Assembly: GCA_963630675.1 (NCBI GenBank)
Contig: CAVGNR010000001.1
Coordinates: 37,807 to 101,806, forward strand
Length of the DNA: 64,000 nucleotides
Reading direction: 5' to 3'
DNA from: Escherichia coli
GTDB taxonomy: Bacteria; Bacillota_I; Bacilli_A; RFN20; CAG-826
Part shown: positions 1 through 64,000 of the stretch, in pieces
Numbering within the stretch: the first letter of the stretch is position 1
Layout: each line of letters opens with the position of its first letter
Notes under the pieces: model-generated
What the model was told of the DNA's origin: nothing
What the model saw: only the letters and a program-made list of their open reading frames with translations
Database searches by the model: none
Made by a program: the position numbers and the translations under genes

Positions 1-171
1 GCGCGCTAACTTTTAACGGGTCTTAGACACTACGATAAACTCGGACTAATGGCTACTTATAGCCATTTCGGAGCATATGTATCTGATTGTTTTTTATAAC
101 CATTTTTGACGTTTTGTTAAAGGCCGTTTTTCTATAATTTTCGTTTTTTGCTCACAAGGATGATTGATATC

Positions 172-1206
172 CTATGAGGCGGAATCAATCCCAAATTCAT
201 ATTCGACGGTTACGCCATCTGGTATTTCCGCTTCATTAACAGTTTCCCATTCTTCTTTGGTTCCTCCAAAATAAATCGTTTTCAAATCAACGCAGTTTGA
301 GAAATTATATTTTGAAACCCTAACTCCGCTCGGGATATAGATTCGCTTCATCCCCTCCACGGCGTCTGAAAAAGCGCCTGCAAGAATACAATACACCCTT
401 TTGCCGTCGAATTCTTTTGGCACGACTACATCATGATTTGAAGGTATGAAATTGTATCCGCTGACAAAACTAGAATTAATGCCATCAGGGAGATCGTATT
501 TAAGAATCGACGATGAAACGCCATATATTTTCGTGTCGGCATATAAGGCAACGGATGACATTGGTTTTTTCATTTCTTCATCCGAATACCATTGATGACA
601 GCCGTATAAGAAATCATCCTTGATCCAATCGTCTATAACCATTTCTTTTCCTTCTAATACCGATACAGCTCGAACGCTTTCTCCATCCACCAAACATTCG
701 AGCGTGTATGATTTGCGAAGTTCGTCAGGCATTTCGTAAAGATGAAAATTAAAATCGGAGTCGGCGTCGTGATAGGAAAAGCAGTATTTATCATCCTTAA
801 TATCGGAGGGAATCACGAAATTGAATGTTGTTTGGCGTTCTATATCACATTCCAAATTGAATGTCGCTGGATAAAATGCGAAGCCTTTTGGAGAGTATTC
901 GGCCCCATCGTTTTCTCTAATTAACGTCGGCAATGGAATAGTATAAGCAACCTGCTTTGGCGAAGAACTAAGCATCGTCAGCTTAAACGATAAATCATAT
1001 GTGCCATCAGAAGATAAAAAGCCCTTCGAACACTTTATGTCCCTAATGGTGAACACTATCGTGCCTTTCGATGCCGAAGTTTTATCCAAATATAGATTAA
1101 TCGATTCGCTATTTGAATTAGCAGGGCCTCCGCCAGATGCATTACAACCTGTTAAAAGCAATGCAAGGAGGCCAATACTTGCGATTAATTTAAAATGCGT
1201 TTTCAT
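172..1206 (-). CDS. Surface lipoprotein with C-terminal BspA-type leucine-rich-repeat-like region
   Basis: ORF 172..1245. Preferred start is ATG 1206, preceded by AAGGAG. N-terminus MKTHFKLIASIGLLALLLTGC is a signal peptide plus lipobox. C-terminal segments (IYIPSGV, FSNCVDLKTIYFGG) resemble LRR_5-type repeats. Confidence 0.7.
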   Translation of the reverse strand: MKTHFKLIASIGLLALLLTGCNASGGGPANSNSESINLYLDKTSASKGTIVFTIRDIKCSKGFLSSDGTYDLSFKLTMLSSSPKQVAYTIPLPTLIRENDGAEYSPKGFAFYPATFNLECDIERQTTFNFVIPSDIKDDKYCFSYHDADSDFNFHLYEMPDELRKSYTLECLVDGESVRAVSVLEGKEMVIDDWIKDDFLYGCHQWYSDEEMKKPMSSVALYADTKIYGVSSSILKYDLPDGINSSFVSGYNFIPSNHDVVVPKEFDGKRVYCILAGAFSDAVEGMKRIYIPSGVRVSKYNFSNCVDLKTIYFGGTKEEWETVNEAEIPDGVTVEYEFGIDSAS

Positions 1207-1359
1207 AGAAATATCTCCTTGAAATAAAAAAGCCTGAGCTACCAATTCACCCAGACCTAAGAAGATATAATAAATATTTTATTACCCCCTCCCACGAAAA
1301 TTTGCGAACGAATATTTTTTGCGGGAAAGGCAAGGTAATTGCTCTTTTATTATTTCACG

Positions 1360-1406
1360 TTTTGCCATGCTTAAATTAAAGATTTTCTTGCGCACATATA
1401 AAAAAG
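1360..1406. repeat. 47-nt direct repeat, copy A (45/47 identical to 3026..3072)
   Basis: ttttgccaTgcttaaattaaagattttcttgcgcacaTataaaaaag, read directly; compare copy B. Confidence 0.9.
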
Positions 1407-1513
1407 GCTCTGTAACTTTTAATGGGGATGGCAAAAATCGCCATCCCCATCGATTGTTACAGTTTTGGCGAGTTATTTTATCGCCATTCCCATTTAAAAG
1501 CTATAGAGCCGTT

Positions 1514-1678
1514 CTATTCAGCGATTAGCTTGATGTCTTCAATCTCCTCGTACGATTTGATTAAAGGGTTGACGATTTCTTTTATCTCGCGTTCGTGTTC
1601 TTTATAGAATTCATATAAACCATAAATCGCACCCGCGAAAGTGATAACCGCCATCAGCACTTTCTTTGCGTTTTCCAT
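1514..1678 (-). CDS. Small (54 aa) single-pass membrane protein, unknown function
   Basis: Below the ORF-track size cutoff. ATG at 1678 is preceded by GAAGGAGGA. Translation is MENAKKVLMAVITFAGAIYGLYEFYKEHEREIKEIVNPLIKSYEEIEDIKLIAE, with TAG at 1514-1516. Confidence 0.45.
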   Translation of the reverse strand: MENAKKVLMAVITFAGAIYGLYEFYKEHEREIKEIVNPLIKSYEEIEDIKLIAE

Positions 1679-1719
1679 AAAAGTCCTCCTTCTACAGAGG
1701 GCGCTGTATTTTTGCGAAT

Positions 1720-2253
1720 CTACTTTTTTGAAATTTTGGGAACTGGATTATCAATTACACTGATATTATTAGCACTTGCAATCATACCCAGCCCAAACAA
1801 TATTCCTTTAATGGCAATGGGAACAGCAGCTTTCGCAATTTGCACTGTAAACGCTCTTTTTTCTTTTCCAGCTTTTTCTTCAACGAGTTTTATTTCTTTG
1901 TTCTTGAGATACTCTTTTTTCTCTAGGCAAAGTCCATCGATTTCGCTATTGATTTTGAACCAAGTGTCGAGCAATTTTTCTTTTTGGGCTAATTCTGTCT
2001 CTTTCTTTATCAATTCTTCGATAAATTTTCTTCTCTCCCGTTTGTCTTTAATCCAATCCGAATAGGAGGCTCTAATGTCTTTGTCAACAGATTCAAATTT
2101 GTTGTCGTACAACTTATCGTTGGCTTTAAACTCTTTATCTAATTCATCGACGCTTTTAGTGAGGAATTTCGCAATTAATCTTTCATCAAACGGAGTGCTG
2201 CTATATGCTTGATTAACAACTTCTCCCAAACTTATCGTTTCATTTTTTACCAT
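1720..2253 (-). CDS. Hypothetical coiled-coil protein with C-terminal membrane anchor
   Basis: ORF 1720..2310. Preferred start is ATG 2253 (MVKNETISLG), with AGGAG 11 nt upstream. Central region is Lys/Glu-rich; C-terminus has a hydrophobic segment (AAVPIAIKGILFGLGMIASA). Confidence 0.55.
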   Translation of the reverse strand: MVKNETISLGEVVNQAYSSTPFDERLIAKFLTKSVDELDKEFKANDKLYDNKFESVDKDIRASYSDWIKDKRERRKFIEELIKKETELAQKEKLLDTWFKINSEIDGLCLEKKEYLKNKEIKLVEEKAGKEKRAFTVQIAKAAVPIAIKGILFGLGMIASANNISVIDNPVPKISKK

Positions 2254-2328
2254 ATTATTGATTTCTCCTTTAATACTCGGTATTAACTTCTTCTCTATAA
2301 CACATAACAAGGGTTCTTTCTCATTGAA

Positions 2329-2953
2329 TTATGCATTGATTTTGTAGGACTGTTTAATCAAGAACATGAGTTTGTCGATGATGTCTTCATTCTCCATGGT
2401 CACTTGATAATCTCTGTTACCATGATGCCCGATTTTTGAACCGTCGTCATATTTCATTACCTTGGCAATTTTGAATGGGTCCTCGATTCGTCCTATATTC
2501 TAATTTATTAAAACCTTTATTTCTTTTTTCACTTCCTTTGATTCCAGTCCAAGGTTCAGATCGTTGAAATCGGTTTTATCCTTGGGCTTATATTTAATCT
2601 TCCCTAAGCAAAAAGATCTTTTCCGTATTTTAAAAAATTATAAAGGCTGAAAGACGCGTTGTTAAATCTTTGCGATTTCAAGTTGATAGTTGTTGTAACT
2701 CGGCACAATGAAAATCACCCTGGTCGCTCCTCAATCGATGGCCTTTGGTTTAAGCGCAATCTCCTTTAGCTCTTCCAGTAGATAAGTGAATTCCGCTTTT
2801 TGATCGAGAAGCGTTTTGGGATGAGCAACGCCTTAGTCTACAAGGCTCTTTTTTCTCTCCGTTCTTGTATTCGAGAATATAGAAGACCTTATTCCTCTCA
2901 TCAAAGGCAATGCTGTCAAACTTGAATTCTTCTAAATATTTATTGTTCTCCAT
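2329..2953 (-). pseudogene. Degraded PD-(D/E)xK-type nuclease gene with DUF5655-like C-terminus
   Basis: N-terminus MENNKYLEEFKFDSIAFDERNKVFYILEYK carries a D..E.K nuclease-like motif. The frame breaks at an A6 run (plus-strand T6 at 2849-2854). A single frame then runs to 2329 with five in-frame stops (TAA, TGA, TAA, TAA, TAG). It ends ...GHHGNRDYQVTMENEDIIDKLMFLIKQSYKINA, which resembles the DUF5655 C-terminal pattern. Confidence 0.6.
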
Positions 2954-3025
2954 GTTCGAACCTCCTTAGCACAGATTATTTAAAGTTCGAACAAGCTTGT
3001 CGATTCCGGATATTTTTTACGCTTA

Positions 3026-3072
3026 TTTTGCCACGCTTAAATTAAAGATTTTCTTGCGCACAAATAAAAAAG
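3026..3072. repeat. 47-nt direct repeat, copy B, 38 nt downstream of the tRNA-Trp 3' end
   Basis: ttttgccaCgcttaaattaaagattttcttgcgcacaAataaaaaag; 45/47 identical to 1360..1406. Confidence 0.9.
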
Positions 3073-3098
3073 TTTGACACATTTTATTGCATCAAACT
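3064..3098 (-). terminator. Rho-independent terminator after tRNA-Trp
   Basis: Minus strand reads AGTTTGA-loop-TCAAACT followed by TTTTTATTT. Confidence 0.6.
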
Positions 3099-3109
3099 AA
3101 TGTTCTTGT

Positions 3110-3183
3110 TGGCAGGAGAAGAAGGAATCGAACCCTCATTAACGGTTTTGGAGACCGCTGTTCTACCATTGAACCATTCTCCT
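3110..3183 (-). tRNA. tRNA-Trp (anticodon CCA)
   Basis: Reverse complement is AGGAGAATGGTTCAATGGTAGAACAGCGGTCTCCAAAACCGTTAATGAGGGTTCGATTCCTTCTTCTCCTGCCA. Acceptor stem is 7 bp, anticodon loop CTCCAAA, T-loop GGTTCGATTCC, and CCA is encoded. Confidence 0.95.
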
Positions 3184-3238
3184 AGGGGCTTATTATTGCT
3201 AATAAGCTCTTGGGTTATGCCCTTAAAGGGCTTACGTA

Positions 3239-3655
3239 TTATAAGCTTTTTAAAACCTTATTTACAAGGGACATATCGACTTTTCCACGATAATTCATGC
3301 TGAAATGCTTCATTACAAGTGGGATAGAGCGATCTGGCAAGGAAAGAATGATGGTTTTGATTTCCTCTTCCGATAGCTGAGCAGGAATAAATTCCTTTAA
3401 AGCGTCTTTTTGTTTTTGAATTTCTTGGACACTTTCTTCTCTGCCGGCTTTTTGATAGGAATCCAATTCTTCATCAAGTTCTTTCACGATTTTTTGAATC
3501 AAAGAAAGGACATCAGTATCCGAAATTTCCTTGCTGGGATCTTTGCTCTTTAAGAGTTGATAACGGGAAATCACGGAAGAGTAAGCACTTCTTTTTGCCT
3601 GATTCTTTTCTTTCATGGCCATCATATTGGCCTTTTTGATGTCATCAATTAACAT
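3239..3655 (-). CDS. yqeY: GatB/YqeY domain protein
   Basis: 138 aa. MLIDDIKKANMMAMKEKNQAKRSAYSSVIS...ELDSYQKAGREE...LSEEEIKTII matches the YqeY pattern. Confidence 0.85.
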   Translation of the reverse strand: MLIDDIKKANMMAMKEKNQAKRSAYSSVISRYQLLKSKDPSKEISDTDVLSLIQKIVKELDEELDSYQKAGREESVQEIQKQKDALKEFIPAQLSEEEIKTIILSLPDRSIPLVMKHFSMNYRGKVDMSLVNKVLKSL

Positions 3656-3657
3656 AT

Positions 3658-5349
3658 TTATTCCTCCAATGCGTGTTTTTTGTGTTTCATTTTCTGATGA
3701 TGTTTGGCTAGTTCTTCAAATGGGGTGATAAAGAATCTCCTAAAACCATAGAAGGCTGGTAAGATTTCCAAACGTCCTAAGAGCATTGCCACATCAAGTA
3801 ACCAAAGAAGGACGTTATAATGGACGATTCCATTATTTGCCTTATAGGAAGCAAAGTCAATAATGCTAATACCTGTGCCAGAAAGAGAAGTTCCCCATTC
3901 GTATGCGGCTTCTTCAAGATTCATGTTTTTAAGACATAATAAAGCAATTGTTCCTAATAAGATAAAACTGATATAAAGAATGGAATAATCGGTTGCTTCC
4001 TTAACGCTTTCTTCATCCACTTCTTTTGTTTGCCCTAAACGAGTAATCGGGTTGGTATGAAGGTAACGATCAGAGGAATTACGGTTCTTAAAGGAAGAAG
4101 AGAATTCTTTAAAAAGCAAGGCAAAACGGTACTGTTTCAAACCACCTGCCGTAGAACCCATGCCACCGCCAATGGACATGGCAATCAAAGCGATAAAGAT
4201 AGAGAAATGTCCTAGATAAGCAAGGTTCGGGAAGTTGGTGAATCCGGTTGTCGTAATGGAAGAAACGATATTGTAGAAATTGTAACGAAGAGATAACCAG
4301 ATAGAGATACTCTCCATTTCTTCATAATAATAAGTATGCTCGCTAAAGGTTAAGACGGCAGTCAAGATGGTAGAGAAAATAATCAAGGCCGTAGCTGTTT
4401 TAATTTCCACATCCTTTGAGAAACTTTTTAGCTTGCCTGTAAGAAGGAAGGTATGCAAGACGAAATTCGTCGCACCAGCAAGCATTAAAACAACGGTGAT
4501 TCCTTCGATTGCTAAAGCGTTTCCTGTATAAAGAAGGTTTCCATTCGTAAAAGAAGAATATGTGGCTCCGGAATAGAACATAATGGAAGAATAACGTGTG
4601 GAGAAACCACCCGTAGCAAGAGCGGCAGTCGCATAGCAAAAAGAGTCGAATGGCGTCATTCCCGCCAACCAAAGAGCAAGGCTTCCAACTACAATCCAGC
4701 CAAAATAAATACCGAAAATAAGTTTAGCATTCTTGCCTAAATTCGGGAGAAGACGATCATTATGGCCTTCCGCAAAGAAAAGTTTGAAGTTATTTTTACT
4801 AGAAATAACCGAGGCTACAAGCAAAACAAGGCCAACCCCACCGACAAATTGCATAACCGCTCGATGGAATAAAAAGACATGGGCCCATTGATATTCCGAA
4901 GAATCCACGCCTGTTAAGAAGGCCTTTTGAGGGAAAACGGTTAATCCTGTCGCCGAATATCCAGAGGTGGATTCAAAGAAAGAATCCGTGAAGGACATCC
5001 CTAAATTAACGGCTGCATTGCCATTATTAAATTCCGGGAATGCCGTTAAATAGAAAGGTATAGCCCCAATAAGCAAGGCAGAAAGCCAAAGAAGAACGAG
5101 CAATAGAGAGTCTTCGTTCTTTTGAAGTTTTCCTTTTTTCCGGAAAGCGATCGTACATAAAAAGATAAAGAGGCCTAAAACCATATAGGATAGACCTGGA
5201 ATAACAAAATCAAGGTAACATTCCCACTCTTTTGGATAGAAAGCTAAAATGAGCAAAGGAAAAATAGTGACTAGGCCTTCTACAATCATGAAAAGGCCAA
5301 AATAGCCAAGAATCAAACGAATTCCTTTTGCTTCTCTTATTTTATTCAT
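3658..5349 (-). CDS. trkH: TrkH/KtrB-family K+ transporter membrane subunit
   Basis: 563 aa polytopic protein. Four pore-loop-like motifs (SATGLTV, LATGGFST, ITTTGFTN, SGTGISI). ATGA overlap with the upstream RCK gene. Confidence 0.85.
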   Translation of the reverse strand: MNKIREAKGIRLILGYFGLFMIVEGLVTIFPLLILAFYPKEWECYLDFVIPGLSYMVLGLFIFLCTIAFRKKGKLQKNEDSLLLVLLWLSALLIGAIPFYLTAFPEFNNGNAAVNLGMSFTDSFFESTSGYSATGLTVFPQKAFLTGVDSSEYQWAHVFLFHRAVMQFVGGVGLVLLVASVISSKNNFKLFFAEGHNDRLLPNLGKNAKLIFGIYFGWIVVGSLALWLAGMTPFDSFCYATAALATGGFSTRYSSIMFYSGATYSSFTNGNLLYTGNALAIEGITVVLMLAGATNFVLHTFLLTGKLKSFSKDVEIKTATALIIFSTILTAVLTFSEHTYYYEEMESISIWLSLRYNFYNIVSSITTTGFTNFPNLAYLGHFSIFIALIAMSIGGGMGSTAGGLKQYRFALLFKEFSSSFKNRNSSDRYLHTNPITRLGQTKEVDEESVKEATDYSILYISFILLGTIALLCLKNMNLEEAAYEWGTSLSGTGISIIDFASYKANNGIVHYNVLLWLLDVAMLLGRLEILPAFYGFRRFFITPFEELAKHHQKMKHKKHALEE

Positions 5350-6275
5350 ATGGTTTTCTTCTTATTACTTGAAGATGTTTTCTTTTTTGTTGTTGTTTTC
5401 TTAGGAGCAGTTTTCTTCTTTTCACTCTTATTCGCTACAGGGGTCGCCTCTTTTTGCTCCTCGGAAGGAGGAAGAGGGGTTTCCTCTACTACATTAGAGG
5501 TTTCTTGACTTTCTTTTGGAAGAGGGGTTTCTTCTTTTGCTTCGGTGTTTTTGATTTTCACTAAAGATTTTTCAATTTGCGAAGCAATATTCTTTTGAAG
5601 ATCTCTTGCCGAGGCCCTTTGAGTGAGATATTTCTTCAAGCTATCTTCATCCGCTTTATCGCACGCAATAACAAGAGTGTCACGTGGTTTTAATACGACG
5701 TTACCTTTTGGGATGATGAACTCATTATCACGCATGATATAAGCAATATTCGCATATGGAGGGAAATGAATATCCATAATGGCTTTATTGCAGATACGGT
5801 ATTTGGATAAGAGGGTTGCTTCCACCATCACAATCTTGTTGGAATCTAAATTCATCGAACGAATGAGGTTTCCTTCTAAAGATTCTGTTTTAATGTTTTG
5901 TGTTAAAAGGTAGGTAGAAGAAATAACGGAATCAATTCCGAGTTTCTTATAGATTTCAACGTTATCTGGGTTTTTAACGACACAAATGCATTTACGAACG
6001 TTAAAGACTTTCTTAGCAAGAATACAAGATACGTAATTGTCTGTATCATTATCAGAAAGAGAGATGAATAAATCGGCGTCATAAATACCGGCTTCTTCTA
6101 GAGCATAGGTCCTCCAAGGATTTCCGACATAAACAGAAACATGTTGGTGTTTCATCAAATATTCCGCGACTTCTTTATCGGAGTTGATGACAATGATTTT
6201 ATTGTGTTTGTCTTCTTTAAAAGAATCAATAACGTAGGCAGCTTCAAGGTTACCATTTGCAATAACGACAATCAT
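5346..6275 (-). CDS. TrkA-like RCK protein (degenerate N domain + RCK_C) with Lys/Thr-rich tail
   Basis: 309 aa. RCK_C-like segment KIVMVEATLL...IIPKGNVVLKPRDTLVIAC. C-terminal low-complexity tail KKKTAPKKTTTKKKTSSSNKKKT. Confidence 0.75.
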   Translation of the reverse strand: MIVVIANGNLEAAYVIDSFKEDKHNKIIVINSDKEVAEYLMKHQHVSVYVGNPWRTYALEEAGIYDADLFISLSDNDTDNYVSCILAKKVFNVRKCICVVKNPDNVEIYKKLGIDSVISSTYLLTQNIKTESLEGNLIRSMNLDSNKIVMVEATLLSKYRICNKAIMDIHFPPYANIAYIMRDNEFIIPKGNVVLKPRDTLVIACDKADEDSLKKYLTQRASARDLQKNIASQIEKSLVKIKNTEAKEETPLPKESQETSNVVEETPLPPSEEQKEATPVANKSEKKKTAPKKTTTKKKTSSSNKKKTI

Positions 6276-6700
6276 TATTTGTTGCCCTCCGCTTCGATTT
6301 GGAAGAATTTATTGGCGCTTAAATCAGATGGATAAACGGCTTTTACATTAGGAACACCATTGATAAGAATATCTTTATCCGGATCATCAAAACGTACATA
6401 CACCTTAGGTATTTTGAAAATAATCGCACATAAATGGGCTAAGAAAAGATTGGTATTATCATTTCCTGTGACGATGACTACTTCTTCAACGGAATCGATG
6501 TAGCAATCTTGTTTTAAAAGAGTGATATCGGTTGCGTCACCCGTGACTTTAAAACCGGTAAACGCTTCATCTAATTTGCGGAAGGACGAATCTCTTTCAT
6601 CCAAAACAATGACGTTTTCCCCTCTTGAAGAAGCACGATCGGCGATGATAGAGCCAAGTCTTCCTGCTCCGATGATTAATATTTTGTTTCGAATTGCCAT
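6275..6700 (-). CDS. trkA: TrkA-N (NAD-binding RCK_N) protein
   Basis: 141 aa. Rossmann motif ILIIGAGRLGSIIA. TAATG junction with the next gene. Confidence 0.8.
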   Translation of the reverse strand: MAIRNKILIIGAGRLGSIIADRASSRGENVIVLDERDSSFRKLDEAFTGFKVTGDATDITLLKQDCYIDSVEEVVIVTGNDNTNLFLAHLCAIIFKIPKVYVRFDDPDKDILINGVPNVKAVYPSDLSANKFFQIEAEGNK

Positions 6701-6706
6701 ACCTTA

Positions 6707-7327
6707 TTATTCTATATCACTTGTTTTGCTTAGCAAAGGTGGCAAAGAAGAGCTAGCCTTGCTTGTCTCGAAAAGTTCGACATCCGGATAAGAAGAAATA
6801 ATTTCCTGATATTTCTTTTGGGTGTTTTTCTTTTTTAGTTCTTTCCAACCTGTTTGAGCGTACTTTTCTAAGCACCAAGTGATGTATTCTTTCGTAGCGT
6901 TCGTCATAAAATAACGGTTTTTATGAGCATTAAAATAACGAAGACCACTTTCGGGAGTAAATTCCTTTGGATTGTAGGTATAGGAAGCGCTTAATACATC
7001 GCATACGTATTCTGTAGCATATATCCATGGCATGGTTTTCATCAGGATTCTGCCGCAAAAGAAATCTGTCCAATATTCCCAATGGTGGGGATTTCTTCTC
7101 GTATGATGTTGGCAAATACGGGAAAAATAATCATTATGAATTCTCTCTTCGAATACGGGAGAATGATCTCCAACATAATATTTGGCAGAGGTATGGAACT
7201 CCGTATAAGAATATTTGCTTAAATCATGTTTCAAAGCATGCCAAAAAATGCCCATGTGCAAGGCATTTTTGATAACAAGATGGCGATGTGAGGTGATGAG
7301 TCTAAAATGTTTCCAAGGATGTGACAT
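6707..7327 (-). CDS. Conserved hypothetical, DUF5662-like His-rich protein
   Basis: 206 aa. The motifs HDLSKYS and HHTRRNPHHWEYW are recalled as typical of the DUF5662 family. Confidence 0.55.
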   Translation of the reverse strand: MSHPWKHFRLITSHRHLVIKNALHMGIFWHALKHDLSKYSYTEFHTSAKYYVGDHSPVFEERIHNDYFSRICQHHTRRNPHHWEYWTDFFCGRILMKTMPWIYATEYVCDVLSASYTYNPKEFTPESGLRYFNAHKNRYFMTNATKEYITWCLEKYAQTGWKELKKKNTQKKYQEIISSYPDVELFETSKASSSLPPLLSKTSDIE

Positions 7328-7374
7328 ATTTTCTCCTCGGATATTATAGTTTCTTCTTAAGGAAAAGGAGACCT

Positions 7375-8556
7375 TTATTGAATATGCTCCTCACAAAATT
7401 TCTTTAAATCACTGATTTTTTGATATCCGCCATAAGAGCCGGACATTCTTTTTTCTTCGTTGTAGGTATCTTTTCCTACAAAGGTCTTTAAGATTTCGGA
7501 ATATTTCTTCTCTAAATCAAAATCTTTGAAAAGTTCTGGATAGACGGCATAGGCGTCAAAATAGCCGTTCATAAGAGAGATTTCAAGATTTGTATAGTAA
7601 GCGTTATATGGCATTTGAAGATAGACTTCGCCTGAAGAAACCGCTTTGACGTTATCAAAAATATGCGAATCTGCGTGATAGGCTTGAATGGTTTGTTTCA
7701 TTCCTGCCGCGTCTAAAATAAGTTTATCCATTTTAGGAGCAAGTTCCTCAAAAGTAGCTTTGGAGATATCTTGTTGCCCTTCCGCGCTTAGTTGGACTCC
7801 GGTTAGAACGTTTTTGATATTTGTTACTTCAAACATTGGGTAACTTTTATGCGTAGCAAGGTAATCTTTTTGTCCCCAGTTTCCAATTCCTCCAACGTAA
7901 GTAAGGGGTTTGTCTTCTTCCTTTACGTTCTTCGTAATTGTTTTTAATTCCGTAATGGAAGAAGAGATGTAATCCGTTAAGGTCTTTACTCTTTCATTTC
8001 GATCAAGAACTTTGCCTAAAGAAGTTAAGACAGAAACAACGGTTCCGTCATAAACGGCCTTCTTGCCATAACGGATGGTGAATACTTTGGCGCCTGTAGC
8101 ATTTTCAATGGCTTTGGCTTGCTCAACTGTTTCAAAATCAGAAATGACTAAATCTGGAGCAAGACTTGTTAAAAGAGTGAGGTTAGGACCACTTTGATTA
8201 GCAACTGGCCCTCCTACGCCAAGGGAAGGAAGGTTTCTAAAAGCTTCTTTGTTAGCGTCATAATAAGGTCTTGCAACCCCTTCGAATGGATGGGTTTTCT
8301 CTTCTCTTTTGCTTGGATTATCAATATCTTCTACGCCAACGAGTTTATGGAGCTCACCAATATAGGAATATAAGCGAAGAGCGCCAGCACCGACGCAAGC
8401 GATACGGGAATAGGAACCTGGAAGGTAGCTATTTTCTCTTCCAATACCGTCACTAATAAGAATTTCTTCTTGGGAAGTTTCACTCGAATTTTCTTGTTCT
8501 CCTCCACAAGAAATGAGGCTGGAGGCTAACAAGAGCCAAAGGAATTGTTTTTTCAT
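7375..8556 (-). CDS. ABC substrate-binding lipoprotein, iron-chelate/cobalamin type (Peripla_BP_2-like)
   Basis: Signal peptide plus lipobox MKKQFLWLLLASSLISCGG. Operon with a FecCD permease and a FecE-like ATPase. Confidence 0.8.
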   Translation of the reverse strand: MKKQFLWLLLASSLISCGGEQENSSETSQEEILISDGIGRENSYLPGSYSRIACVGAGALRLYSYIGELHKLVGVEDIDNPSKREEKTHPFEGVARPYYDANKEAFRNLPSLGVGGPVANQSGPNLTLLTSLAPDLVISDFETVEQAKAIENATGAKVFTIRYGKKAVYDGTVVSVLTSLGKVLDRNERVKTLTDYISSSITELKTITKNVKEEDKPLTYVGGIGNWGQKDYLATHKSYPMFEVTNIKNVLTGVQLSAEGQQDISKATFEELAPKMDKLILDAAGMKQTIQAYHADSHIFDNVKAVSSGEVYLQMPYNAYYTNLEISLMNGYFDAYAVYPELFKDFDLEKKYSEILKTFVGKDTYNEEKRMSGSYGGYQKISDLKKFCEEHIQ

Positions 8557-9326
8557 AATTGTTTTTCTCCTGAAAATAATGAGATGAAAGTTTCATCGTC
8601 TTTTTGAATTAAACGGGCTTTAACGCCATAGGTTTCAAAGATCCTCTCCTCTGTAATGGAAGAGGCGTCTCCTTGATAAAGAAGTCTTCCGTCCTTTAAC
8701 CAAAATAAGGTATCCCCAAGGAAAGATGCTTCAGAAAGGTCATGCAAGGATAGCAAGATAGTTAGTTTTCTTTCCTTGGCAATTTTCTTAAGAAGTTTCA
8801 AGATTAAAACCTGATGTTTTAAATCGAGATTGGCTGTTGGTTCATCCAAGATAAGAAGTTTCGGATTAGAAACAAGAGCTCTTGCTATCGCGACCATTTG
8901 TTTCTCTCCACCAGAAAGAGAATCTGCTGGTCTATCTTTTAAAGGCAAGATATGAAGCTCGTCCATGACTTTGAAGGTTTCTTCTTTATCGTACTTGCAA
9001 GGGAAGGAATAGAAATAAGGGAGACGTCCTAGAAGAATAGAATCCATTACGCTTAAAGAAGAGAATTCAATATTTTGAGGAACGGAGGAGATAAGTTTGC
9101 TTCGTTCGGATAGTTTGATTTCTTTTAGGTTCTTCTCTCCCAAAATAATTTTACCTTCTTTTAGTTTCAAAAGTCCGCATATTAACTTAATAATCGTGCT
9201 CTTTCCAACACCGTTAGGACCTAACAAAACCCCTACTTTTCCTTCCTCTAGTTGAATAGAGACGTGTTTTAAGACGGGTTCTGAGTGTTTTGAATAAGCG
9301 AAGGAGACGTCATTTAGATAAAGCAT
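8553..9326 (-). CDS. ABC transporter ATP-binding protein (iron-chelate type)
   Basis: Walker A GPNGVGKST, signature LSGGEKQ, Walker B LLILDEP. Confidence 0.9.
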   Translation of the reverse strand: MLYLNDVSFAYSKHSEPVLKHVSIQLEEGKVGVLLGPNGVGKSTIIKLICGLLKLKEGKIILGEKNLKEIKLSERSKLISSVPQNIEFSSLSVMDSILLGRLPYFYSFPCKYDKEETFKVMDELHILPLKDRPADSLSGGEKQMVAIARALVSNPKLLILDEPTANLDLKHQVLILKLLKKIAKERKLTILLSLHDLSEASFLGDTLFWLKDGRLLYQGDASSITEERIFETYGVKARLIQKDDETFISLFSGEKQL

Positions 9327-10386
9327 ATTTGTCTCCTTTCTTCGTAAAAAGAATCATTAAGAACAATGGCGTTCCAATCAAAGCGGTTATAGCACCCACC
9401 GGAAGAGAGGTTCCTTTTCCAATCAAGCGGGTAAAAATATCGCAGATTAGAAGAAGAGAAGAACCTGCTAAGAAAGAAGTCGGAAAAAGGAAACGATGAT
9501 CTCTTCCAATTAGTCTTTTCATAATGTGAGGGGCAATGATTCCCACAAAACCAATCATTCCGCAGAAGGAAACGCATAAGGCACCTAAAAGGGAAGCAAC
9601 GAATAAAGAGATAAAACGTAAAAGGGAGGTATGCACCCCTACACTTCTAGCAAAGCCATCTCCTGCATCAAGGGCGTTAAAGCGATATCCAAGCAAAGAG
9701 AAGGATAAAAGAGAGACAAATAAAACAATGCCCAATATTCCATTCTCTCCCATCGTGATTCTTTCTAAATTTCCAAAAGACCAGCCAACGATAGCAGAGA
9801 GAGCAACATCATCTGCAAAATATTGCAAAAGAGTTGTCAAAGCTTGGAAACAAGAGCCTAAAACAATTCCAACAAGAACAACAGTCGTAGGATGAAATTT
9901 ATGAAATGAGGATAAAAAGAGAACCAAAAGAATGCAAAGGAAAGAGAATAGGAAAGCAATCATCGATGTTTGAAAAGGGGAATCACTTGCAGAGACGAAA
10001 GAATTGCTACTCGTTCCATACAAACAAAGAATAATCACATTGGCCCCAAATACAGCCGCGTTCGAAACGCCTAGTGTCGCAGGTGAAGCCATAGGATTCT
10101 TTAATGAGGTTTGCATTAAAAGCCCAGAAAGAGAAAGCCCTCCACCAATGAGAAATGCGGCAAGATTCCTTGGGAGAATAATTCTTTGCATAATCCGGTT
10201 TGCCGCTACATCGCTTCTTCCGAATAAGCCAAAGAAACAACGCTCAATGGACATATTCGTTGGAGTTATAAAGAAAGAGAGGCAAATAAGAAAGATGGTA
10301 ATTCCAAGCAAAACAAAAAGGGTGATTATAGTTTTCTTTTTGCTTGTTTCAAATGGTGATGATATCTCTCTTTTTTCCATATCCAT
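9310..10386 (-). CDS. FecCD-family iron-chelate ABC permease
   Basis: 358 aa polytopic. C-terminal pattern GAITALIGTPLFLMIL is typical of FecCD/BtuC. Confidence 0.85.
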   Translation of the reverse strand: MDMEKREISSPFETSKKKTIITLFVLLGITIFLICLSFFITPTNMSIERCFFGLFGRSDVAANRIMQRIILPRNLAAFLIGGGLSLSGLLMQTSLKNPMASPATLGVSNAAVFGANVIILCLYGTSSNSFVSASDSPFQTSMIAFLFSFLCILLVLFLSSFHKFHPTTVVLVGIVLGSCFQALTTLLQYFADDVALSAIVGWSFGNLERITMGENGILGIVLFVSLLSFSLLGYRFNALDAGDGFARSVGVHTSLLRFISLFVASLLGALCVSFCGMIGFVGIIAPHIMKRLIGRDHRFLFPTSFLAGSSLLLICDIFTRLIGKGTSLPVGAITALIGTPLFLMILFTKKGDKYALSK

Positions 10387-10513
10387 TGTGCTAGTCTATC
10401 AATGTTTTCATCTTTTTTGAACGAAAATGAACAATTTAGAATGTTTTGTTCGTTTCATTAGTTATAATTAGAACACAATATTCGATATTTATTCGTATTC
10501 TGATGATAAAAAG

Positions 10514-11053
10514 ATGAACAAAAAAGAAGAAAAGACTAATGAATTGATCCTAGGTGCGTTAGAAAGATTATTAGAAAAGAAAAGCTATACGGATATTTCT
10601 GTCAGCGACATTATTTTAGAAAGCACGGTCTCTCGATCCACTTTCTATGCTCATTATAAAAAGAAAGACGATGTATTAAGAAATGTCTGCACGTCTATTT
10701 TTAACCACGCTTTTTCTTCCAATCACACCAAGGAAGGGAATATCACTCTCTACGATTATCGCGAAATGACCGCGCATATCTTCTATCATTTCAAAGAACA
10801 AGAGAAACTAATATCCGCCATCTTTGCTTCTGGCGCCTCCCATCTTTTCTATTCCACCTTAGGAAAGGAAGTTCATCACCTTATGAGAGTGGCAATGCCC
10901 TCTATAAAAATAAAACACCCATATATTCCTGATGATATATTAGAAAACTGCCTTTCTGGCGCTTTTGTGGATCTTTTAAAAGATTATGTGATTCATGAGC
11001 ATAAAGAAAGCGCCATCGAAATGACCACTTATTTTTACTCGCTCTTCGAATAA
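10514..11053 (+). CDS. TetR-family transcriptional regulator
   Basis: N-terminal HTH ISVSDIILESTVSRSTFYAHYKKKDDVL. Divergent from the ABC importer operon. Confidence 0.85.
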   Translation: MNKKEEKTNELILGALERLLEKKSYTDISVSDIILESTVSRSTFYAHYKKKDDVLRNVCTSIFNHAFSSNHTKEGNITLYDYREMTAHIFYHFKEQEKLISAIFASGASHLFYSTLGKEVHHLMRVAMPSIKIKHPYIPDDILENCLSGAFVDLLKDYVIHEHKESAIEMTTYFYSLFE

Positions 11054-11145
11054 GTCCTTTCAATTGATTGAAAAGCTTTGGCTATCTCTATATTTAGCTT
11101 GATCTAAAGGATCCTCACCCTTATTCTGTAAGAAGGATAAGAAAA

Positions 11146-13980
11146 ATGTTTGAAGCCTTCTTTTATACCAATCAAAGCGAACCGAATTTTCTTAAGAGAA
11201 TCATTGTTTGTTTAGACCGATGTGTTTCTTTTTCTTGGTCTGTATCCTTTATTAAGAAGGCAGGATTGATTCTTCTTTTGCCTCATTTAGAGAAGGCATT
11301 AGCTCGTGGTGTAAAAGGAAAAATTCTAACCTCAACCTATCAGAATTTCACCGATATTGCCTCTTTGGAAACCTTTTTAGAACTTCAAAGAAAGTATCCG
11401 AATTTTGAATGTCGCTTAGAGAATCATTCTTTTGATGACGATGGTTTCCATACGAAAGGTTATCTTTTTGAATATGAGGACTCTTCTTTCGAAAGTATCG
11501 TAGGTTCCTCTAATATCACGCGTTTTGCTTTGCTTAAAAACAAGGAATGGGATGTCGGGGTAACTTCCTCTAAGGAATACCAATTCGTTCGAAGAATCCT
11601 TGAGGAATTTAATTATCTTTGGAATAAAGTAAAACCTTTGACAAGAGAAAACGTCAAGGAATATGAGATGGCTCTATCTTATGCGATCGTTTCCTGGGAT
11701 ATGGATTATTCCTATGATAAGGAAAGCGAAACGTTCAAGCCGAATTTTATGCAAAGACAGGCTTTAAAAGAGCTTCAAAACACAAGGAATAGAAATATCA
11801 ATAAAGCAATGGTCATTGCGGCCACGGGCTCAGGAAAGACTTACTTAGCGGCTTTTGATGCGAAATTTTTTGGGGCAAAACGTTTACTATTTATCGTTCA
11901 TAAAGATACGATTCTTACACAGGCTTTAAACACTTTTAGCAAAGTGTTCGGACAAGAAAGAAGCTATGGCCTTTTTAATGGGGAATATTCGGAAATCGAC
12001 AAGGATTTCATCTTTGCTTCAAACCAGATGTTATCGAGACATTTGGAATTATTCTCCCCCGAAGAATTCGATTACATCATTATCGATGAAGTTCATCACG
12101 CGGCTGCCTCAACGTATCAAAAAATCATCGAGTATTTTAAGCCTTCGTTTTTACTCGGTTTAACCGCAACTCCTGACCGTATGGACGGGGAAGATGTCTA
12201 TCAAATGTTTGGCAATAACGTGCCTTTTGATTTGAGATTACGTGACGCGTTAGAGAATCATTTGATTGTTCCTTTTCATTATTACGGCATCAAAGATGAC
12301 TTGATTAGCTATGCTAGCGATGGAAGCGTGGAAGGAAACCGCCTTCTTGTTCAATCTTTATCTTCCTCTCTTCATTGCTCCTTTATTTCCGATGAAATCG
12401 AAAAACATCGTCCAGAAGGAAAGTTACGTTGCATCGGTTTCTGTCGGAATATCGAGCATGCGAAAGAAATGGCCATGCAGATGATGAATCTTGGCTATTC
12501 CACTGCCTATTTAACTGGTTCTTCCTCTTTAGGTGAAAGAATCCGTATCTTCCAAAGACTAGAAGATAAGAATGATCCTTTGGAACTTGTTTTTGCTGTG
12601 GATATCTTGAATGAAGGAATTGATGTTCCATCCATTAATATGGTCCTTTTCTTACGACCTACAGAATCCTCCACCATCTTTATTCAACAATTAGGAAGAG
12701 GATTAAGAAAATATGAGAACAAGCAATACCTCATTGTTTTGGATTTTATTGCCAATTCTTATTTGAGGTCTGTGCAGATTGCTTTAGCTTTAGGAAGTCT
12801 TTCCAAAAGTGGAGTTTCTGACAAATTAGCTCTCTCGAATATGGTAAGGGATAATTTCTCTTCTTTAGCAATTCCTCATTTAGAGATTCATTTTGAGGAA
12901 AAAGCTCAGGAAGAAATCTTACAATCCATTGAGAAAACGAATTTCAATTCCATTGCTTTCTTAAAAGCGGATTATCAGAATTTAAAGAGCTATTTGAAAT
13001 TAGGGCCAAATGAATACCCAAAACATGAAGTGTTCTTAGATCAAGAAACAGGCGTGGATATTTTGCATTTCACGAAGAAGCTCCCTTCTTATTACGATTT
13101 CTTAGAAAGAATGGGCGAAGATGTTCCATTCTTCTCTAAAGAAGAAAAAGAAGTTATCGAAACAATCTATGAATATCTTCCTCTCGTTCATCCAGAGGAA
13201 TACCTCATTATCAAAGAACTATTAAACGGGGAGAAAACGGAAGAAGAGCTTTATTCTTCTTTAAAAGATGTGGATCATTTTAAGAGAGATACGTTCTTAT
13301 ATGCCTTAAAGGTATTGCAAGATGAGTTTTATTACACAAGACCTTCCTATCACCACACATTAGTGAAAAAAGAAGGAGATACTTACTCTTTGAATTTTGA
13401 GATGAGCAAGGATTCTTTCAAAGATTGGCTTATTTCATTACTGGATTATGGCTTAACTCGTTACCAAATTGAGTTCTATAACGTTGAAGGAAGATTAAAA
13501 CGTTACCACCCTTATACGTCTTTATCCTCTCTTTTAGCCTTAAATAGTGAGAACCTTTTCCGGATGATGGGTGTTTTCAATGTCAATAAAGAACGAGTGA
13601 TTTATATCGATTTGAAGAAAGATGAACAAGTCTTGTCTCATTTGAAATATAAGGACCGTTTCTTATCCCCATCTCTCTTACAATGGGAATCTCAGACAGG
13701 GACAAGAATGAATAATTCAAAGGGTATTTCCTTATTAAAGAACCCCTATTCCTATATCTTTGTGAGAAAAGCCAAAAGAGAGGATGGAGCTGAAATGCCT
13801 TTCTATTATTTAGGAAGAGGGTGTTTGAAGAATCCAAGAATGTCGGATAATCCTAAAGAAACATTGTTATTTGACATTGAATTAGAAGAAAAGGTCCCCC
13901 TTATGTATTATGATGATTTTGGAATAGAAAGAAATGAAGAAGAGAATCCGGGTCGTGTGTGCCTTAATCAAGAAGAATGA
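11146..13980 (+). CDS. PLD(HKD)-nuclease / SF2 DEAD-DEAH helicase / DUF3427-type C-terminal domain fusion protein
   Basis: 944 aa. HKD motif GFHTKGYLFEYED. Helicase motifs are AATGSGKT (I), IIIDEVHHAAAS (II), GLTATP (III) and QQLGRGLR (VI). A roughly 300-aa C-terminal region matches the architecture usually annotated DUF3427. TGA stop at 13978-13980. Confidence 0.85.
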   Translation: MFEAFFYTNQSEPNFLKRIIVCLDRCVSFSWSVSFIKKAGLILLLPHLEKALARGVKGKILTSTYQNFTDIASLETFLELQRKYPNFECRLENHSFDDDGFHTKGYLFEYEDSSFESIVGSSNITRFALLKNKEWDVGVTSSKEYQFVRRILEEFNYLWNKVKPLTRENVKEYEMALSYAIVSWDMDYSYDKESETFKPNFMQRQALKELQNTRNRNINKAMVIAATGSGKTYLAAFDAKFFGAKRLLFIVHKDTILTQALNTFSKVFGQERSYGLFNGEYSEIDKDFIFASNQMLSRHLELFSPEEFDYIIIDEVHHAAASTYQKIIEYFKPSFLLGLTATPDRMDGEDVYQMFGNNVPFDLRLRDALENHLIVPFHYYGIKDDLISYASDGSVEGNRLLVQSLSSSLHCSFISDEIEKHRPEGKLRCIGFCRNIEHAKEMAMQMMNLGYSTAYLTGSSSLGERIRIFQRLEDKNDPLELVFAVDILNEGIDVPSINMVLFLRPTESSTIFIQQLGRGLRKYENKQYLIVLDFIANSYLRSVQIALALGSLSKSGVSDKLALSNMVRDNFSSLAIPHLEIHFEEKAQEEILQSIEKTNFNSIAFLKADYQNLKSYLKLGPNEYPKHEVFLDQETGVDILHFTKKLPSYYDFLERMGEDVPFFSKEEKEVIETIYEYLPLVHPEEYLIIKELLNGEKTEEELYSSLKDVDHFKRDTFLYALKVLQDEFYYTRPSYHHTLVKKEGDTYSLNFEMSKDSFKDWLISLLDYGLTRYQIEFYNVEGRLKRYHPYTSLSSLLALNSENLFRMMGVFNVNKERVIYIDLKKDEQVLSHLKYKDRFLSPSLLQWESQTGTRMNNSKGISLLKNPYSYIFVRKAKREDGAEMPFYYLGRGCLKNPRMSDNPKETLLFDIELEEKVPLMYYDDFGIERNEEENPGRVCLNQEE

Positions 13981-14329
13981 TCGTATCTTTGTGGCACAAA
14001 GAGATTATGGAGAATTCAAAGGATTATATGAATTTCCGGGCGGAAAGATCGAAGAAGGTGAAACTCCTGAAGAAGCGATCATCCGTGAAATCAAAGAGGA
14101 ACTTGAAACCACTATAAAAGTAGAGAAGTTTCTGCTCAATGAAGTCTATGAGTATCCAGGCTTTATTTTGGATATGGATGCCTTTTTAGTCACGCCCATC
14201 AAAGGGAACCTAACGATAGAAAAAGGAATCCATTCCGATGAGAAATGGATTAATAAAAAAGAAGGAAAATCCCTAGAATGGTGCCCAGCCGATAAAGAAA
14301 TCTTCTTTAAGATTCAGGATTTGATGTAG
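13934..14329 (+). CDS. NUDIX hydrolase, MutT/NudG-like (deoxy)nucleoside triphosphate pyrophosphohydrolase
   Basis: 131 aa. Nudix box GGKIEEGETPEEAIIREIKEELE. The start overlaps the helicase 3' end by 47 nt in another frame. Confidence 0.9.
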   Translation: MKKRIRVVCALIKKNDRIFVAQRDYGEFKGLYEFPGGKIEEGETPEEAIIREIKEELETTIKVEKFLLNEVYEYPGFILDMDAFLVTPIKGNLTIEKGIHSDEKWINKKEGKSLEWCPADKEIFFKIQDLM

Positions 14330-15355
14330 TTATTTCTTATTTTCTACGCTAGAAATTAAGCGATCAAAATCGCTTTCATATAAACGGTCTTGAATAAGAC
14401 GATATTGTTCAAATTCACTTTCGGCAAAGGCTTTGGCGATAGCCATCGTTACTTTTCCTTTGTCTTTTAAGACATCTTCTTCGTTAAATTGTAAGAACGC
14501 ATCAAGTTTATTCGCCCAATCTTCCATGGTCATAGGAATATGTTTTCTTGCTTGTCTAGTCGCATAGTCAAGATACATAGTCACTATTTCATTTAGTTCT
14601 TGAAGTTCGTTCTTAGACAAATAGTTTTTAGCAATAGAAACGTCCGCTTTCACGATTTTGCCATAAGGGGGATTCTTCCAAGAAGTGAGGCCCATATGTT
14701 CTTTCGTATGATCCGCACGGGCCATAATCATTTCGGCAGCTGTGCTTTGATGAACGGCATAATGCATTTTGTTTTGGACGGTCGCAAAGAAATCTTTGGT
14801 AATCTTGCTATCCGGAGAATAATCCACAGCAGTCGCATAAATGTCAGTTATCTTTTGATAGAAACGACGTTCACTGGCACGGATTTCTTGGATTTCAGAA
14901 AGAAGATGGTCAAAATAATCTTCATCAAAGATTTGCCCATTAATTAATCTATCTTTATCTAAAACATAGCCTTGCTTGGTAAAGGTGTCGAGAACGTTTG
15001 TGGCCCATTGACGGAATTCCATTGCTCTTTGGGAATTGATACGATACCCAACGGCAATGATGGCAGCTAAAGAGTAGTATTTATATTGGTATTTTTTGCC
15101 ATTGTTGGCAACTTGTTCCATTTTGGCACAAGTTGAACCTTCATTTAATTCTCCGCTCTCAAAGATATTTCTAAGATGCTTAACCACCGCGCTTCTTCCA
15201 ACGTCAAAAAGCTGGGCTATAGCCTTTTGGGAAAGCCAAACATCGTTGTTATAAACTCTAACTTCAATTCCGTTTTGATGAGCGTCTTTTGTGAAAACTA
15301 AAAAATCAACTGTACTATTACGGATTTGCAGTTTGTTTTCTTTGCTGTTTTCCAT
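14330..15355 (-). CDS. RhuM-family protein
   Basis: IRNSTVDFLVFT...VWLSQKAIAQLFDVGRSAVVKHLRNIFESGEL...GYRINSQRAMEFRQWAT matches the Virulence_RhuM pattern. The ORF track starts at TTG 15361; the first ATG is at 15355. Confidence 0.85.
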   Translation of the reverse strand: MENSKENKLQIRNSTVDFLVFTKDAHQNGIEVRVYNNDVWLSQKAIAQLFDVGRSAVVKHLRNIFESGELNEGSTCAKMEQVANNGKKYQYKYYSLAAIIAVGYRINSQRAMEFRQWATNVLDTFTKQGYVLDKDRLINGQIFDEDYFDHLLSEIQEIRASERRFYQKITDIYATAVDYSPDSKITKDFFATVQNKMHYAVHQSTAAEMIMARADHTKEHMGLTSWKNPPYGKIVKADVSIAKNYLSKNELQELNEIVTMYLDYATRQARKHIPMTMEDWANKLDAFLQFNEEDVLKDKGKVTMAIAKAFAESEFEQYRLIQDRLYESDFDRLISSVENKK

Positions 15356-15406
15356 ACTCAATTATTATAACGAATTTTAAGGATATCTTTAGGCTTAAAA
15401 GCTTCT

Positions 15407-17221
15407 TTAATGGGGGTCTAGAGAGAAATAGTCGTCAAAAGATATGGAATTTAGATATTCCTCAACGTTAACATATTCGATATCTCCTTCTTTCGTTGTT
15501 TCTCCTCGATAAAGAACGGCCTTTCTTTGAATGGGAGGAAATCTCTTTTCAAAGAGAGAACGTTTCTCTGGGTCAATAAGATTCTTAGTTTGTTCTTTAT
15601 TTCTCTCTTTGCTATGTTTAATTTCAAAGATTTCAGAATGGTCAGAATAAATGATAGCCATATCAAATTCACCTGAATGGAAGATGAATTTACCTACCTG
15701 AAGAGAAGGGTTTGCCAAAGAAGTTTCTAAAAGAATGATGTCTTCTAACATCCTTCCTTTGATTTCATTAAGGATTCTTTGAATCACATAGTCCTTAGTT
15801 TGAGGTTCTATCATTTGAAAGGTTTTATCTTTCCTTAAGTTAAGGATTAGTTCTTTGGCTTGAGAATAACGAAGGCCTGCAATGGTAACGATATTTCTTT
15901 CCCTAGAGGAATTCTCAGAGAAAACATCTATCTTACGAATGATTTCTAACTCTTGGAGATAGTCCTCAATCTCTTTGCGATGAATTTCTTGGATGGGAAT
16001 GGTTCTTTCTTCTTTGTTAAGAATGCCTAAGGATAGTTTAAGAGCATCCTCTACTTTATTTCGATCGATCTTGTCTAATATGTGATATTTCTCTTTGCTT
16101 TCTTTTCGAAGATTATTACAAGAGATACCTAAATCATGATAGATAAAGTCTTGATTTAGCACCTCTAAGGCAAAACGATGGTTAGAATCCTCTACTACAC
16201 GATTGATGATGTTTTTAAGTTCTTTTCTTTCATAAAGTTCATATAGGTCACGGAAATAAGAACCATCTTTATAGTAGGCTAAAGAATGTTGGATATTATC
16301 CGCGATAGCTGCGTCTACATAAGGGCTAGCTTTGCTTAAAGAATTCCTTTGAGAATAGATTTTCCCTGATAGGGACATACTTCCAGCATATTCGATATAG
16401 GCGTCTATATCGTTAATGCCTAACACATTTGAGAAATCTTGAAAAGGAATGAAAGAGGTATGCAAGAAATAGGAACGGTCATAAAGAGAATCTTCTTTGG
16501 AGAAGATAAAGCCTAGGGAGTCCGTTCCAGAAAGGACAACTCTCATATTCTCTGAGGCAAAAAGATTTGCAATAAAAGCAGATCCGTCTATGAAGTCTTT
16601 CATATCTGTGACCTCATCCAGGAAGATATAACGATAGCCTTTCTCTTTGAGATCTTTTAATAGTTCATATAAATCTCCCATCTCGGAGAACGAATTAAGT
16701 TCTATGAAAACGGATTTCTGGAAATCCCCCTCTTTCATATTTAATAGAGCTTGCATGATTAAGGTAGTTTTGCCTGTTCTTCTTAGGCCATAAAGAATTA
16801 ATACTCTTTTCTTATCTAGAGTGTTTGTATCATAAAGAAAACGTTCCAATCCCTTGAAAGCGTAACGATGTTTGTAACCCCTATAATCTTCAATTAGTCC
16901 TTTTAGATTCTTACCAACAAAATAGGAAATTCCATGTTTCTTATTCGAAGAAACTCTTCTTTTTGAGGAATTCATTTCTAAAGCGTAAGTAGAAATAGAG
17001 GAAAGAATGTTCTCTAAGTTTTTTCGAATTTCTATTTCTTTTGAAACCAACGATATTTCTTCATTTGGCACATATTTGCTATATTTTTTGCCATTTTCAT
17101 TCCATTGACGATAGATTCTATCTTTTCCATTTATTTTCTTTTTGGATAGATATCCCTTAGGAAGAGAATCTATTTGTTCTTGGATATGATCATATTGAAT
17201 TTCTAAGTCTGTCTTACTCAT
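15407..17221 (-). CDS. AAA-superfamily ATPase (AAA_14 + DUF4143-like C-terminal PD-(D/E)xK-like module)
   Basis: 604 aa. Walker A GLRRTGKTT, Walker B YIFLDEV. C-terminal GEFDMAIIY...EIFEIKHS is a nuclease-like D...E.K. A roughly 130-aa N-terminal extension contains KKINGKDRIYRQWNENGKKYSKYV. Confidence 0.8.
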   Translation of the reverse strand: MSKTDLEIQYDHIQEQIDSLPKGYLSKKKINGKDRIYRQWNENGKKYSKYVPNEEISLVSKEIEIRKNLENILSSISTYALEMNSSKRRVSSNKKHGISYFVGKNLKGLIEDYRGYKHRYAFKGLERFLYDTNTLDKKRVLILYGLRRTGKTTLIMQALLNMKEGDFQKSVFIELNSFSEMGDLYELLKDLKEKGYRYIFLDEVTDMKDFIDGSAFIANLFASENMRVVLSGTDSLGFIFSKEDSLYDRSYFLHTSFIPFQDFSNVLGINDIDAYIEYAGSMSLSGKIYSQRNSLSKASPYVDAAIADNIQHSLAYYKDGSYFRDLYELYERKELKNIINRVVEDSNHRFALEVLNQDFIYHDLGISCNNLRKESKEKYHILDKIDRNKVEDALKLSLGILNKEERTIPIQEIHRKEIEDYLQELEIIRKIDVFSENSSRERNIVTIAGLRYSQAKELILNLRKDKTFQMIEPQTKDYVIQRILNEIKGRMLEDIILLETSLANPSLQVGKFIFHSGEFDMAIIYSDHSEIFEIKHSKERNKEQTKNLIDPEKRSLFEKRFPPIQRKAVLYRGETTKEGDIEYVNVEEYLNSISFDDYFSLDPH

Positions 17222-17414
17222 CTTAAGATAAGTATAAATTAAGATAATTGAAAGAAAAAGGGGTTATAAAATTTACGATTTCAGTCTGTGCAAAAAATGC
17301 ATAAACTCATTTCCGCGGTCTATCGGTTTATGTGTCCCAAACTTTTCCTAATTCTATTTAATCAAAAGAATCAAATTGAAATAACCCCTCATAGCATTTT
17401 TCGGAGGTTATGAA

Positions 17415-17447
17415 AATAAAAAGAAAAGCACGCCACAAGGACGTGCT
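17415..17447 (-). terminator. Rho-independent terminator after the large surface-protein gene
   Basis: Minus strand reads AGCACG-loop-CGTGCT followed by TTTTCTTTTTATTTT. Confidence 0.7.
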
Positions 17448-17472
17448 AATCAGATGAATTTTAGAATTGGAG

Positions 17473-20400
17473 TTAAGCCAGATAAGTAATCACAATTTTA
17501 GTGATACGTACTTGGTTGGTATTCGCTTTCAGAGACACTTTTTGTTGTCCTTCGGCATTTTCCCAAATTCCGGTTTTATTAGAATATATGTAATGACTTG
17601 CTACATCTGTATCAACAAAACAACCAGGACCATATTTATCAGCACCACTGTTGGTAGAAGTGATTTCGACTTTTAAAATAGTCTTTCCTTCTTCGGCCGA
17701 AATCGTGAGTTTTTGACCTTTGAAGACGCTGATTTTTCCGCTATCGATAGTTCCGGTATCAATTTGGAAAGTGAAACCGCTGACAGTTTGAATTGTTTTT
17801 TTGCCAGAAACAGCACTAAAGTCTGTTGGTACAAACGTTGCAGTCTTTTGAGTTGGAGTTGAACTCTTCGCGACGAATGTAACCTTAACGGCATTCGCCA
17901 AGTCAGCATCGAATTTTTTGCTTGTGGTAATATCAGTAACTTTTCCAGTTTTGTTTGTATATTCAATCTTGCTTAGTTCATAACCAGAATTGGCAACAGG
18001 ATTTACAGTAATGGTTTCACCAAAAGTGATTCCTTCGGTTTTGCTGAGGGTAGCACTTCCCATTGTTGAATCATTAACAGTGACGGTTGCAGTTAAATTA
18101 GAAATCTTTTCACCTTTTGGCAAAGCATAAGAATCAACAATTTCTTTTGTACCGTTGAAATTTTTGAATATGCCAAAGACGGTGACCATTTTTCCGACAT
18201 TGTCCTCGGAAAGGGCGGTTCCGATCACTTTTGGAGTTTTATCAGTAGTTTTCTTAAGCGAGAAAACACCAGCATCGCTCATTAAAATGGTGGCTTCTGA
18301 ATAGGATCCATAAAGCGTTATTGTTTCGCCAGTTGTTGGATCTTCAAGATATCCATTGCCGTAAGCGGCTTTCGTAATTTCTTTTAAAATGCCCGTAACA
18401 AGATATAAATTCTTATCATCATTCTCAGTTAACGCATTCATCTCAGCGATGGTTTTTGTGAGAACGTTTGGAGTTACAACGTTAACGCCTGTGCCATTAT
18501 CCATAGAATCATAGGCATTAACAAAGGTTAAGGCATCAAAGGTGATGGTTGTGTTATGTGTTCCGTCGACTCTAGAAACGACTTTGTTTCCAGCTGGAGC
18601 AACAAATTTACAAGAGTTGGTGAAAGTGAAGTTGACGTCTTCGTTATAAGCGCCTGCAACATTATCGCCAATGACGGCTGCAGCAGATGGAACTTCGTTT
18701 CCTGTTTTCCAAACGCCAGTAAGATAAGAGTCATTCTTGGCTTTTGTAGCTTCGGTTAACCAAGCACCAGTGGTTTCGAAGGTTGTAGCATCGGCTTTCC
18801 AAGTGCCAGTACGAGCGATAAGAGCTTGTCTATCAGCTTTGAGAGTGGAGTTTTTGAAGGTGACGTTGATGCCTTCGACATTTCCTAAGAAAGCAGCATT
18901 GTCCTTATCATCGGTGGTGACGGTAAGATGGGAATTATCCATAAGGATCTTGGCATTCTTTCCTTCGAGGTTATTTGTGCCAATACCGAAGACGGCTTTA
19001 AGATCCAAAGTGGAATTCTTGATTTCTAAGTCCGTTGAAGAAGAGCAATAGATACCTGTGTAGGTTAAAGTCGTGTTGGTAAGTGTAACGCCATCTAAAG
19101 TGAAGGATAAAGCATCAGAAGCATCGATGATGTTTCCGTTTGCAACTGCTCCCGTGACATTGATGGTTCCGTTTTTAACGGTGATATTTTGAACGTGTGT
19201 GCCACCTTCTCCCGCTAAGGCATAGATAGCAACAGCCGAGGTGACCGTTAAGGTCTTTCCACCTAAATCGATGATAGTATCTTTCTTAGCAAGAGGTATG
19301 GTATCGATTGAGGAGTCGGCAGTTAAAGTAACCTTAGCAGTATCTAATCCTTTGATGGTTGTCTTTAAGGATTCAGAGATAGAGGCAACGCGGTAAGTGT
19401 CAGAGAAGGTTGCTTCGATAGAAAGGCCTGCTTCAGTCATATTGGTGACATAGCTATTGCCAGTGACTTCCACTTCAGCTCCGTTTACTTTGAAGGATTC
19501 GAGATGATAGCCTTCGGCTGGGGAGATAGTGAAAGTAACGCTTTCTCCAACAGCAGCTTTTTCTTTATTGGCAGTAACCGTACCGTTTGTGCATGGAGCA
19601 ATGGTGACTGTTTTAGCAAGTTCTTTCCAAGTTGCCGTGATAGTAAGCCCACCTTCGACCATTTCCACAACAGCATATCCATCTTCAACAAGAACTTCTT
19701 CACCGTTGACAAGGAGTTTTCCTAATTCATATCCAGCATCTGGATAGACTTCAATTTCAACTTCGTCTCCAATAGGGGCACTGGTTGTTGGTGTTGTATA
19801 AATGGTTCCGCCTTTTGTGTCAGTAACCGTAATAGGTGCACTCTTTTTAGCAAAGATGCCAGAAACGATTAATCCAGTTTTAACCATCTTAACGACAACA
19901 GTTCCGCTTTCTCCGACAGAGACAGCATTGCCATTTACATATAAAGCGGATAAATGATAGTTCGTATCTGGAGTGACGGTTAAGGTGACGTCTTCTCCGG
20001 TGATCGCTTCTAATTTATCTGCGGTGACTGTTCCACCAGCATTTTTATTGATGGTAACGGCATGTTTGATTGCTTTGAAGGTCGCATCAACGGTTAAACC
20101 TTCTTTGACCATAGTGGCTTCGTAAGTGTTGTTTGTGACTTCTTTTGCTTCACCGTTGACTTTGAAAGTATCCAGTTCAAAGTCATCATTTGGCGTGATG
20201 GTGAAAGTAACTTTATCACCAACGATTGCCGTTGTTTTATCGGCAACGACAGTGCCATTTTCCGAAGAATGGATGGTAACGTCATGAGTGTTTGCTTCCA
20301 CTGCAATTGTGACAGTTAAGCCGTTTTCCACCATTGTAGCGGTAGCTTTGTTGCCAGTGATAGTGACATCGTTTCCGTTCACTTTGAAGGAAGAAACGTG

Positions 20401-20487
20401 ATAGTCTTCATCGGTTGTAACCGTGAAAGTAATGGTTTCACCCACTTCCGCTTGCGTTTTGTCAGCTTCAACGTGAGCGTGTTCCAC
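17473..20487 (-). CDS. Large surface protein body: five ~75-aa InlB-B-repeat-like domains, beta-helix-like region, OB-like C-terminal region. Lacks its own signal peptide (see 20488..20688).
   Basis: 1004-aa ORF beginning at GTG immediately after an in-frame TAA. Repeats follow the pattern VTI..GTV.ADK....G..VT.TVTPD..Y....F.VNG. The central segment NSTLDLKAVFGIGTNN...NSHLTVTT is typical of parallel beta-helix proteins. Confidence 0.8.
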   Translation of the reverse strand: MEHAHVEADKTQAEVGETITFTVTTDEDYHVSSFKVNGNDVTITGNKATATMVENGLTVTIAVEANTHDVTIHSSENGTVVADKTTAIVGDKVTFTITPNDDFELDTFKVNGEAKEVTNNTYEATMVKEGLTVDATFKAIKHAVTINKNAGGTVTADKLEAITGEDVTLTVTPDTNYHLSALYVNGNAVSVGESGTVVVKMVKTGLIVSGIFAKKSAPITVTDTKGGTIYTTPTTSAPIGDEVEIEVYPDAGYELGKLLVNGEEVLVEDGYAVVEMVEGGLTITATWKELAKTVTIAPCTNGTVTANKEKAAVGESVTFTISPAEGYHLESFKVNGAEVEVTGNSYVTNMTEAGLSIEATFSDTYRVASISESLKTTIKGLDTAKVTLTADSSIDTIPLAKKDTIIDLGGKTLTVTSAVAIYALAGEGGTHVQNITVKNGTINVTGAVANGNIIDASDALSFTLDGVTLTNTTLTYTGIYCSSSTDLEIKNSTLDLKAVFGIGTNNLEGKNAKILMDNSHLTVTTDDKDNAAFLGNVEGINVTFKNSTLKADRQALIARTGTWKADATTFETTGAWLTEATKAKNDSYLTGVWKTGNEVPSAAAVIGDNVAGAYNEDVNFTFTNSCKFVAPAGNKVVSRVDGTHNTTITFDALTFVNAYDSMDNGTGVNVVTPNVLTKTIAEMNALTENDDKNLYLVTGILKEITKAAYGNGYLEDPTTGETITLYGSYSEATILMSDAGVFSLKKTTDKTPKVIGTALSEDNVGKMVTVFGIFKNFNGTKEIVDSYALPKGEKISNLTATVTVNDSTMGSATLSKTEGITFGETITVNPVANSGYELSKIEYTNKTGKVTDITTSKKFDADLANAVKVTFVAKSSTPTQKTATFVPTDFSAVSGKKTIQTVSGFTFQIDTGTIDSGKISVFKGQKLTISAEEGKTILKVEITSTNSGADKYGPGCFVDTDVASHYIYSNKTGIWENAEGQQKVSLKANTNQVRITKIVITYLA

Positions 20488-20688
20488 TTACGTAATGGTT
20501 ACGTTGTAGGTCTTTTTAATTTCTTCCGAAGAGACGCTGTTCTTAGAAGAAGTGTCTCCACCTTGTGTAGATGAGGCGACTTGGCTTGCTTCGCTTGACT
20601 TTTCAGAAGATGATGGTTCGTTTGGATTACATCCGCTGAGAGCGAGGAGAGCAGCTGGTAAGAGAACGAGTAGTTTCTTTTTGTTCAT
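20488..20688 (-). CDS. Signal-peptide/lipobox N-terminal fragment of the same surface lipoprotein, cut off by an in-frame TAA
   Basis: MNKKKLLVLLPAALLALSGC (lipobox) followed by a Ser-rich linker. It ends ...KTYNVTIT-TAA. The next codon, GTG, continues the first repeat in the same frame. Confidence 0.7.
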   Translation of the reverse strand: MNKKKLLVLLPAALLALSGCNPNEPSSSEKSSEASQVASSTQGGDTSSKNSVSSEEIKKTYNVTIT

Positions 20689-20862
20689 ATTTATCTCCCA
20701 TATATAAAAGATTAAGAAAAAAGTTTTCGTTTACCGATAAGCCTGTTTCTCTTTCTTTTGAACATGGCATAATTTTAATAAAGATATCTTTATAAATCTA
20801 GTCTAGAGGAATAGGAAAGCCTATAAATTCCAAAAAGAAACCTATTTTTTCAAGGCTTTTTC

Positions 20863-20931
20863 AAGAATGAAGTAAGAGTGAAGTATTACTTCATTGTTAC
20901 TTCACACTTCACTTCATTTTGAGTGAAGTTA
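20863..20931. repeat. 69-nt direct repeat, downstream copy (overlaps the stop codon of the AlbA_2 gene)
   Basis: aagaATGAAGTaagaGTGAAGTattACTTCATtgttACTTCACACTTCACttcattttgaGTGAAGTta; 66/69 identical to 22427..22495. Confidence 0.9.
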
Positions 20932-22395
20932 TTTTGGGAAGACGGTATTGTGATTGGAATAATATTTGGCCGGATAAGTCGAATTGCTCATCAAAAGTAG
21001 GTTTTTCTCCATTAAAGGTTGGAGGATTTCTTTTCGGAAATAATTAGAAGGTTTTATGCCAAGCGTTTCAGCGATTTCTAAAGCGGTATGTGGAGCATTC
21101 CAACAATAAGAAAGTATTTCTAATTGTTTAGTTGTTTCTTCACCGTTTATCGTATAAACGGCTGGTTTTTCGTTGTTTGAGACGAGGCCCGAAGGATGAG
21201 TAAGGTCTGGAAGAGTTAAAGAGAAAAAGGAATCGTCAGAATCCGCAAAGGGTGCGAATTTCGGTCCGTATTCTTTGTATTCTTGCTCAATTTTGTCAAA
21301 GCCACTGCCTTTATGATCCATGATTTTGCAAAGAGAAAAGACTGCGCAAATAAGTTCATTTCTTCGAAGTGGAGGAATTTGAGCTAGATTGGTTTCTTTT
21401 TGCAACCATTTATGGGTAGGCAAAGAACCTGGCGAAATAATTTCCAAGCGGTCTTTAAAAACATTGATTTCAATTTGTCCACCTTGAATAAAATAGTTGC
21501 GATGTCCGATGGCATTAGCAATTCCTTCTGAGAGGGAACGTTTTGGAAAAGAGAAGATATCCTTTCTTCCGTTAGGCGTTTTTTCAAAACCGTTGATAGA
21601 ACGAGATTCAATAAAGCCGATGGCTTCTTTATATTCTTCAATTAAGTTTCCTTGTATTTTTTTGCTTGCAAGGAAAAGATTGTCACCTTTGCTGATACCA
21701 GGGAAGGCAGAACATTCGATTAACGTTCTGGAATCATTGCAGTTATCGCGAAAAAGAAGGGACCCTCTTTTTAATTTTTTATCAAGTGTGAAAAAACCAA
21801 TGTTCAATAAATCTTTTTCCGTCAATTCTTTCCCGTTATTCTGCTCCTTGTAGAAAGAGAACAGCGTTTGAAAATCTTCTTTATGGAAAAATTCATCTGT
21901 TTCCATAATGTCATAGGAGACAGAATCGCTAGATAGCACTAGGTTGCGTATTTCTTCACCTGTTGCAAAGCTTGTTTTTCCAAAGTGTCTTACATAAATA
22001 ACACTCGTCCCATTAATGTGAAGAGAAACCGGTGGAAATTTGCTTTTTTCTACATGTATCCCTAGAACATAGCGAGTTGGCGAAACTTCTGGGACCGGTA
22101 TTTTTTCGATTGTATAGCGAATAGGAGGCTCGATGTGTAAAGGGATTAATCTCTGAACCATTAAGGCGATTTTATCTGCGCATTCGTGGGATAAGGCAAC
22201 GATTTTATGGGTTTTGTTTTCTACACCAACATATAAAACTCCGCCAAAAGTATTTGCAAAAGCAGCAATTTCTTTTAGCCACCCATTCTCTACTCTTTGT
22301 TTTGTTTCATTATCAAAGCCTTCATTGATAATTCCTTTAAATTCCACTTCATAGTCTTCTAGATTTGTATTGGGGACTAGTTCTTCAAAAAGCAT
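20929..22395 (-). CDS. Schlafen/AlbA_2 domain + HATPase_c_4-like + C-terminal wHTH protein (COG2865-type putative regulator)
   Basis: N-terminus YEVEFKG...LKEIAAFANTFGGVLYVGVE fits AlbA_2. Middle segment EGIANAIGHRNYFIQGGQIEINVFKDRLEIISPGSLP fits the RecG-C/HATPase_c_4 pattern. C-terminal HTALEIAETLGIKPSNYFRKEILQPLMEKNLL. Confidence 0.85.
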   Translation of the reverse strand: MLFEELVPNTNLEDYEVEFKGIINEGFDNETKQRVENGWLKEIAAFANTFGGVLYVGVENKTHKIVALSHECADKIALMVQRLIPLHIEPPIRYTIEKIPVPEVSPTRYVLGIHVEKSKFPPVSLHINGTSVIYVRHFGKTSFATGEEIRNLVLSSDSVSYDIMETDEFFHKEDFQTLFSFYKEQNNGKELTEKDLLNIGFFTLDKKLKRGSLLFRDNCNDSRTLIECSAFPGISKGDNLFLASKKIQGNLIEEYKEAIGFIESRSINGFEKTPNGRKDIFSFPKRSLSEGIANAIGHRNYFIQGGQIEINVFKDRLEIISPGSLPTHKWLQKETNLAQIPPLRRNELICAVFSLCKIMDHKGSGFDKIEQEYKEYGPKFAPFADSDDSFFSLTLPDLTHPSGLVSNNEKPAVYTINGEETTKQLEILSYCWNAPHTALEIAETLGIKPSNYFRKEILQPLMEKNLLLMSNSTYPAKYYSNHNTVFPK

Positions 22396-22426
22396 TTTTC
22401 TCTACCTCCAACCAACATTATAACGA

Positions 22427-22495
22427 AAGAATGAAGTAAGAGTGAAGTGTTACTTCATTGTTACTTCACACTTCAGTTCATTTTGAGTGAAGGTA
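22427..22495. repeat. 69-nt direct repeat, upstream copy (32 nt upstream of the AlbA_2 start codon)
   Basis: Same element as 20863..20931 with three substitutions. Confidence 0.9.
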
Positions 22496-22698
22496 GTTAT
22501 TTCACACGCATGATATTGTTACTAAAAGAGGAGACATCTACCTTTGGATAAGTTGCTCCGGTAATTACTTTCCCTGTCTTTTGATATTGAACGTTCGATG
22601 AATAAAGCGCTCTTTCAGAGTAAATTAAACTTTATATAAAAGAGACCTAGCAACGTTTCTCTAAGTCTCTTTTAGGTAACAATTAAATTCGTTGTTTA

Positions 22699-23367
22699 CT
22701 AAATATCTACCTTTTGGAAGTTCTTTTGAGCAAGGGTGTTAGCTAAGAAGGTAAAGCCTAAGAAACTAAGTAAACCGCCTAATAGAATGGCAATCTGGGT
22801 TAAAAGGTTTGGTAAGGCATAAGAATTCACGTAGTTAGCAAATTCTGGGAAAAGAATAAAGATAGCCATGATGACACTGATAAGAAGAATAGTGACCAAG
22901 TCGGAAATAAGAAATGGCAAGGAGACTTTGGCTTCAGGTTTTTTGTAATACCAAGGGAAACAAATCAAATTAAAGACGCCAAAGACAAGGAAAACGAAGC
23001 CATATAAAGCAATGTTGAATCCAAGTTCCGGATAGATTTGTTCTTCTGGTAAGCCTTGTTGAAGAAAGAGTTTTAAGAAACCAAAAGGAAGAGAAATAAG
23101 CATCGTGATTATTTCTAAGAAGGAAATAAGAAGGACTTTTCCTTTGACCACATCCCCTTTTCTTAGAGGAAGGATGGACGTGTATAACAAATCACGATTG
23201 GCGTTAGAGAGGGTAAAAACCACGGTAATTCCCGCTAAAGGATAAAAGAAAGAGACCAAAGAAGGCCAGGAAGGAATCATAATGGTGATGGATAAGAAGA
23301 TAAAAATCCAGGTTTGGAGAGGTACGCAGAGTTTGAGTTCTTTATAAAGGAGATTCTTCATTTTCAT
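22699..23367 (-). CDS. ABC-2-type transporter permease
   Basis: Polytopic membrane protein immediately downstream of, and overlapping, the ABC ATPase gene. Start chosen at MKMKNLLYKELKL. Confidence 0.7.
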   Translation of the reverse strand: MKMKNLLYKELKLCVPLQTWIFIFLSITIMIPSWPSLVSFFYPLAGITVVFTLSNANRDLLYTSILPLRKGDVVKGKVLLISFLEIITMLISLPFGFLKLFLQQGLPEEQIYPELGFNIALYGFVFLVFGVFNLICFPWYYKKPEAKVSLPFLISDLVTILLISVIMAIFILFPEFANYVNSYALPNLLTQIAILLGGLLSFLGFTFLANTLAQKNFQKVDI

Positions 23368-24214
23368 CGTTCCTTTCTTTCGCAATCATAATTTCTTCTA
23401 ATGATGGAAGACGTTTCTCTTCAAGAGAGAAGATGGCTTCATCTTTCTTTTCGATGATTCCTTCGAAGAAGCCATCTTTTTTACGAAGATGCTCCATTTT
23501 AAGGATTTTCTCTTCGCTAAGATCCTCTTCTTTCCCTTTCACATAAAGATAGTCTTCCTTAAATGAGAAGACATTCTTAGAAGAAAGAATCTCACCTTTA
23601 TGAATATACGTAATAGAATCCGCGCATTTTTCTAAGTCAGAAATGACATGAGTGCTAAAAAGAATGGCAATGTTTTTCTTTTTGGCGATATCTCTAAAAC
23701 AATCTAGGAGTTCATCACGAGATACAGGATCAAGCCCACTGGTAGGTTCATCCAGTAGAAGAAATTTCGCTTGATGGGATAAGGCTAAAGAAAGTCCGTA
23801 TTTTATTTTCATGCCGTTAGAGAGCTCTTTGATTTTCTTTTCTTCGTTAATTTCAAAGAATTTTAACCATTTTTCATAAAGACTTTGATTCCAAGAACGA
23901 TAGAAACAAGAACTCACTTTCGTGAGGTCTTTGACCTTGACATTGGGATAGAAATCAATCCCACCAAAAAGGAGACCAATTTCGTTTTTCATTTCTTTTT
24001 CGTTTTCGGATATGGGTTTTCCTTGAAAAAGAATCTCTCCTTTATCAATATCAATTAAGCCAGATATAGCCTTGATGGTCGTGGTTTTTCCTGCCCCATT
24101 TCTCCCAATAAAACCCATGATTTCTCCTTCATGAAGAGAAAAAGAAACATCTTTTAAGGAGAAAGATGGGTAATGTTTTTCCACATGTTTTAGTTCTAGA
24201 ATGCATTCACTCAT
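23342..24214 (-). CDS. ABC transporter ATP-binding protein
   Basis: Walker A GRNGAGKTT, signature LSNGMKIK (degenerate), Walker B FLLLDEPTSGLD. Confidence 0.9.
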   Translation of the reverse strand: MSECILELKHVEKHYPSFSLKDVSFSLHEGEIMGFIGRNGAGKTTTIKAISGLIDIDKGEILFQGKPISENEKEMKNEIGLLFGGIDFYPNVKVKDLTKVSSCFYRSWNQSLYEKWLKFFEINEEKKIKELSNGMKIKYGLSLALSHQAKFLLLDEPTSGLDPVSRDELLDCFRDIAKKKNIAILFSTHVISDLEKCADSITYIHKGEILSSKNVFSFKEDYLYVKGKEEDLSEEKILKMEHLRKKDGFFEGIIEKKDEAIFSLEEKRLPSLEEIMIAKERNDENEESPL

Positions 24215-24413
24215 CGGAAAGAACCCCTTTCTTTTCTAAGACGGAGGAAACAAAATCCCCTTTGACGATAGCAATACCCTTCTTTTGATCAGCCATTAGG
24301 ATAAGAGTGTCCCCTTCTTCAATGCCAAACATATTACGAATCTCTGAAGGAATGACGATTTGTCCTTTCTTTCCTACGATGGCTGTGCCTATTGTTTTTG
24401 TTTTACTTTTCAT
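24207..24413 (-). CDS. AbrB/MazE/SpoVT-family DNA-binding protein
   Basis: 68 aa. KKGQIVIPSEIRNMFGIEEGDTLILMAD matches the looped-hinge-helix SpoVT-AbrB pattern. Overlaps the ABC ATPase start by 8 nt. Confidence 0.8.
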   Translation of the reverse strand: MKSKTKTIGTAIVGKKGQIVIPSEIRNMFGIEEGDTLILMADQKKGIAIVKGDFVSSVLEKKGVLSDE

Positions 24414-24623
24414 ACTTTTCTTACGTTTCTTGAGGATAGTTTAAGGCAACGAATATTGCTTAGCAATCAAAAACGGAGACAAGTCGACTAACAAAATAGG
24501 AGGTAAAAGTTTCCTCTTTTTTACTATCTTTCTTTAATTTCATATACAAAAATATCTTGTTGGTCTTAAATATAAAAGGTGTTTATTCACCTAGGAGGGA
24601 ACCCAGTTTGGGTTTTAAAGGCT

Positions 24624-25223
24624 ATGAAAAAGAAAATTCTCTTGCCATTACTATTATCTTCTTTATTCATGTTGGCATCTTGTGAAGATGAAACGATTAT
24701 TGGATCAAATGAAACGCATGATTCCTCTGCTTGGTTTACAAACGAAGAATTAAAAGCCGTTGGCTTAGAAGGATTAGCCGCTCCAACCGGATTGACTGGC
24801 GATATGAGTAGCGATCTTCATTGGTTCAACAATGGCTATTCTTTCCACCAAACTTGTCCAAGTGAAGAAATCATGAAACAAAACGCCCAAACATATTTGG
24901 ATTATTTCAAAACAAATTATGAAGGACAATTTGGAATCACCCATCTTCACGCTTTAAGCGAAGATACAACTTGGTATTACATTCTTCCCAAGACAGATTT
25001 AGAGGATTATCACGACACAAACCCTTCTTCTCTTTATAAATTCTATTACGTGAGAGATGCAGAATTAGAAAACGGATATTTAAAGAATGGAGCTGTATGG
25101 TCTTTGGATATGCGTTACGAATTAAATACGGATGCAACCTCTTATTTGTTGAAGATTTTTATTGAAGACGCTGGTATGTCTAGAAATGGCGTGTATACAT
25201 TAAAGTACACGCTTAAGGTTTAA
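24624..25223 (+). CDS. Lipoprotein, unknown function
   Basis: MKKKILLPLLLSSLFMLASC is a signal peptide plus lipobox. The ORF track starts at GTG 24579, upstream of the GGAGG. Confidence 0.7.
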   Translation: MKKKILLPLLLSSLFMLASCEDETIIGSNETHDSSAWFTNEELKAVGLEGLAAPTGLTGDMSSDLHWFNNGYSFHQTCPSEEIMKQNAQTYLDYFKTNYEGQFGITHLHALSEDTTWYYILPKTDLEDYHDTNPSSLYKFYYVRDAELENGYLKNGAVWSLDMRYELNTDATSYLLKIFIEDAGMSRNGVYTLKYTLKV

Positions 25224-25235
25224 TCTATCATTAAG

Positions 25236-25268
25236 GAAAAAGCGTTCCCCAGCGGAGGAACGCTTTTC
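25236..25268. terminator. Bidirectional rho-independent terminator between convergent genes
   Basis: aaaaAGCGTTCCccagcggaGGAACGCTtttc. Confidence 0.75.
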
Positions 25269-25282
25269 ATTTTAGGTAACAA

Positions 25283-25876
25283 TTAGTTTAGAGTTAATGC
25301 CTTGTTTTTGTTTGCTTTATAAGCGCCAGCAAATAACAAGCATAAGGACAGAGCATAGCAAATAGTTTCGAAGAGTTTGCTAACGGAGAAACTCCCACCA
25401 TTCACAAGATCCATAATGACGACAACGGTATAAGAGACAGCCACGAAGCAGGCGTATATAACACTAGAATAAGCAAAAGTAAGGCCTAATACTTTGTTAT
25501 GAGCAAACAAAAAGGTGAAACCGCAGGCAATCATCAAGACATAGAACATTTTAGCAATGCCAGAGATAACAGAGGACGCTTCAGAACTTCCGAAATTCAT
25601 AGAATAAGCTCCAACGACAATGAGAACCAATAAAGCGGGAGCAATAGATTTAATCGTACCTTCGCAACCTTTCCCACCGAATAAGAAATAGAAATAGAAA
25701 CCAATCAAAAGAATAAGGATGAATAATTCTACGATGAATTTCATCAAAGAAACGATGTTATTGCCTAAAGAAGGCATCCCTTCACTTAAAAGATAATAGA
25801 CAACAAGAAGAATCCCAGCGATTAAAAAGAAGATATGTGCCAAAGGAGTCTTGTTCGTTTTTGTGTTACTGCTCAT
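25283..25876 (-). CDS. Polytopic membrane protein, unknown function
   Basis: ORF 25283..26044. Preferred start is ATG 25876 (MSSNTKTNKT...), preceded by GGAGGAAAATT. Five to six hydrophobic segments. Confidence 0.65.
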   Translation of the reverse strand: MSSNTKTNKTPLAHIFFLIAGILLVVYYLLSEGMPSLGNNIVSLMKFIVELFILILLIGFYFYFLFGGKGCEGTIKSIAPALLVLIVVGAYSMNFGSSEASSVISGIAKMFYVLMIACGFTFLFAHNKVLGLTFAYSSVIYACFVAVSYTVVVIMDLVNGGSFSVSKLFETICYALSLCLLFAGAYKANKNKALTLN

Positions 25877-26597
25877 AATTTTCCTCCAAAAAGCAAGGAA
25901 AATTATAGAAGAAACGAAAAGAAAAAGGAACGAGAAAACCAGACCATTTTGCACGTCTTTTATAGAATCTGGATCATCAAAAAAGGCTGCAATAGGATGT
26001 TTTGGCAAATAGCATCGCTCATTTTTTAAGCCACTTTGCTGCAATTAAACGATGTTAGGCTTCTTTACCTCGAGTTTATAAGTCTTTTCTCATCAAACGT
26101 TTAGAAAAACAAAGCAATTAGGCGATTTAAAGTGAATTATGAGAATTCTTCCTTTTGTAATGTATTTGCAAATGCATTTCATGGAAGAGTAGCAGCAAAA
26201 ACACAAATAATGTTAAAGCAAAGGAATAAAAATTAAAAAATCACGGATTGAGTTTAACGAAAAAAACATATCGCCATATACGGTAAAATAAGTTGCAGAA
26301 GCGGCGACGATTGAAAAAGTTATGGAAAGAAGAATAAAAGTTAGAGGCACGAGATAAAAATTCCATACTTATCATTGCGAAATTAATAAGCAAATAATTC
26401 GTTTTCCCTAAGTCCACGAATATGTTGTCTGGGATTACGCTTAAGGCGATAGGAAAGTGTCTATCGTTTTTATGTGAGATTCTTACCGGTGGCCCGGCTT
26501 GAACTTTAGCGCGAATCCGAATTCTCTTATTCGCCCTTTTTGCCTATCAAAAAATGACATCCTCGTTAAATATAATAGTAAAAGGGGGCATTTGAAT

Positions 26598-27566
26598 ATG
26601 CCAAACAAAATGGAAAAATCACAAAATCTAAAGCCTATCGAATCGCAAAAGGATAAAGAGTGGAAGAAGAAACATGGGGCCGTGCCGCTCCTTTCAGAAG
26701 ATAGAAAAACCATAACTTATGGATTGTATCCTCAAACGGTTGTTAGCGATGCAGCAACCATTGATGCGCTCGATAAACTAACAACCACTGAACCTAATGG
26801 TTGGTATTTATATAACGATGAATATTATGTCAAATTAAAAGCTGATATTTATATTTCGCCTAATTGTTTTGATAAACGAGAACCCAAATTTAAAAACGGA
26901 ACGGTCATTATAAGTGGAAAAATATACTGGTTTAAATGCGAACCTATCGTTTGGAAGGTTTTAAGAAAAAGAAATGGCAGATATCTCGTTCTCTCTTCTT
27001 ATGTATTAGATGCGCATTGTTATGATGATGATTCTAATAGCTACTATTTCAGTGATATCCGTAAATGGCTAAATAATGAATTTTATAATTCCGCCTTTGC
27101 TTTTTGCGATAAAGATAAATATATTCAAACGACAACCATTGATAATTCAGCCTACCCTACCGATAATTCATCCAATGAATATGCTTATGATGCCAAAGAC
27201 AAAATGTTTTTGCTCAGTTTTGAAGATTATTTGAACACTAAGTACGGCTTCTCCTCTTATAATGGGCCGGATGAATCTAGAGAATGCAAACATACCGATT
27301 ATGCAGGAGTGAAGAATGATGGTGTTGGTTATGGCACCTTTGGCTATTGGACTCGCTCCCCCAGGAGCAGTTTCTCTAAGCTTGCGTGGCTTGTCGGTTA
27401 CGACGGCGGTTTGCATACTTATGGAATGGTCGATGGTGACGGCTACTACGACGATTCAAAAGGCAGGTTCATCTACTTTTGGCAACGAATTAATGTTGGC
27501 GGTGTGCGTCCCTCTCTTTGTATCAAAACCGCATACAGCATCGCCGAATTTAATAATAGTAACTAA
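26598..27566 (+). CDS. DUF6273-like protein
   Basis: Start ATG 26598 follows AAAGGGGG. Motifs IRKWLNNEFYNSAF, YWTRSP and GVRPSLCIK are recalled as typical of DUF6273. Confidence 0.65.
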   Translation: MPNKMEKSQNLKPIESQKDKEWKKKHGAVPLLSEDRKTITYGLYPQTVVSDAATIDALDKLTTTEPNGWYLYNDEYYVKLKADIYISPNCFDKREPKFKNGTVIISGKIYWFKCEPIVWKVLRKRNGRYLVLSSYVLDAHCYDDDSNSYYFSDIRKWLNNEFYNSAFAFCDKDKYIQTTTIDNSAYPTDNSSNEYAYDAKDKMFLLSFEDYLNTKYGFSSYNGPDESRECKHTDYAGVKNDGVGYGTFGYWTRSPRSSFSKLAWLVGYDGGLHTYGMVDGDGYYDDSKGRFIYFWQRINVGGVRPSLCIKTAYSIAEFNNSN

Positions 27567-27571
27567 GTTTA

Positions 27572-27919
27572 TTGCATACGCTAAGGAACCGTATACGAAA
27601 AGAGCAAAAAAGCTTGCCCATTTTGTTTTTGCGAAGACAGGTTAGGGGTATTCCTTCTTTTGAAGAGGGGAACAGGTTTAGGGGTATTAAGAACGAAGCT
27701 TTCTCAAAGGCCGAGAACCCTCTTGAACAAAAAATAAGCGAATTGAATCAGTTGCAAGAACGCAAGGAAGAGGTCAAAAGAACAACCAAAATATTGGCGT
27801 TTGTATTTCTTTTCTTTGCTGTCTCTTCAATTCCAATTTATTTGTTTCTCTCAGCTAATTTCGTTTGGCTGCCACTCTTGATTCTATCAGCGATAGGTTT
27901 TATTTTGCTTTTTTCATAA
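27572..27919 (+). CDS. Hypothetical protein with C-terminal transmembrane segments; possibly a gene remnant
   Basis: TTG-initiated ORF with no ATG or SD. Followed by an out-of-frame coiled-coil-like fragment (ELESQIATSETDVDKAKQRLDDMAKLK). Confidence 0.3.
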   Translation: MHTLRNRIRKEQKSLPILFLRRQVRGIPSFEEGNRFRGIKNEAFSKAENPLEQKISELNQLQERKEEVKRTTKILAFVFLFFAVSSIPIYLFLSANFVWLPLLILSAIGFILLFS

Positions 27920-28394
27920 GGTGACACATCATTACAGAACTGGAGTCACAAATTGCAACATCTGAGACCGATGTGGACAAAGCCAAGCAACGTCTAGATG
28001 ATATGGCAAAGCTTAAATGAGCAAAATTATTCGATGATAAACAACGTGCCATTTTTTGCCCCATTATAACTTTTTCCATATTCCCTTACATAAATTGGCG
28101 CATAGAAGAACGATCAGTTGACTGATTTCGTCATACAAGAAAGTGAGTTTCCATGATTGTTCCAAAAAACGCAGACCCGAGGTCTTAAAACAACATTTAA
28201 ATTCGTATCATTAAGTTAAATAAGCAAAAGCTTTTCGAACATGTTCGATCCAATCTTCTTTACACAATCAACATAGATGTCTTTTTAGATAAAATGCATT
28301 TGGCAAAAAATAGGCTTTATTACAAAACCATGATAAAAAATAGATATGAAAAGATTCTTGAATATTCCTACAATAAATTAATGAACAAGAAATT

Positions 28395-29165
28395 ATGAAA
28401 ACTTATATCTCTAAAGGAACAATTTGTATAAAAGGGCCATTTCAACTTATTTATGCAGTGTGCAAAATCACTTATCAGTTGAATGAAGATGATTCTTTTA
28501 AATATGTTTTTGAGCCTAATTATTCGGTAATCAGTTTATTGGATTCATCCATTTTTCAAGGTATTCCTGGATTAAACTTAGATTTAAAAAGAAAAGAATA
28601 CATTAGAATCAAAACCCCTACTTTCATTGCCGAAAGAGTTCCTTCTAAGAAAAGAGAAGACTATCTTGATTTATTAGCAAAAGTCGATATGGATTATATG
28701 GATCCAATCGAATATCTAATCAGAAGTAAAGAACAATATTCAGGTGATCCTTTGTTTTTATTGCCTTTTGAAGAGAAAGAAACGGTTTCTTTCGATGATT
28801 ATAAAAGCAATTGCACAAATTCAGCCTTAATCAAAAAAATATTATCTAGTCTTTGCTTAGGTGATGACGTCTCTATCAACGGACAAATCATCAATGACGA
28901 TAATCGAAAAGCTTTTCATGATGTCCTTATCAGCCTTTATGCCCGCTCATATAAGCAAGATAAAGAAAAGCAAATGAAGGGAATCGATGTGGCCAAAAAA
29001 GAACACATCTATAAAGGAAGAAAGCCTATTCAAACTGATAAATTATTATTTCTCGAACTTTTAGCAAAGGTTGAAAACAAGGAAACGACTCCAAAAGAAG
29101 CTATCCAACGATTAGGAATTACAAAAGCTAAATATTATCGCTTAAAAAACGAGTTTCAAAAATAA
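28395..29165 (+). CDS. Hypothetical protein with C-terminal resolvase-type HTH
   Basis: 256 aa. C-terminus YKGRKPIQTDKLLFLELLAKVENKETTPKEAIQRLGITKAKYYRLKNEF resembles HTH_7. The N-terminal 190 aa are unrecognised. Confidence 0.65.
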   Translation: MKTYISKGTICIKGPFQLIYAVCKITYQLNEDDSFKYVFEPNYSVISLLDSSIFQGIPGLNLDLKRKEYIRIKTPTFIAERVPSKKREDYLDLLAKVDMDYMDPIEYLIRSKEQYSGDPLFLLPFEEKETVSFDDYKSNCTNSALIKKILSSLCLGDDVSINGQIINDDNRKAFHDVLISLYARSYKQDKEKQMKGIDVAKKEHIYKGRKPIQTDKLLFLELLAKVENKETTPKEAIQRLGITKAKYYRLKNEFQK

Positions 29166-29318
29166 AAACATGCCCTATTGAAACTTTTGTAGTTTTAAGA
29201 TGCCTTTCAAGTAGATTTGATTATTTCAATATTAGATCTCCCTAAAACCACACAAAAAACCGCATTTTTCGGCTCAGTAAAATGGACATGGCGGAATCCT
29301 CCTGAACAAGAGGATTCT

Positions 29319-29419
29319 AAAATAAAACCCCAAAACCTAAAGATTCTGGGGTACACTTTCAACCCAACCACTTATTAACCGCATATTGGCCAGCGGGATA
29401 CCTGCAAGAAATTCCTTGC
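29319..29419 (-). ncRNA. Candidate small RNA (~100 nt) with its own promoter and terminator
   Basis: Minus strand has an extended -10 TGTTATATT (plus 29426-29434). It is followed by hairpins GCAAGgaatttCTTGC and CCGCtggccaatatGCGG. The terminator is CCCCAGAAtctttaggTTTTGGGG + TTTTATTTT. There is no ORF and no downstream gene. Confidence 0.3.
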
Positions 29420-29451
29420 ACGAATAATATAACATTTTAAATAGAAAACTG

Positions 29452-29481
29452 AAAATGAAAACCGCGTATATTTCAACGCGG
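29452..29481 (-). terminator. Putative terminator after tRNA-Glu
   Basis: Minus strand reads CCGCG-ttgaaatata-CGCGG followed by TTTTCATTTT. The stem is short. Confidence 0.45.
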
Positions 29482-29492
29482 AATCAATCAAT

Positions 29493-29569
29493 TGGTGACC
29501 TGTACGGGATTCGAACCCATGAATGTATCCTTGAAAGGGATATGAGTTAAGCCTCTTCTCCAACAGGCC
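29493..29569 (-). tRNA. tRNA-Glu (anticodon UUC)
   Basis: Reverse complement is GGCCTGTTGGAGAAGAGGCTTAACTCATATCCCTTTCAAGGATACATTCATGGGTTCGAATCCCGTACAGGTCACCA. Anticodon loop CTTTCAA. Confidence 0.93.
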
Positions 29570-29575
29570 ATAAAA

Positions 29576-29652
29576 TGGCGCTCACTATAGGGCTCGAACC
29601 TACAACAAATCGGTTAACAGCCGATTGCTCTGCCATTGAGCTAAGTGAGCGC
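29576..29652 (-). tRNA. tRNA-Asn (anticodon GUU)
   Basis: Reverse complement is GCGCTCACTTAGCTCAATGGCAGAGCAATCGGCTGTTAACCGATTTGTTGTAGGTTCGAGCCCTATAGTGAGCGCCA. Anticodon loop CTGTTAA. Confidence 0.93.
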
Positions 29653-29895
29653 ATCATTACACGCGAGTTACCGCGCACGAAATATATTACTAATTACCCA
29701 TATTCTTTGCAAGCAATATTTTCTTTTTTGTTCTTCTAAAGAAAAACTTAGATTTTTCCTAAAGAAATCTTCATTTGCATATGGCTTGAACAAGATTCCT
29801 ACTTCCTATCCGAAATCATCATCTAAAAGTTGAATTATGTCGTCTTAACTACAGAAAAAGCGCTTCAAACGAAGCGCCTTTAAGAAACGAAACAA

Positions 29896-30132
29896 TTATT
29901 TGCTTTCAAGTTTTTTATCGATAAGATCGAATAAATCACCGACAGTCTTGAATGAAGCAAGCTCTTCTGTGGTGAATTGGAAGCCGTATTTATCTTCCAA
30001 GTCTAAGCACATCTCGACAACATCAAGACTATCCAAACCAAGATCTTTCATTGGTTTGCTATCGTCGATGGAATCAAGGTGAAGTTTTTCACAGAATTGT
30101 TTTCTAATTTCGTCTAATTGGTTTGCGCTCAT
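29896..30132 (-). CDS. acpP: Acyl carrier protein
   Basis: 78 aa from ATG 30132 (AAGAGG upstream). Phosphopantetheine-site motif LGLDSLDVVEM. Confidence 0.85.
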   Translation of the reverse strand: MSANQLDEIRKQFCEKLHLDSIDDSKPMKDLGLDSLDVVEMCLDLEDKYGFQFTTEELASFKTVGDLFDLIDKKLESK

Positions 30133-30206
30133 CGTTAATGACCTCTTAACTTTCATTATTATAAGGGCTTTTTATGATGAGGCAATCAAAGAAACGATTT
30201 CATTTC

Positions 30207-30392
30207 TTAGATTTCAAACATATTAGCTGAAGAGCCTTTAACATTGCTAATCGAGTTAGAATCGGTGATAGTGATTTCTCTATCCACTTCTTTCGCACTC
30301 TTTTGGAATGTTGGGATTAAGACTGCGGCAATTGTTCCAAATGCGGCTAAAGTAAGAATCATAGCCAATAATTGTCCTTTTAATTCACTCAT
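30207..30392 (-). CDS. Pilin-like small protein (putative class III signal peptide), last gene of the Tad-like operon
   Basis: ATG 30392 is preceded by AAAGGAGGAAAAAACA. Translation is MSELKG-QLLAMILTLAAFGTIAAVLIPTF..., 61 aa. The track's TTG start at 30416 is unlikely. Confidence 0.6.
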   Translation of the reverse strand: MSELKGQLLAMILTLAAFGTIAAVLIPTFQKSAKEVDREITITDSNSISNVKGSSANMFEI

Positions 30393-30412
30393 TGTTTTTT
30401 CCTCCTTTCTTT

Positions 30413-30757
30413 TCAACCTTTATATCCGAGAACCACGGATCGATTGATACAAATTTGTTTTGTCTCGTTAGAGAAGGCGAGAGACTTATATTCTTTCCAT
30501 ATTTGGAAGAGAAAAGTGTCGCCTTCTCCTGGTATATAGCTCTCTTTATTTAGAGAGACGATATGGGCGTTATCATTCGAGACAAGTTTGATAACGTCTT
30601 CGTTTATGCTCCAATTCCTGCTAATTAATTTGCCAGCAGAAATGGCCAAACTATCTAATTGCGCATAAACCATTTGCATATGGCAGAGGTCTCCGGCATA
30701 AGCAAATATCGATAGAATGAAAGCCAAAGATAAAAGGAAACTGATATTAGATGACAT
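30413..30757 (-). CDS. TadE-like / pseudopilin-like small membrane-anchored protein
   Basis: 114 aa. N-terminal hydrophobic helix MSSNISFLLSLAFILSIFAYAG, then LDSLAISAGKLIS. The position between the TadC-like and pilin-like genes supports the call. Confidence 0.5.
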   Translation of the reverse strand: MSSNISFLLSLAFILSIFAYAGDLCHMQMVYAQLDSLAISAGKLISRNWSINEDVIKLVSNDNAHIVSLNKESYIPGEGDTFLFQIWKEYKSLAFSNETKQICINRSVVLGYKG

Positions 30758-31430
30758 TTGCGTATTCCTCCATCAAGATAACGACAGACACAGCAATGAT
30801 CCCCATCGATAAAGCCGAGGCCAACAAGGGAAGAAAATTGAAGTTTCCGAAATGGGCTTTCTCACTCTCTAGGTTTTGTTGTCGTTTGGAAACGGAGAGA
30901 GAATGAAAGAGAGTATCAAATTGGGTAAGATATTCCTCTCCTCCGCCTTCGATGGACATTTTGTAAACGGAAACCAAAACCTGGCGAATTTCGAGATTGG
31001 TGAAATTTTCTGCAAATTTCATATAAGGGCTCACACTTTTGTCATGATCGATGTCACCTAATAAAGAACGGATCTTTTCAGATAGTTCTTTGCTAGCATA
31101 CCGAAGACAATCTTCTAACGCGTTATATACAGGCCTTCCGTTTTTTACGAAGATTTCAAAATAGGCAAAAATATGCACAAATTCGTTTTCTAATTCTTTC
31201 TTTTTGTTATCCAGAATTCGTCTTGGTTTCCCTAAGAGGTAATAATCCATTCCTAAAAGAAGAACTACGATTGCTACTAAACCTACGATTTGTTTTGTTT
31301 TCCAATAAAGAAGAATACCCATAGCAAGGAGAAGCAAATCGAGAATCCCTAAAGTAATCAGCTCTATTTTTGGATTCAGTTTTGCCTCTAAATACAGTTC
31401 AATTAACTTGTTTTTTCTTTTTGAAGCCAT
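30747..31430 (-). CDS. TadC-like type II secretion system F-domain membrane protein
   Basis: 227 aa with an N-terminal TM pair. The cytoplasmic domain follows the T2SSF-like pattern (NGRPVYNALEDCLRYAS...VYKMSIEGGGEEYL). C-terminal TM present. Confidence 0.65.
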   Translation of the reverse strand: MASKRKNKLIELYLEAKLNPKIELITLGILDLLLLAMGILLYWKTKQIVGLVAIVVLLLGMDYYLLGKPRRILDNKKKELENEFVHIFAYFEIFVKNGRPVYNALEDCLRYASKELSEKIRSLLGDIDHDKSVSPYMKFAENFTNLEIRQVLVSVYKMSIEGGGEEYLTQFDTLFHSLSVSKRQQNLESEKAHFGNFNFLPLLASALSMGIIAVSVVILMEEYANVI

Positions 31431-32136
31431 GGATTTTCACCCCCTTAAATTGAATTTTTTCTTTGGTAATGCCTAAAGCAAAGAGAAAGAAAGATATATA
31501 AGCGATTAAGAAATATGCCAGAACAAGTAAGATAAAGCCGATATGGTTGATAAGTATCTGATAAAAGGACGAAAGACCGAAACGAAGAATTCCCATTACC
31601 AGTAAGCTCATTAGCCAAAGTGAGGAAAATTGAACAAGCGAGACGGTCACGTTTTTAGAATGCGAGATTCTATCTTCTTCTATCGCCGTACTTTCTTTTA
31701 GAAGAGGTGTAGCTATATCAAGAATCTCCCCTCCTTCTTCTTGATAAAGTCGAATGGTAGAGAGAAAGACACGATAGATGTCGGTTTGGAAATATTTCGA
31801 AAGATATTCCAGCCTTTCATCAAAAGATTTATCCGAAACACTATCAAGAACCTGTTTTTCTTCTCCAGAAAGGCCAAGAGTAGCGTTTTGAAAAGCAAGG
31901 TCCATAGATTTTGAAGCGCTTAAAGAAATAACGAAAGAATGGATGAAACGATATGCTTCCTGCCCTTTTCTCATCTTCATTTGGTAGCGGGAAATAAGAG
32001 GATCTATGAACAAGAAGAATAAAAGCATTCCAATGCCCAAAACCAAAAGGGCATAAAGAATTTGAGAGGTAAGCAAATAGCAGACCCCAGCAAACAATCC
32101 GCTTATAACTATATAAAAGGGAATTCTATTTTTCAT
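31399..32136 (-). CDS. TadB-like type II secretion system F-domain membrane protein
   Basis: Start ATG 32136 is preceded by AGGAG. Cytoplasmic domain SLSASKSMDLAFQNA...RLYQEEGGEILDIATPLL. C-terminal TM segments present. Confidence 0.65.
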   Translation of the reverse strand: MKNRIPFYIVISGLFAGVCYLLTSQILYALLVLGIGMLLFFLFIDPLISRYQMKMRKGQEAYRFIHSFVISLSASKSMDLAFQNATLGLSGEEKQVLDSVSDKSFDERLEYLSKYFQTDIYRVFLSTIRLYQEEGGEILDIATPLLKESTAIEEDRISHSKNVTVSLVQFSSLWLMSLLVMGILRFGLSSFYQILINHIGFILLVLAYFLIAYISFFLFALGITKEKIQFKGVKIHGFKKKKQVN

Positions 32137-33094
32137 ACGCACTCCTTTCGTAAAGAGAGACGAGTTTCTTTTCTTTTTCATCCAAGTAAGAAATTGATTT
32201 TAAATAACGATGAATGTTTCCTTCTTTGGATGTTTCTTTGACAAGATAAACGTAATAATGGAGATGATGCGCGATATCATCCATTAATTCGTCTTCTCTT
32301 AAGTTTGGGTTGCCCATCATAGCCAAACGGGCAAGACGATCGGGCATGCCTTCGACATCTTTAGCGTGGATCGTCGTTAAAATAGGGTGACCTGACATAG
32401 CACTCGTTAAGGCATCAAGCATTTCTTCTCCCCTTGCTTCTGAAACAACGATATAGTCTGGATTGTTTCTTAAGGCGTTACGAATTAGGGAAGAAAACGA
32501 AGCAATCTTAGGCGATTGTTCATTTACTAACCACGTTGTTAAATCTAGTTCAGGGATTTCTAGCATGTCTAATTCTTCGATGTTATCAATCACAATTACA
32601 CGAGTTCCTTTTTTCATGTGATAGAGACAGTATTTCTCAAATTCTGTTTTTCCAGAACTCGTTACTCCTCCAATAATGATGGATTCCTCTCTATCGAGGA
32701 GGTCTTGAATAAGAGTCCTGCTTTTTTCATCCAAAAAGGGTGAATTCTCATCAATTTGACAACCTTTCCTTTCGATACGAAGAGAGAAAGTATAGGCTTT
32801 TTCATTGGCTACCCTCGCTAAAGAATTATTCACGGCATTTAGACGGTAAGTCCCAAAGCTGACATCGAGAATAGGGTTTAAATAGGAGAATTGTCTTTCT
32901 GTCGTGTTGGCAATTTGTCGAAGAAAAGAACCCACTTCCTCGTTTGTTAAAGAGATATCGCTTTCTTCTCTGCCTTTAGAATTCGTAACGAAATACAGCT
33001 TTGAACCGTTATATGAAACGTCCGTGAGCCCTTCTTTTTCTAAAATGGGTTTAAGAAAGGAGTTTTCAAGGTATGTCACAGGATTCGTCGCCAT
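32126..33094 (-). CDS. TadA/CpaF/VirB11-family secretion ATPase
   Basis: 322 aa. Walker A GGVTSSGKTE, Asp-box-like VIVIDNIEEL, Walker B region DYIVVSEARGEE, His box GHPILTTIHA. Confidence 0.8.
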   Translation of the reverse strand: MATNPVTYLENSFLKPILEKEGLTDVSYNGSKLYFVTNSKGREESDISLTNEEVGSFLRQIANTTERQFSYLNPILDVSFGTYRLNAVNNSLARVANEKAYTFSLRIERKGCQIDENSPFLDEKSRTLIQDLLDREESIIIGGVTSSGKTEFEKYCLYHMKKGTRVIVIDNIEELDMLEIPELDLTTWLVNEQSPKIASFSSLIRNALRNNPDYIVVSEARGEEMLDALTSAMSGHPILTTIHAKDVEGMPDRLARLAMMGNPNLREDELMDDIAHHLHYYVYLVKETSKEGNIHRYLKSISYLDEKEKKLVSLYERSAYEK

Positions 33095-33095
33095 T

Positions 33096-33494
33096 TTATT
33101 TCTTCTCCTTTATGATGAAGCTTTTGCTATTTTCGTAATGATAGATGCCTTGAAAGGTAGCCTCAAAATAGAGAGTAGCTCTCTTAAAATAGGTCGTTTC
33201 TTTACCATCTATGATGTAGGGATCAGACAGTTCTTGAATTAAGGTATAGCTTCCATTCCGTAAATAAGGATCTAGATTGGTTTTAAAATAGTTTACCGTC
33301 ACTCTTTTCCAGGCCGTTTTATAGAAAAAGGGGCCGTAAGGTTTTTCGTTCTCCCCTCTCGCTAAAACCGCTTGTTGGGCAAGGGAGAAATCAAATCCTT
33401 CAAAGACACGTTTAATCTTCCCTAATGAGGAGGAATAAGAAAACATCTGGACACTAAAGCTAAAAACCAAGGCGATAAGAAGATAATTCATCAT
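33096..33494 (-). CDS. N-terminally anchored small protein of the Tad-like operon, unknown (possible minor pilin/TadF-like)
   Basis: 132 aa. MMNYLLIALVFSFSVQMF hydrophobic N-terminus. There is a 1-nt gap to the ATPase start. Confidence 0.6.
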   Translation of the reverse strand: MMNYLLIALVFSFSVQMFSYSSSLGKIKRVFEGFDFSLAQQAVLARGENEKPYGPFFYKTAWKRVTVNYFKTNLDPYLRNGSYTLIQELSDPYIIDGKETTYFKRATLYFEATFQGIYHYENSKSFIIKEKK

Positions 33495-33616
33495 AATTCT
33501 TCCTCCACGTAATAACTAGAATTCTTGTGCGAACCAAAATAATTCTTTGATTTGGTATAAGAGAATTTCCCTGTAATATCCACTAAGCCTAGCGCTCCAA
33601 CATTTAACAATTCCAT
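33491..33616 (-). CDS. 41-aa ORF, or readthrough extension of the upstream gene
   Basis: MELLNVGALGLVDITGKFSYTKSKNYFGSHKNSSYYVEEEL. Its TGA overlaps the ATG of the next gene (TTATGATG). It is in frame with the 345-aa ORF across TAG 33680-33682. Confidence 0.4.
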   Translation of the reverse strand: MELLNVGALGLVDITGKFSYTKSKNYFGSHKNSSYYVEEEL

Positions 33617-33679
33617 TTGAAAAAGGAATTTATATTCGCTTTTATCGGGAATAGAAGGTATAGGAAAACCACTTCTAAC

Positions 33680-34717
33680 CTATTGATATCCTCTGCCGCC
33701 ATCCGGAACGGTATCCCGGTTATAGACTCTTCTTCCGTCTAACGATACCCAATAGATATCCTTAATATCTAACGTTACATATTCGCCATCGAAACGTTGG
33801 CGCAAAGGAATCTTGTAGCCTTTCTTACCTTCATATCCAATAGAAGTCTCACCTAGGTTATATCGTTCATATCCATCGTAGATAAAGAGATTCATATCTG
33901 CATCATTAATAAGAAGATTTCTTCTTTCCGACGTACCAAACTGACGAAGTTCCATTTTTAAAGGAATTGGGAAGGTGAAAGCGTTGATTTCTCCACGGCT
34001 TTCTTTTTGAAAATCCCTCCAATCTAGGAATTTTCCATCGGCAATAGCATCCATTTTCACTTGCCAATTTTTCCCGCCAAATGTCACTTTGCGGTGAGCT
34101 TCTTCTTGGTTATAGTCATAATTCATCAAACGATAGGAGGATGTTGCGTATTTAGATACATCCAGGTGATATCGTTTTCCTGTGTTATAGGTACTAGGCA
34201 AATGAACATAGGCAAACTCTCCTTTATTACTACCCGAATGTTCATCAACATAGACGCCCAAAGCAAAACTCGCCTGGAAAATCTTGTAACGATAATCCGT
34301 TTTTAATCCATGGTTCTCTAAAGCGGACTTTAGAGGAATAACGCATTGTAAATAGGAACCGATTTTCCCAGATACATAAGCAGAACGATACACCTCATAA
34401 TAAGAACAACCGGAATCACTTGCTAAATGGTGCCAATTGGCTGTTGGGCCATATAAATAGTAAAGACGGATTTGAATTTTCTTAGTTGTAGAACGAACAA
34501 AACGGGTAGTAAGAGACCAACTATTCTCTTTTCCTTTGGTCATAGTTGGCATTTCTCCTTCAAGGAAATAGCCGAATTTTTCAGTAATATTTGCCACGTT
34601 GCTATCACTAATAAAAGTAAATTTCGTATCTAAATTAGAATGCACCTCTTCATCCTGAACCGCTCCAGTTAAAAAAGGAAGCAAGGGCAAAATAAAGCAT
34701 AGTTTTTTCGTTTTCAT
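33680..34717 (-). CDS. Secreted protein of unknown function, first gene of the Tad-like operon
   Basis: 345 aa. N-terminal signal peptide MKTKKLCFILPLLPFLTGAV. I recognise no family. Confidence 0.7.
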   Translation of the reverse strand: MKTKKLCFILPLLPFLTGAVQDEEVHSNLDTKFTFISDSNVANITEKFGYFLEGEMPTMTKGKENSWSLTTRFVRSTTKKIQIRLYYLYGPTANWHHLASDSGCSYYEVYRSAYVSGKIGSYLQCVIPLKSALENHGLKTDYRYKIFQASFALGVYVDEHSGSNKGEFAYVHLPSTYNTGKRYHLDVSKYATSSYRLMNYDYNQEEAHRKVTFGGKNWQVKMDAIADGKFLDWRDFQKESRGEINAFTFPIPLKMELRQFGTSERRNLLINDADMNLFIYDGYERYNLGETSIGYEGKKGYKIPLRQRFDGEYVTLDIKDIYWVSLDGRRVYNRDTVPDGGRGYQ

Positions 34718-34835
34718 TTTTCTTTTCTTCCTTTCATCACCTTAAAGAAGACGGGGTATTTAGAAAAATGCCAAAAATTTTTTAAAAAGCGAAACATTCG
34801 TAAAAAAGAAAGATAACAACTATAATAAAGAACGT

Positions 34836-35402
34836 ATGATTTTGTTGATTGGACCATCCGCTAGCGGAAAAACAGAAATTTCGAAATTATTGGGATTACG
34901 TTATGGAATCTCCAAGGCCATTACTCACACCACAAGGGCCCCTCGAAAAGGTGAAGTATATGGTGTGGATTATTATTTCGTTCAAGAAGAAGATTTCCTT
35001 CAATTGATGAAAAGAGGAGCTTTTGTAGAGAATACCGTCTATAACGGAAACCATTACGGTTGCTCAAAAGCGGAAATTGCCGACGATAAGGTTGTTGTCG
35101 TTGATCCAAATGGTTTGAAATCTTTTTTGGCTTTAAAAGATCCTTCGATTGTCTCTTTCTTTTTAAACGCGTCAGAAGAAACAAGAAGAAAGAGAATGGA
35201 AGCCAGAAAAGATAAACCTGAAGAGATTGAAAAGAGACTTCTAAATGACAAAGAAGCATTCTCTGCCGATAAAATTCAAGGGATTGATTATTTCATCAAC
35301 ACCGATAAGAGGACAATGGAAAGCCTCGTTAAAGAAATTCATGAGGATTATCTTCTTAAATTAAAAGAAAGGGGAATCCAAAATCCAAATATCATCCACT
35401 AA
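34836..35402 (+). CDS. gmk: Guanylate kinase
   Basis: 188 aa. P-loop GPSASGKTE, TTRAPRKGEVYGVDYYFV and the YNGNHYG pattern. Confidence 0.8.
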   Translation: MILLIGPSASGKTEISKLLGLRYGISKAITHTTRAPRKGEVYGVDYYFVQEEDFLQLMKRGAFVENTVYNGNHYGCSKAEIADDKVVVVDPNGLKSFLALKDPSIVSFFLNASEETRRKRMEARKDKPEEIEKRLLNDKEAFSADKIQGIDYFINTDKRTMESLVKEIHEDYLLKLKERGIQNPNIIH

Positions 35403-35412
35403 GGATGATTTT

Positions 35413-36699
35413 TTATTTCCCTTTTTTAATGACACGAACAAAGGCTTCTTTAACCGTATAAGGGGTCACTTCAGTGACTTTAACGTAAATGTTTCCAACA
35501 CGGAAAGAATCGCCAACAACGGCAAATCTTCCTAAATGATCGATAATCCATCCACTCACTGTCGTATAATCGTCAGGCAAAAGCTTATCAGGGTCTAAGC
35601 CCATTTCATTATAGAAATCATCAATGTTCATCGTCCCATTGACGTAGTAGGAGTTTCTTCTTTCGGCTTTTCGAATATCGTTTGTTGGGGAATCTTTTTC
35701 ATCCCACATCTCACCAACAAGTTCTTCAAGGATATCTTCAAGAGTGATAATTCCTTCCATTCCTCCATATTCGTCACGAACAACAGCGATATGATGTTTG
35801 CTTTTCTTCATTAAAGCCATAGCCGAAGAAATCATCATCGTTCTTGGAACATCGACGATTGGCAAAAGGAAATCTTTATAATTCACTTTCTTTCCTTTCA
35901 CAAGTTCACGAAGAAGAGTTTTAATCGGAATATAGCCGAGAACGTGGTCGAAATTTCCTTCATAAACAATGACACGGGAATGATGGAAAGCGCCCTCTTT
36001 CTTTAAGAAAATCTCAAAAGGCTCATCGGTGTCGTAGCCAAACACTTTGACACGTGGAGTCATGACTTCGTAGCAGCTGGTTTCCTTAAAATCGATGGAA
36101 CGATGGAGAAGCTCGCTTGCTTCTTCATCAATAATCCCTTCTTCTTCAATTGTATTAACCATGGCTTCGAGTTCTTCGTCGCTTGCTAAAGGATTTTCCT
36201 TTCCACTCTTTTTAATAAGAGGTTTGGCTAGCCAAGAAGCAAAATGGCTAGAAGGCCAAACAAATGGGAAGAAAAGGATCGATATTACCTTCATAAATGG
36301 TAAGAAGGCTTTCGAAAGAGAGAAAGAATGGCTTGAAGCAATGTGTTTTGGCGTAATTTCGCAAAATATCAAAAGGAAGAAAAGCAAAGCGAGTGAAGCA
36401 ATCGTGTTTGCTAGCTCTTCTCCGACATATCCTAATAATAAATCTCTTCCTAAAAGAGAACCCAAGGAAGAAATAAGAACATTCGAAAAGTCGTTGCCAA
36501 AAAGAATCACCGCAATTGTTTTATCGTAATTGTTTGCCAAATCGAGGGCACGGCCCGCTTTCTTATCACCCTTAGAGAATTTTGCTTCCAAACGTCTTCT
36601 ATTCACCGAGGAATACGTCATGTCAGCCGCACTAAAAAGGAAAGAAAGAACAGCCAATAAGAAAATGGCAACGATGTAGATAACATCAATCGTTTTCAT
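35413..36699 (-). CDS. CNNM/DUF21 + CBS pair + CorC_HlyC-domain protein (hemolysin-family / Mg-Co efflux type)
   Basis: 428 aa. N-terminal four-TM DUF21, a CBS region, and a C-terminal transporter-associated domain (VSGWIIDHLGRFAVVGDSF). Confidence 0.85.
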   Translation of the reverse strand: MKTIDVIYIVAIFLLAVLSFLFSAADMTYSSVNRRRLEAKFSKGDKKAGRALDLANNYDKTIAVILFGNDFSNVLISSLGSLLGRDLLLGYVGEELANTIASLALLFFLLIFCEITPKHIASSHSFSLSKAFLPFMKVISILFFPFVWPSSHFASWLAKPLIKKSGKENPLASDEELEAMVNTIEEEGIIDEEASELLHRSIDFKETSCYEVMTPRVKVFGYDTDEPFEIFLKKEGAFHHSRVIVYEGNFDHVLGYIPIKTLLRELVKGKKVNYKDFLLPIVDVPRTMMISSAMALMKKSKHHIAVVRDEYGGMEGIITLEDILEELVGEMWDEKDSPTNDIRKAERRNSYYVNGTMNIDDFYNEMGLDPDKLLPDDYTTVSGWIIDHLGRFAVVGDSFRVGNIYVKVTEVTPYTVKEAFVRVIKKGK

Positions 36700-37757
36700 T
36701 TTTTCTTCCCCTTTCTAGCTTCTACAACAACCTCGGATTTCTCGGAGATTGCTCCGACAAGTTCTTCTAAGACATCCTCCATCGTAACCATGCCTAAAAG
36801 AACATTGTTGCGATACACCAAAGCAATTTGTTTCCTTTGTTTTTGAAAACCATCTACGAGTTCATCAATGGTAACGTTCGGTGAAACAATAAATGGTTTT
36901 TCTATGGAGTCGTTCAGATCCGTCTTCACCGTTTTATCATCAAGATAGTCGGCAAGAAAGTTCTTCACTAGCAAGATACCAACAATCTTATTCGGATTGT
37001 CGTAATAAACAGGGATACGGGAATAAGAAGTCGAACAAACAATTTCCACAAGCTTATCTAACGAAAGATTTTTTAAATTGATGGTGAACATCTTCTCTCT
37101 TGGCGTGAATATTTCTTTGACTTTCGTATCACTAAAATCCAGGGAATTTTGAATGATTTCACTCTCGTTTTCTTCTAAAACACCATGGTTCTCATTAAAT
37201 TCAATGACGTTTTGAAATTCTTCTTCGGTCATTTCTGGTTCTGGTGCAGATTTGAAGATCTTTTTGAAAACAAAAGAAATACCCCGGAATAAAGCCGTAA
37301 TAGGATATAAAAGAACAATCAACACGGATAAAGGATAAGCCGACCATGTCGCGATTTTATTTGGAATCTGTCTTCCGATAATCTTTGGTAATGTTTCGCC
37401 AAAAATATAAAGGATGATGGTAATAACAAGCGAGCCAATCAAAGAAGCAATGGAGTTATCAAGCATCGTCAAAAGATTATCGACAAAAAGGAAGGTCGTA
37501 ACCATTGAAAGAACGACGGATACAGCATTATTGCCAATCAAAACAGTAACCAGCGTGGAATCAAAATGATCGTCTACCCAAAGAACGAGTTTGGCATTTT
37601 TGGAGCCGTTATTGGCTTTTACTTCAAACTTAAAACGATTTATCGAAGAAAAAACAGTCTCCACCAAAGAGAAGAACGCGGAAAGTATAACGAGGAGAAC
37701 GGTGAGCAATAAGTATATAACCCAAGTTGGCAAAGACAATCTCCTCCTTTTGAGCAA
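36696..37757 (-). CDS. CNNM/DUF21 + CBS pair protein (no CorC_HlyC domain)
   Basis: 353 aa paralog. Overlaps the downstream paralog by 4 nt. Confidence 0.8.
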   Translation of the reverse strand: MLKRRRLSLPTWVIYLLLTVLLVILSAFFSLVETVFSSINRFKFEVKANNGSKNAKLVLWVDDHFDSTLVTVLIGNNAVSVVLSMVTTFLFVDNLLTMLDNSIASLIGSLVITIILYIFGETLPKIIGRQIPNKIATWSAYPLSVLIVLLYPITALFRGISFVFKKIFKSAPEPEMTEEEFQNVIEFNENHGVLEENESEIIQNSLDFSDTKVKEIFTPREKMFTINLKNLSLDKLVEIVCSTSYSRIPVYYDNPNKIVGILLVKNFLADYLDDKTVKTDLNDSIEKPFIVSPNVTIDELVDGFQKQRKQIALVYRNNVLLGMVTMEDVLEELVGAISEKSEVVVEARKGKKK

Positions 37758-37780
37758 CTATTCTATCATAAATAATGGCC

Positions 37781-37815
37781 AAAAGAAAAAAAGGACCCCA
37801 TAGACGAGATCCTTT
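37781..37815 (-). terminator. Rho-independent terminator after the 714-aa gene
   Basis: Minus strand reads AAGGATC-tcgtctatg-GGTCCTT followed by TTTTTCTTTT. Confidence 0.6.
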
Positions 37816-37832
37816 CGTAAGAGTAAGTTTGT

Positions 37833-39977
37833 TTATTCCTCTTCTTCCGTGCCGGCAACGCGATAAGAAGAAAGTTGAGCAACATAATCGAATGTGGTGA
37901 TTTCAGCTTGTTTCAATCCATCTTTTTCACAAACGTCCTTAATCAAGGATTTAGCACGTCTAAGGGAGAGAGGGCTCTTCACTTTGAAAACAAGAGGGAT
38001 GTCTTTATAGAGGTTCTTTGTGCCAGCATCTTTCACTGGAATCGAAGAATCTTTATAAGCGCTTGGATCAAGAGCCATGTAGAGCTTTAGCCCTTTTCCA
38101 GCCACAACAATCTTTAAGTAGGTCTTTGTGTGGAGACGGAAAGTATCGCCAGAAATAGAAAGTCTGCTCTTTAAACCATAGGAGAGCGCTTCTTCTTTAA
38201 GAAGGTTATAGTATTCTTTGATATCGTCATCTAAAGAAAGAAGACGAGTGGCAAAAGGAATACGACGCTCTTCCTCTTCTTCCGAAGTAGATTCAGGAGT
38301 TGCAACAACAACCGGTTCCTCTTTTTTCTCCATAGGAAGAGGTTCTTCTTTAGGAGTTTCCACTACAGGTTCCTTTGCTTTTTCTAAGTTGGCTAATTTC
38401 TTATCCAATTCTTCGGAAATGATGGAACGAATATCATCAGCACTTAATTGACTTGCTCTTAAGCGTTCGATGGCAGTTTCATTTTTGGCGGCAACCAGTT
38501 TTGCTTCATATTCAGCTTGAAGGGCTTGTTGACGTGAAGAAGCAATGGCCTCGTTTTGTTTTTGGCTTTCTTCTTTAGCGGCGGAGAGTTCCTCTTTTGT
38601 GGAGGCAAGTTCTTCTTTTACGATGGTTTCGACATCTTCTTTTTTAAGAGTCTCAACTTGTGGCTGATAAGAAGAAAGAGCTTCATGGATGGCATCTTTT
38701 ACCATATCAAGTGTCAAAGCTTCGGCTTTTGGTTGTTCATCGACTACCTGTATGACTTCGTTACGAATCATTTTGCTTAATTCTTCCGCGGTCATGAAAT
38801 CTTCTTCCATCTCTTCTTTTGGAGAGGAAACAGATACAGGGGTCGCTTCTTTTTGCTCTTCTTTGACTTCTTCTTTCTTTTCAGAAGTAGGTCTTGTTGC
38901 AGCGTAATATTGACTTAATTCCTCACGAATTAAAGAACGGCATTGTTCATCCGTAAGAGGAAGAAGCTCTTCTGGATGATCATGATCTCTTAATTCGTTT
39001 TTGATAATGGAACGAAGTTCTTTTGCCGTAAGAGGACGTTCCTCTACAGGTTTTTCTTCTTTAGGGGTTGGGGCTGGTGCTTCTTGCACAGGTTCTTTTT
39101 CTTTCTTTTCGTTCAATATTTCGAGAAGAATCTTCTTTAAGCCTTCTTCGGTAAGAGGAGTGTCTTTCTTTTCTTCTTTAACAGGGGCTGGAGCTGGAGC
39201 AGGTGTTTGAAGAGAATTTCCAGCATTTGGTGCAGGAGCGTAGGTGATATTTTGAACAATAAGCGGAGAAGATTGTTGTTCTTTTTCGTCTTTTTTGTTT
39301 TCGGTGTCTTGCTCAGTTATTTGAGGATTCTTTTCGTCTTCCTTTTTGTCGGATTCTTTTTCTTCCACTGGTAAGAGGGAGACATTTTCTTCTACTTCAT
39401 GTGGGTTGATACGATCATCATGAATGGCGCCGATAACAGAGATTAAGCCAAGAACAAGGGAGGCAACCGCTAAAGCTAAAATTCCAACAAGAATACATAT
39501 GGCTGCAGCATGTTTGGCGAATCCATCTTTAAACAAGACAGAAATTAAGGAAATACCATCATGGTAGGCGTTTCCTGCTAACTGCCCTTCAAAAACATAG
39601 CCAACTCCGACTTTGGTGTAGCCAATAAAGCAAAGGACAACAAACGTTGAAGCAGCACCAAAAATCAACCAGAAAAGGTTGATGGATAAGCTATTCGCTC
39701 TACGGGTGGCGCAAAGCATAATGAAATGCCAAAGCCAGAAAATAAGAACAATTGCGACGAGTGCAACAAGGATGCCAGAAAATACGGCATTGCCGATTCC
39801 AAAGCCAATGGTGCCCTTAAAAGCAGCAAAAAGATTCACTTTTATGCCGTTTAAATAATTAGATCCGAGTAAGGTTGCTAATTCTGGGCTTAACTTAGGA
39901 AGGAAAAACAATAATGCCACAGCTGCTGCACTTAGAACAGCCGAAATAATCGACATTACTAGTGGTGATTTCTTCAT
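37833..39977 (-). CDS. Membrane protein: N-terminal polytopic domain, long Glu/Lys/Pro-rich repeat region, conserved C-terminal globular domain
   Basis: 714 aa. About 5 TM segments in aa 1-185, then seven LTxEELRxIIxEEL-like motifs in aa 275-526. The C-terminus is RIPFATRLLSLDDDIKEYYNLLKEEALSYG... Confidence 0.75.
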   Translation of the reverse strand: MKKSPLVMSIISAVLSAAAVALLFFLPKLSPELATLLGSNYLNGIKVNLFAAFKGTIGFGIGNAVFSGILVALVAIVLIFWLWHFIMLCATRRANSLSINLFWLIFGAASTFVVLCFIGYTKVGVGYVFEGQLAGNAYHDGISLISVLFKDGFAKHAAAICILVGILALAVASLVLGLISVIGAIHDDRINPHEVEENVSLLPVEEKESDKKEDEKNPQITEQDTENKKDEKEQQSSPLIVQNITYAPAPNAGNSLQTPAPAPAPVKEEKKDTPLTEEGLKKILLEILNEKKEKEPVQEAPAPTPKEEKPVEERPLTAKELRSIIKNELRDHDHPEELLPLTDEQCRSLIREELSQYYAATRPTSEKKEEVKEEQKEATPVSVSSPKEEMEEDFMTAEELSKMIRNEVIQVVDEQPKAEALTLDMVKDAIHEALSSYQPQVETLKKEDVETIVKEELASTKEELSAAKEESQKQNEAIASSRQQALQAEYEAKLVAAKNETAIERLRASQLSADDIRSIISEELDKKLANLEKAKEPVVETPKEEPLPMEKKEEPVVVATPESTSEEEEERRIPFATRLLSLDDDIKEYYNLLKEEALSYGLKSRLSISGDTFRLHTKTYLKIVVAGKGLKLYMALDPSAYKDSSIPVKDAGTKNLYKDIPLVFKVKSPLSLRRAKSLIKDVCEKDGLKQAEITTFDYVAQLSSYRVAGTEEEE

Positions 39978-40061
39978 AAAATAAAAAATCCTTTCTGATG
40001 GTTTTATCGTAATTAGGAAAAGTTCGCTTGTAAAGAGGAAAAAAGTAAATTCATGGGGGTT

Positions 40062-40907
40062 TTAACGACAAAAAATCGAAATCGCACCTGTAATCACCGA
40101 GATTTTGATTTTACCAGCCTCCCCTTTTTCCCCATCTAAACACCAAGGAGAAGAGTTTGAAGGAATGATCGTTGCTTCTTTTATTAACACAGGGGCCTCT
40201 CGTTTTTTAGGAAGGAAACGAAGAATACCGTTTAGGAAAGAAGGCTTCGGGAAATACCCTTCCATTACCCCATCATTGTCCCTTCCTTCTTTATTTAATT
40301 GGAAACCGCCCATGTATTTTCCATTCAAGAAGAGAATGAAAGGTGATGTTTTGCTTGTGCATATTCCGTTTTCTTCTATTTCGTAACAATAAGAAACTTT
40401 ATGAAACATTTCTTTTAAAGAGGAGAAATAATAAGAGAATTGATATAGGTGTCGCTTCTTTTTGCTTTTGACGGTATAAGCAAGAGAGGAATAACAGCCA
40501 TTACAAAGGCAATAAAGGAAATACGAATCGTTGGCTTTTCCGATATCGATTTGGCGCGTTTTTTGCTTTTTTAAGATTTCTATGGATCGTTTTAAATGAC
40601 GATTTACGCCAAAGATCTTCCCTCCATCACCTAATGTTCCAGAATGGATGTAACCAAGAATCGGTTTCTTTTCGAGTTTCATTAATTCGTTAATGGCAAA
40701 ATGGAGGGTTCCATCCCCACCTATTATGATTAAAGCGTCATATTTCGGAACGATATTTTGATACACGTCCTTCGCCTTTTCCTTATTTTCGAGGGTAAGA
40801 AAAAGCATCTCTTCAAAAGAGGATGCTAATTCGTTTTTGATTTTTGGGAAATATTTCTCAAAATTTCCCCTGCCTGATTCAGGATTATAAAGGAAGAGTG
40901 CTTTCAC
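40062..40907 (-). CDS. DagK/YegS-family lipid kinase
   Basis: 281 aa. Catalytic-domain motif LIIIGGDGTLHFAINEL. Confidence 0.8.
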   Translation of the reverse strand: MKALFLYNPESGRGNFEKYFPKIKNELASSFEEMLFLTLENKEKAKDVYQNIVPKYDALIIIGGDGTLHFAINELMKLEKKPILGYIHSGTLGDGGKIFGVNRHLKRSIEILKKQKTRQIDIGKANDSYFLYCLCNGCYSSLAYTVKSKKKRHLYQFSYYFSSLKEMFHKVSYCYEIEENGICTSKTSPFILFLNGKYMGGFQLNKEGRDNDGVMEGYFPKPSFLNGILRFLPKKREAPVLIKEATIIPSNSSPWCLDGEKGEAGKIKISVITGAISIFCR

Positions 40908-40922
40908 TCCCCTATTATAGAA

Positions 40923-42536
40923 TTATTTGCTTTCTTTGTGTTTGATAGAATGAGCAATGAATTCTCTGAATAAAGGATTTGGGTGGAGAGGTCTTGAAGT
41001 AAATTCAGGATGGAATTGAGAAGCAATGAAGAAATCGTTTTGTGGAAGTTCGACAATCTCAACGAGATTCTGTTGTGGATTAATGCCAGAAAATACCATG
41101 CCAGCCTTTTCAAATGTTGAACGATATTTGTTATTGAATTCGTAACGATGACGATGTCTTTCTTTGACTTCGGTGGATTGATAGCACTCGTAGGCAAGCG
41201 TGTCTTTCTTAATACCGCAATCGTATAAACCTAAACGCATGGTTCCACCCATAGCGATGCCAGAGTATTGATCACGGAGAAGGTCGATGATTGGATTTGG
41301 GGTTTGAGGGTCAAATTCGGAAGTATTCGCATCTTGTAAGCCAAGAACGTTTTTCGCAAATTCTACGCAAGCAAGTTGCATGCCAAAGCAAATGCCAAGG
41401 AATGGAACGTTATTTTCACGGGCATAACGGATGGCTGCCATTTTTCCTTTAGAGCCTCTTTCGCCGAAGCCTCCAGGAACAAGGATGCCGTCATATCCAG
41501 ACAAGAGTTCTTTAGCATTCTTATCCTTAACATCCATAGCTTTAATCCAACCAATTTCGACTTGAGCATCGTTGTAATATCCAGCATGTTTTAAAGCGCT
41601 AGCGACAGAAAGATAAGCATCGTGGAGTTCAACATATTTGCCAACTAAAGCAATTTTGACGCTCTTTTTTGGATTCTTCACGGAATCACACCAAGAACGC
41701 CACTCATGAAGATCGGCTTCTTGAATATCTTTCATGCCAAAATGAGCAAGAACGTAATCATCTAAGCCTTGTTCATGAAGGGCGAATGGAAGTTCGTAAA
41801 CGCTCTCTAAATCATCTGCCTCAAAAATACCATTGCTTGGAACATTGCAGAAAAGAGAGATTTTATTCTTTTGTCCTTCTGGAAGAGGGACTTCACTACG
41901 AAGAATGACGGCGTCTGGTTGAATGCCTAAGCCAAGAAGTTCTTTCACGGAGTGTTGGGTTGGTTTGGTCTTGGTTTCGTCCGCGCTCTTAAGATAAGGA
42001 ACTAAAGTATTATGGGCGTAGAAAGTGTTTTCGTAGCCGAATTCCAAACGAGCTTGACGAATTGCTTCTAAGAATGGAGTAGATTCCATATCGCCAACGG
42101 TTCCACCGATTTCAACAATGACGATTTCCGCTTGGGAAGCTTTCGCTGCATCGACGAGCTTTTGTTTGATTTCGTTTGTAATATGAGGAATCACTTGGAT
42201 ACAAGCACCAAGATAGTCTCCCCTTCTTTCTTTCTCTAAAACAGAGGAATAAATTTTTCCAGAGGTGATCGAGCTTTCTTTAGAAAGATGAAGATCTGTC
42301 CAACGTTCATAGTGGCCAAGATCAAGGTCCGTCTCTGCACCATCATCGGTAACATAGACTTCACCATGTTGATATGGGGACATCGTCCCTGGATCAATAT
42401 TCAAATATGGATCAAGCTTCATCATGAAGACCTTGATTCCCCTGCTCTTTAAAAGCAAGGCTAAAGAAGAGGCGAAAATCCCCTTTCCTAATGAAGAAAC
42501 GACTCCGCCCGTAACAAAGACAAATTTGGTTGCCAT
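40923..42536 (-). CDS. pyrG: CTP synthase
   Basis: 537 aa. MATKFVFVTGGVVSSLGKG N-terminus and glutamine amidotransferase motif GICFGMQ. Confidence 0.97.
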   Translation of the reverse strand: MATKFVFVTGGVVSSLGKGIFASSLALLLKSRGIKVFMMKLDPYLNIDPGTMSPYQHGEVYVTDDGAETDLDLGHYERWTDLHLSKESSITSGKIYSSVLEKERRGDYLGACIQVIPHITNEIKQKLVDAAKASQAEIVIVEIGGTVGDMESTPFLEAIRQARLEFGYENTFYAHNTLVPYLKSADETKTKPTQHSVKELLGLGIQPDAVILRSEVPLPEGQKNKISLFCNVPSNGIFEADDLESVYELPFALHEQGLDDYVLAHFGMKDIQEADLHEWRSWCDSVKNPKKSVKIALVGKYVELHDAYLSVASALKHAGYYNDAQVEIGWIKAMDVKDKNAKELLSGYDGILVPGGFGERGSKGKMAAIRYARENNVPFLGICFGMQLACVEFAKNVLGLQDANTSEFDPQTPNPIIDLLRDQYSGIAMGGTMRLGLYDCGIKKDTLAYECYQSTEVKERHRHRYEFNNKYRSTFEKAGMVFSGINPQQNLVEIVELPQNDFFIASQFHPEFTSRPLHPNPLFREFIAHSIKHKESK

Positions 42537-42621
42537 AAAACCTCTCCCAACTATTTAATAACGTTCTTTAGTTTAACATTTTTCTTCTCTTTCCTTCAAG
42601 GAGATGAGAAGGCTTTCACAA

Positions 42622-42649
42622 AGAAAAAAAGATGGTTTTGAAGCCATCT
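42622..42649 (-). terminator. Rho-independent terminator after degV
   Basis: Minus strand reads AGATGG-cttcaaaa-CCATCT followed by TTTTTTTC. Confidence 0.65.
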
Positions 42650-42656
42650 TGATTGT

Positions 42657-43532
42657 TTAGTTCTTTGGAACGATTGGATGTGGACCATCAGCATAGAAAA
42701 GAATGCCGACGGTATGTGGACCACAATAAACGGAAATAGTCGCCGACGCTCTTGTAGGAACAATTCGTTCGAATCCCGCTTTTTGAAGCTTTTCACGAAT
42801 CATCTCGAGAACATCATCTGGAAGTCCAGAGTGGGTGATAAAGATAAGTTTCTTATCATAATTTGGATGAGCGGCAAGTTCATCATCAACATAATGCTCA
42901 TTGACCTTCATAAGCGTTCCACGATAAAGATGATCTTTGGTCATCGACCCGTCTTCTTTTACGATGATTTGTGGTTTTAAATGAAGAATGTTCGCGCCAA
43001 GCATGGCAAGAGCGGAACATCTTCCTCCCTTAAATAAATTATCAAGGGTTTCAATCGTAAAGGAGGCAAGAGCGGATGATCTTCTTTCAAGAACTTTGGC
43101 AATGATTTCTTCTGGAGAATAGCCCGCATCAGCTAACTCTCTCGCATAAATTGCTTGCAAAGCAATACCTGTAGAAAGAGTCTTTGTGTCAATGACGTCT
43201 ACTTTACCAAGGAATCGATCTTCCTTAGAGGCGGATTCTGCGTTCTTATAGGCGCAAGAAATGGCGCTAGAAAGAGAAAAATGAATGACATGGTCTGCAT
43301 CTTTTAAGACTTCGCGAAAAAAATCTTCAAATTGAAATTGGTTAACGGCTGCGGTCTTAGGGAGTTTCTTATTCTCTTTGGCATAGTCAAAAAGGCGTTG
43401 AGGATCGATGGTTCCATCAGCAAATTCCTCACCCCCCATAATAACGGTAAAAGGCACGGTTTTGATTCGATATTCCTCAAGCATCTCTTGAGGTATATCA
43501 ATTGTAGATTCGGCAGTAATAGCGATTTTCAT
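42657..43532 (-). CDS. DegV-family fatty-acid-binding protein
   Basis: Start ATG 43532 (MKIAITAEST...) is preceded by GGAGGA. The DegV pattern runs throughout. Confidence 0.9.
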   Translation of the reverse strand: MKIAITAESTIDIPQEMLEEYRIKTVPFTVIMGGEEFADGTIDPQRLFDYAKENKKLPKTAAVNQFQFEDFFREVLKDADHVIHFSLSSAISCAYKNAESASKEDRFLGKVDVIDTKTLSTGIALQAIYARELADAGYSPEEIIAKVLERRSSALASFTIETLDNLFKGGRCSALAMLGANILHLKPQIIVKEDGSMTKDHLYRGTLMKVNEHYVDDELAAHPNYDKKLIFITHSGLPDDVLEMIREKLQKAGFERIVPTRASATISVYCGPHTVGILFYADGPHPIVPKN

Positions 43533-43557
43533 GGTATTTTTCCTCCAAAATATTATT

Positions 43558-44766
43558 TTAGGCAATTTCCGGTTTTTGAAAACGAAAACGTGCAAAAACT
43601 AGGTTTCCATCCTCTCTTATAACAGGAATGGTTTCTTGAACGAGTGGGGATAAATAGGTAACAAATTCATCCGACATTTCTTGGTTATTCTTTAAAAAAG
43701 ATGCAGGGATTTTCTTAGCATAATTCGCTACTTCTTCTAAAGAGACAAGGATTGGCTCACTTTGATACGGTGAAGAAGAAAGGCGATGGATAGCAACCAT
43801 TTTGCCTGATTCCCCCTTTAATAAAGAAAGAACGGCAAAGGAAGAGGCTTCAACGGCTTCTAAGGAATCTACTTTGGTGATTTTAGTAGCATCCGATCTT
43901 TGTAAGGTAGAGTCGCAGATAACTCTTGTGGAAAGAGAAAGCTTATCCGAAATGAGTTTTGCGGCCGTATATGCACTGCCATCATAAGAAACGTGTCCAA
44001 AGGAATCGGCTTGAATGGAATTATTCGTTTTCAAAGGCGCTCCTTCTGAAAGAGCAATCAAAGCATAATGCTGTTTTTTATAGATATCGGCAATCTCTCT
44101 AAGGAATTCTTCTTCGTCCCATTTCATTTCTGGCACATAAATGTAGTCAGGTCTAACTTCTTTTGGTAAAAGGGCCGTCGAAGCCGTAAGCCAGCCAGAG
44201 TCTCTCCCCATGATTTCCATAATAAGAACTTTGCCTTTACGATAGTTCATTAAGTCCAATTTGGCCATCATTGCCGAATCCATAATATGGCGAGCAGCAC
44301 TTGGATAGCCCAAGGAATGGTCGGTAATCATCAAATCATTATCCACGGTCTTAGGAATTCCAAGGACTTTGACATCCATCTTTTGCTCAACGAAATAATC
44401 ATGGAGCCTTTTGCAAGTATCCATGGAATCGTTTCCCCCGTTTGTGAGGATGTATCCGATATTGTATTTTTCAATGGTATTTAAAATTTTTTGAAAAAGA
44501 GGATCATCAAATGAAGGCAGTTTCTTTCGAGAAGACCCAAGTATTTGTCCTGGGGTTTGTTTTAAAAGCTCAATTTGAGAATCCTCTTCTTTATCAATGT
44601 CAAAAAGATCTCCCTCAATAAGGCCTTCTACCCCGTAATGAGAAGCGTACAAATGCGAAAATACGTCTTTGTGTTTTTGATATTCTCGAATCACGCCATA
44701 AAAGGACGTGTTGATGACGGGGGTTGGTCCCCCGCTTTGGAAATATAAAATAGCTTTGTTTTGCAT
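43558..44766 (-). CDS. pfk: 6-phosphofructokinase-family enzyme, probably PPi-dependent
   Basis: 402 aa. SGGPTPVINT, PKTVDNDL and MGRDSGWL motifs. GGNDS stands in place of the ATP-type GGDGS. Confidence 0.85.
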   Translation of the reverse strand: MQNKAILYFQSGGPTPVINTSFYGVIREYQKHKDVFSHLYASHYGVEGLIEGDLFDIDKEEDSQIELLKQTPGQILGSSRKKLPSFDDPLFQKILNTIEKYNIGYILTNGGNDSMDTCKRLHDYFVEQKMDVKVLGIPKTVDNDLMITDHSLGYPSAARHIMDSAMMAKLDLMNYRKGKVLIMEIMGRDSGWLTASTALLPKEVRPDYIYVPEMKWDEEEFLREIADIYKKQHYALIALSEGAPLKTNNSIQADSFGHVSYDGSAYTAAKLISDKLSLSTRVICDSTLQRSDATKITKVDSLEAVEASSFAVLSLLKGESGKMVAIHRLSSSPYQSEPILVSLEEVANYAKKIPASFLKNNQEMSDEFVTYLSPLVQETIPVIREDGNLVFARFRFQKPEIA

Positions 44767-44899
44767 TTACACATTTTAGCAAAAAATAAAAAAGTTGAGG
44801 ATAGTGTTTCAAAGATAAAAAAAGAAATTGTTCTTTACGCCACAAAAAGCACAAAAATGTATAATAGGAATGCGAAAAATCGCAGGAGTACATAAAACT

Positions 44900-45781
44900 A
44901 TGTTAGTGAATGCTACACAAATGTTAAAAGATGCCAAAGCTGGGCACTATGCTGTTGGTCATTTTAACATCAACAATCTAGAATGGATTAAAGCCGTTCT
45001 TACCACTGCTCAGGAGATGAAAGCTCCAGTTATCCTTGGTGTTTCCATGGGTGCTGCCAAGTATATGGGCGGATACGAAGTGGTTGCCAACCTTGTCAAA
45101 GGCTTAGACAAATCTCTTGGCATTACCGTTCCAGTTGCCCTACATCTTGATCATGGTAATTTCGAAGCTGCTAAAGCTTGCATTGCCGCTGGCTTTACTT
45201 CCGTTATGTTTGACGGTTCTTCCTTACCATTCGAAGAAAATGTTGAAAAAACAAAAGAACTCGTTGCTTTAGCTCATTCCAAAGGCATCTCCGTTGAAGC
45301 GGAAGTCGGTGCAATCGGTGGCACAGAAGATGGCATCACCGCTGATGGTGAAGTTGCCGATCCAGAAGAATGCAAGAAAATCGTTTCCCTTGGTATTGAT
45401 TTCCTTGCTGCTGGTATTGGAAATATCCATGGCATCTATCCAGAAAATTGGAAAGGTCTCCATCTTGACGTTCTTGAAAAGATTAATGAAGCAACCGGAA
45501 ATATCCCTCTTGTTCTCCATGGCGGAAGCGGTATTCCAAATGAACAAATCGTTGCCGCTATCAAAGAAGGCGTTTCCAAGATTAACGTGAACACCGAATG
45601 CCAATTAGCATTCGCTGCCGCAACCATTAAATATTGCGCAGAAGGAAAAGCTGATCCAACGGCTGCTAACTTAGAAAAAGGCTACGATCCACGTAAGCTT
45701 TTAAAACCAGGTTACGAAGCAATCAAAGCTACCGTCAAAGAAAAGATTCAACTCTTTGGCACTGAAGGAAAAGCTGCTTAA
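44900..45781 (+). CDS. fba: Class II fructose-bisphosphate aldolase
   Basis: MLVNATQMLKDAKAGHYAVGHFNINN, LHLDHG, GNIHG and VLHGGSG motifs. AGGAG lies upstream of ATG 44900. Confidence 0.95.
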   Translation: MLVNATQMLKDAKAGHYAVGHFNINNLEWIKAVLTTAQEMKAPVILGVSMGAAKYMGGYEVVANLVKGLDKSLGITVPVALHLDHGNFEAAKACIAAGFTSVMFDGSSLPFEENVEKTKELVALAHSKGISVEAEVGAIGGTEDGITADGEVADPEECKKIVSLGIDFLAAGIGNIHGIYPENWKGLHLDVLEKINEATGNIPLVLHGGSGIPNEQIVAAIKEGVSKINVNTECQLAFAAATIKYCAEGKADPTAANLEKGYDPRKLLKPGYEAIKATVKEKIQLFGTEGKAA

Positions 45782-45842
45782 TTTCTCATTCAAAAATAAG
45801 GTTCCTCGTTTGATGGGGAACTTTTTTATTAAAGAAAATCAG

Positions 45843-47024
45843 TTATTTCTCTCTTTTTAGCAAAGAATAGGACTCAACGCCTTTTAGAAGTCGGCAACAG
45901 GCATCTTTAACGTTAGAAAAAGAGGTAGCAACGTTCATTCTTAAGAAACCCTCCCCTCCTTTTCCATATACTGAACCGGCAGTAAGGAAGAGGCCTGTTT
46001 CTTTTCTTAGGAAGGAAGCAAATTCTTTATCATCGTTAGTAAGGGAAGACACGTCTAGCCACATTAAATAAGTAGCATCTTGCTCTATGGCTTTAAAAGT
46101 AGGGATATTCTCTTTGATAAATTGATATACGTACTCCTTATTTTTCTCTACGTACTCTCTCATTTCTTCAAGCCAATCGCATGAATCGTTAAGGGCAGCA
46201 ATGCTTGCTGGTATAGCAAAAATATTCGGTTCCGCACATTCATCCGTATTTAATTGACGATTCACTTTATTACGAAGTTCTTCGTTTGGAATAATGATAG
46301 CGGAGGTATGTATGCCTGCGATATTAAACGCTTTGGTTACTGAAATAGCGGCAAAGCCAATCTTTCTGTTCGTTTCATTGACGGAAAGAAAAGGAATATA
46401 GGAAGAACCAGGTTTCGTTATTTCGCCATGTATTTCATCAGATAAAACGGTAACATGATGTTTTTCGCAAAGTCTTCCAATTTCCGATAAATCTTCTTCG
46501 CTCCATATCTTACCAATGGGGTTTTGTGGGTTACAAAGAATTAACAATTTTGCTTTTTCGCTCGATAACGCCTCTTCTAAAAGAGGAAAATCGATAGAAT
46601 ACGAATTGGCGAAATAACGTAGCGGCACTTCTTTCACAACGCGATTATTATTAAGAATCGAATTATAAAAGATGTTATAGACCGGAGTTAGAAGAACCAC
46701 CTCATCTCCTGGATTAGTCAGCTTTCTTACACTTGAAGATATCGTTGGCACAACACCTGTGGAGAAAATAAGCCAGTCTTTTTGTATTTCAAAAGAGTGA
46801 CGTTCATGAAAGAAATGAATATAAGCTTGATACCACTCCTCTGGAATATCAGGATAGCCATAAACAGGATGGGAAGCTCGATCAAGAACAGCTTTTTGAA
46901 TAGGAAGAGCAACCTCAAAATCCATATCCGCGATCCACATCGGAAGTTCGTTTTCTTTTACGTTCCATTTGGTAGAATCGCTGCCTTTTCTATTTGGTAA
47001 GGTATCAAAATCGTATTTCATCAT
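45843..47024 (-). CDS. MalY/PatB-family PLP-dependent C-S lyase (aminotransferase class I/II)
   Basis: 393 aa. SVTKAFNIAG PLP-lysine motif and the MWIADMDF N-terminal pattern. Confidence 0.85.
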   Translation of the reverse strand: MMKYDFDTLPNRKGSDSTKWNVKENELPMWIADMDFEVALPIQKAVLDRASHPVYGYPDIPEEWYQAYIHFFHERHSFEIQKDWLIFSTGVVPTISSSVRKLTNPGDEVVLLTPVYNIFYNSILNNNRVVKEVPLRYFANSYSIDFPLLEEALSSEKAKLLILCNPQNPIGKIWSEEDLSEIGRLCEKHHVTVLSDEIHGEITKPGSSYIPFLSVNETNRKIGFAAISVTKAFNIAGIHTSAIIIPNEELRNKVNRQLNTDECAEPNIFAIPASIAALNDSCDWLEEMREYVEKNKEYVYQFIKENIPTFKAIEQDATYLMWLDVSSLTNDDKEFASFLRKETGLFLTAGSVYGKGGEGFLRMNVATSFSNVKDACCRLLKGVESYSLLKREK

Positions 47025-47911
47025 TTGCTCTCCACGATGGTTTTAGAAAAATCTAAAGAAGGATCGTCTTGAATGTATTGGTCAAGATGTTCAATGACAA
47101 GTTTTCCAGAAATTGGATTTTTTAAGGAAAGAAGATGACCTTTTATCGTCGCGTTAATATTCTCGCAATATTCAAACGCCAAATCTGTATCTGGGGTCTC
47201 ACAATTCTCTAACGTGATATTCTTCATATAGCAAAAACCTTGATGGGAGATAATCTTGCAATTACGGAGAGTAACATTTTCACTGTTCCATCCGAAATAT
47301 TCCCCTTCAATCACACAATTTTCGATAAGGATATTTTTAGAGTTCCAAAAAGCGTCTTTGGTATGAAGGAGGCTGTCATAAATCGTAAGATTCTCACAGC
47401 CATCGAAGGCATAATTTCCATCCAATCTCAAATTACGAATGGTTAAATTCTTCGAATTCATGCCAAAATAATCACCTTTGGCTTCGATATTATCGAGAGT
47501 CACAGCATCATTCCACCACAAAGTTTCTGATGCCTCTTGAATAAGAACGTTTCGAAGAGTGAGATTATGGCATTTACGGAAATTCTTAGGTCCAAAGATT
47601 TGGCAAGACTCAAAGACAGAATCGTTCGTATACCAAACGCCAGCCCTTTCCGTTTCAAGAAAGGTCGTATCTTTCACATAAAGCTTTTCCCCATACCAAA
47701 GGGGGTATTTATAACCGAAAGACGAACGATTAACTAAAAGGTTCTTGCATTCTTTAAGAGGGGATTCTCCATCGTCAAAAAGACAGTTTCTAAATGATGT
47801 ATCAGAGGTTTTGAAGAGGGCTCTTTCACCTGTGTAATGATTGTTTTCTACGTATTTCATATCTTCATTATTATAGATTTCCCTTCTGTTTAAAGAAAAC
47901 AATATGCGCAT
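47021..47911 (-). CDS. DUF3737-like beta-helix protein
   Basis: YTGERALF...FDDGESPLKECKNL pattern. The start is ambiguous (ATG 47911 or 47860). 4-nt overlap with the lyase gene. Confidence 0.65.
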   Translation of the reverse strand: MRILFSLNRREIYNNEDMKYVENNHYTGERALFKTSDTSFRNCLFDDGESPLKECKNLLVNRSSFGYKYPLWYGEKLYVKDTTFLETERAGVWYTNDSVFESCQIFGPKNFRKCHNLTLRNVLIQEASETLWWNDAVTLDNIEAKGDYFGMNSKNLTIRNLRLDGNYAFDGCENLTIYDSLLHTKDAFWNSKNILIENCVIEGEYFGWNSENVTLRNCKIISHQGFCYMKNITLENCETPDTDLAFEYCENINATIKGHLLSLKNPISGKLVIEHLDQYIQDDPSLDFSKTIVESK

Positions 47912-47946
47912 TTCTTGCTTAGAAAAAGTATGTTATATTCATTCTT

Positions 47947-48453
47947 ATGAATGAGATTCGGGAAGAAAACATTTTAAAAGTGAATAACAACCCTTTTACG
48001 AATTGGAATAAACCCGATAATGCGGGGATTTCCGATGAGCTTTCTCCAAAAGATCAGGATAGCGATTACGCAAGAAGCAAACGCGGAGGAAAAATCTCCA
48101 CTGCTCTTTCTTTGTTTGCTATCTCTGGAGCAGCTCTTTTAACGGGCGCTTCTTTGTTATCTTCTTTTATTAAAGAACCGACATTAAGCGAAGTTTCCTT
48201 AGTCCCTTCTCAAAATCAGATTTCTCTTTCCTTGAAGATTTCGAATCCTCAGGGATTAAAAGTTCTTTCTTCTTTGTTTGAAGACTCTTCCTTAAAAGAA
48301 GAAACGGAAATGACTTTCAAAGGAGATAAGGTTTTTTCTTATGTTTTTGAAAACGTCAATTTCCAAAAAGAGAACGTGATACGAATTTCATTTACCAACA
48401 ATATTGATTACACAAAAGTTATTTTTGAACAAACGGTAACGTTTATTTCTTAG
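47947..48453 (+). CDS. Hypothetical single-pass membrane protein
   Basis: 168 aa with a TM segment ISTALSLFAISGAALLTGASLL. It lies upstream of the MscS gene with a 10-nt gap. Confidence 0.5.
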   Translation: MNEIREENILKVNNNPFTNWNKPDNAGISDELSPKDQDSDYARSKRGGKISTALSLFAISGAALLTGASLLSSFIKEPTLSEVSLVPSQNQISLSLKISNPQGLKVLSSLFEDSSLKEETEMTFKGDKVFSYVFENVNFQKENVIRISFTNNIDYTKVIFEQTVTFIS

Positions 48454-48463
48454 GAGGTATTTT

Positions 48464-49615
48464 ATGGAAGAAACGAAAAAAGGCTGGTGGAAGCAAAAGA
48501 GCACAAATCAAAAAGTCTCTTTTATTATCGCCCAGGTAGTCCTTGTTTTATCGATTCTAGCTTTGTTTGGGCTCGCTTTTTGTCGACAAATCTTTGGCGA
48601 TAAGGTAGGTGACGCCATTCTTGGGAAGGATATCAATAATGGCTTTGTTTTAATTGGCCGTTTGTTTGCCTATTCAGGAAATAAATTATTGATTACTTTC
48701 GTAACGATATTTGTGACCATTATCTTAACCTTTGTATTCAATTTCATTGTCCGTCTTTGCACTAAGGGTGGGAAGAAAGCCCAAACCATTGGTTCCTTGA
48801 TTCGCTCTCTTATCAAATATATTGCCGTGCTTATTGCCTTAGCAATTATTCTTGCAACCTGGGGGGTGGATATTAGCTCTATTATCGCTGGTTTAGGTGT
48901 CTTAACCTTGATTATTGGCTTAGGATGCCAAGTTTTAATCCAAGACGTCATTTCTGGTTTATTTATGGTCTTTGATGATTATTTCGATGTCGGTGATATG
49001 GTTATCATTGATGGCTTTAGAGGATATGTCTCTCAAATCGGTCTTCGTTCCATCAAAATTGACGATCGTTTAGGAAATATCAAATCCATTAATAATTCCT
49101 CTATTACTTCCTGTGTGAATCTTTCAAGAGAAGATAATACCGTGGCAATCGAGGTTGAAGCGGACTATGACGAAGACCCAAGGAGAGTTGAAGCCGTTCT
49201 TCTTAAAGAACTTCCAAAGCTCAAGGATAAGATTCCTCAATGCATTGTCCCTCCAACATATATCGGTATCTCTAACATTGGGGATTCTGGCATTTACTAT
49301 AAGATTTATGCGACTTGCAAAGCCCCTTACCGTTTCCAATTAGAAAGAGACATGCAACGTGAGCTTTATCTTATTTTCATGAACAATAACATTGATGTCC
49401 CTTATGATTGCATCACTCTCTATCAGGCGAATACGGATAAGTTTGTCAAGGCCACTGACCAAGAGAAAATGCTTTCGGAAAACCATGAGAAATCTCTTCG
49501 CGCTCCACAAAAGACGAATAAGAGAAAAAAGAACATCTTTCAGCACGTTAAAGAAGTCTATGACGAGACCTTAGAAGAAACTAAGAAAGAAGCACAAGCG
49601 AATAAAGATAACTGA
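48464..49615 (+). CDS. MscS-family mechanosensitive channel
   Basis: 383 aa. GLGCQVLIQDVISGLFMVFDDYFDVGDMVIIDGFRGYV matches the MscS TM3/beta-domain pattern. GGAGG lies upstream. Confidence 0.85.
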   Translation: MEETKKGWWKQKSTNQKVSFIIAQVVLVLSILALFGLAFCRQIFGDKVGDAILGKDINNGFVLIGRLFAYSGNKLLITFVTIFVTIILTFVFNFIVRLCTKGGKKAQTIGSLIRSLIKYIAVLIALAIILATWGVDISSIIAGLGVLTLIIGLGCQVLIQDVISGLFMVFDDYFDVGDMVIIDGFRGYVSQIGLRSIKIDDRLGNIKSINNSSITSCVNLSREDNTVAIEVEADYDEDPRRVEAVLLKELPKLKDKIPQCIVPPTYIGISNIGDSGIYYKIYATCKAPYRFQLERDMQRELYLIFMNNNIDVPYDCITLYQANTDKFVKATDQEKMLSENHEKSLRAPQKTNKRKKNIFQHVKEVYDETLEETKKEAQANKDN

Positions 49616-49700
49616 GGCTTATTCTTTCAATTCAAATTTCGTATTCTCCTTTGTTTTTATATCGCCAAAAATATTGCAGAAAAAAGCTTGCACTAAGTGA

Positions 49701-49735
49701 TATAACAAAACTGCAAAATTTGCATTTTTGTTATA
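49701..49735. promoter_or_regulatory. 35-bp near-perfect palindrome (candidate operator)
   Basis: tATAACAAAACTGCAAAaTTTGCATTTTTGTTATa. The 16-nt arms match at 15/16 positions. It lies 86 nt after the MscS stop and about 200 nt before the peptidase start. Confidence 0.35.
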
Positions 49736-49937
49736 AATTCAGTTTCCTTAATGTTCCTGCTGGCAATCATAAATATTTAGTAGACAAATAGCAAAGAGAA
49801 TCTTTATGTCTACACCCGTCCTAAAAATATCTTAATCAGGTAACTTTATTTATTAAGAATTTTCTTAATCTAATTTAATGCACCTTACTTGCAACTATAT
49901 AAAACTAATATATAAAATGTCTTGCCTTACTATCAAG

Positions 49938-52082
49938 ATGAAAACAATTAGATTAATTACATTAATAACAAGCATAGCAGCCTTACAAGGAATGTCTATT
50001 GGCCATACAAATTCCAATAAGCTACTCCTAAAAGCGAGTTCATCTTCTTTTTATTCTGATATAAATGAAATCATCCAATTAGATAACTTCGATCCCAGAG
50101 CCGAATTGACTCCAGTTCAAGATCAAGGGAGCACAAACCTATGTTGGGCATATTCTTCAATTAACGCTAGCGAGGCTTCCATATTAAAAAATAGACTGAC
50201 AAATAAAGATACATTAAGACTCAATCCACAAGCCCTTGCATATAGAAAGTTTTATAGGAATATGGATCCATTAGGTAATAACCAATCCTATAGTAAGACA
50301 GCTGATTGGCTTAATGCCCAAGGCTCAATTAGCAATACCCCTTCTGTTTTAAGTATGTGGCAAGGTCCAATAGGAGGAGATAAACCTGCAGCAGATGTCT
50401 ATACTAATTCACTTTATAGATTAGAAGAAGCAAGTCAAATTTCATCTGGATTACATAATGAAGATAGGATTAATGAAATAAAACAAGCAATTGCTAAATA
50501 TGGGGCTGTCACCGCTTCTACTAGCTATGATGGGGGAAGAAATTATTATTATAACGATAAGGATATAAAAAACGGGGTGGCCCATGCGATTACTTTAATT
50601 GGATGGGATGATAACATCAATAAAGACTTATTCGCCCCAAAGAGCGCGACTAGAAACGGGGGATGGCTAGTAAAGAATAGCTATTTAGATAACCCCTATT
50701 TCTATTTAACTTACGATAGCAAGATTCTAGATTCCACATCATGGGTGTTTAGCTATGCCTCTAAAGATAAATATGACTATAACTATTATTATGATAACAA
50801 CGGAGACGATGCAGGACTATTTAAATTAAAGGGATTCGCGAATATCTATCAAGCTAAAAAAGGCAATGATGAATATAAAGAATATCTAAAAGCAGTTAAC
50901 GTTGCCTTTATTGGAAATGGCGTAGATGTAACTATTAAAATCTATACCGATGTATCTAGCATGGGTCAAGTTGCAGTTGAAAGAGGAACATTAAAAGCCA
51001 CAAAAACCGAACATTATAAGTATCAAGGGTATAAGACAATTGAATTAGATAATCCAATTTTATTAAACCCAGGTAGCTATTTTTCCATTGTAGTCGAAGT
51101 AACTAATGCGTCTGATGATGCCCATATCAGCCTAACTACTGTTGATCAAAAGAAAGCATCATTTAACAAAGTTGGTTCCGATTACGAAGAACTATTTAAC
51201 GGGAGTTATGTTGCTAGAATCAAGGCTTATACAAAATGTATCAAGGAAGAAATAAATGAACATGTTCATGACTGGAACGAGCCAATTTATGAATGGAACG
51301 AAGACTATTCTTCTTTAAAAGCCTCTAGGACATGTAAAGAAGATTCTAGTCACATAGAAACCGAAACCGTTGGTACCGTTATATCAATTGCTAACCAACC
51401 AACTTGCCTTACAAAGGGCAATAAACATATAGAAAGCAAGCCTTTTACTAATCCCGCTTTTAAAGTTCAAACATTAGATATTGATTTAGGATATGGACCC
51501 CATACATATTCTTCTTGGATTAATGAAATTGCTCCTACTACTGAAACTGAAGGTATTAAAGGTCATAAAGATTGTTTAATTTGCCATAAACATTTTGATA
51601 AGGAAGATAACGAGATATTAGATTTATCCATTCCTAAACTAGAAAAGAAAGTAAATGTAATTATTTCAAATGGCTCAGGAAGCAAGGAAAACATCCCGGT
51701 TGGTTCTTCTATTACGATTAAGGCAGATAAACCTAAAGAAGGTATGAAGTTTGTAGGCTGGGCGGATAAGGATGGGAACATAGTAAGCACAGACGAAACA
51801 TATACATTCGTTGTAACTGAAGACACTTATCTAATTGCCATTTATGAAGAAATAGAAGGCCAAGAATCAAGCAGTTCTAGTTCATCTAGCGAACCCCTTA
51901 CATCAAATTCAAGTCAATTATCTTCTTCTAGCAAGGAAAATAATTCTTCCAATGATCAAGATAAAATAGATGCTCCATATAACAAAATAGATGTAATCAT
52001 CGTTACATCCATAATTGCAGGAACCCTTTCTATTTCTTTAATAATTACCTGTATATATTTATTCCTAAAAAAGAAAAAATAA
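49938..52082 (+). CDS. Secreted, C-terminally membrane-anchored papain-family (C1) cysteine peptidase with accessory domains
   Basis: Signal peptide MKTIRLITLITSIAALQG. Catalytic Cys context QGSTNLCWAYSS, His context HAITLIGWDD, then NGGWLVKNSY. Followed by a Cys/His-rich module, an InlB-B-repeat-like domain, a Ser-rich linker and a C-terminal TM. Confidence 0.85.
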   Translation: MKTIRLITLITSIAALQGMSIGHTNSNKLLLKASSSSFYSDINEIIQLDNFDPRAELTPVQDQGSTNLCWAYSSINASEASILKNRLTNKDTLRLNPQALAYRKFYRNMDPLGNNQSYSKTADWLNAQGSISNTPSVLSMWQGPIGGDKPAADVYTNSLYRLEEASQISSGLHNEDRINEIKQAIAKYGAVTASTSYDGGRNYYYNDKDIKNGVAHAITLIGWDDNINKDLFAPKSATRNGGWLVKNSYLDNPYFYLTYDSKILDSTSWVFSYASKDKYDYNYYYDNNGDDAGLFKLKGFANIYQAKKGNDEYKEYLKAVNVAFIGNGVDVTIKIYTDVSSMGQVAVERGTLKATKTEHYKYQGYKTIELDNPILLNPGSYFSIVVEVTNASDDAHISLTTVDQKKASFNKVGSDYEELFNGSYVARIKAYTKCIKEEINEHVHDWNEPIYEWNEDYSSLKASRTCKEDSSHIETETVGTVISIANQPTCLTKGNKHIESKPFTNPAFKVQTLDIDLGYGPHTYSSWINEIAPTTETEGIKGHKDCLICHKHFDKEDNEILDLSIPKLEKKVNVIISNGSGSKENIPVGSSITIKADKPKEGMKFVGWADKDGNIVSTDETYTFVVTEDTYLIAIYEEIEGQESSSSSSSSEPLTSNSSQLSSSSKENNSSNDQDKIDAPYNKIDVIIVTSIIAGTLSISLIITCIYLFLKKKK

Positions 52083-52094
52083 GCGGGACGTGTG

Positions 52095-52586
52095 TTATTT
52101 TAGTTCGATAAATTTATCCCTAACATGGAATGTATTGGATAAAGTTGGGGATAAGGCTTCTAATATGTAATTGGTTTCAATTCTTTTTGTTTCAATTCTA
52201 AAGGCGTTATATCTAATCTTTTTGTTGTTCCCAAGTTCAGATAAATCAATCTTCATTGTTACAAAATAAGAATTGTCTTTGATAGAAGAACTAGGTGCAA
52301 AGAAATCATTATTAATGAATACAGGGGTTCCATTAACTATCTTTGCAACAAAGCTTGCCCCATTCGGAGCAACTTCAAATTCATAATAGAATTCATCGCC
52401 TAAATCTAGGAATACTTCTACTACGTCTCCATTATATAATTCATCATTATCGATATTAGAAAAGCTATTCAAAGATGAATCATATGCCGAAAATTCAAAG
52501 ATCAATGTATCGTTAATCCTATTAACTGAAAGAAGTGTCTTAGGTTCAACTTCTTTTCCACTTCTATTATCTAATAATCTTTCCAT
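52095..52586 (-). CDS. CBM9/DOMON-like domain protein (tentative)
   Basis: Start chosen at ATG 52586 (MERLLDNRSG). The pattern DELYNGDVVEVFLD...YYEFEVAPNG resembles carbohydrate-binding family 9. Confidence 0.4.
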   Translation of the reverse strand: MERLLDNRSGKEVEPKTLLSVNRINDTLIFEFSAYDSSLNSFSNIDNDELYNGDVVEVFLDLGDEFYYEFEVAPNGASFVAKIVNGTPVFINNDFFAPSSSIKDNSYFVTMKIDLSELGNNKKIRYNAFRIETKRIETNYILEALSPTLSNTFHVRDKFIELK

Positions 52587-52711
52587 ATGTTTTCCTTTTG
52601 CGAATCTATATATTCTGAATATATAAAGACGAATAAGCCAAATCGCGGCCGCTTTATTTTCGATAATAAAGGCTATATTTTCCTTTTTGAATGATACGAA
52701 TGTCTCCATTT

Positions 52712-52930
52712 TCACCAATTTAGCAAGGGCTTCCTGGATTCAATCCCGTTTATTAAAATGCTTTCATCTTGTATTTTCTTGATTTTAACGCCTTCAATTT
52801 CGTTGGATGATGTTGCACTCCTTCTTTTGGATAAATTATGAAGTCTATTTAATTTAATGTTTTGGCAATGGCTTACGAGCTTTTTGCTTTCTAAACCAGG
52901 TAAAAAGAAAAATGCCCTTTTGAAGGACAT
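52712..52930 (-). pseudogene. Possible Fic-family N-terminal remnant
   Basis: 72-aa ORF containing SSNEIEG (similar to the Fic inhibitory motif (S/T)xxxE(G/N)). It runs into the 5' extension of the next ORF in another frame. Confidence 0.25.
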
Positions 52931-52941
52931 CTAAATTCGTT

Positions 52942-53019
52942 TGGTCGGGATGGCCGGATTCGAACCGGCGGTCTTCTGCTCCCAAAGCAGACGCGGTAAC
53001 CAAGCTGCGCTACATCCCG
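52942..53019 (-). tRNA. tRNA-Pro (anticodon UGG)
   Basis: Reverse complement is CGGGATGTAGCGCAGCTTGGTTACCGCGTCTGCTTTGGGAGCAGAAGACCGCCGGTTCGAATCCGGCCATCCCGACCA. Anticodon loop TTTGGGA. Confidence 0.93.
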
Positions 53020-53020
53020 A

Positions 53021-53097
53021 TGGCGCGCCAGACAAGATTCGAACTCGTGACCCACAGATTCGTAGTCTGTTACTCTATCCAGCTGAGCTACTGGCGC
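53021..53097 (-). tRNA. tRNA-Arg (anticodon ACG)
   Basis: Reverse complement is GCGCCAGTAGCTCAGCTGGATAGAGTAACAGACTACGAATCTGTGGGTCACGAGTTCGAATCTTGTCTGGCGCGCCA. Anticodon loop CTACGAA. Confidence 0.93.
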
Positions 53098-53161
53098 ATG
53101 CCTTTTCGCAAAGGCTTATTTAATATAGTCTTCTAAGAAGAAAAGAGCAACATTTTTCTTA

Positions 53162-53195
53162 AGAAAAAAGAAAAAAGTGCTGAGATTTCAGCACT
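53162..53195 (-). terminator. Rho-independent terminator after tRNA-Cys (hairpin also usable from the plus strand)
   Basis: AGTGCTGA-gatt-TCAGCACT flanked by an A-run (53161-53176) and a T-run (53200-53205). Confidence 0.7.
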
Positions 53196-53206
53196 CTGAT
53201 TTTTTA

Positions 53207-53280
53207 TGGAGCATCCGGGTGGAATCGAACCGCCGATTAGTGAGTTGCAGTCACTGGCCTTACCGCTTGGCTACGGATGC
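53207..53280 (-). tRNA. tRNA-Cys (anticodon GCA)
   Basis: Reverse complement is GCATCCGTAGCCAAGCGGTAAGGCCAGTGACTGCAACTCACTAATCGGCGGTTCGATTCCACCCGGATGCTCCA. Anticodon loop CTGCAAC. Confidence 0.93.
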
Positions 53281-53339
53281 AGCGTCAAAGATTATAGCAT
53301 CCCCCGATATTTCTTTCAATAAGGGGGATGCTATCCTTT

Positions 53340-55181
53340 TTAAGCTTTTCTTTCTTGGCGACGTTTCTTTCTTAAACTCTTAGCGATTCCATTCTTCGTT
53401 AAGAAATAAGCAAGGATTGTAGCAAGAAGGATTCCTTCAACAACAAGAATAACAACTACGGCCGTAGGAACAGATCCGGATTTCACGCTTTCCCACATCT
53501 TTAAAACGTATTCGTTATTATTACCATAATCTTCCATGACCATTAAAGTATCAACGATATCACTTGGTGGATATTGGGCATAGAAGGAACGTCCTGCCGT
53601 GATTGTTTGGCCATTCACTTCATATTCTTCATATTCGTCGGTATAGAAGATTGTATCAACGCCATCTTGATAATCGGTTAAAGAGCCTTGGAAGAAATAG
53701 TCAAGATCAACAGCCGTCCAGCCTAAATCGTTTTGTTCTGAATAATCTTCCCAAGAAGCGTATTCTTTTCCACCGATAGTTCCCTTTCCCGTTCTAAAGA
53801 GGGAATTGAACTCTTCTTCGCTTAAGGAAGTGTATTCCTCCTTAAGGACGAGGTTGTCATCTTCATCATAAACGAAGTCGTCATTTTCCTCATCGTAAGC
53901 GTAGAAGATTGGCATACGGGTGTCATACCAGGCTCTTGTTTGAGCTAGGATTGAATCACCAGCGATGGTAGATGTATATCCGATATAGTCCATATTTGCG
54001 GCTGCAATTTCTGGATCGGAAATGAAATCGATGAATTTTTGAGCGTATTCTTGATTTTGAACCGTTGTAGGAATAACCCAGCCATCAAGCCAGATATTTG
54101 CGCCAATACGAGGAATAGAATAATAAAGATGAGTCCCGAATTCTTCCGCAGAATCGATAGCGTAAACGGCATCACCGCTCCAAGCAAGATTGATTCCCGT
54201 ACGTTTTCCAGTTTGGATGTCTGTTTTGCCAGAGTCTACTTCCAAACCATAGGAATTATCTTTCAAAGAGGAAAGAGCTCTTTCAACTCTATCGATAATA
54301 GCGCTAGAAGATTCGTGTTCTTCCTTTCCTAATTCTTTCATTAGGTCGTTGAATTCATCGACATGAGAAATGTTATTGAAGATAATGTTGATATCTTTGT
54401 TATATTTCTCAGCTGTGATTCCTCCTTTTTCATAACGATCAAGGAGGGTACTAAATTCCTCGGAATAAGCCTCAAGAAGAGCGATAGCGTAGGAGTCTCT
54501 CATCGAATCTTTGATTTGGAAAGTTCCTTGATAGGCATCATCCCAAAGAGAAGAATAGCTAGACATATCCTTTTTGACGTCTTCTGGAGTCAATCCTCTA
54601 TCGCGATAGACAGAGAATTCAGGATTGTACATAATGCCAAGAGTGCCCCACATATAACCACGCATGTAGTCGTTAATAGGTTCCTCTTTGCCATTCATTT
54701 TAACGGTAATATCGCCATAAAGTTTGTCAAAGAATGGAGAAGAATAAGTAAGATAGTTATCTTCTGCCCAGGCATCATAGTTATGGCTATAAAGGGCTTT
54801 TCTTTCTTCCCCCGTTTTAAAAGGGACGACAAGATTGTTGGCCATCATCTTTTCTACCATGTAGTCGGAAGTACAGATTAAATCATAGTTCTGTGCGCCG
54901 GTTTGTAGGTTAGAAAGCATGATTTCGTTGGTATCGAAGGTAGAATATGCAATTTCAATATCAACGTTGTCCTCTCGTAAGACTTTTTCTTTAAAAACAG
55001 CGACAACATCAAGAGAATCATCCTCACCATTTGCAATATAGTCCTCGGAATTATAAATCGACAAAGTAACTTTGGTTGCGTTTGCCTTGAGGATTTCCGC
55101 TTTTTCGGAAACGATGGCAGGAGCCACGTTTGTTGAAGCGGCTAAATAAGAAAGAAGGGATAAAAATAAGACGTTTTTCAT
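53340..55181 (-). CDS. potD: Spermidine/putrescine ABC substrate-binding protein, enlarged and C-terminally membrane-anchored
   Basis: 613 aa. N-terminal signal sequence, PotD-like core (operon context potABC), C-terminal TM VPTAVVVILVVEGILLATILAYFL plus a basic tail. Confidence 0.8.
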   Translation of the reverse strand: MKNVLFLSLLSYLAASTNVAPAIVSEKAEILKANATKVTLSIYNSEDYIANGEDDSLDVVAVFKEKVLREDNVDIEIAYSTFDTNEIMLSNLQTGAQNYDLICTSDYMVEKMMANNLVVPFKTGEERKALYSHNYDAWAEDNYLTYSSPFFDKLYGDITVKMNGKEEPINDYMRGYMWGTLGIMYNPEFSVYRDRGLTPEDVKKDMSSYSSLWDDAYQGTFQIKDSMRDSYAIALLEAYSEEFSTLLDRYEKGGITAEKYNKDINIIFNNISHVDEFNDLMKELGKEEHESSSAIIDRVERALSSLKDNSYGLEVDSGKTDIQTGKRTGINLAWSGDAVYAIDSAEEFGTHLYYSIPRIGANIWLDGWVIPTTVQNQEYAQKFIDFISDPEIAAANMDYIGYTSTIAGDSILAQTRAWYDTRMPIFYAYDEENDDFVYDEDDNLVLKEEYTSLSEEEFNSLFRTGKGTIGGKEYASWEDYSEQNDLGWTAVDLDYFFQGSLTDYQDGVDTIFYTDEYEEYEVNGQTITAGRSFYAQYPPSDIVDTLMVMEDYGNNNEYVLKMWESVKSGSVPTAVVVILVVEGILLATILAYFLTKNGIAKSLRKKRRQERKA

Positions 55182-56053
55182 AACTTCATCCTCGCTTTAG
55201 CATGTCTTCCACTACGCTTATTTTGTCTGCTATTGATGAAGATAAGCGAAAGAACGACAAGAAGAACCACCAAGAAAATGATTGTGCATAAGGCTCTAAG
55301 CTCTGGTGGAAGAGGGTGTTTTTTAATAACCCCTTGCACATAGGTAGAAATCGTAGAGATTTTAGAAACTCCGCTTAATAAGCCAGGTCCAGCGGTGAAG
55401 GCTGTAACAATGAAATCATCCAAGGAAAGGGTGATAGCGATTAAGAAACCGGAGACAACACCAGGAGCGATTTCTGGCAAGGTTGTGTGAAGAAGAGCCT
55501 TTGTTGGGGTGCATCCTAAATCAAGAGCAGCTTCATAGAGGGCTGGATCCATTTGTTCAAGTTTTGGTTTGACGTTTAAATAGACAAACGGAGTGCTTAA
55601 GACAAGATGACCTGCAAGAAGCGTCCAGAAAGAGAATTGAAAATTAGGGAAGAGATGTTCTCTAAAGAAAACAAACATAACCGTCAAAGAAAGAGCGATA
55701 ACGATTTCTGGGGTAACGACTGGGATTTGGTTAGCGAATTCCATTGTTCTTTTCGCGTGTTTCTTTGATTCATAAACACCGATAGCACCTAAGGTTCCTA
55801 AAACTGTAGCAATGGCACTAGAAACCAAAGCGATAATAAGGGTGTTTCCCACCGCTTTCATGATTTCAGTGCTTCGGAAAAGCTTTACGTATAAAGAAAG
55901 GGTGAAACCATTCCATTGTCCTAAAACATCCGTATCGGTGAAAGAGAAAACAATCAAAACGAAGATTGGCGCATACATCAAAAGAAGTAAGAGCCAGATA
56001 TAAGTTTGAGCGAAGATCTTTTTGATCAAAGCTTTCTTTTCGGTGTCTACCAT
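55178..56053 (-). CDS. potC: Spermidine/putrescine ABC permease
   Basis: 291 aa. EAA-loop region ALYEAALDLGCTPTKALLHTTLPEI. Its TGA stop overlaps the potD ATG. Confidence 0.9.
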   Translation of the reverse strand: MVDTEKKALIKKIFAQTYIWLLLLLMYAPIFVLIVFSFTDTDVLGQWNGFTLSLYVKLFRSTEIMKAVGNTLIIALVSSAIATVLGTLGAIGVYESKKHAKRTMEFANQIPVVTPEIVIALSLTVMFVFFREHLFPNFQFSFWTLLAGHLVLSTPFVYLNVKPKLEQMDPALYEAALDLGCTPTKALLHTTLPEIAPGVVSGFLIAITLSLDDFIVTAFTAGPGLLSGVSKISTISTYVQGVIKKHPLPPELRALCTIIFLVVLLVVLSLIFINSRQNKRSGRHAKARMKL

Positions 56054-56892
56054 AAGCCCCCTCCTCTTCTTTGTGCGGCATCACCTCTATCAAAACGACG
56101 GGTGATAATCATCGTAATGCCAATAATAACGAGCATGATGATGGCCATAAAGGAACCGGTGTTCCATTGGCTATTGGTGAAATTCAAATAGATAGAGTTA
56201 CCAAATAAGGTAATTTTGCCTTCCGAAAGGGTATCCGAGATAACATAGGAAGACATGACTGGCATAAAGACCATTTCTGCGGCAGAAATAATACCAGGCA
56301 AGGATTGAGGAAGGACGTTCTTATAGAAGACTTTGAATGGAGAACAGCCAAGATCGGCAGCCGCCTCCATTTGAGAACGGTCGAGTTTTAACATCGTGGT
56401 GTATAAAGGCAAGATGGTAAATGGAAGATAGTTATAGACCATACCGATTAAGGTTGCAGTCCATGGATACTTGCCTCCACTAATTCCAATCCAATCGAGC
56501 AAGTCACGTGTTGCACCAGTACGAATAACGAAGTTAATCCACATTGGCATGATAAAGAGAACAACTAAGATGCCATTGGTATTGAGTTTTTTATTCGCAA
56601 GGAACATGGCTGCTGGATAGCCAAGAAGAAGGCAAATGAGAGTCGTTTGAATTCCTAAGAAAAGGGAAACAAGAAGAACGCTCCATTTACTCGGTGTGGT
56701 AAAGAAAGAGATAGCCGCTTCAAAGGAAGGCATTCCAGCTTCGTTTGTGAAAGCGTACCAAACAATCAAAAGAATCGGAATGATAACGAATATTGCCAAG
56801 AAAACACCATAAGGAATGCAAAGGTATTTACGTTTGAGGTGGAAGAAATTTTTTCCTTTCTTTCTTGGCATGGCCTCTTTAACGGACGACAT
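56047..56892 (-). CDS. potB: Spermidine/putrescine ABC permease
   Basis: 281 aa. QMEAAADLGCSPFKVFYKNVLPQS EAA loop. Confidence 0.9.
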   Translation of the reverse strand: MSSVKEAMPRKKGKNFFHLKRKYLCIPYGVFLAIFVIIPILLIVWYAFTNEAGMPSFEAAISFFTTPSKWSVLLVSLFLGIQTTLICLLLGYPAAMFLANKKLNTNGILVVLFIMPMWINFVIRTGATRDLLDWIGISGGKYPWTATLIGMVYNYLPFTILPLYTTMLKLDRSQMEAAADLGCSPFKVFYKNVLPQSLPGIISAAEMVFMPVMSSYVISDTLSEGKITLFGNSIYLNFTNSQWNTGSFMAIIMLVIIGITMIITRRFDRGDAAQRRGGGLW

Positions 56893-58402
56893 AGTTGTCG
56901 AGTCCTTTCTTCAAACGAAGAGAAATTTTAGAAACAGGAAGTTTGATGGAGACTTTATCGCCGATATTCCAAGCGTATGGAGTATTGCAAACGAAATCAT
57001 CTTCGTTCTCGTTTCTCACGATATATTGATAATGGTCACCAATCCAAACAGCACCAATGATGCTGCCTTGGATTTCCCCTTCTTCGAGATTATCGCTAAG
57101 CTCTGGAGAATCTAGGTCGAAGGAAGCAACCACTTCTGCATCAGAAAGATCGTATTTACGATTATTTTTAGGATCAAGGAGATATCCTTCTTCGGTCAAA
57201 GAGGAACCTTTGATTAATTGCGTTAAATCGCAAGCAAGCGGGACATCCGAAATCACCACTTGACCGTTCTTGTTGATATAAGCATCGGTATAGGTGTTCT
57301 CGGTTAATTCTTTTTCCATGATTTGAAGATTTTCTTTATCCACGGAAATAGAGACTTTAGAACCGACGAGTCTTGCTTTATGCTCACGGCAAGTGATTTC
57401 GTTCTTACCGACTTTAAGCTCGTAGGAATAGTCTTCTCCCTTAAAGACGCTGGAAAGAATCACCGCATCAATTACGCCTTCTCCCGGTTCACCTAAGAGG
57501 ACGTCCTCAGGACGGATAACGACGTCAACTTTTTGATTTAATGGGAAATCATCGACACAATCCCAGTTAGCGTTAAGGAAACGAACTTTCTTTTCGCCAA
57601 TCATCGTACCGGCAAAAATATTGGATTCGCCAATAAAGTCTGCAACATAAGCGGACATTGGTTCATTATAGATTTGTTCAGGCGTACCCATTTGTTGGAT
57701 GTTGCCATCTTTCATAACCACGACTTTATCAGACATCGAAAGAGCTTCTTCTTGGTCATGGGTGACATAAATAAAGGTGATGCCGAGTTTCTTATGCATA
57801 TCCTTTAATTCAAGTTGCATGTCCACTCTCATCTTATGGTCAAGAGCGCTTAAAGGTTCATCAAGGAGAAGAACTTCAGGTTCATTAACGATAGCACGAG
57901 CAATAGCAACACGTTGTTGCTGACCACCAGAAAGATTAGAGATATCTCTATCTTCCATTTCTTCCATATCGACGATTTGAAGAGCTTTTGCAACCTTTTC
58001 GTCGATTTCCTTAGCGGAAAGATGCTTATATTTTGTTTTCTTATTGCCCTTAGAATCGGTAACTTCGTATGGGATCTTCTTAAGCTTCAAACCGAAAGCG
58101 ACGTTATCATAGACGTCGAGATTTGGGAACAAAGCATAATGTTGGAAGACGGTATTAACCGGTCTTTGATAAGGTGGTAAGTTAGTAATGTCCTTCCCAT
58201 TCAGATAAATCTTACCTGATGTTGGGATATCAAACCCCGCAATCATCCTTAAAGTCGTTGTTTTGCCACACCCGGATGGTCCAAGCAAGGTGACGAATTC
58301 ACCTTTTTTGATGTCTAAGTTGACATCGTCGACAGCAGTAAAGGTTTTATCGAAAACCTTACTCACATGTTGCAGAGAAATGATGACATTATTTTCATCC
58401 AT
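56879..58402 (-). CDS. potA: Spermidine/putrescine ABC ATPase with a long C-terminal extension
   Basis: Start ATG 58402 (MDENNVIISLQHV). Walker A GPSGCGKTT, signature LSGGQQQRVAIARA, Walker B VLLLDEPLSALD. About 130 extra C-terminal residues relative to roughly 370-aa PotA proteins. Confidence 0.9.
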   Translation of the reverse strand: MDENNVIISLQHVSKVFDKTFTAVDDVNLDIKKGEFVTLLGPSGCGKTTTLRMIAGFDIPTSGKIYLNGKDITNLPPYQRPVNTVFQHYALFPNLDVYDNVAFGLKLKKIPYEVTDSKGNKKTKYKHLSAKEIDEKVAKALQIVDMEEMEDRDISNLSGGQQQRVAIARAIVNEPEVLLLDEPLSALDHKMRVDMQLELKDMHKKLGITFIYVTHDQEEALSMSDKVVVMKDGNIQQMGTPEQIYNEPMSAYVADFIGESNIFAGTMIGEKKVRFLNANWDCVDDFPLNQKVDVVIRPEDVLLGEPGEGVIDAVILSSVFKGEDYSYELKVGKNEITCREHKARLVGSKVSISVDKENLQIMEKELTENTYTDAYINKNGQVVISDVPLACDLTQLIKGSSLTEEGYLLDPKNNRKYDLSDAEVVASFDLDSPELSDNLEEGEIQGSIIGAVWIGDHYQYIVRNENEDDFVCNTPYAWNIGDKVSIKLPVSKISLRLKKGLDNYVVR

Positions 58403-58688
58403 CTGAAATACCCCCAAAATCACTTAGAAGTGATAACAAACAGGTTGAATTTTCCATTACCTAAGAACTAGAAAATATCAACGTGCAAAATATTGCGGTA
58501 AATTGAACAAAAATACAAGAAAATTTTTTGTATTTTTTTTCGCTTATTTTTTCAATTTATTAAAAGTGAGCCAAACATCGATGTTATCGAAAGAAAACGA
58601 ACTTTTATTTTTTTCCGTTTTTCGCTACGTTTTTTGCATTGTTTTTCGCTTCAAAAACGAACTTTGTTTTTCTTTCGCTTTTTATGGG

Positions 58689-58694
58689 TATAAT
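58689..58694 (+). promoter_or_regulatory. TATAAT -10 box 7 nt upstream of ATG 58701 (possible leaderless mRNA)
   Basis: gggTATAATtacgccATG. There is no purine-rich SD between the -10 box and the ATG. Confidence 0.3.
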
Positions 58695-58700
58695 TACGCC

Positions 58701-59813
58701 ATGAAAAAGAAAGTTTTCTTCCCCATTTTCTTAAACGTTCTCTCTTCCTTTTCTTGCACGAATTTTCATAAGAAAAATACCTCTATAACTTTTGGGAGAT
58801 TGTACAATTCTTCTCTTTCAAAAGATGTGAATTCTTTCTTTTTGCATACAAGCAATATCACCTATGAAGAGTATGCGAAAAAGGTAAGCAATAAAGAGAA
58901 CTTCGTTTTAGCTGTCTATGAATATAAGACTTTAATGGAGGGGGAAGACATCGATTGCCTTTGTTATACGTCTTTTGCTTCCTCTTTAAGAGAATATATG
59001 GAGAAATATAACGCGGAAATATACGCTATAGATTCTTCAGAATTATCTTCTTTCTCTGAACGGTATGGACTCCATCTTCTTTTAGGGGAGCAAACCCTAG
59101 CCATTTTTGAAAATGGTGAGATAAAGAAACAAGAAACCTCAGGAGAAGAGAGATTATCTTCTTTAGAGAAGGTAGAAAAATTCTTTGAGAACGTTTCTTG
59201 GAGCAAGATGCTCTATATTAATAAGGAACAGTTAGATACCTTTTTAGAAACGGATGGGCAATACACGATTGGATATCTAAGGAAGTCGTGTTCTGATTGT
59301 TCTTACCTCTCTTATCATTTCTTAAAGGAATATAACCGAGAGGCTTTCGCCAAGGAAATCTATGTCGTTGAATGCGATGAAGAAGGCATACATTATAAGG
59401 ATGGGAAATTCGATTCTGAAGCTTGGTCCTCTTTTAAAGATAAATATGGTCTTTCAAATAAATGGAACCTCTCTTTTGGCTATGATGCAGGATATGTTCC
59501 TTCTTTCTTTACCTATCAAGTAAAGGGAAAAGAAAATCTCTCCGTAATCGATGGAACGGTATACGCTAACGATACGCTCGTAATGGAAGATAGCCTTTGC
59601 TATATCCAAACAAGTTATTGGGATCAAAGAGAGCACCCCTTCTATTCTTCTATAGATAAAGAGGTCAAAACCAACCTCGTGGGTTTAGAAATAGCAAGCG
59701 AGGATTATCTTCAAGCCAATGATGACTATTATTGGAAAAAAGAAAAGATGGCGAAGTATCATGATCCTTTATTAAAGGCATTTCTTGATTTCTATGCGAA
59801 AAAGGGTGTCTAA
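58701..59813 (+). CDS. Secreted/lipoprotein-like protein with a CxxC motif (thioredoxin-like fold suspected)
   Basis: ORF 58503..59813. Preferred start is ATG 58701 (MKKKVFFPIFLNVLSSFSCTNF). CSDC motif in GYLRKSCSDCSYLSYHFL. Confidence 0.6.
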   Translation: MKKKVFFPIFLNVLSSFSCTNFHKKNTSITFGRLYNSSLSKDVNSFFLHTSNITYEEYAKKVSNKENFVLAVYEYKTLMEGEDIDCLCYTSFASSLREYMEKYNAEIYAIDSSELSSFSERYGLHLLLGEQTLAIFENGEIKKQETSGEERLSSLEKVEKFFENVSWSKMLYINKEQLDTFLETDGQYTIGYLRKSCSDCSYLSYHFLKEYNREAFAKEIYVVECDEEGIHYKDGKFDSEAWSSFKDKYGLSNKWNLSFGYDAGYVPSFFTYQVKGKENLSVIDGTVYANDTLVMEDSLCYIQTSYWDQREHPFYSSIDKEVKTNLVGLEIASEDYLQANDDYYWKKEKMAKYHDPLLKAFLDFYAKKGV

Positions 59814-59831
59814 AGATATCTTTTCTCATAA

Positions 59832-59863
59832 TAAAAAGCGGCTCGTATGGGCCGCTTTCGTTT
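59832..59863. terminator. Bidirectional terminator between convergent genes
   Basis: aaaaAGCGGCtcgtatggGCCGCTttcgttt. Confidence 0.75.
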
Positions 59864-59872
59864 ACGTTTCAA

Positions 59873-61126
59873 TTAAAACACGCCTAAGTAATAATTCTTC
59901 TTACCACGTCTAACAATGACGTATTTGCCAGCAATGGTATCTTCTTTGGTGACGACTTTATTAAGGTCATTCACTTTATTTCCGTTAATGGAAACGGAAT
60001 TCTGGTTTAAGAAGGTTTTCGCTTCAGTCTTACTCTTCGCTGCGCCGATTTTGACTAAGAAATCAAGAATTGACATCTCGCCAGCAAGTTCTGTTTTAGA
60101 ATATCCGCCAAGAACTTCCTCGATTTGTTTAGCACTCAAAGTTTGAACTTCACCAGAGAAAAGAACATTGGACATAGAGATTGCTTCCTCCGCAGCCTCT
60201 TTGCCGTGGATGTCTTTTGTAACTTCATAAGCAAGTTTCTTTTGAGCAATTCTCATACCTGGGTTTGCTAAATGATCACGGGTGATGTCTTCAATTTCAT
60301 CACGGGTAAGGAAGGTGAAGACTTTTAAGTATTTAATAGCGTCTTCATCGGTGGTGTTATAGAAATATTGATAAAGCTGGTATGGGGAAGTTAATTCAGG
60401 GTTGAGGAAAAGGGCACCTTTTTCGGATTTGCCGAATTTCTTACCATCAGCACGGGTGATTAAGTGGGCGGTCATTGCTTCAGGGTCAGCATTTTCTCCA
60501 TCAATCTTACGAATTAATTGAAGACCGCTGGTTAAATTTCCCCATTGATCGTTGCCACCGATTTGAATCTTGCAGCCATATTTCTTATATAAGGTATAGA
60601 AGTCAGCAGATTGAAGAATCTGGTAAGCGAATTCAGTAAAGGAAATACCCGCTTCCAAACGAGAGGAAACAATTTCTTTCGATAACATGTAGTTAACGGA
60701 GAAATATTTGCCATAATCACGAAGGAAATCAAGCATGGTGATATTCCCAAGCCAGTCATAGTTATTTAAAATCATGCCTTTTTCTGGGTCAGAAAGATCC
60801 AAGAAACGCTCTAATTGGGCTTTGATGCAAGCAGTGTTCTTCGCTAAGGTTTCTTTGGTTTGAAGATTTCTTTCGGCAGATTTACCAGAAGGATCTCCAA
60901 TCATGCCTGTAGCGCCGCCTACGACAGCGATGATACGATGCCCTGCTCTTTGAAGTCTCATCAAGATTGAAATCATGACGTAGTTACCTACGTGCATACT
61001 TGAAGCGCTAGGGTCAAAACCACAATAGATGGTTGTTTTATTTGCCAATAGTTTGCGGACATTCTCTTCATTCGAATATTGTTCAATTAATCCGCGATAA
61101 TTTAATTCATCAACGATATTTTCCAT
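59873..61126 (-). CDS. tyrS: Tyrosine--tRNA ligase
   Basis: 417 aa. HIGH-type motif SMHVGNYV, KMSKS-type KFGKS, C-terminal S4 domain. Confidence 0.97.
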   Translation of the reverse strand: MENIVDELNYRGLIEQYSNEENVRKLLANKTTIYCGFDPSASSMHVGNYVMISILMRLQRAGHRIIAVVGGATGMIGDPSGKSAERNLQTKETLAKNTACIKAQLERFLDLSDPEKGMILNNYDWLGNITMLDFLRDYGKYFSVNYMLSKEIVSSRLEAGISFTEFAYQILQSADFYTLYKKYGCKIQIGGNDQWGNLTSGLQLIRKIDGENADPEAMTAHLITRADGKKFGKSEKGALFLNPELTSPYQLYQYFYNTTDEDAIKYLKVFTFLTRDEIEDITRDHLANPGMRIAQKKLAYEVTKDIHGKEAAEEAISMSNVLFSGEVQTLSAKQIEEVLGGYSKTELAGEMSILDFLVKIGAAKSKTEAKTFLNQNSVSINGNKVNDLNKVVTKEDTIAGKYVIVRRGKKNYYLGVF

Positions 61127-61226
61127 ATCATTACCTCACTAGGTAAAATTTTAGCCGAAGAAAGATATTAAGCAAGGAAGAAAGACGTTTCCTTGCTTTT
61201 TTAAAAGCAAAGAGAGAAAAGAAGGT

Positions 61227-61271
61227 AAAAAAACAAAAAAGGATTGCCTTAATTTGATTTAAAGCAATCCT
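61227..61271 (-). terminator. Rho-independent terminator after groEL
   Basis: Minus strand reads AGGATTGC-tttaaatcaaattaag-GCAATCCT followed by TTTTTTGTTTTTTT. Confidence 0.75.
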
Positions 61272-61292
61272 TAGAGCCTAGAAAATGAGAGA

Positions 61293-63220
<1,928 letters not shown>

Positions 63221-63265
63221 TTTTGAATGCCTCCTTGAAGTACGATTACTATGTTAGACACTATT

Positions 63266-63292
63266 TTGGCACTGTCAATAGCCTAGTGCTAA
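63266..63292 (-). promoter_or_regulatory. CIRCE-like HrcA operator upstream of groES
   Basis: TTGGCACTG-N9-TAGTGCTAA versus the consensus TTAGCACTC-N9-GAGTGCTAA (15/18). Lies 46 nt upstream of the groES start. Confidence 0.6.
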
Positions 63293-63389
63293 AAAGAATT
63301 TGGAAATACAGTATTTATCGAAAGAAAAAATGCAAAAAAATTCTATTTCTCTTCAAATACATCCTAAAATATGCCAACTCTAGAAGAGA

Positions 63390-63419
63390 AAGAAAAAAGC
63401 GACGTTTCTAGGCGTCGCT
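63390..63419 (-). terminator. Rho-independent terminator after the LacI-family gene
   Basis: Minus strand reads AGCGACG-cctagaaa-CGTCGCT followed by TTTTTTCTTTC. Confidence 0.75.
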
Positions 63420-63434
63420 TCAATAAGATATTCT

Positions 63435-64000
63435 TTAGAATTTGGTGGAGGAACGTTTAACGAATTTCGCTTCGAAACGGCAAGTTTTTTCCACAAGGTT
63501 ATCATTGATGAGGTCAGTAAGCATAAGCATGGCGCGTTTACCTACTTCCGACATATTGATTTGCATAGAGCTGAGTGTTGGGCGGATGATATTCGCATAT
63601 TTCGTTCCGACGAGGGATAGAACTTCAACATCATTTGGAACGCTAAGCCCTGCATCAGAAGCGGCATTGATAATAGCCGCAGCCAAGGAATCACGATAGG
63701 CAATATAGTAGCCTTTGCTTCCTTCTGGGTCGTTTTTGAATTTTTCTAAGAAGTCCGCGTATGTGTGAGCATAGGAATCATCACAATTAAGGACGTGGTA
63801 TTCTCTCTTTAATTCATCATGAACTTCCACGAAACAATGCTCGCAATGGGTAAGAAGTCTGCCGCCATCATGAACGTGGACGAAGGTCATTTCTTTTTCT
63901 CCGCCATCGTGATAATAATGACGAATGATGTTCTTTAATTCTTCGCCATAGGAGAATTTGATGCAGCCGACTTTATCGCCAGTCAAAACATTATTTACCA
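63435..64000 (-). CDS. LacI/GalR-family regulator, C-terminal part (5' end beyond the window)
   Basis: The frame stays open to the window edge. C-terminus IAYRDSLAAAIINAASDAGLSVPNDVEVLSLVGTKYANIIRPTLSSMQINMSEVGKRAMLML...RSST matches the LacI effector-domain pattern. Confidence 0.7.
   Translation of the reverse strand, partial: VNNVLTGDKVGCIKFSYGEELKNIIRHYYHDGGEKEMTFVHVHDGGRLLTHCEHCFVEVHDELKREYHVLNCDDSYAHTYADFLEKFKNDPEGSKGYYIAYRDSLAAAIINAASDAGLSVPNDVEVLSLVGTKYANIIRPTLSSMQINMSEVGKRAMLMLTDLINDNLVEKTCRFEAKFVKRSSTKF

Follow-up and report, generated by a model that had tools for sequence, protein, structure and literature searches.

SauUSI (SAUSA300_2431; PDB 7CLG) is the chief barrier to DNA transfer into Staphylococcus aureus and has relatives widespread in gut bacteria. 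This Type IV restriction endonuclease combines a PLD nuclease, an SF2 DExH motor, a coupler and an SRA-like reader, and senses exactly 5-methylcytosine (5mC) and 5-hydroxymethylcytosine (5hmC). Its nuclease-dead mutant is H119A, and its 5mC pocket is formed by M829, Y831, F841, I842, D858 and W868 (PMC7913695). The SauUSI gene is adjoined by a small MutT/NUDIX gene (SAUSA300_2432; Sae2385 in strain Newman), a linkage published by Xu 2011 (PMC3141236) and Monk 2012 (PMC3312211). No explanation has been given for this conserved partner since it was first noted in 2011, and our literature search found no tested function for the SauUSI-linked NUDIX protein. The S. aureus NUDIX knockout is viable and still restricts DNA (Monk 2012, PMC3312211), and thus the NUDIX protein is dispensable for cleavage itself; no phenotype is reported for this knockout in the literature.

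Among the characterized NUDIX enzymes, 3GWY (Q5LBB1_BACFN), the 5-substituted (d)CTP pyrophosphohydrolase of Bacteroides fragilis, shows a kcat/Km of 4-7 × 10^6 M-1 s-1 on 5-Me-CTP, 5-Me-dCTP and 5-hm-dCTP, with far lower activity on canonical NTPs (PMC5158307). The two modifications found on its substrates are those to which SauUSI responds. In Escherichia coli, NudG (Orf135; PDB 2RRK), reported to act best on 5-methyl-dCTP, and MutT are both encoded by housekeeping genes that stand alone, with no linkage to restriction enzymes. PADLOC further lists a single-gene NUDIX candidate for defense, PDC-S07, with no mechanism attached.

A SauUSI-family restriction enzyme overlapped by a NUDIX gene

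The window analyzed here is a 64,000-nucleotide stretch of contig CAVGNR010000001.1. Its ORF list contains a 944-aa frame (11146-13980, + strand) and a 131-aa frame (13934-14329, + strand), both with ATG starts. The second lies in the +1 frame relative to the first, and the distance from its ATG at 13934 to the last base of the upstream stop codon at 13980 confirms the 47-nt overlap (13934..13980, +) of the original prediction. A Shine-Dalgarno-like AAGAAGGA (11130..11137, +) is read directly from the sequence 8 nt 5′ of the ATG of the restriction gene, and a purine-rich GGAATAGAAAGAA immediately precedes that of the NUDIX gene. The start of the latter, earlier argued from its N-terminus RVVCALIKKNDRIFVAQR, withstands comparison with seven homologs, in which the Met is invariant and the N-terminal M-KK-I-VV pattern conserved. 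The restriction gene of the three closest species ends at codon 936/937, right past the beginning of the NUDIX homology. A promoter and terminator scan of positions 10300-15500 recovered sites no more numerous than in shuffled sequence; hence, the operon boundaries are drawn from gene spacing only.

Judging by its sequence, the 944-aa protein is a full-length SauUSI homolog and a predicted 5mC/5hmC-dependent, ATP-driven Type IV restriction enzyme. It matches PDB 7CLG collinearly over its full length (E=8e-122; residues 9-901 against SauUSI 34-924) and the PADLOC mREase_IV model PDLC03658 over profile positions 34-914 of 953 (E=1.4e-121). HMMER gives no percent identity to SauUSI itself, with relatives at similar E-values standing at about 33%. 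The motifs listed in the original prediction are all present in the translations, namely GFHTKGYLFEYED, ATGSGKT, DEVHH, TATP and QQLGRGLR in the large protein and the Nudix box GGKIEEGETPEEAIIREIKEELE in the small one. The nuclease-helicase architecture deduced from them stands, with Pfam recovering PLDc_2 (aa 46-159), ResIII (197-345), Helicase_C (425-521) and DUF3427 (676-925), as well as NUDIX. However, the family had gone unrecognized, and the C-terminal region, then described as uncharacterized, corresponds to the coupler and SRA-like 5mC reader of the structure 7CLG; the linkage published in 2011 (PMC3141236) had likewise been missed.

The catalytic and ATPase motifs of this protein are intact. 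In the PLD (HxK) nuclease domain (11281..11622, +; PLDc_2 E=5.9e-9), the SauUSI catalytic residues H119 and K121 pair in the 7CLG alignment with H102 and K104, which are invariant in our alignment of restriction-enzyme homologs (A1). The SF2 DExH translocase motor (11734..12708, +; ResIII E=1.1e-37, Helicase_C E=1.2e-13) retains the Walker A GSGKT, the DEVH and the motif VI QQLGRGLR, with K231, D314, E315, H317 and Q514-R521 being invariant in the same alignment. Within DUF3427, i.e., the SauUSI coupler and SRA-like target-recognition domain (13171..13920, +; E=2.2e-31), five of the six residues of the 5mC pocket are kept or conservatively replaced (M808, Y820, I821, D837 and W847); of these, the base-specific aspartate D837 and the stacking tryptophan W847 are retained and invariant in A1. 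The sixth position features V810 in place of the methyl-contacting Y831 of SauUSI, and the sequence-context or modification preference of the two enzymes may differ.

The 131-aa protein (13934..14329, +) is a NUDIX hydrolase of the PDC-S07/3GWY subfamily. It matches the PDC-S07 model end to end (E=6e-42) and, while PDC-S07 is listed as a single gene, the copy in the window is paired with a SauUSI-family gene. Its top PDB match and closest characterized relative is 3GWY (E=3.7e-21), to which it shows moderate identity. The translated Nudix box (G37...E43...R51 E52...E55 E56; 14042..14110, +) has E43, R51, E52, E55 and E56 invariant across the NUDIX alignment (A2). The terminal glycine of the Nudix-box consensus is replaced by E58 here and by an aspartate in 3GWY, and a (P/E)AD motif close to the C-terminal end is likewise conserved in both proteins. 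The NUDIX fold and the catalytic glutamates are also common to NudG and MutT, but the protein remains below the NCBIfam equivalog cut-offs of both (78.5 against 156 bits for NudG, NF007834; 75.6 against 97.9 bits for MutT, TIGR00586). For a SauUSI-linked NUDIX protein of Segatella copri, the match to 3GWY reaches E=5e-42, and thus 3GWY itself falls in the SauUSI-linked subfamily. By extension from 3GWY, we predict that the 131-aa protein is a 5-methyl- and 5-hydroxymethyl-dCTP pyrophosphohydrolase.

The linkage across genomes

The locus adds a further example of a gene pair that has been on record since 2011, and for this window its description amounts to routine annotation of a known module. 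Across the genome of the window and 40 relatives, the NUDIX gene adjoins the SauUSI gene in all 10 SauUSI-bearing genomes, i.e., the window's own and nine relatives with restriction-enzyme identities ranging from 33% to 71%. In a broader 399-genome sample, it lies within 106 nt or less in 53 of the 65 assessable SauUSI-bearing genomes, in three gene orders: downstream on the same strand (31), convergent (12) and upstream (10). The upstream placement is that of S. aureus, in contrast to the downstream, overlapping one of the window. Similarly, 55 of 72 SauUSI-family loci drawn from Bacillota, Bacteroidota, Fusobacteriota, Spirochaetota and a Methanobrevibacter bin have an adjacent NUDIX gene, again in three orders. 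By chance, two given genes would be neighbors in about one of every 700 genomes of such size, and the adjacency is thus far beyond chance. One genome even displays a natural fusion, with PLDc_2, ResIII, Helicase_C, DUF3427 and NUDIX in a single 1100-aa ORF. The original proposal of a two-gene defense module is borne out.

The association is incomplete. About 18-24% of the SauUSI-family genes have no adjacent NUDIX gene, and some of these genomes lack any NUDIX gene. Conversely, approximately 65% of the sampled NUDIX genes of the PDC-S07 subfamily partner a SauUSI-family gene, with the remaining ~35% located elsewhere, some in housekeeping contexts. Within the genus, the high-scoring NUDIX copies are patchy and follow the restriction gene. 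The distances of the restriction enzymes and NUDIX proteins correlate weakly (Mantel r=0.33, Spearman 0.10), and thus strict deep-time co-inheritance as one unit is unsupported. The adjacency is also no commoner in SauUSI genomes with C5-methyltransferases (12/18) than in those without (41/47); hence, an internal source of 5mC does not predict the presence of the NUDIX partner.

Other nucleotide-processing enzymes occur at comparable positions. Ten neighbors of NUDIX-less loci were checked, among which one MazG-like pyrophosphatase (locus L085) and one HAD phosphatase (L083) adjoin the restriction gene, the others being unrelated. Further arrangements include a HAD-NUDIX fusion and an NDK neighbor. 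The same NUDIX subfamily also adjoins other defense-type genes, encoding an AAA_5 protein (PDC-M26) and, in both fused and adjacent arrangements, NOV_C proteins. Together, these contexts support a logic of nucleotide clean-up.

Proposed function of the NUDIX partner

The best-supported reading is that the NUDIX enzyme acts on the modified dNTP pool while the nuclease-helicase acts on modified DNA, the functional link between them being one that we infer. More specifically, we posit, with a probability of roughly 0.6, that the two genes form a Type IV restriction cassette in which the NUDIX protein clears 5-substituted dCTP from the replication pool. For the first gene, homology to the experimentally and structurally characterized SauUSI offers the precedent: its SRA-like C-terminal domain would flip out a 5-methyl- or 5-hydroxymethyl-cytosine, the flipped base would turn on the SF2 ATPase, and the resulting DNA translocation would lead to cutting by the N-terminal PLD nuclease. 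The second gene, probably co-transcribed with the first, would encode a pyrophosphohydrolase converting 5-methyl- and 5-hydroxymethyl-dCTP to the monophosphate, as is the case for 3GWY. Degradation and recycling of methylated invader DNA, or the salvage of methylated nucleosides, might otherwise lead to random incorporation of 5mC into the host chromosome; the host genome encodes a deoxynucleoside kinase for salvage. Such a chromosome would be cut by the host's own restriction enzyme, one hemimethylated site being sufficient for SauUSI according to a 2025 preprint, and the NUDIX enzyme would prevent this by removing the 5-substituted dCTP. That the S. aureus nudix knockout is viable and still restricting is as expected of such a clean-up function. 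Counting against this reading are the scores below the NudG and MutT cut-offs, the SauUSI loci that have no NUDIX neighbor, the subfamily members located elsewhere, the failure of C5-methyltransferases to predict the partner and the weak correlation of distances. If the partner indeed clears methylated dCTP, this would represent a new principle, metabolic self-protection making modification-dependent restriction safe, and would account for PADLOC flagging the NUDIX family as a defense candidate.

A wider generalization, which we advance tentatively and rate at a little under even odds, is that the NUDIX protein is a general "safety catch" of modification-dependent restriction, destroying the 5-methyl- and 5-hydroxymethyl-dCTP that comes from recycled DNA. 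The subfamily would then also serve the AAA_5/PDC-M26 and NOV_C systems, with the MazG-like and HAD enzymes as substitutes in some lineages.

The same activity would starve any phage whose DNA is built from 5hm-dCTP or 5m-dCTP, and self-protection and phage starvation are not mutually exclusive. The NUDIX enzyme could instead be wholly a direct anti-phage effector, draining the 5hm-dCTP/5m-dCTP pool of modified-cytosine phages as a further line of defense after the nuclease. We consider this unlikely, at perhaps one chance in five, even though 3GWY hydrolyzes 5-hm-dCTP as well as 5-Me-dCTP (PMC5158307), PADLOC treats the family as a stand-alone defense candidate, about a third of its members occur without SauUSI, sometimes beside other defense-like genes, and the adjacency is independent of host C5-methyltransferases. 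Taken alone, such an effector leaves the natural fusion and the very tight operon coupling unexplained. Moreover, phage kinases can re-phosphorylate the product 5hm-dCMP, whereby depletion may amount to a leaky futile cycle, and the literature searched reports no phage phenotype.

That the NUDIX protein is an ordinary MutT-like antimutator (an 8-oxo-dGTPase or general sanitizer), hitch-hiking with the restriction gene or sharing its expression but otherwise having no specific functional link to it, appears improbable. Against it stand the patchy phyletic pattern, which tracks the restriction gene within one genus, an adjacency that persists in three different gene orders, spans several phyla and extends to a fusion, and the strong preference of 3GWY for 5-substituted cytosine nucleotides. 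The genome of the window, moreover, already has two other NUDIX genes. These observations outweigh the sub-threshold matches to the MutT and NudG models, the many MutT structures matched, the housekeeping neighborhoods of certain family members and the finding that deletion of nudix gave no transformation phenotype (Monk 2012, PMC3312211). Finally, a role in the energy chemistry or regulation of the enzyme, through the pyrophosphate breakdown suggested by Xu 2011 (PMC3141236) or through dATP/ATP hydrolysis tuning the motor, would fit the natural fusion by acting in cis but is very improbable, given that SF2 motors release ADP and phosphate rather than pyrophosphate, that pyrophosphate is a product of NUDIX enzymes and not their target, that restriction is normal in the S. 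aureus knockout (PMC3312211) and that purified SauUSI is active alone in vitro.

Flanking genes and host

Neither flanking gene was retained as a member of the module. Upstream lies a TetR-family regulator (10514..11053, +; Pfam TetR_N), which goes with a divergent FecCD/ABC operon. One relative (G022) retains the FecCD-TetR synteny with no restriction or NUDIX gene in the available flank, and its own restriction/NUDIX pair lies on a different contig. On the other side, a convergent RhuM-family gene (14330..15361, - strand; Virulence_RhuM E=3e-105), itself the PADLOC candidate PDC-S05 (E=1.4e-147), has no counterpart next to the restriction/NUDIX genes of the three closest species, and its membership is unsupported. 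In another genome (G038), however, a RhuM-like gene is found next to an orphan NUDIX gene. The host of the window is an uncultured, small-genome gut member of the Bacillota, which also carries an HpaII-like 5mC restriction-modification system.

The restriction–NUDIX gene pair

The locus is a further member of the known two-gene module that couples a SauUSI-family Type IV restriction enzyme to a small NUDIX protein. The restriction gene (11146–13980, + strand) codes for a 944-aa protein and the NUDIX gene (13934–14329, + strand) for one of 131 aa. Both ORFs lie exactly where the original prediction had placed them, all the motifs quoted in it are found in the two translations, and the overlap is as described: the NUDIX gene starts in the +1 frame and shares the final 47 nt of the restriction gene. 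Reading the sequence upstream of each start, we find a Shine-Dalgarno-like AAGAAGGA ahead of the restriction gene and a purine-rich stretch ahead of the NUDIX gene. Pfam profiles recover the anticipated PLDc_2, ResIII, Helicase_C and DUF3427 domains in the larger protein and NUDIX in the smaller one.

The larger protein aligns with SauUSI, the 5mC/5hmC-dependent, ATP-driven enzyme of S. aureus (PDB 7CLG), across residues 9–901 (E=8e-122), and covers almost the whole of the PADLOC mREase_IV model (E=1.4e-121). In the 7CLG alignment H102 and K104 are the counterparts of the catalytic H119 and K121, H119A being a published nuclease-dead mutant (PMC7913695), and the motor retains intact Walker A, DEVH and motif VI sequences that do not vary among relatives. 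The C-terminal domain, earlier termed uncharacterised, in fact corresponds to the SauUSI coupler and SRA-like target-recognition domain. Six residues line the SauUSI pocket, namely M829, Y831, F841, I842, D858 and W868 (PMC7913695); five of these are retained or conservatively substituted (M808, Y820, I821, D837 and W847), whereas Y831 is replaced by V810. Judged by these residues, the enzyme is probably active and may differ from SauUSI in its exact specificity; its mode of action would be carried over from SauUSI.

The NUDIX protein and its predicted substrates

The 131-aa protein matches the PADLOC candidate PDC-S07 from end to end (E=6e-42) and falls under the curated NCBIfam cut-offs of both NudG and MutT; it therefore belongs to a separate subfamily. 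The nearest solved structure is 3GWY (E=3.7e-21), which is Q5LBB1 of Bacteroides fragilis and acts on 5-Me-CTP, 5-Me-dCTP and 5-hydroxymethyl-dCTP with kcat/Km of 4–7e6 M-1 s-1, canonical NTPs being far weaker substrates (PMC5158307). SauUSI-linked NUDIX proteins from Segatella copri (E=5e-42) and a Paludibacteraceae bin (3e-28) match 3GWY as well, and thus the characterised enzyme falls within the SauUSI-linked subfamily, whose Nudix-box catalytic residues are invariant in our alignment of homologues. The bases sensed by SauUSI are, as triphosphates, exactly the 5-methyl and 5-hydroxymethyl substrates of 3GWY. By analogy with 3GWY, the best-supported prediction is that the window's NUDIX hydrolyses 5-methyl- and 5-hydroxymethyl-dCTP.

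The proposal that the NUDIX would act on a modified dNTP pool and the nuclease-helicase on modified DNA is broadly right; the linkage itself had already been published. Xu et al. 2011 reported a conserved MutT/NUDIX gene beside sauUSI in at least 60 such pairs and guessed at a role in pyrophosphate breakdown (PMC3141236), Monk et al. 2012 deleted the nudix gene in S. aureus (PMC3312211), and Bell et al. 2020 drew the gene in Streptococcus. We found no link of the 3GWY activity to SauUSI, nor a test of the NUDIX, in the openly searchable literature, and the latest mechanistic SauUSI preprint (2025) does not mention it.

Distribution of the pairing

The adjacency is real in relatives, in a phylum-wide sample and in cross-phylum loci. 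A full-length SauUSI homologue (33–71% identity) is present in only 9 of 40 relatives, a patchy, accessory distribution, and a NUDIX adjoins it in all nine; NUDIX scores in these relatives are bimodal, with subfamily copies at 115 bits or more against 61 bits or less for other NUDIX genes. Of the 399 genomes scored from the same phylum, 69 possess a full-length SauUSI-family gene and 53 of these have a NUDIX within 106 nt (a count that includes one lying 668 nt from an early-ending restriction-gene match, query residues 8–734). The NUDIX is downstream on the same strand in 31, convergent in 12 and upstream in 10; four further loci are interrupted by contig ends and 12 are without an adjacent NUDIX. 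Conversely, a SauUSI-family gene adjoins 53 of the 82 subfamily NUDIX matches in this sample. Across phyla, 55 of the 72 assessable loci (of 80) show adjacency (25 downstream, 14 convergent, 16 upstream), spanning Bacillota, Bacteroidota, Fusobacteriota, Spirochaetota and one Methanobrevibacter bin; no NUDIX adjoins the SauUSI loci sampled from Campylobacterota and Coriobacteriaceae.

One locus shows a natural fusion, with PLDc_2, ResIII, Helicase_C, DUF3427 and NUDIX in a single 1100-aa ORF (L141:1259–4561, – strand), possibly through an assembly indel. A NERD-domain gene lies directly upstream of it, and in a sister species (G261) the same two genes are separate and overlapping. Distances of the restriction enzyme and the NUDIX correlate weakly (Mantel r=0.33, 0/2000 permutations as high; Spearman 0.10); the partners appear to travel together over short times and to be reshuffled over long ones.

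Several variants deserve mention. A 1465-aa SauUSI-family protein (L142:2106–6503, – strand) bears an extra N-terminal extension of ~530 aa without a Pfam match, its subfamily NUDIX being on a different contig. Two families of small genomes (f11 and f17) that read TGA as sense (3–5 in-frame TGA per match) code for 600–830-aa PLD-plus-helicase proteins matching only query residues ~5–650, without the DUF3427 reader; the search of the 399-genome sample found no subfamily NUDIX match in them. The nearest public relative of the locus (L034, CAVGNL010000143.1, 70% identity) carries the name 'Prevotella sp. CAG:755', which looks like a legacy mislabel; the records next to it in similarity go under Mollicutes, Bacilli or Candidatus Enteromonas.

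Further associations of the NUDIX subfamily

NOV_C/DUF3883 proteins resembling PD-T4-1 and PDC-S36 are a second recurrent partner, fused to the NUDIX at one locus (L119:3847–5247, + strand) and adjoining it at another (L124:2238–3557, – strand). Elsewhere, likewise without SauUSI, the NUDIX follows an AAA_5 protein (PADLOC candidate PDC-M26) and a 560-aa gene (L115), is convergent with a protein whose match to the McrB N-domain is weak and sub-threshold (L117), or has as its neighbour NDK (L116) or a DinG-like helicase that carries a PD-(D/E)XK domain (L121). Further fusions are to HAD (L118), YunG (L130) and a thioredoxin-like domain, the last directly downstream of a SauUSI-family gene (L143). 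Lower-scoring members occur in plain housekeeping contexts. At two SauUSI loci with no NUDIX, a MazG-like pyrophosphatase lies 12 nt from the SauUSI gene (Arcobacteraceae, L085:3802–4149, – strand) and a HAD_2 phosphatase directly downstream of it (Fusobacterium, L083:3981–4634, + strand). These may be functional substitutes for the NUDIX and, at one case each, are consistent with a nucleotide-clean-up theme.

Proposed role and relation to cytosine methylation

If the NUDIX hydrolyses modified dCTPs as predicted, two roles can be envisaged. Under self-protection, methylated DNA shredded by the restriction enzyme would be recycled to 5m-dCMP, which could be phosphorylated again and end up at random sites in DNA; as one hemimethylated site is enough for SauUSI according to a 2025 preprint, such stray 5mC would be dangerous. 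The host genome encodes a deoxynucleoside kinase for salvage. In the second role, the NUDIX would deplete the pools of phages replicating with 5hm-dCTP or 5m-dCTP. Deletion of the S. aureus nudix gene left cells viable and restriction intact (PMC3312211), a result compatible with both. By a crude test in the 399-genome sample, adjacency is no commoner in SauUSI genomes with C5-methyltransferases (12/18) than in those without (41/47), a result that speaks against the driver being an internal source of 5mC.

C5-methyltransferases are themselves rarer with a full-length SauUSI-family gene (18/69) than without (218/330) among these 399 related genomes, kinship being uncorrected; inside SauUSI-holding families the figures, likewise uncorrected for relatedness, are 26% and 51%. 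This fits an incompatibility between the two. The same genome also carries, outside the window (contig C2, 1–11100; L120), an HpaII-like restriction gene whose flanks hold two C5-cytosine methyltransferases and a Vsr endonuclease; a serine recombinase and a relaxase of the Mob_Pre type lie next to this group. As M.HpaII-modified DNA is cut by SauUSI of S. aureus, the system apparently conflicts with the window's enzyme; a different specificity (V810 for Y831), silence of one system or a mis-binned contig are possible explanations.

Genomic surroundings

Upstream of the pair, a TetR gene adjoins a divergent FecCD/ABC/binding-protein operon. The FecCD–TetR pair is also kept in a genome of comparison (G022), where the ~1.5 kb from TetR to the contig end holds no restriction or NUDIX match, which gives the restriction–NUDIX pair the appearance of an inserted cassette. 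We rejected TetR as a module member, as in G022 it stands with FecCD without either gene in the available flank. That genome's own, more divergent pair is on another contig.

Downstream, a convergent RhuM-family gene (14330–15361, – strand; PADLOC PDC-S05) abuts the NUDIX stop, an arrangement not conserved beside the pair in the closest species. In another genome (G038) a RhuM-family gene (L114:6392–7636, – strand) also abuts a NUDIX, which there has no SauUSI partner and sits between RmuC and RhuM. Beyond RhuM (15407–22395, – strand) follow a 604-aa AAA_14 protein (weak PDC-S01), a 1004-aa InlB B-repeat protein (Flg_new_2) and a Schlafen/AlbA_2 plus HATPase_c_4 protein, suggesting that the downstream stretch is a small defence-island-like cluster.

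Follow-up and report, generated by a model that had tools for sequence, protein, structure and literature searches.

The 64-kb window analysed here, a stretch of 64,000 nucleotides, carries on its minus strand a compact operon that probably encodes a minimal type IV filament (TFF) machine of the Tad/Epd plan, chromosomal and vertically inherited. The whole looks like the conserved, TadZ-less and very divergent operon of an uncultured gut "Mollicutes"-type bacterium. The earlier note on this DNA had proposed a compact Tad-like locus with unrecognised components, and that core stands. Its gene count does not; moreover, both membrane proteins fail Pfam T2SSF, the pilin is not of the Flp type, and the ATPase does not group with the sampled proteobacterial CpaF. 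The features of the locus, in window positions, are these:

34836-35402, plus strand: gmk (PF00625)
34718-34835, no strand: intergenic region of 118 bp separating the divergently oriented gene 1 and gmk, presumed promoter region of the operon (promoter role inferred)
33491-34717, minus strand: gene 1, secreted 408-codon protein with a signal peptide and tandem beta-sandwich domains, TAG-interrupted here
33680-34717, minus strand: 345-aa ORF, the 5' part of gene 1
33680-33682, minus strand: premature stop TAG, codon 346 of gene 1 (CAG in related locus L001, CAA in L010)
33491-33616, minus strand: 41-aa ORF, the 3' part of gene 1
33096-33494, minus strand: gene 2, 132 aa, hydrophobic from its first residue on, resembling a signal anchor or a minor pilin, conserved at this place in 12 loci
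32126-33094, minus strand: gene 3, 322-aa secretion ATPase of the VirB11/TadA/FlaI class (PF00437)
31399-32136, minus strand: gene 4, first platform protein, TadB-like, 245 aa from a conserved Met (longest ORF to 32181, 260 aa)
30747-31430, minus strand: gene 5, second platform protein, 227 aa, in the TadC position, paralogue of gene 4
30413-30757, minus strand: gene 6, 114 aa, N-terminal hydrophobic helix, AGDLC motif invariant, perhaps a minor pilin of the TadF type
30401-30407, minus strand: Shine-Dalgarno AAGGAGG, 8 nt upstream of the gene 7 ATG, read directly from the sequence
30207-30392, minus strand: gene 7, pilin-sized, 61 aa, leader MSELKG followed by ~22 hydrophobic residues

Eight minus-strand ORFs lie in 30207-34717; nine had been counted earlier, a figure borne out neither by the list that accompanied it nor by the interval, each of which holds eight. 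The 345-aa and 41-aa ORFs share a frame, with the TAG and 21 codons between them, and form one ORF in relatives, so the eight ORFs are seven genes, one of them interrupted. The tight packing described before is confirmed, with, in turn, a 4-nt overlap, a 1-nt gap and overlaps of 11, 32 and 11 nt, and the 20-nt gap before the last gene is recovered once gene 7 starts at the ATG at 30392. The longest reading of gene 7 is 69 aa from a TTG (30207-30416); its true start is the ATG, giving 61 aa, because AAGGAGG lies 8 nt upstream and all homologues begin MSELKG. Gene 4 likely starts at M16 (32136, 245 aa), since this Met is invariant in homologues and is the start in public gene calls. The 118-bp region upstream of gene 1 contains weak sigma-70-like matches only, in numbers not above the shuffled expectation.

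How firmly is this arrangement held? Operon order is conserved in 17 related loci whose ATPases range from 98% down to 51% identity, which is far beyond chance. The operon always occupies the gmk/acpP interval, also where the ATPases are only 51% identical, and this fixed position argues for vertical inheritance and against a mobile element. Housekeeping genes surround the operon (gmk, DAGK, CTP synthase and two CNNM/CorC genes). As reported before, a TadZ/ParA protein, a secretin, a second ATPase and a GxGD/A24 peptidase were all not found within the window, nor was CpaB. The only plausible 7-TM peptidase candidate, at 25283-26044, was rejected, having no Pfam match and no GxGD motif. The absence of a peptidase at the locus is not unusual by itself, because remote or shared peptidases occur elsewhere: in some Tad systems the prepilin peptidase is encoded away from the tad locus. 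Prepilin peptidases are also sometimes shared between systems (PMC6668835).

Gene 3 alone among the operon components reaches a curated family threshold in Pfam or NCBIfam, and its earlier identification as a secretion ATPase holds: it scores 72.1 bits against PF00437 (cut-off 24.9) and all three motifs quoted earlier (Walker A, Walker B and His box) are present in it. NCBIfam models for the TadA family (TIGR03819, 109.7 bits) and VirB11 (TIGR02788, 109.3 bits, cut-off 250 bits) both score far under their cut-offs; the FlaI model gives 74.7 bits and the ComGA model 65.8 bits (cut-off 300). The best PDB matches are the VirB11-like 6bge and HP0525 (~1e-13), with CpaF and FlaI at ~4e-10. In a small neighbor-joining (NJ) tree, which holds no archaeal sequences and samples proteobacterial CpaF, gene 3 joins the "VirB11-like" ATPases of pLS20, pXO2 and Listeria plasmids, with a separation from CpaF, VirB11 and TrbB in all 200 bootstrap replicates. 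Its closest annotated relatives, on pLS20-type plasmids, are 28-33% identical (E 1e-26 to 1e-36) and belong to plasmid conjugation operons (pLS20, pXO2, pLIS8 and one from Paraclostridium), where VirD4- and VirB2-like genes adjoin. The earlier note had named a grouping with conjugative VirB11 inside a larger type IV secretion system (T4SS) as the outcome that would speak against a Tad-like machine; the ATPase does cluster with plasmid "VirB11-like" proteins, outside the sampled VirB11, and the inspected flanks show no membership of a T4SS.

Genes 4 and 5 come straight after the ATPase, the placement that TadB and TadC have in four Tad loci of proteobacteria. Gene 4 starts with a pair of TM helices, continues with a helical cytoplasmic domain and ends in a TM hairpin; gene 5 also starts with two TM helices, followed by a cytoplasmic domain, and ends in a single TM. 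The two are paralogous (hhalign of alignments A1 versus A2, 92.9%, E 3.8e-7, 174 columns; repeated with A4 versus A2, E 9.6e-7). The 59-sequence gene 4 family alignment (A4) matches the pLS20 gene-38 family (hhalign 95.6%, E 1.1e-8, 224 columns) and, more weakly, the T2SSF region of proteobacterial TadB (83.1%, E 8.9e-6, 152 columns), and the direct matches of gene 5 to TadB, TadC and pLS20 gene 39 are weak (hhalign E 0.002-0.04). Both proteins fail Pfam T2SSF, and the gene 4 protein of the window has no T2SSF match at E<=1; a weak one is found in 7 of the 59 family members (best 4e-4), joint-commonest with DUF2207_C, as well as in pLS20/pXO2 gene 38 (E 0.14-0.19, full domain) and a pXO1 TadB-like protein (E 0.014). 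For the AF2 model of gene 4 (pLDDT 81.4), the highest-probability Foldseek match is the EpsF cytoplasmic domain 2vmb_B (probability 0.69, TM 0.62 by target, rmsd 3.8 A), its E-value not significant, as every Foldseek E-value for this model exceeds 1; profile searches of the platform families against PDB sequences found nothing. The polytopic pair had been said to follow the T2SSF/TadB-TadC pattern, a call that fails on Pfam T2SSF, an outcome which the earlier note had itself named as speaking against the idea, and that is upheld by the paralogy and the gene 4-TadB profile-profile link; only the deeper profile and structure comparison lets the assignment survive the Pfam failure. The Tad/Epd clade is characterised by two platform genes, each with a single T2SSF domain, together with a short major pilin (PMC6668835).

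Gene 2, first described as N-terminally anchored, is hydrophobic at its N-terminus and had no Pfam or NCBIfam match; it occupies the slot of pLS20 gene 36 (126 aa, N-terminal TM), at an hhalign E of 0.049 that is not significant. Gene 6 had been called TadE-like, for which PF07811 TadE gives no match; what recurs is sub-threshold similarity to TadF (PF16964, the commonest weak Pfam match, seen in 4 of 11 members with a best E of 0.016 and an alignment that begins at the N-terminus), and there is a weak hhalign match to pLS20 gene 40 (E 0.0014). Neither gene 2 nor gene 6 showed similarity by hhalign to a proteobacterial TadE/TadG set. The pilin-like character claimed for gene 7 holds for its size and its class-III-like leader, of consensus MSE[LI]KG-QLL, in which KG precedes the hydrophobic stretch; M1, S2, E3, K5, G6, Q7, L8, L9 and M11 are invariant in eight divergent homologues, and the C-terminal half is variable. 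It was rejected as a Flp pilin, having no G/xxxxEY motif and no match to PF04964 Flp_Fap or another pilin Pfam family; nor does it carry Glu at +5. Compared with genes 36, 39, 40 and 41 of pLS20-type plasmids, genes 2, 5, 6 and 7 give hhalign E-values from 0.0014 to 0.1, which do not establish homology.

Gene 1 had been read as a secreted 345-aa protein of unknown family beside a separate 41-aa ORF. Its secretion stands, as does the lack of a family match (Pfam and NCBIfam searches gave none), and the separation does not, the gene being uninterrupted in relatives (407-436 aa in L001-L011, 421 aa in L016). In the window genome a nonsense codon cuts this putative adhesin gene short, with a base-call or assembly error as a possible source. 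Codon 346 is TAG here against CAG in L001 and CAA in L010, in alignable context, and homologues read YQQVRSG at this position; the alignment indicates a single CAG-to-TAG change, either a nonsense mutation or a base-call error. The 62 codons past the stop are intact and conserved, 93% identical to L001, and an intact 408-aa allele (P0289), representing 236 member sequences, is 99% identical to the window version. Codon differences from L001 number 121 synonymous and 29 non-synonymous, and the gene is under purifying selection. Its AF2 model (pLDDT 80.9, pTM 0.78) is mostly beta, and Foldseek returned generic multi-beta-sandwich matches only (TM about 0.2). Conservation is highest in the C-terminal ~60 residues, and the C-terminal ~150 aa are detectable even in the distant locus L012 (hhalign E 4.4e-5).

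How might these parts work together? A hexameric gene 3 ATPase of the VirB11/TadA class would dock on a membrane platform made of the paralogous genes 4 and 5, each supplying one T2SSF-like domain, and the motor would drive membrane extraction and polymerisation of the gene 7 pilin into a filament, the pilin being ~55 aa once its 6-residue MSELKG leader had been cleaved off. Genes 2 and 6, N-terminally anchored, may be minor or priming pilins, or assembly factors. We propose that the gene 1 beta-sandwich protein is a surface-exposed adhesin or tip partner whose conserved C-terminal module binds the machine or fibre and whose variable N-terminal part binds the target. The system would operate without TadZ, CpaB or a secretin, and a prepilin peptidase, if needed, would be encoded elsewhere. 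In a reduced gut bacterium, we infer, its role is most likely attachment to host or partner surfaces.

Could the locus instead be decaying and non-functional in this organism? The premature TAG in gene 1 invites the thought, which we consider very improbable: the lesion is a single change with intact codons behind it, the other six genes are full length with their motifs conserved, and the intact allele dominates public data. Quite unlikely, too, is that the operon is the energising sub-module of a conjugative T4SS, a VirB11 ATPase with channel or accessory membrane proteins that persists as a chromosomal remnant or as part of an integrated conjugative element and translocates DNA or protein. 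The plasmid conjugation operons that house the nearest annotated ATPase relatives, the VirB11-like top PDB matches and a TIGR02788 score level with that of the TadA-family model all speak for it; that same score, however, is 109 bits against a cut-off of 250, and in the NJ tree the clade stands apart from VirB11 and TrbB. Paired T2SSF-like proteins are not known to accompany canonical VirB11. VirB4, VirD4, VirB6, a relaxase and an integrase were found neither within ~8-10 kb of the inspected related loci nor in the tested regions of the 64-kb window, and the fixed gmk-acpP position again points to vertical inheritance.

A TFF machine without a long pilus, one that uses a short pseudopilus or piston to export or display the protein of gene 1 as in a T2SS or an archaeal bindosome, would suit the very few parts, the extremely short pilin, the absence of retraction and localisation factors, and the constant first place in the operon of a secreted protein whose C-terminal module is conserved. 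We nevertheless think it unlikely: gene 1 has an ordinary N-terminal signal peptide and is therefore expected to cross by Sec without help, a T2SS-like piston would find no outer membrane to cross in a one-membrane bacterium, and the rest of the operon is intact and conserved in the window despite the truncation of gene 1. The filament might also take up DNA, replacing or supplementing the Com pilus in a nucleotide-auxotrophic reduced genome. Transformation in Micrococcus luteus is reportedly Flp/Tad-dependent, Liberibacter is said to take up DNA in a Tad-dependent manner, and the operon is kept in reduced genomes; yet ComEA, ComEC and DprA were not found in the operon or the inspected flanks, no DNA-binding-specific feature was seen in any component, and we give a competence role little credence. 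At the level of the machine, such a role is compatible with the minimal Tad/Epd-type filament that we favor, and function alone differs.

Among known systems, the Com (ComG) pilus is likewise a minimal TFF machine of a single-membrane bacterium, with its peptidase elsewhere and a short leader ending in G; it differs in that ComGB is one protein with two T2SSF domains and ComGC-type pilins carry Phe+1, Glu+5 and an N_methyl motif. Gene 7 resembles archaeal class III signals, which commonly have Gln at +1 behind a K/R-G leader and lack Glu+5. The archaellum motor (FlaI/ArlI with FlaJ/ArlJ) is echoed by the FlaI model score on gene 3, in comparisons that hold no archaeal sequences, and archaeal Epd-like type IV pili likewise combine short pilins with a pair of single-domain platform genes (PMC6668835); in contrast to both, there is no FlaH/KaiC-like second ATPase here, and the host is bacterial.

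The Tad/Flp (type IVc) systems of C. crescentus (Cpa) and A. actinomycetemcomitans (Tad) share with the window operon one bifunctional-class ATPase followed by two paralogous single-T2SSF-type platform proteins, a very short major pilin, small proteins with N-terminal hydrophobic helices alongside, and a prepilin peptidase that is not necessarily in the locus. By contrast, the window operon has no TadZ/CpaE, CpaB/RcpC, secretin or TadD, its 322-aa ATPase has no N-terminal extension of the CpaF kind and is placed outside the CpaF clade as sampled, and it offers neither a pilin with the Flp motif or PF04964 nor a match to PF07811 TadE.

The closest annotated relatives of the operon are the so-called "VirB11" modules carried by conjugative plasmids of Gram-positive bacteria, pLS20 among them. 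Genes 36-41 of pLS20, like their counterparts on pXO2/pAW63-type plasmids, Listeria pLIS8 and a Paraclostridium plasmid, keep the same order and sizes (about 126, 402, 268, 243, 120 and 47 aa); their gene 38 is a homologue of gene 4 in the window (95.6%), the plasmid ATPases fall in a joint clade with gene 3, and a secreted adhesin lies upstream (PMC8557374). The plasmid modules differ in sitting inside T4SS operons with VirD4, VirB4 and VirB6, whereas the window operon is chromosomal, between gmk and acpP; their ATPases are 370-440 aa against 322 aa, their 47-aa protein has no KG leader, and the adhesin upstream of them, a Tie protein with a thioester domain, has no relation to gene 1. According to the pLS20 papers covered, Gram-positive conjugative elements form no pili (PMC8557374), and in the literature searched the pLS20-type "VirB11" modules are nowhere described as pilus machines. 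If the window operon is the minimal TFF machine that we favor, it and the pLS20-, pXO2- and Listeria-type genes 36-41 would, on balance, belong to one deeply divergent Bacillota branch. The ATPase of this branch is labelled VirB11 in plasmids, and the link between these plasmid modules and the window operon is new.

The minus-strand operon at 30207-34717 is tightly packed, as the earlier note held, but the nine ORFs claimed there reduce, by that note's own list and interval, to eight, of 345, 41, 132, 322, 260, 227, 114 and 69/61 aa. From the 41-aa ORF on, neighbours overlap by 4 nt, lie 1 nt apart, overlap by 11, 32 and 11 nt in turn, and are finally separated by 20 nt ahead of the last gene. 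The first two ORFs (345 and 41 aa) lie in one frame, with a TAG and 21 codons between them, and in every related locus this region is a single ORF of 407-436 aa. Because the two ORFs thus form one gene that is intact in relatives, the operon consists of seven genes: gene 1, gene 2 (132 aa), the ATPase gene 3, the membrane proteins 4 and 5, gene 6 (114 aa) and the pilin-sized gene 7 (61 aa). The positions that matter here are:

33491-34717, minus strand: gene 1, a secreted protein of 408 codons
33680-33682, minus strand: TAG in gene 1, a single C-to-T change (CAG to TAG)
32126-33094, minus strand: gene 3, the ATPase, 322 aa
30392, minus strand: ATG, the true start of gene 7, with an AAGGAGG ribosome-binding site upstream

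Codon 346 of gene 1, TAG in the window, is CAG in the related locus L001 and CAA in L010, and an intact 408-aa allele, 99% identical, represents 236 database members (P0289). The 62 codons downstream are intact, hence the change is either a recent mutation, a strain polymorphism or a base-call error; the stop appears, from the sequence, to be a nonsense change or base-call error. Programmed read-through was set aside, since relatives encode plain Gln at this codon. The protein has a signal peptide, and its AF2 model consists of tandem beta-sandwiches (pLDDT 81, pTM 0.78). Foldseek searches of the model against PDB and BFVD returned only generic multi-beta-sandwich matches at TM ~0.2, among them transglutaminase barrels, C3b, arrestin/VPS26, ClfA, RbmA and phage tail proteins, none of them assignable as a family. 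Conservation is highest in the C-terminal ~60 residues, and the C-terminal module is detectable in distant loci where the N-terminal parts have diverged beyond recognition, a pattern that would suit a protein whose binding region varies and whose machine-docking region is conserved.

To which family does the ATPase belong? Gene 3 scores 72.1 bits against PF00437 (cut-off 24.9) and carries Walker A, Walker B, Asp and His boxes, bearing out its earlier identification as a secretion ATPase, and public databases already label it CpaF, TadA or VirB11-family. The finer NCBIfam models score it about equally and far under their cut-offs, at 109.7 bits for TIGR03819 (TadA family; cut-off 373) and 109.3 bits for TIGR02788 (VirB11; cut-off 249.95); FlaI and ComGA models give 74.7 and 65.8 bits, and all PDB relatives are distant (VirB11-like at ~1e-13; CpaF and FlaI at ~4e-10). 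In a tblastn search of 72,556 plasmids, the best matches were "VirB11/TadA-like" ATPases of Gram-positive conjugative plasmids (28-33% identity, E 1e-26 to 1e-36), on pLS20 and its relatives, pXO2, Listeria pLIS8 and a Paraclostridium plasmid; proteobacterial CpaF and VirB11 matched at E ~1e-9 to 1e-12. A neighbor-joining tree, a distance method applied here to few taxa and without archaeal sequences, split the window ATPase family together with the Bacillota plasmid ATPases from four CpaF, three VirB11, one TrbB and the pXO1 CpaF in 200/200 bootstraps. On these plasmid matches and this joint clade, gene 3 belongs with the ATPase encoded by pLS20 gene 37. It does not lie inside the TadA/CpaF clade, as judged from the same small tree and the TIGR03819 score, nor is it a VirB11 equivalog, falling short of TIGR02788 and outside the sampled VirB11 and TrbB.

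Genes 4 and 5 share a topology of an N-terminal TM pair, a helical cytoplasmic domain and C-terminal TM(s), and are paralogous (hhalign 92.9%, E 3.8e-7); the order ATPase, gene 4, gene 5 is the TadA-TadB-TadC order of the proteobacterial Tad loci L020-L023. The T2SSF/TadB-TadC pattern proposed for them earlier was not recovered as a Pfam T2SSF match (PF00482) at E<=1 in either window protein, but it finds support in their paralogy and in a profile match to TadB: the gene 4 family, aligned as 59 sequences, matches proteobacterial TadB across the T2SSF region (hhalign 83%, E 8.9e-6). A shallow comparison of 11 against 4 sequences had given 34% or less, and hhalign became informative once the 59-sequence alignment was used. 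Within this family the Pfam T2SSF match is weak (7 of 59 members, best 4e-4) and is the joint-commonest weak match. The AF2 model of gene 4 (pLDDT 81) has as its highest-probability Foldseek match the EpsF cytoplasmic domain, a local match with TM 0.62 by target and a non-significant E=3, and no PDB match fell below E=1; neither platform family, used as a profile against PDB sequences, retrieved anything but noise (CD20, Sin3, troponin C). Searched exhaustively as a profile, the gene 4 family has 299 representatives at E<=0.001. Of these, 150 were listed, all with E<=8e-28 and mostly ~230-260 aa; they show no reach into the large TadB/TadC families, and the gene 4 family is separate and fairly small. 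The assignment of genes 4 and 5 as very divergent TadB/TadC-type platform proteins is therefore supported but not proven.

The affinity to Gram-positive conjugative plasmids extends beyond the ATPase. A colinear block is found on pLS20 (L018, 5401-9289), pXO2 (L025, 5349-9235), Listeria pLIS8 (L026, 5378-9416) and a further plasmid locus (L019, 5380-9369), and comprises a TM protein, the 'VirB11' ATPase, a pair of membrane proteins and, last, two small proteins with a TM. It looks similar to a platform and pilin module of Tad-like type, and its genes other than the ATPase are annotated as hypothetical or unknown. The plasmid loci repeat the layout of the window, with the secreted thioester adhesin Tie, a protein of ~126 aa with an N-terminal TM, the ATPase, and proteins of ~268, ~243, ~120 and ~47 aa. 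In the pLS20 family, gene 37 is listed as "putative VirB11" and genes 36 and 38-41 as "Unknown" (PMC8557374). The gene 4 family of 59 sequences matches the pLS20 gene 38 family over 224 columns (hhalign 95.6%, E 1.1e-8), and gene 38 of both pLS20 and pXO2 gives weak full-domain T2SSF matches. The remaining pairs are weaker and do not establish homology: pLS20 gene 39 matches gene 5 at E 0.002 on a shallow alignment, and genes 36, 40 and 41 match genes 2, 6 and 7 at E 0.049, 0.0014 and 0.11, with position, size and TM placement in agreement. On B. thuringiensis p133753 (L024, 5241-5939), a 232-aa protein labelled 'flagellar assembly protein FlaJ' by NCBI lies directly upstream of a related ATPase; it has no Pfam T2SSF match, and the locus may be a module of similar type in another arrangement, adjoining VirD4.

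The small proteins are harder to place. Gene 7 begins MSE[LI]KG-QLL[AG]M, followed by ~22 hydrophobic residues, with M1, S2, E3, K5, G6, Q7, L8, L9 and M11 invariant in relatives, and its length and leader shape would fit a class III signal peptide. The earlier description of this protein as pilin-like is in keeping with the class-III-like leader and the hydrophobic stretch, but the protein has no Glu+5, no pilin Pfam match and no Flp G/xxxxEY motif (QLLAM, with no EY, follows the G), and none of eight family members matched PF04964 at E<=10. Genes 2 and 6 are hydrophobic from the N-terminus. Gene 6 had been called TadE-like; its homologues give no TadE match (PF07811), and hhalign comparisons of genes 2, 6 and 7 with a proteobacterial TadE/TadG set were negative, but four of the 11 homologues do show a sub-threshold match to TadF (PF16964; best 0.016).

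When all nine proteins were scanned with Pfam and NCBIfam, no protein other than the ATPase and the adjacent ACP passed a threshold. Across the 64-kb window, neither TadZ/ParA, CpaB nor a secretin is encoded, and there is no second ATPase or A24 peptidase; on this scale the absences listed in the earlier note (prepilin peptidase, TadZ/ParA ATPase, secretin and retraction ATPase) are confirmed. The window likewise encodes no GxGD membrane protein; a 253-aa 7-TM protein at 25283-26044 was considered as a hidden peptidase and rejected, having neither a Pfam match nor a GxGD motif. Different systems may make use of one peptidase (Denise et al. 2019, PMC6668835). A ParA-like ATPase of the TadZ/CpaE type was not found in the operon or its flanks, in the window or in the related loci whose gene tables were inspected; pXO1 and proteobacterial Tad loci, by contrast, carry an AAA ATPase beside CpaF.

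The nearest genome record is "uncultured Mollicutes bacterium UMGS237" (ATPase identity 98%), and the other matches are gut MAGs. The operon is flanked by a divergent guanylate kinase gene (gmk) and by acpP, then tRNA-Glu and tRNA-Asn; further upstream lie two CNNM/CorC genes, a 714-aa membrane protein, DAGK and CTP synthase. The order gmk, operon, acpP recurs in contigs whose ATPase identity is 51-62% (labelled Mollicutes, Bacilli and Erysipelotrichaceae), and this fixed setting at such divergence points to what would be a vertically inherited chromosomal core locus rather than a mobile element. Other features of the surroundings are:

29896-30156: acyl carrier protein gene, directly after the pilin gene in all relatives
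30185-30158: 10/12 sigma-70-like promoter ahead of that gene, TTGCCT-16-TATAAT
29493-29650: tRNA-Glu and tRNA-Asn, past the acyl carrier protein gene
37833-39977: the 714-aa protein, with four N-terminal TM helices, a long Lys/Glu/Pro-rich low-complexity region and no Pfam match; counterparts of 761-785 aa are syntenic beside CNNM genes in relatives
49878-52082: secreted 734-aa protein in which a papain-like C1 peptidase and a lectin-like domain occur together with a Listeria-Bacteroides repeat and, at the C-terminus, a TM anchor; a candidate for a protease or adhesin of the cell surface
11146-22395: a 944-aa PLD-nuclease, ResIII helicase and DUF3427 protein, a 604-aa AAA_14/STAND-like ATPase, a 488-aa Schlafen AlbA_2 and HATPase_c_4 protein, and, among these, a surface protein of 1004 aa that contains four InlB B-repeat domains; looks like a possible defence or accessory island

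Two distantly related loci carry an extra ~115-aa cytoplasmic gene with a conserved GRHY.FW.L.F motif between gmk and the first operon gene (L012, 6179-6532; L014, 6218-6565). It is missing from the window and close relatives and may be a regulator. Contigs with the operon binned as Prevotella, Bacteroides uniformis, Alistipes, Hallerella and Faecalibacterium (L002, L005, L007, L008, L009) are probably mis-binned in public assemblies.

Four rivals compete with the reading of this operon as a filament module: a T4SS sub-module, a pseudopilus for display or export, a DNA-uptake pilus and a decaying locus. The first draws on the plasmid kinship, as the pLS20-family module sits in a plasmid conjugation operon with T4SS genes, whereas the window operon is chromosomal. 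In the flanks inspected, in the window and relatives, VirB4, VirD4, VirB6/VirB8 and relaxase were not found; these flanks hold gmk, CNNM/CorC, DAGK, CTP synthase, acpP and tRNAs. The earlier note would have been refuted by an ATPase grouping with conjugative VirB11 inside a larger T4SS, and this was not seen, the sampled VirB11 being separate and the flanks without T4SS genes. A decaying locus would be in keeping with the interrupted gene 1 of the window; set against its L001 orthologue, that gene shows 121 synonymous and 29 non-synonymous codon differences. Among the roles of a filament module, adhesion is the likeliest. That a filament forms, that the leader is cleaved and what genes 1, 2 and 6 do are inferences from the comparisons made here. 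The reduced gut bacteria of this lineage presumably rely on contact, either with their hosts or with partner cells.

Our literature search, though incomplete, found no description of the operon, nor of pLS20 genes 38-41 as platform or pilin proteins, and its components other than the ATPase are unnamed in public databases. We would tentatively entertain, without leaning toward it, that the operon and genes 36-41 of pLS20 and their pXO2 and Listeria counterparts form one unrecognised TadZ-less branch of Bacillota type IV filament machines. If so, the Gram-positive plasmid 'VirB11' would be the motor of a Tad-like pilus for mating-pair formation, against the view that Gram-positive conjugative elements form no pili (PMC8557374), and a lineage of reduced, uncultured gut Bacilli would keep a chromosomal copy as a core adhesion organelle. 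The plasmid gene block (pLS20 genes 36 and 38-41; pXO2/pAW63) may thus encode a filament module of Tad-like type, a reading relevant to the way in which recipients are found by Gram-positive donors, and the link is directly testable in Bacillus subtilis, a genetically tractable host. Six conserved "hypothetical" proteins also gain a testable identity, in a group of abundant uncultured human and animal gut bacteria. Curated HMM thresholds can be left far behind as T2SSF platform proteins and pilins diverge, and profile-based surveys of type IV filaments will miss such systems.

Bulleidia extructa has a tad operon of 13 genes, gained by horizontal transfer, but that system is canonical, includes tadV and TadG, and is distinct from the one described here (PMC12786226). 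Two single-T2SSF-domain platform genes and a short major pilin are the hallmark of Tad/Epd systems (Denise et al. 2019, PMC6668835). Compared with Tad, the operon fits the two-platform plan and the ATPase-TadB-TadC order, without TadZ, the Flp motif or a CpaF-clade ATPase; compared with a VirB/D4 T4SS, it fails on both VirB11 and neighbouring T4SS genes. Because the Tad/Epd plan and order fit, yet three Tad features and both T4SS comparisons fail, we class it as a type IV filament module that is divergent and lacks TadZ, Tad-related in architecture and nearest in descent to the pLS20-type modules.
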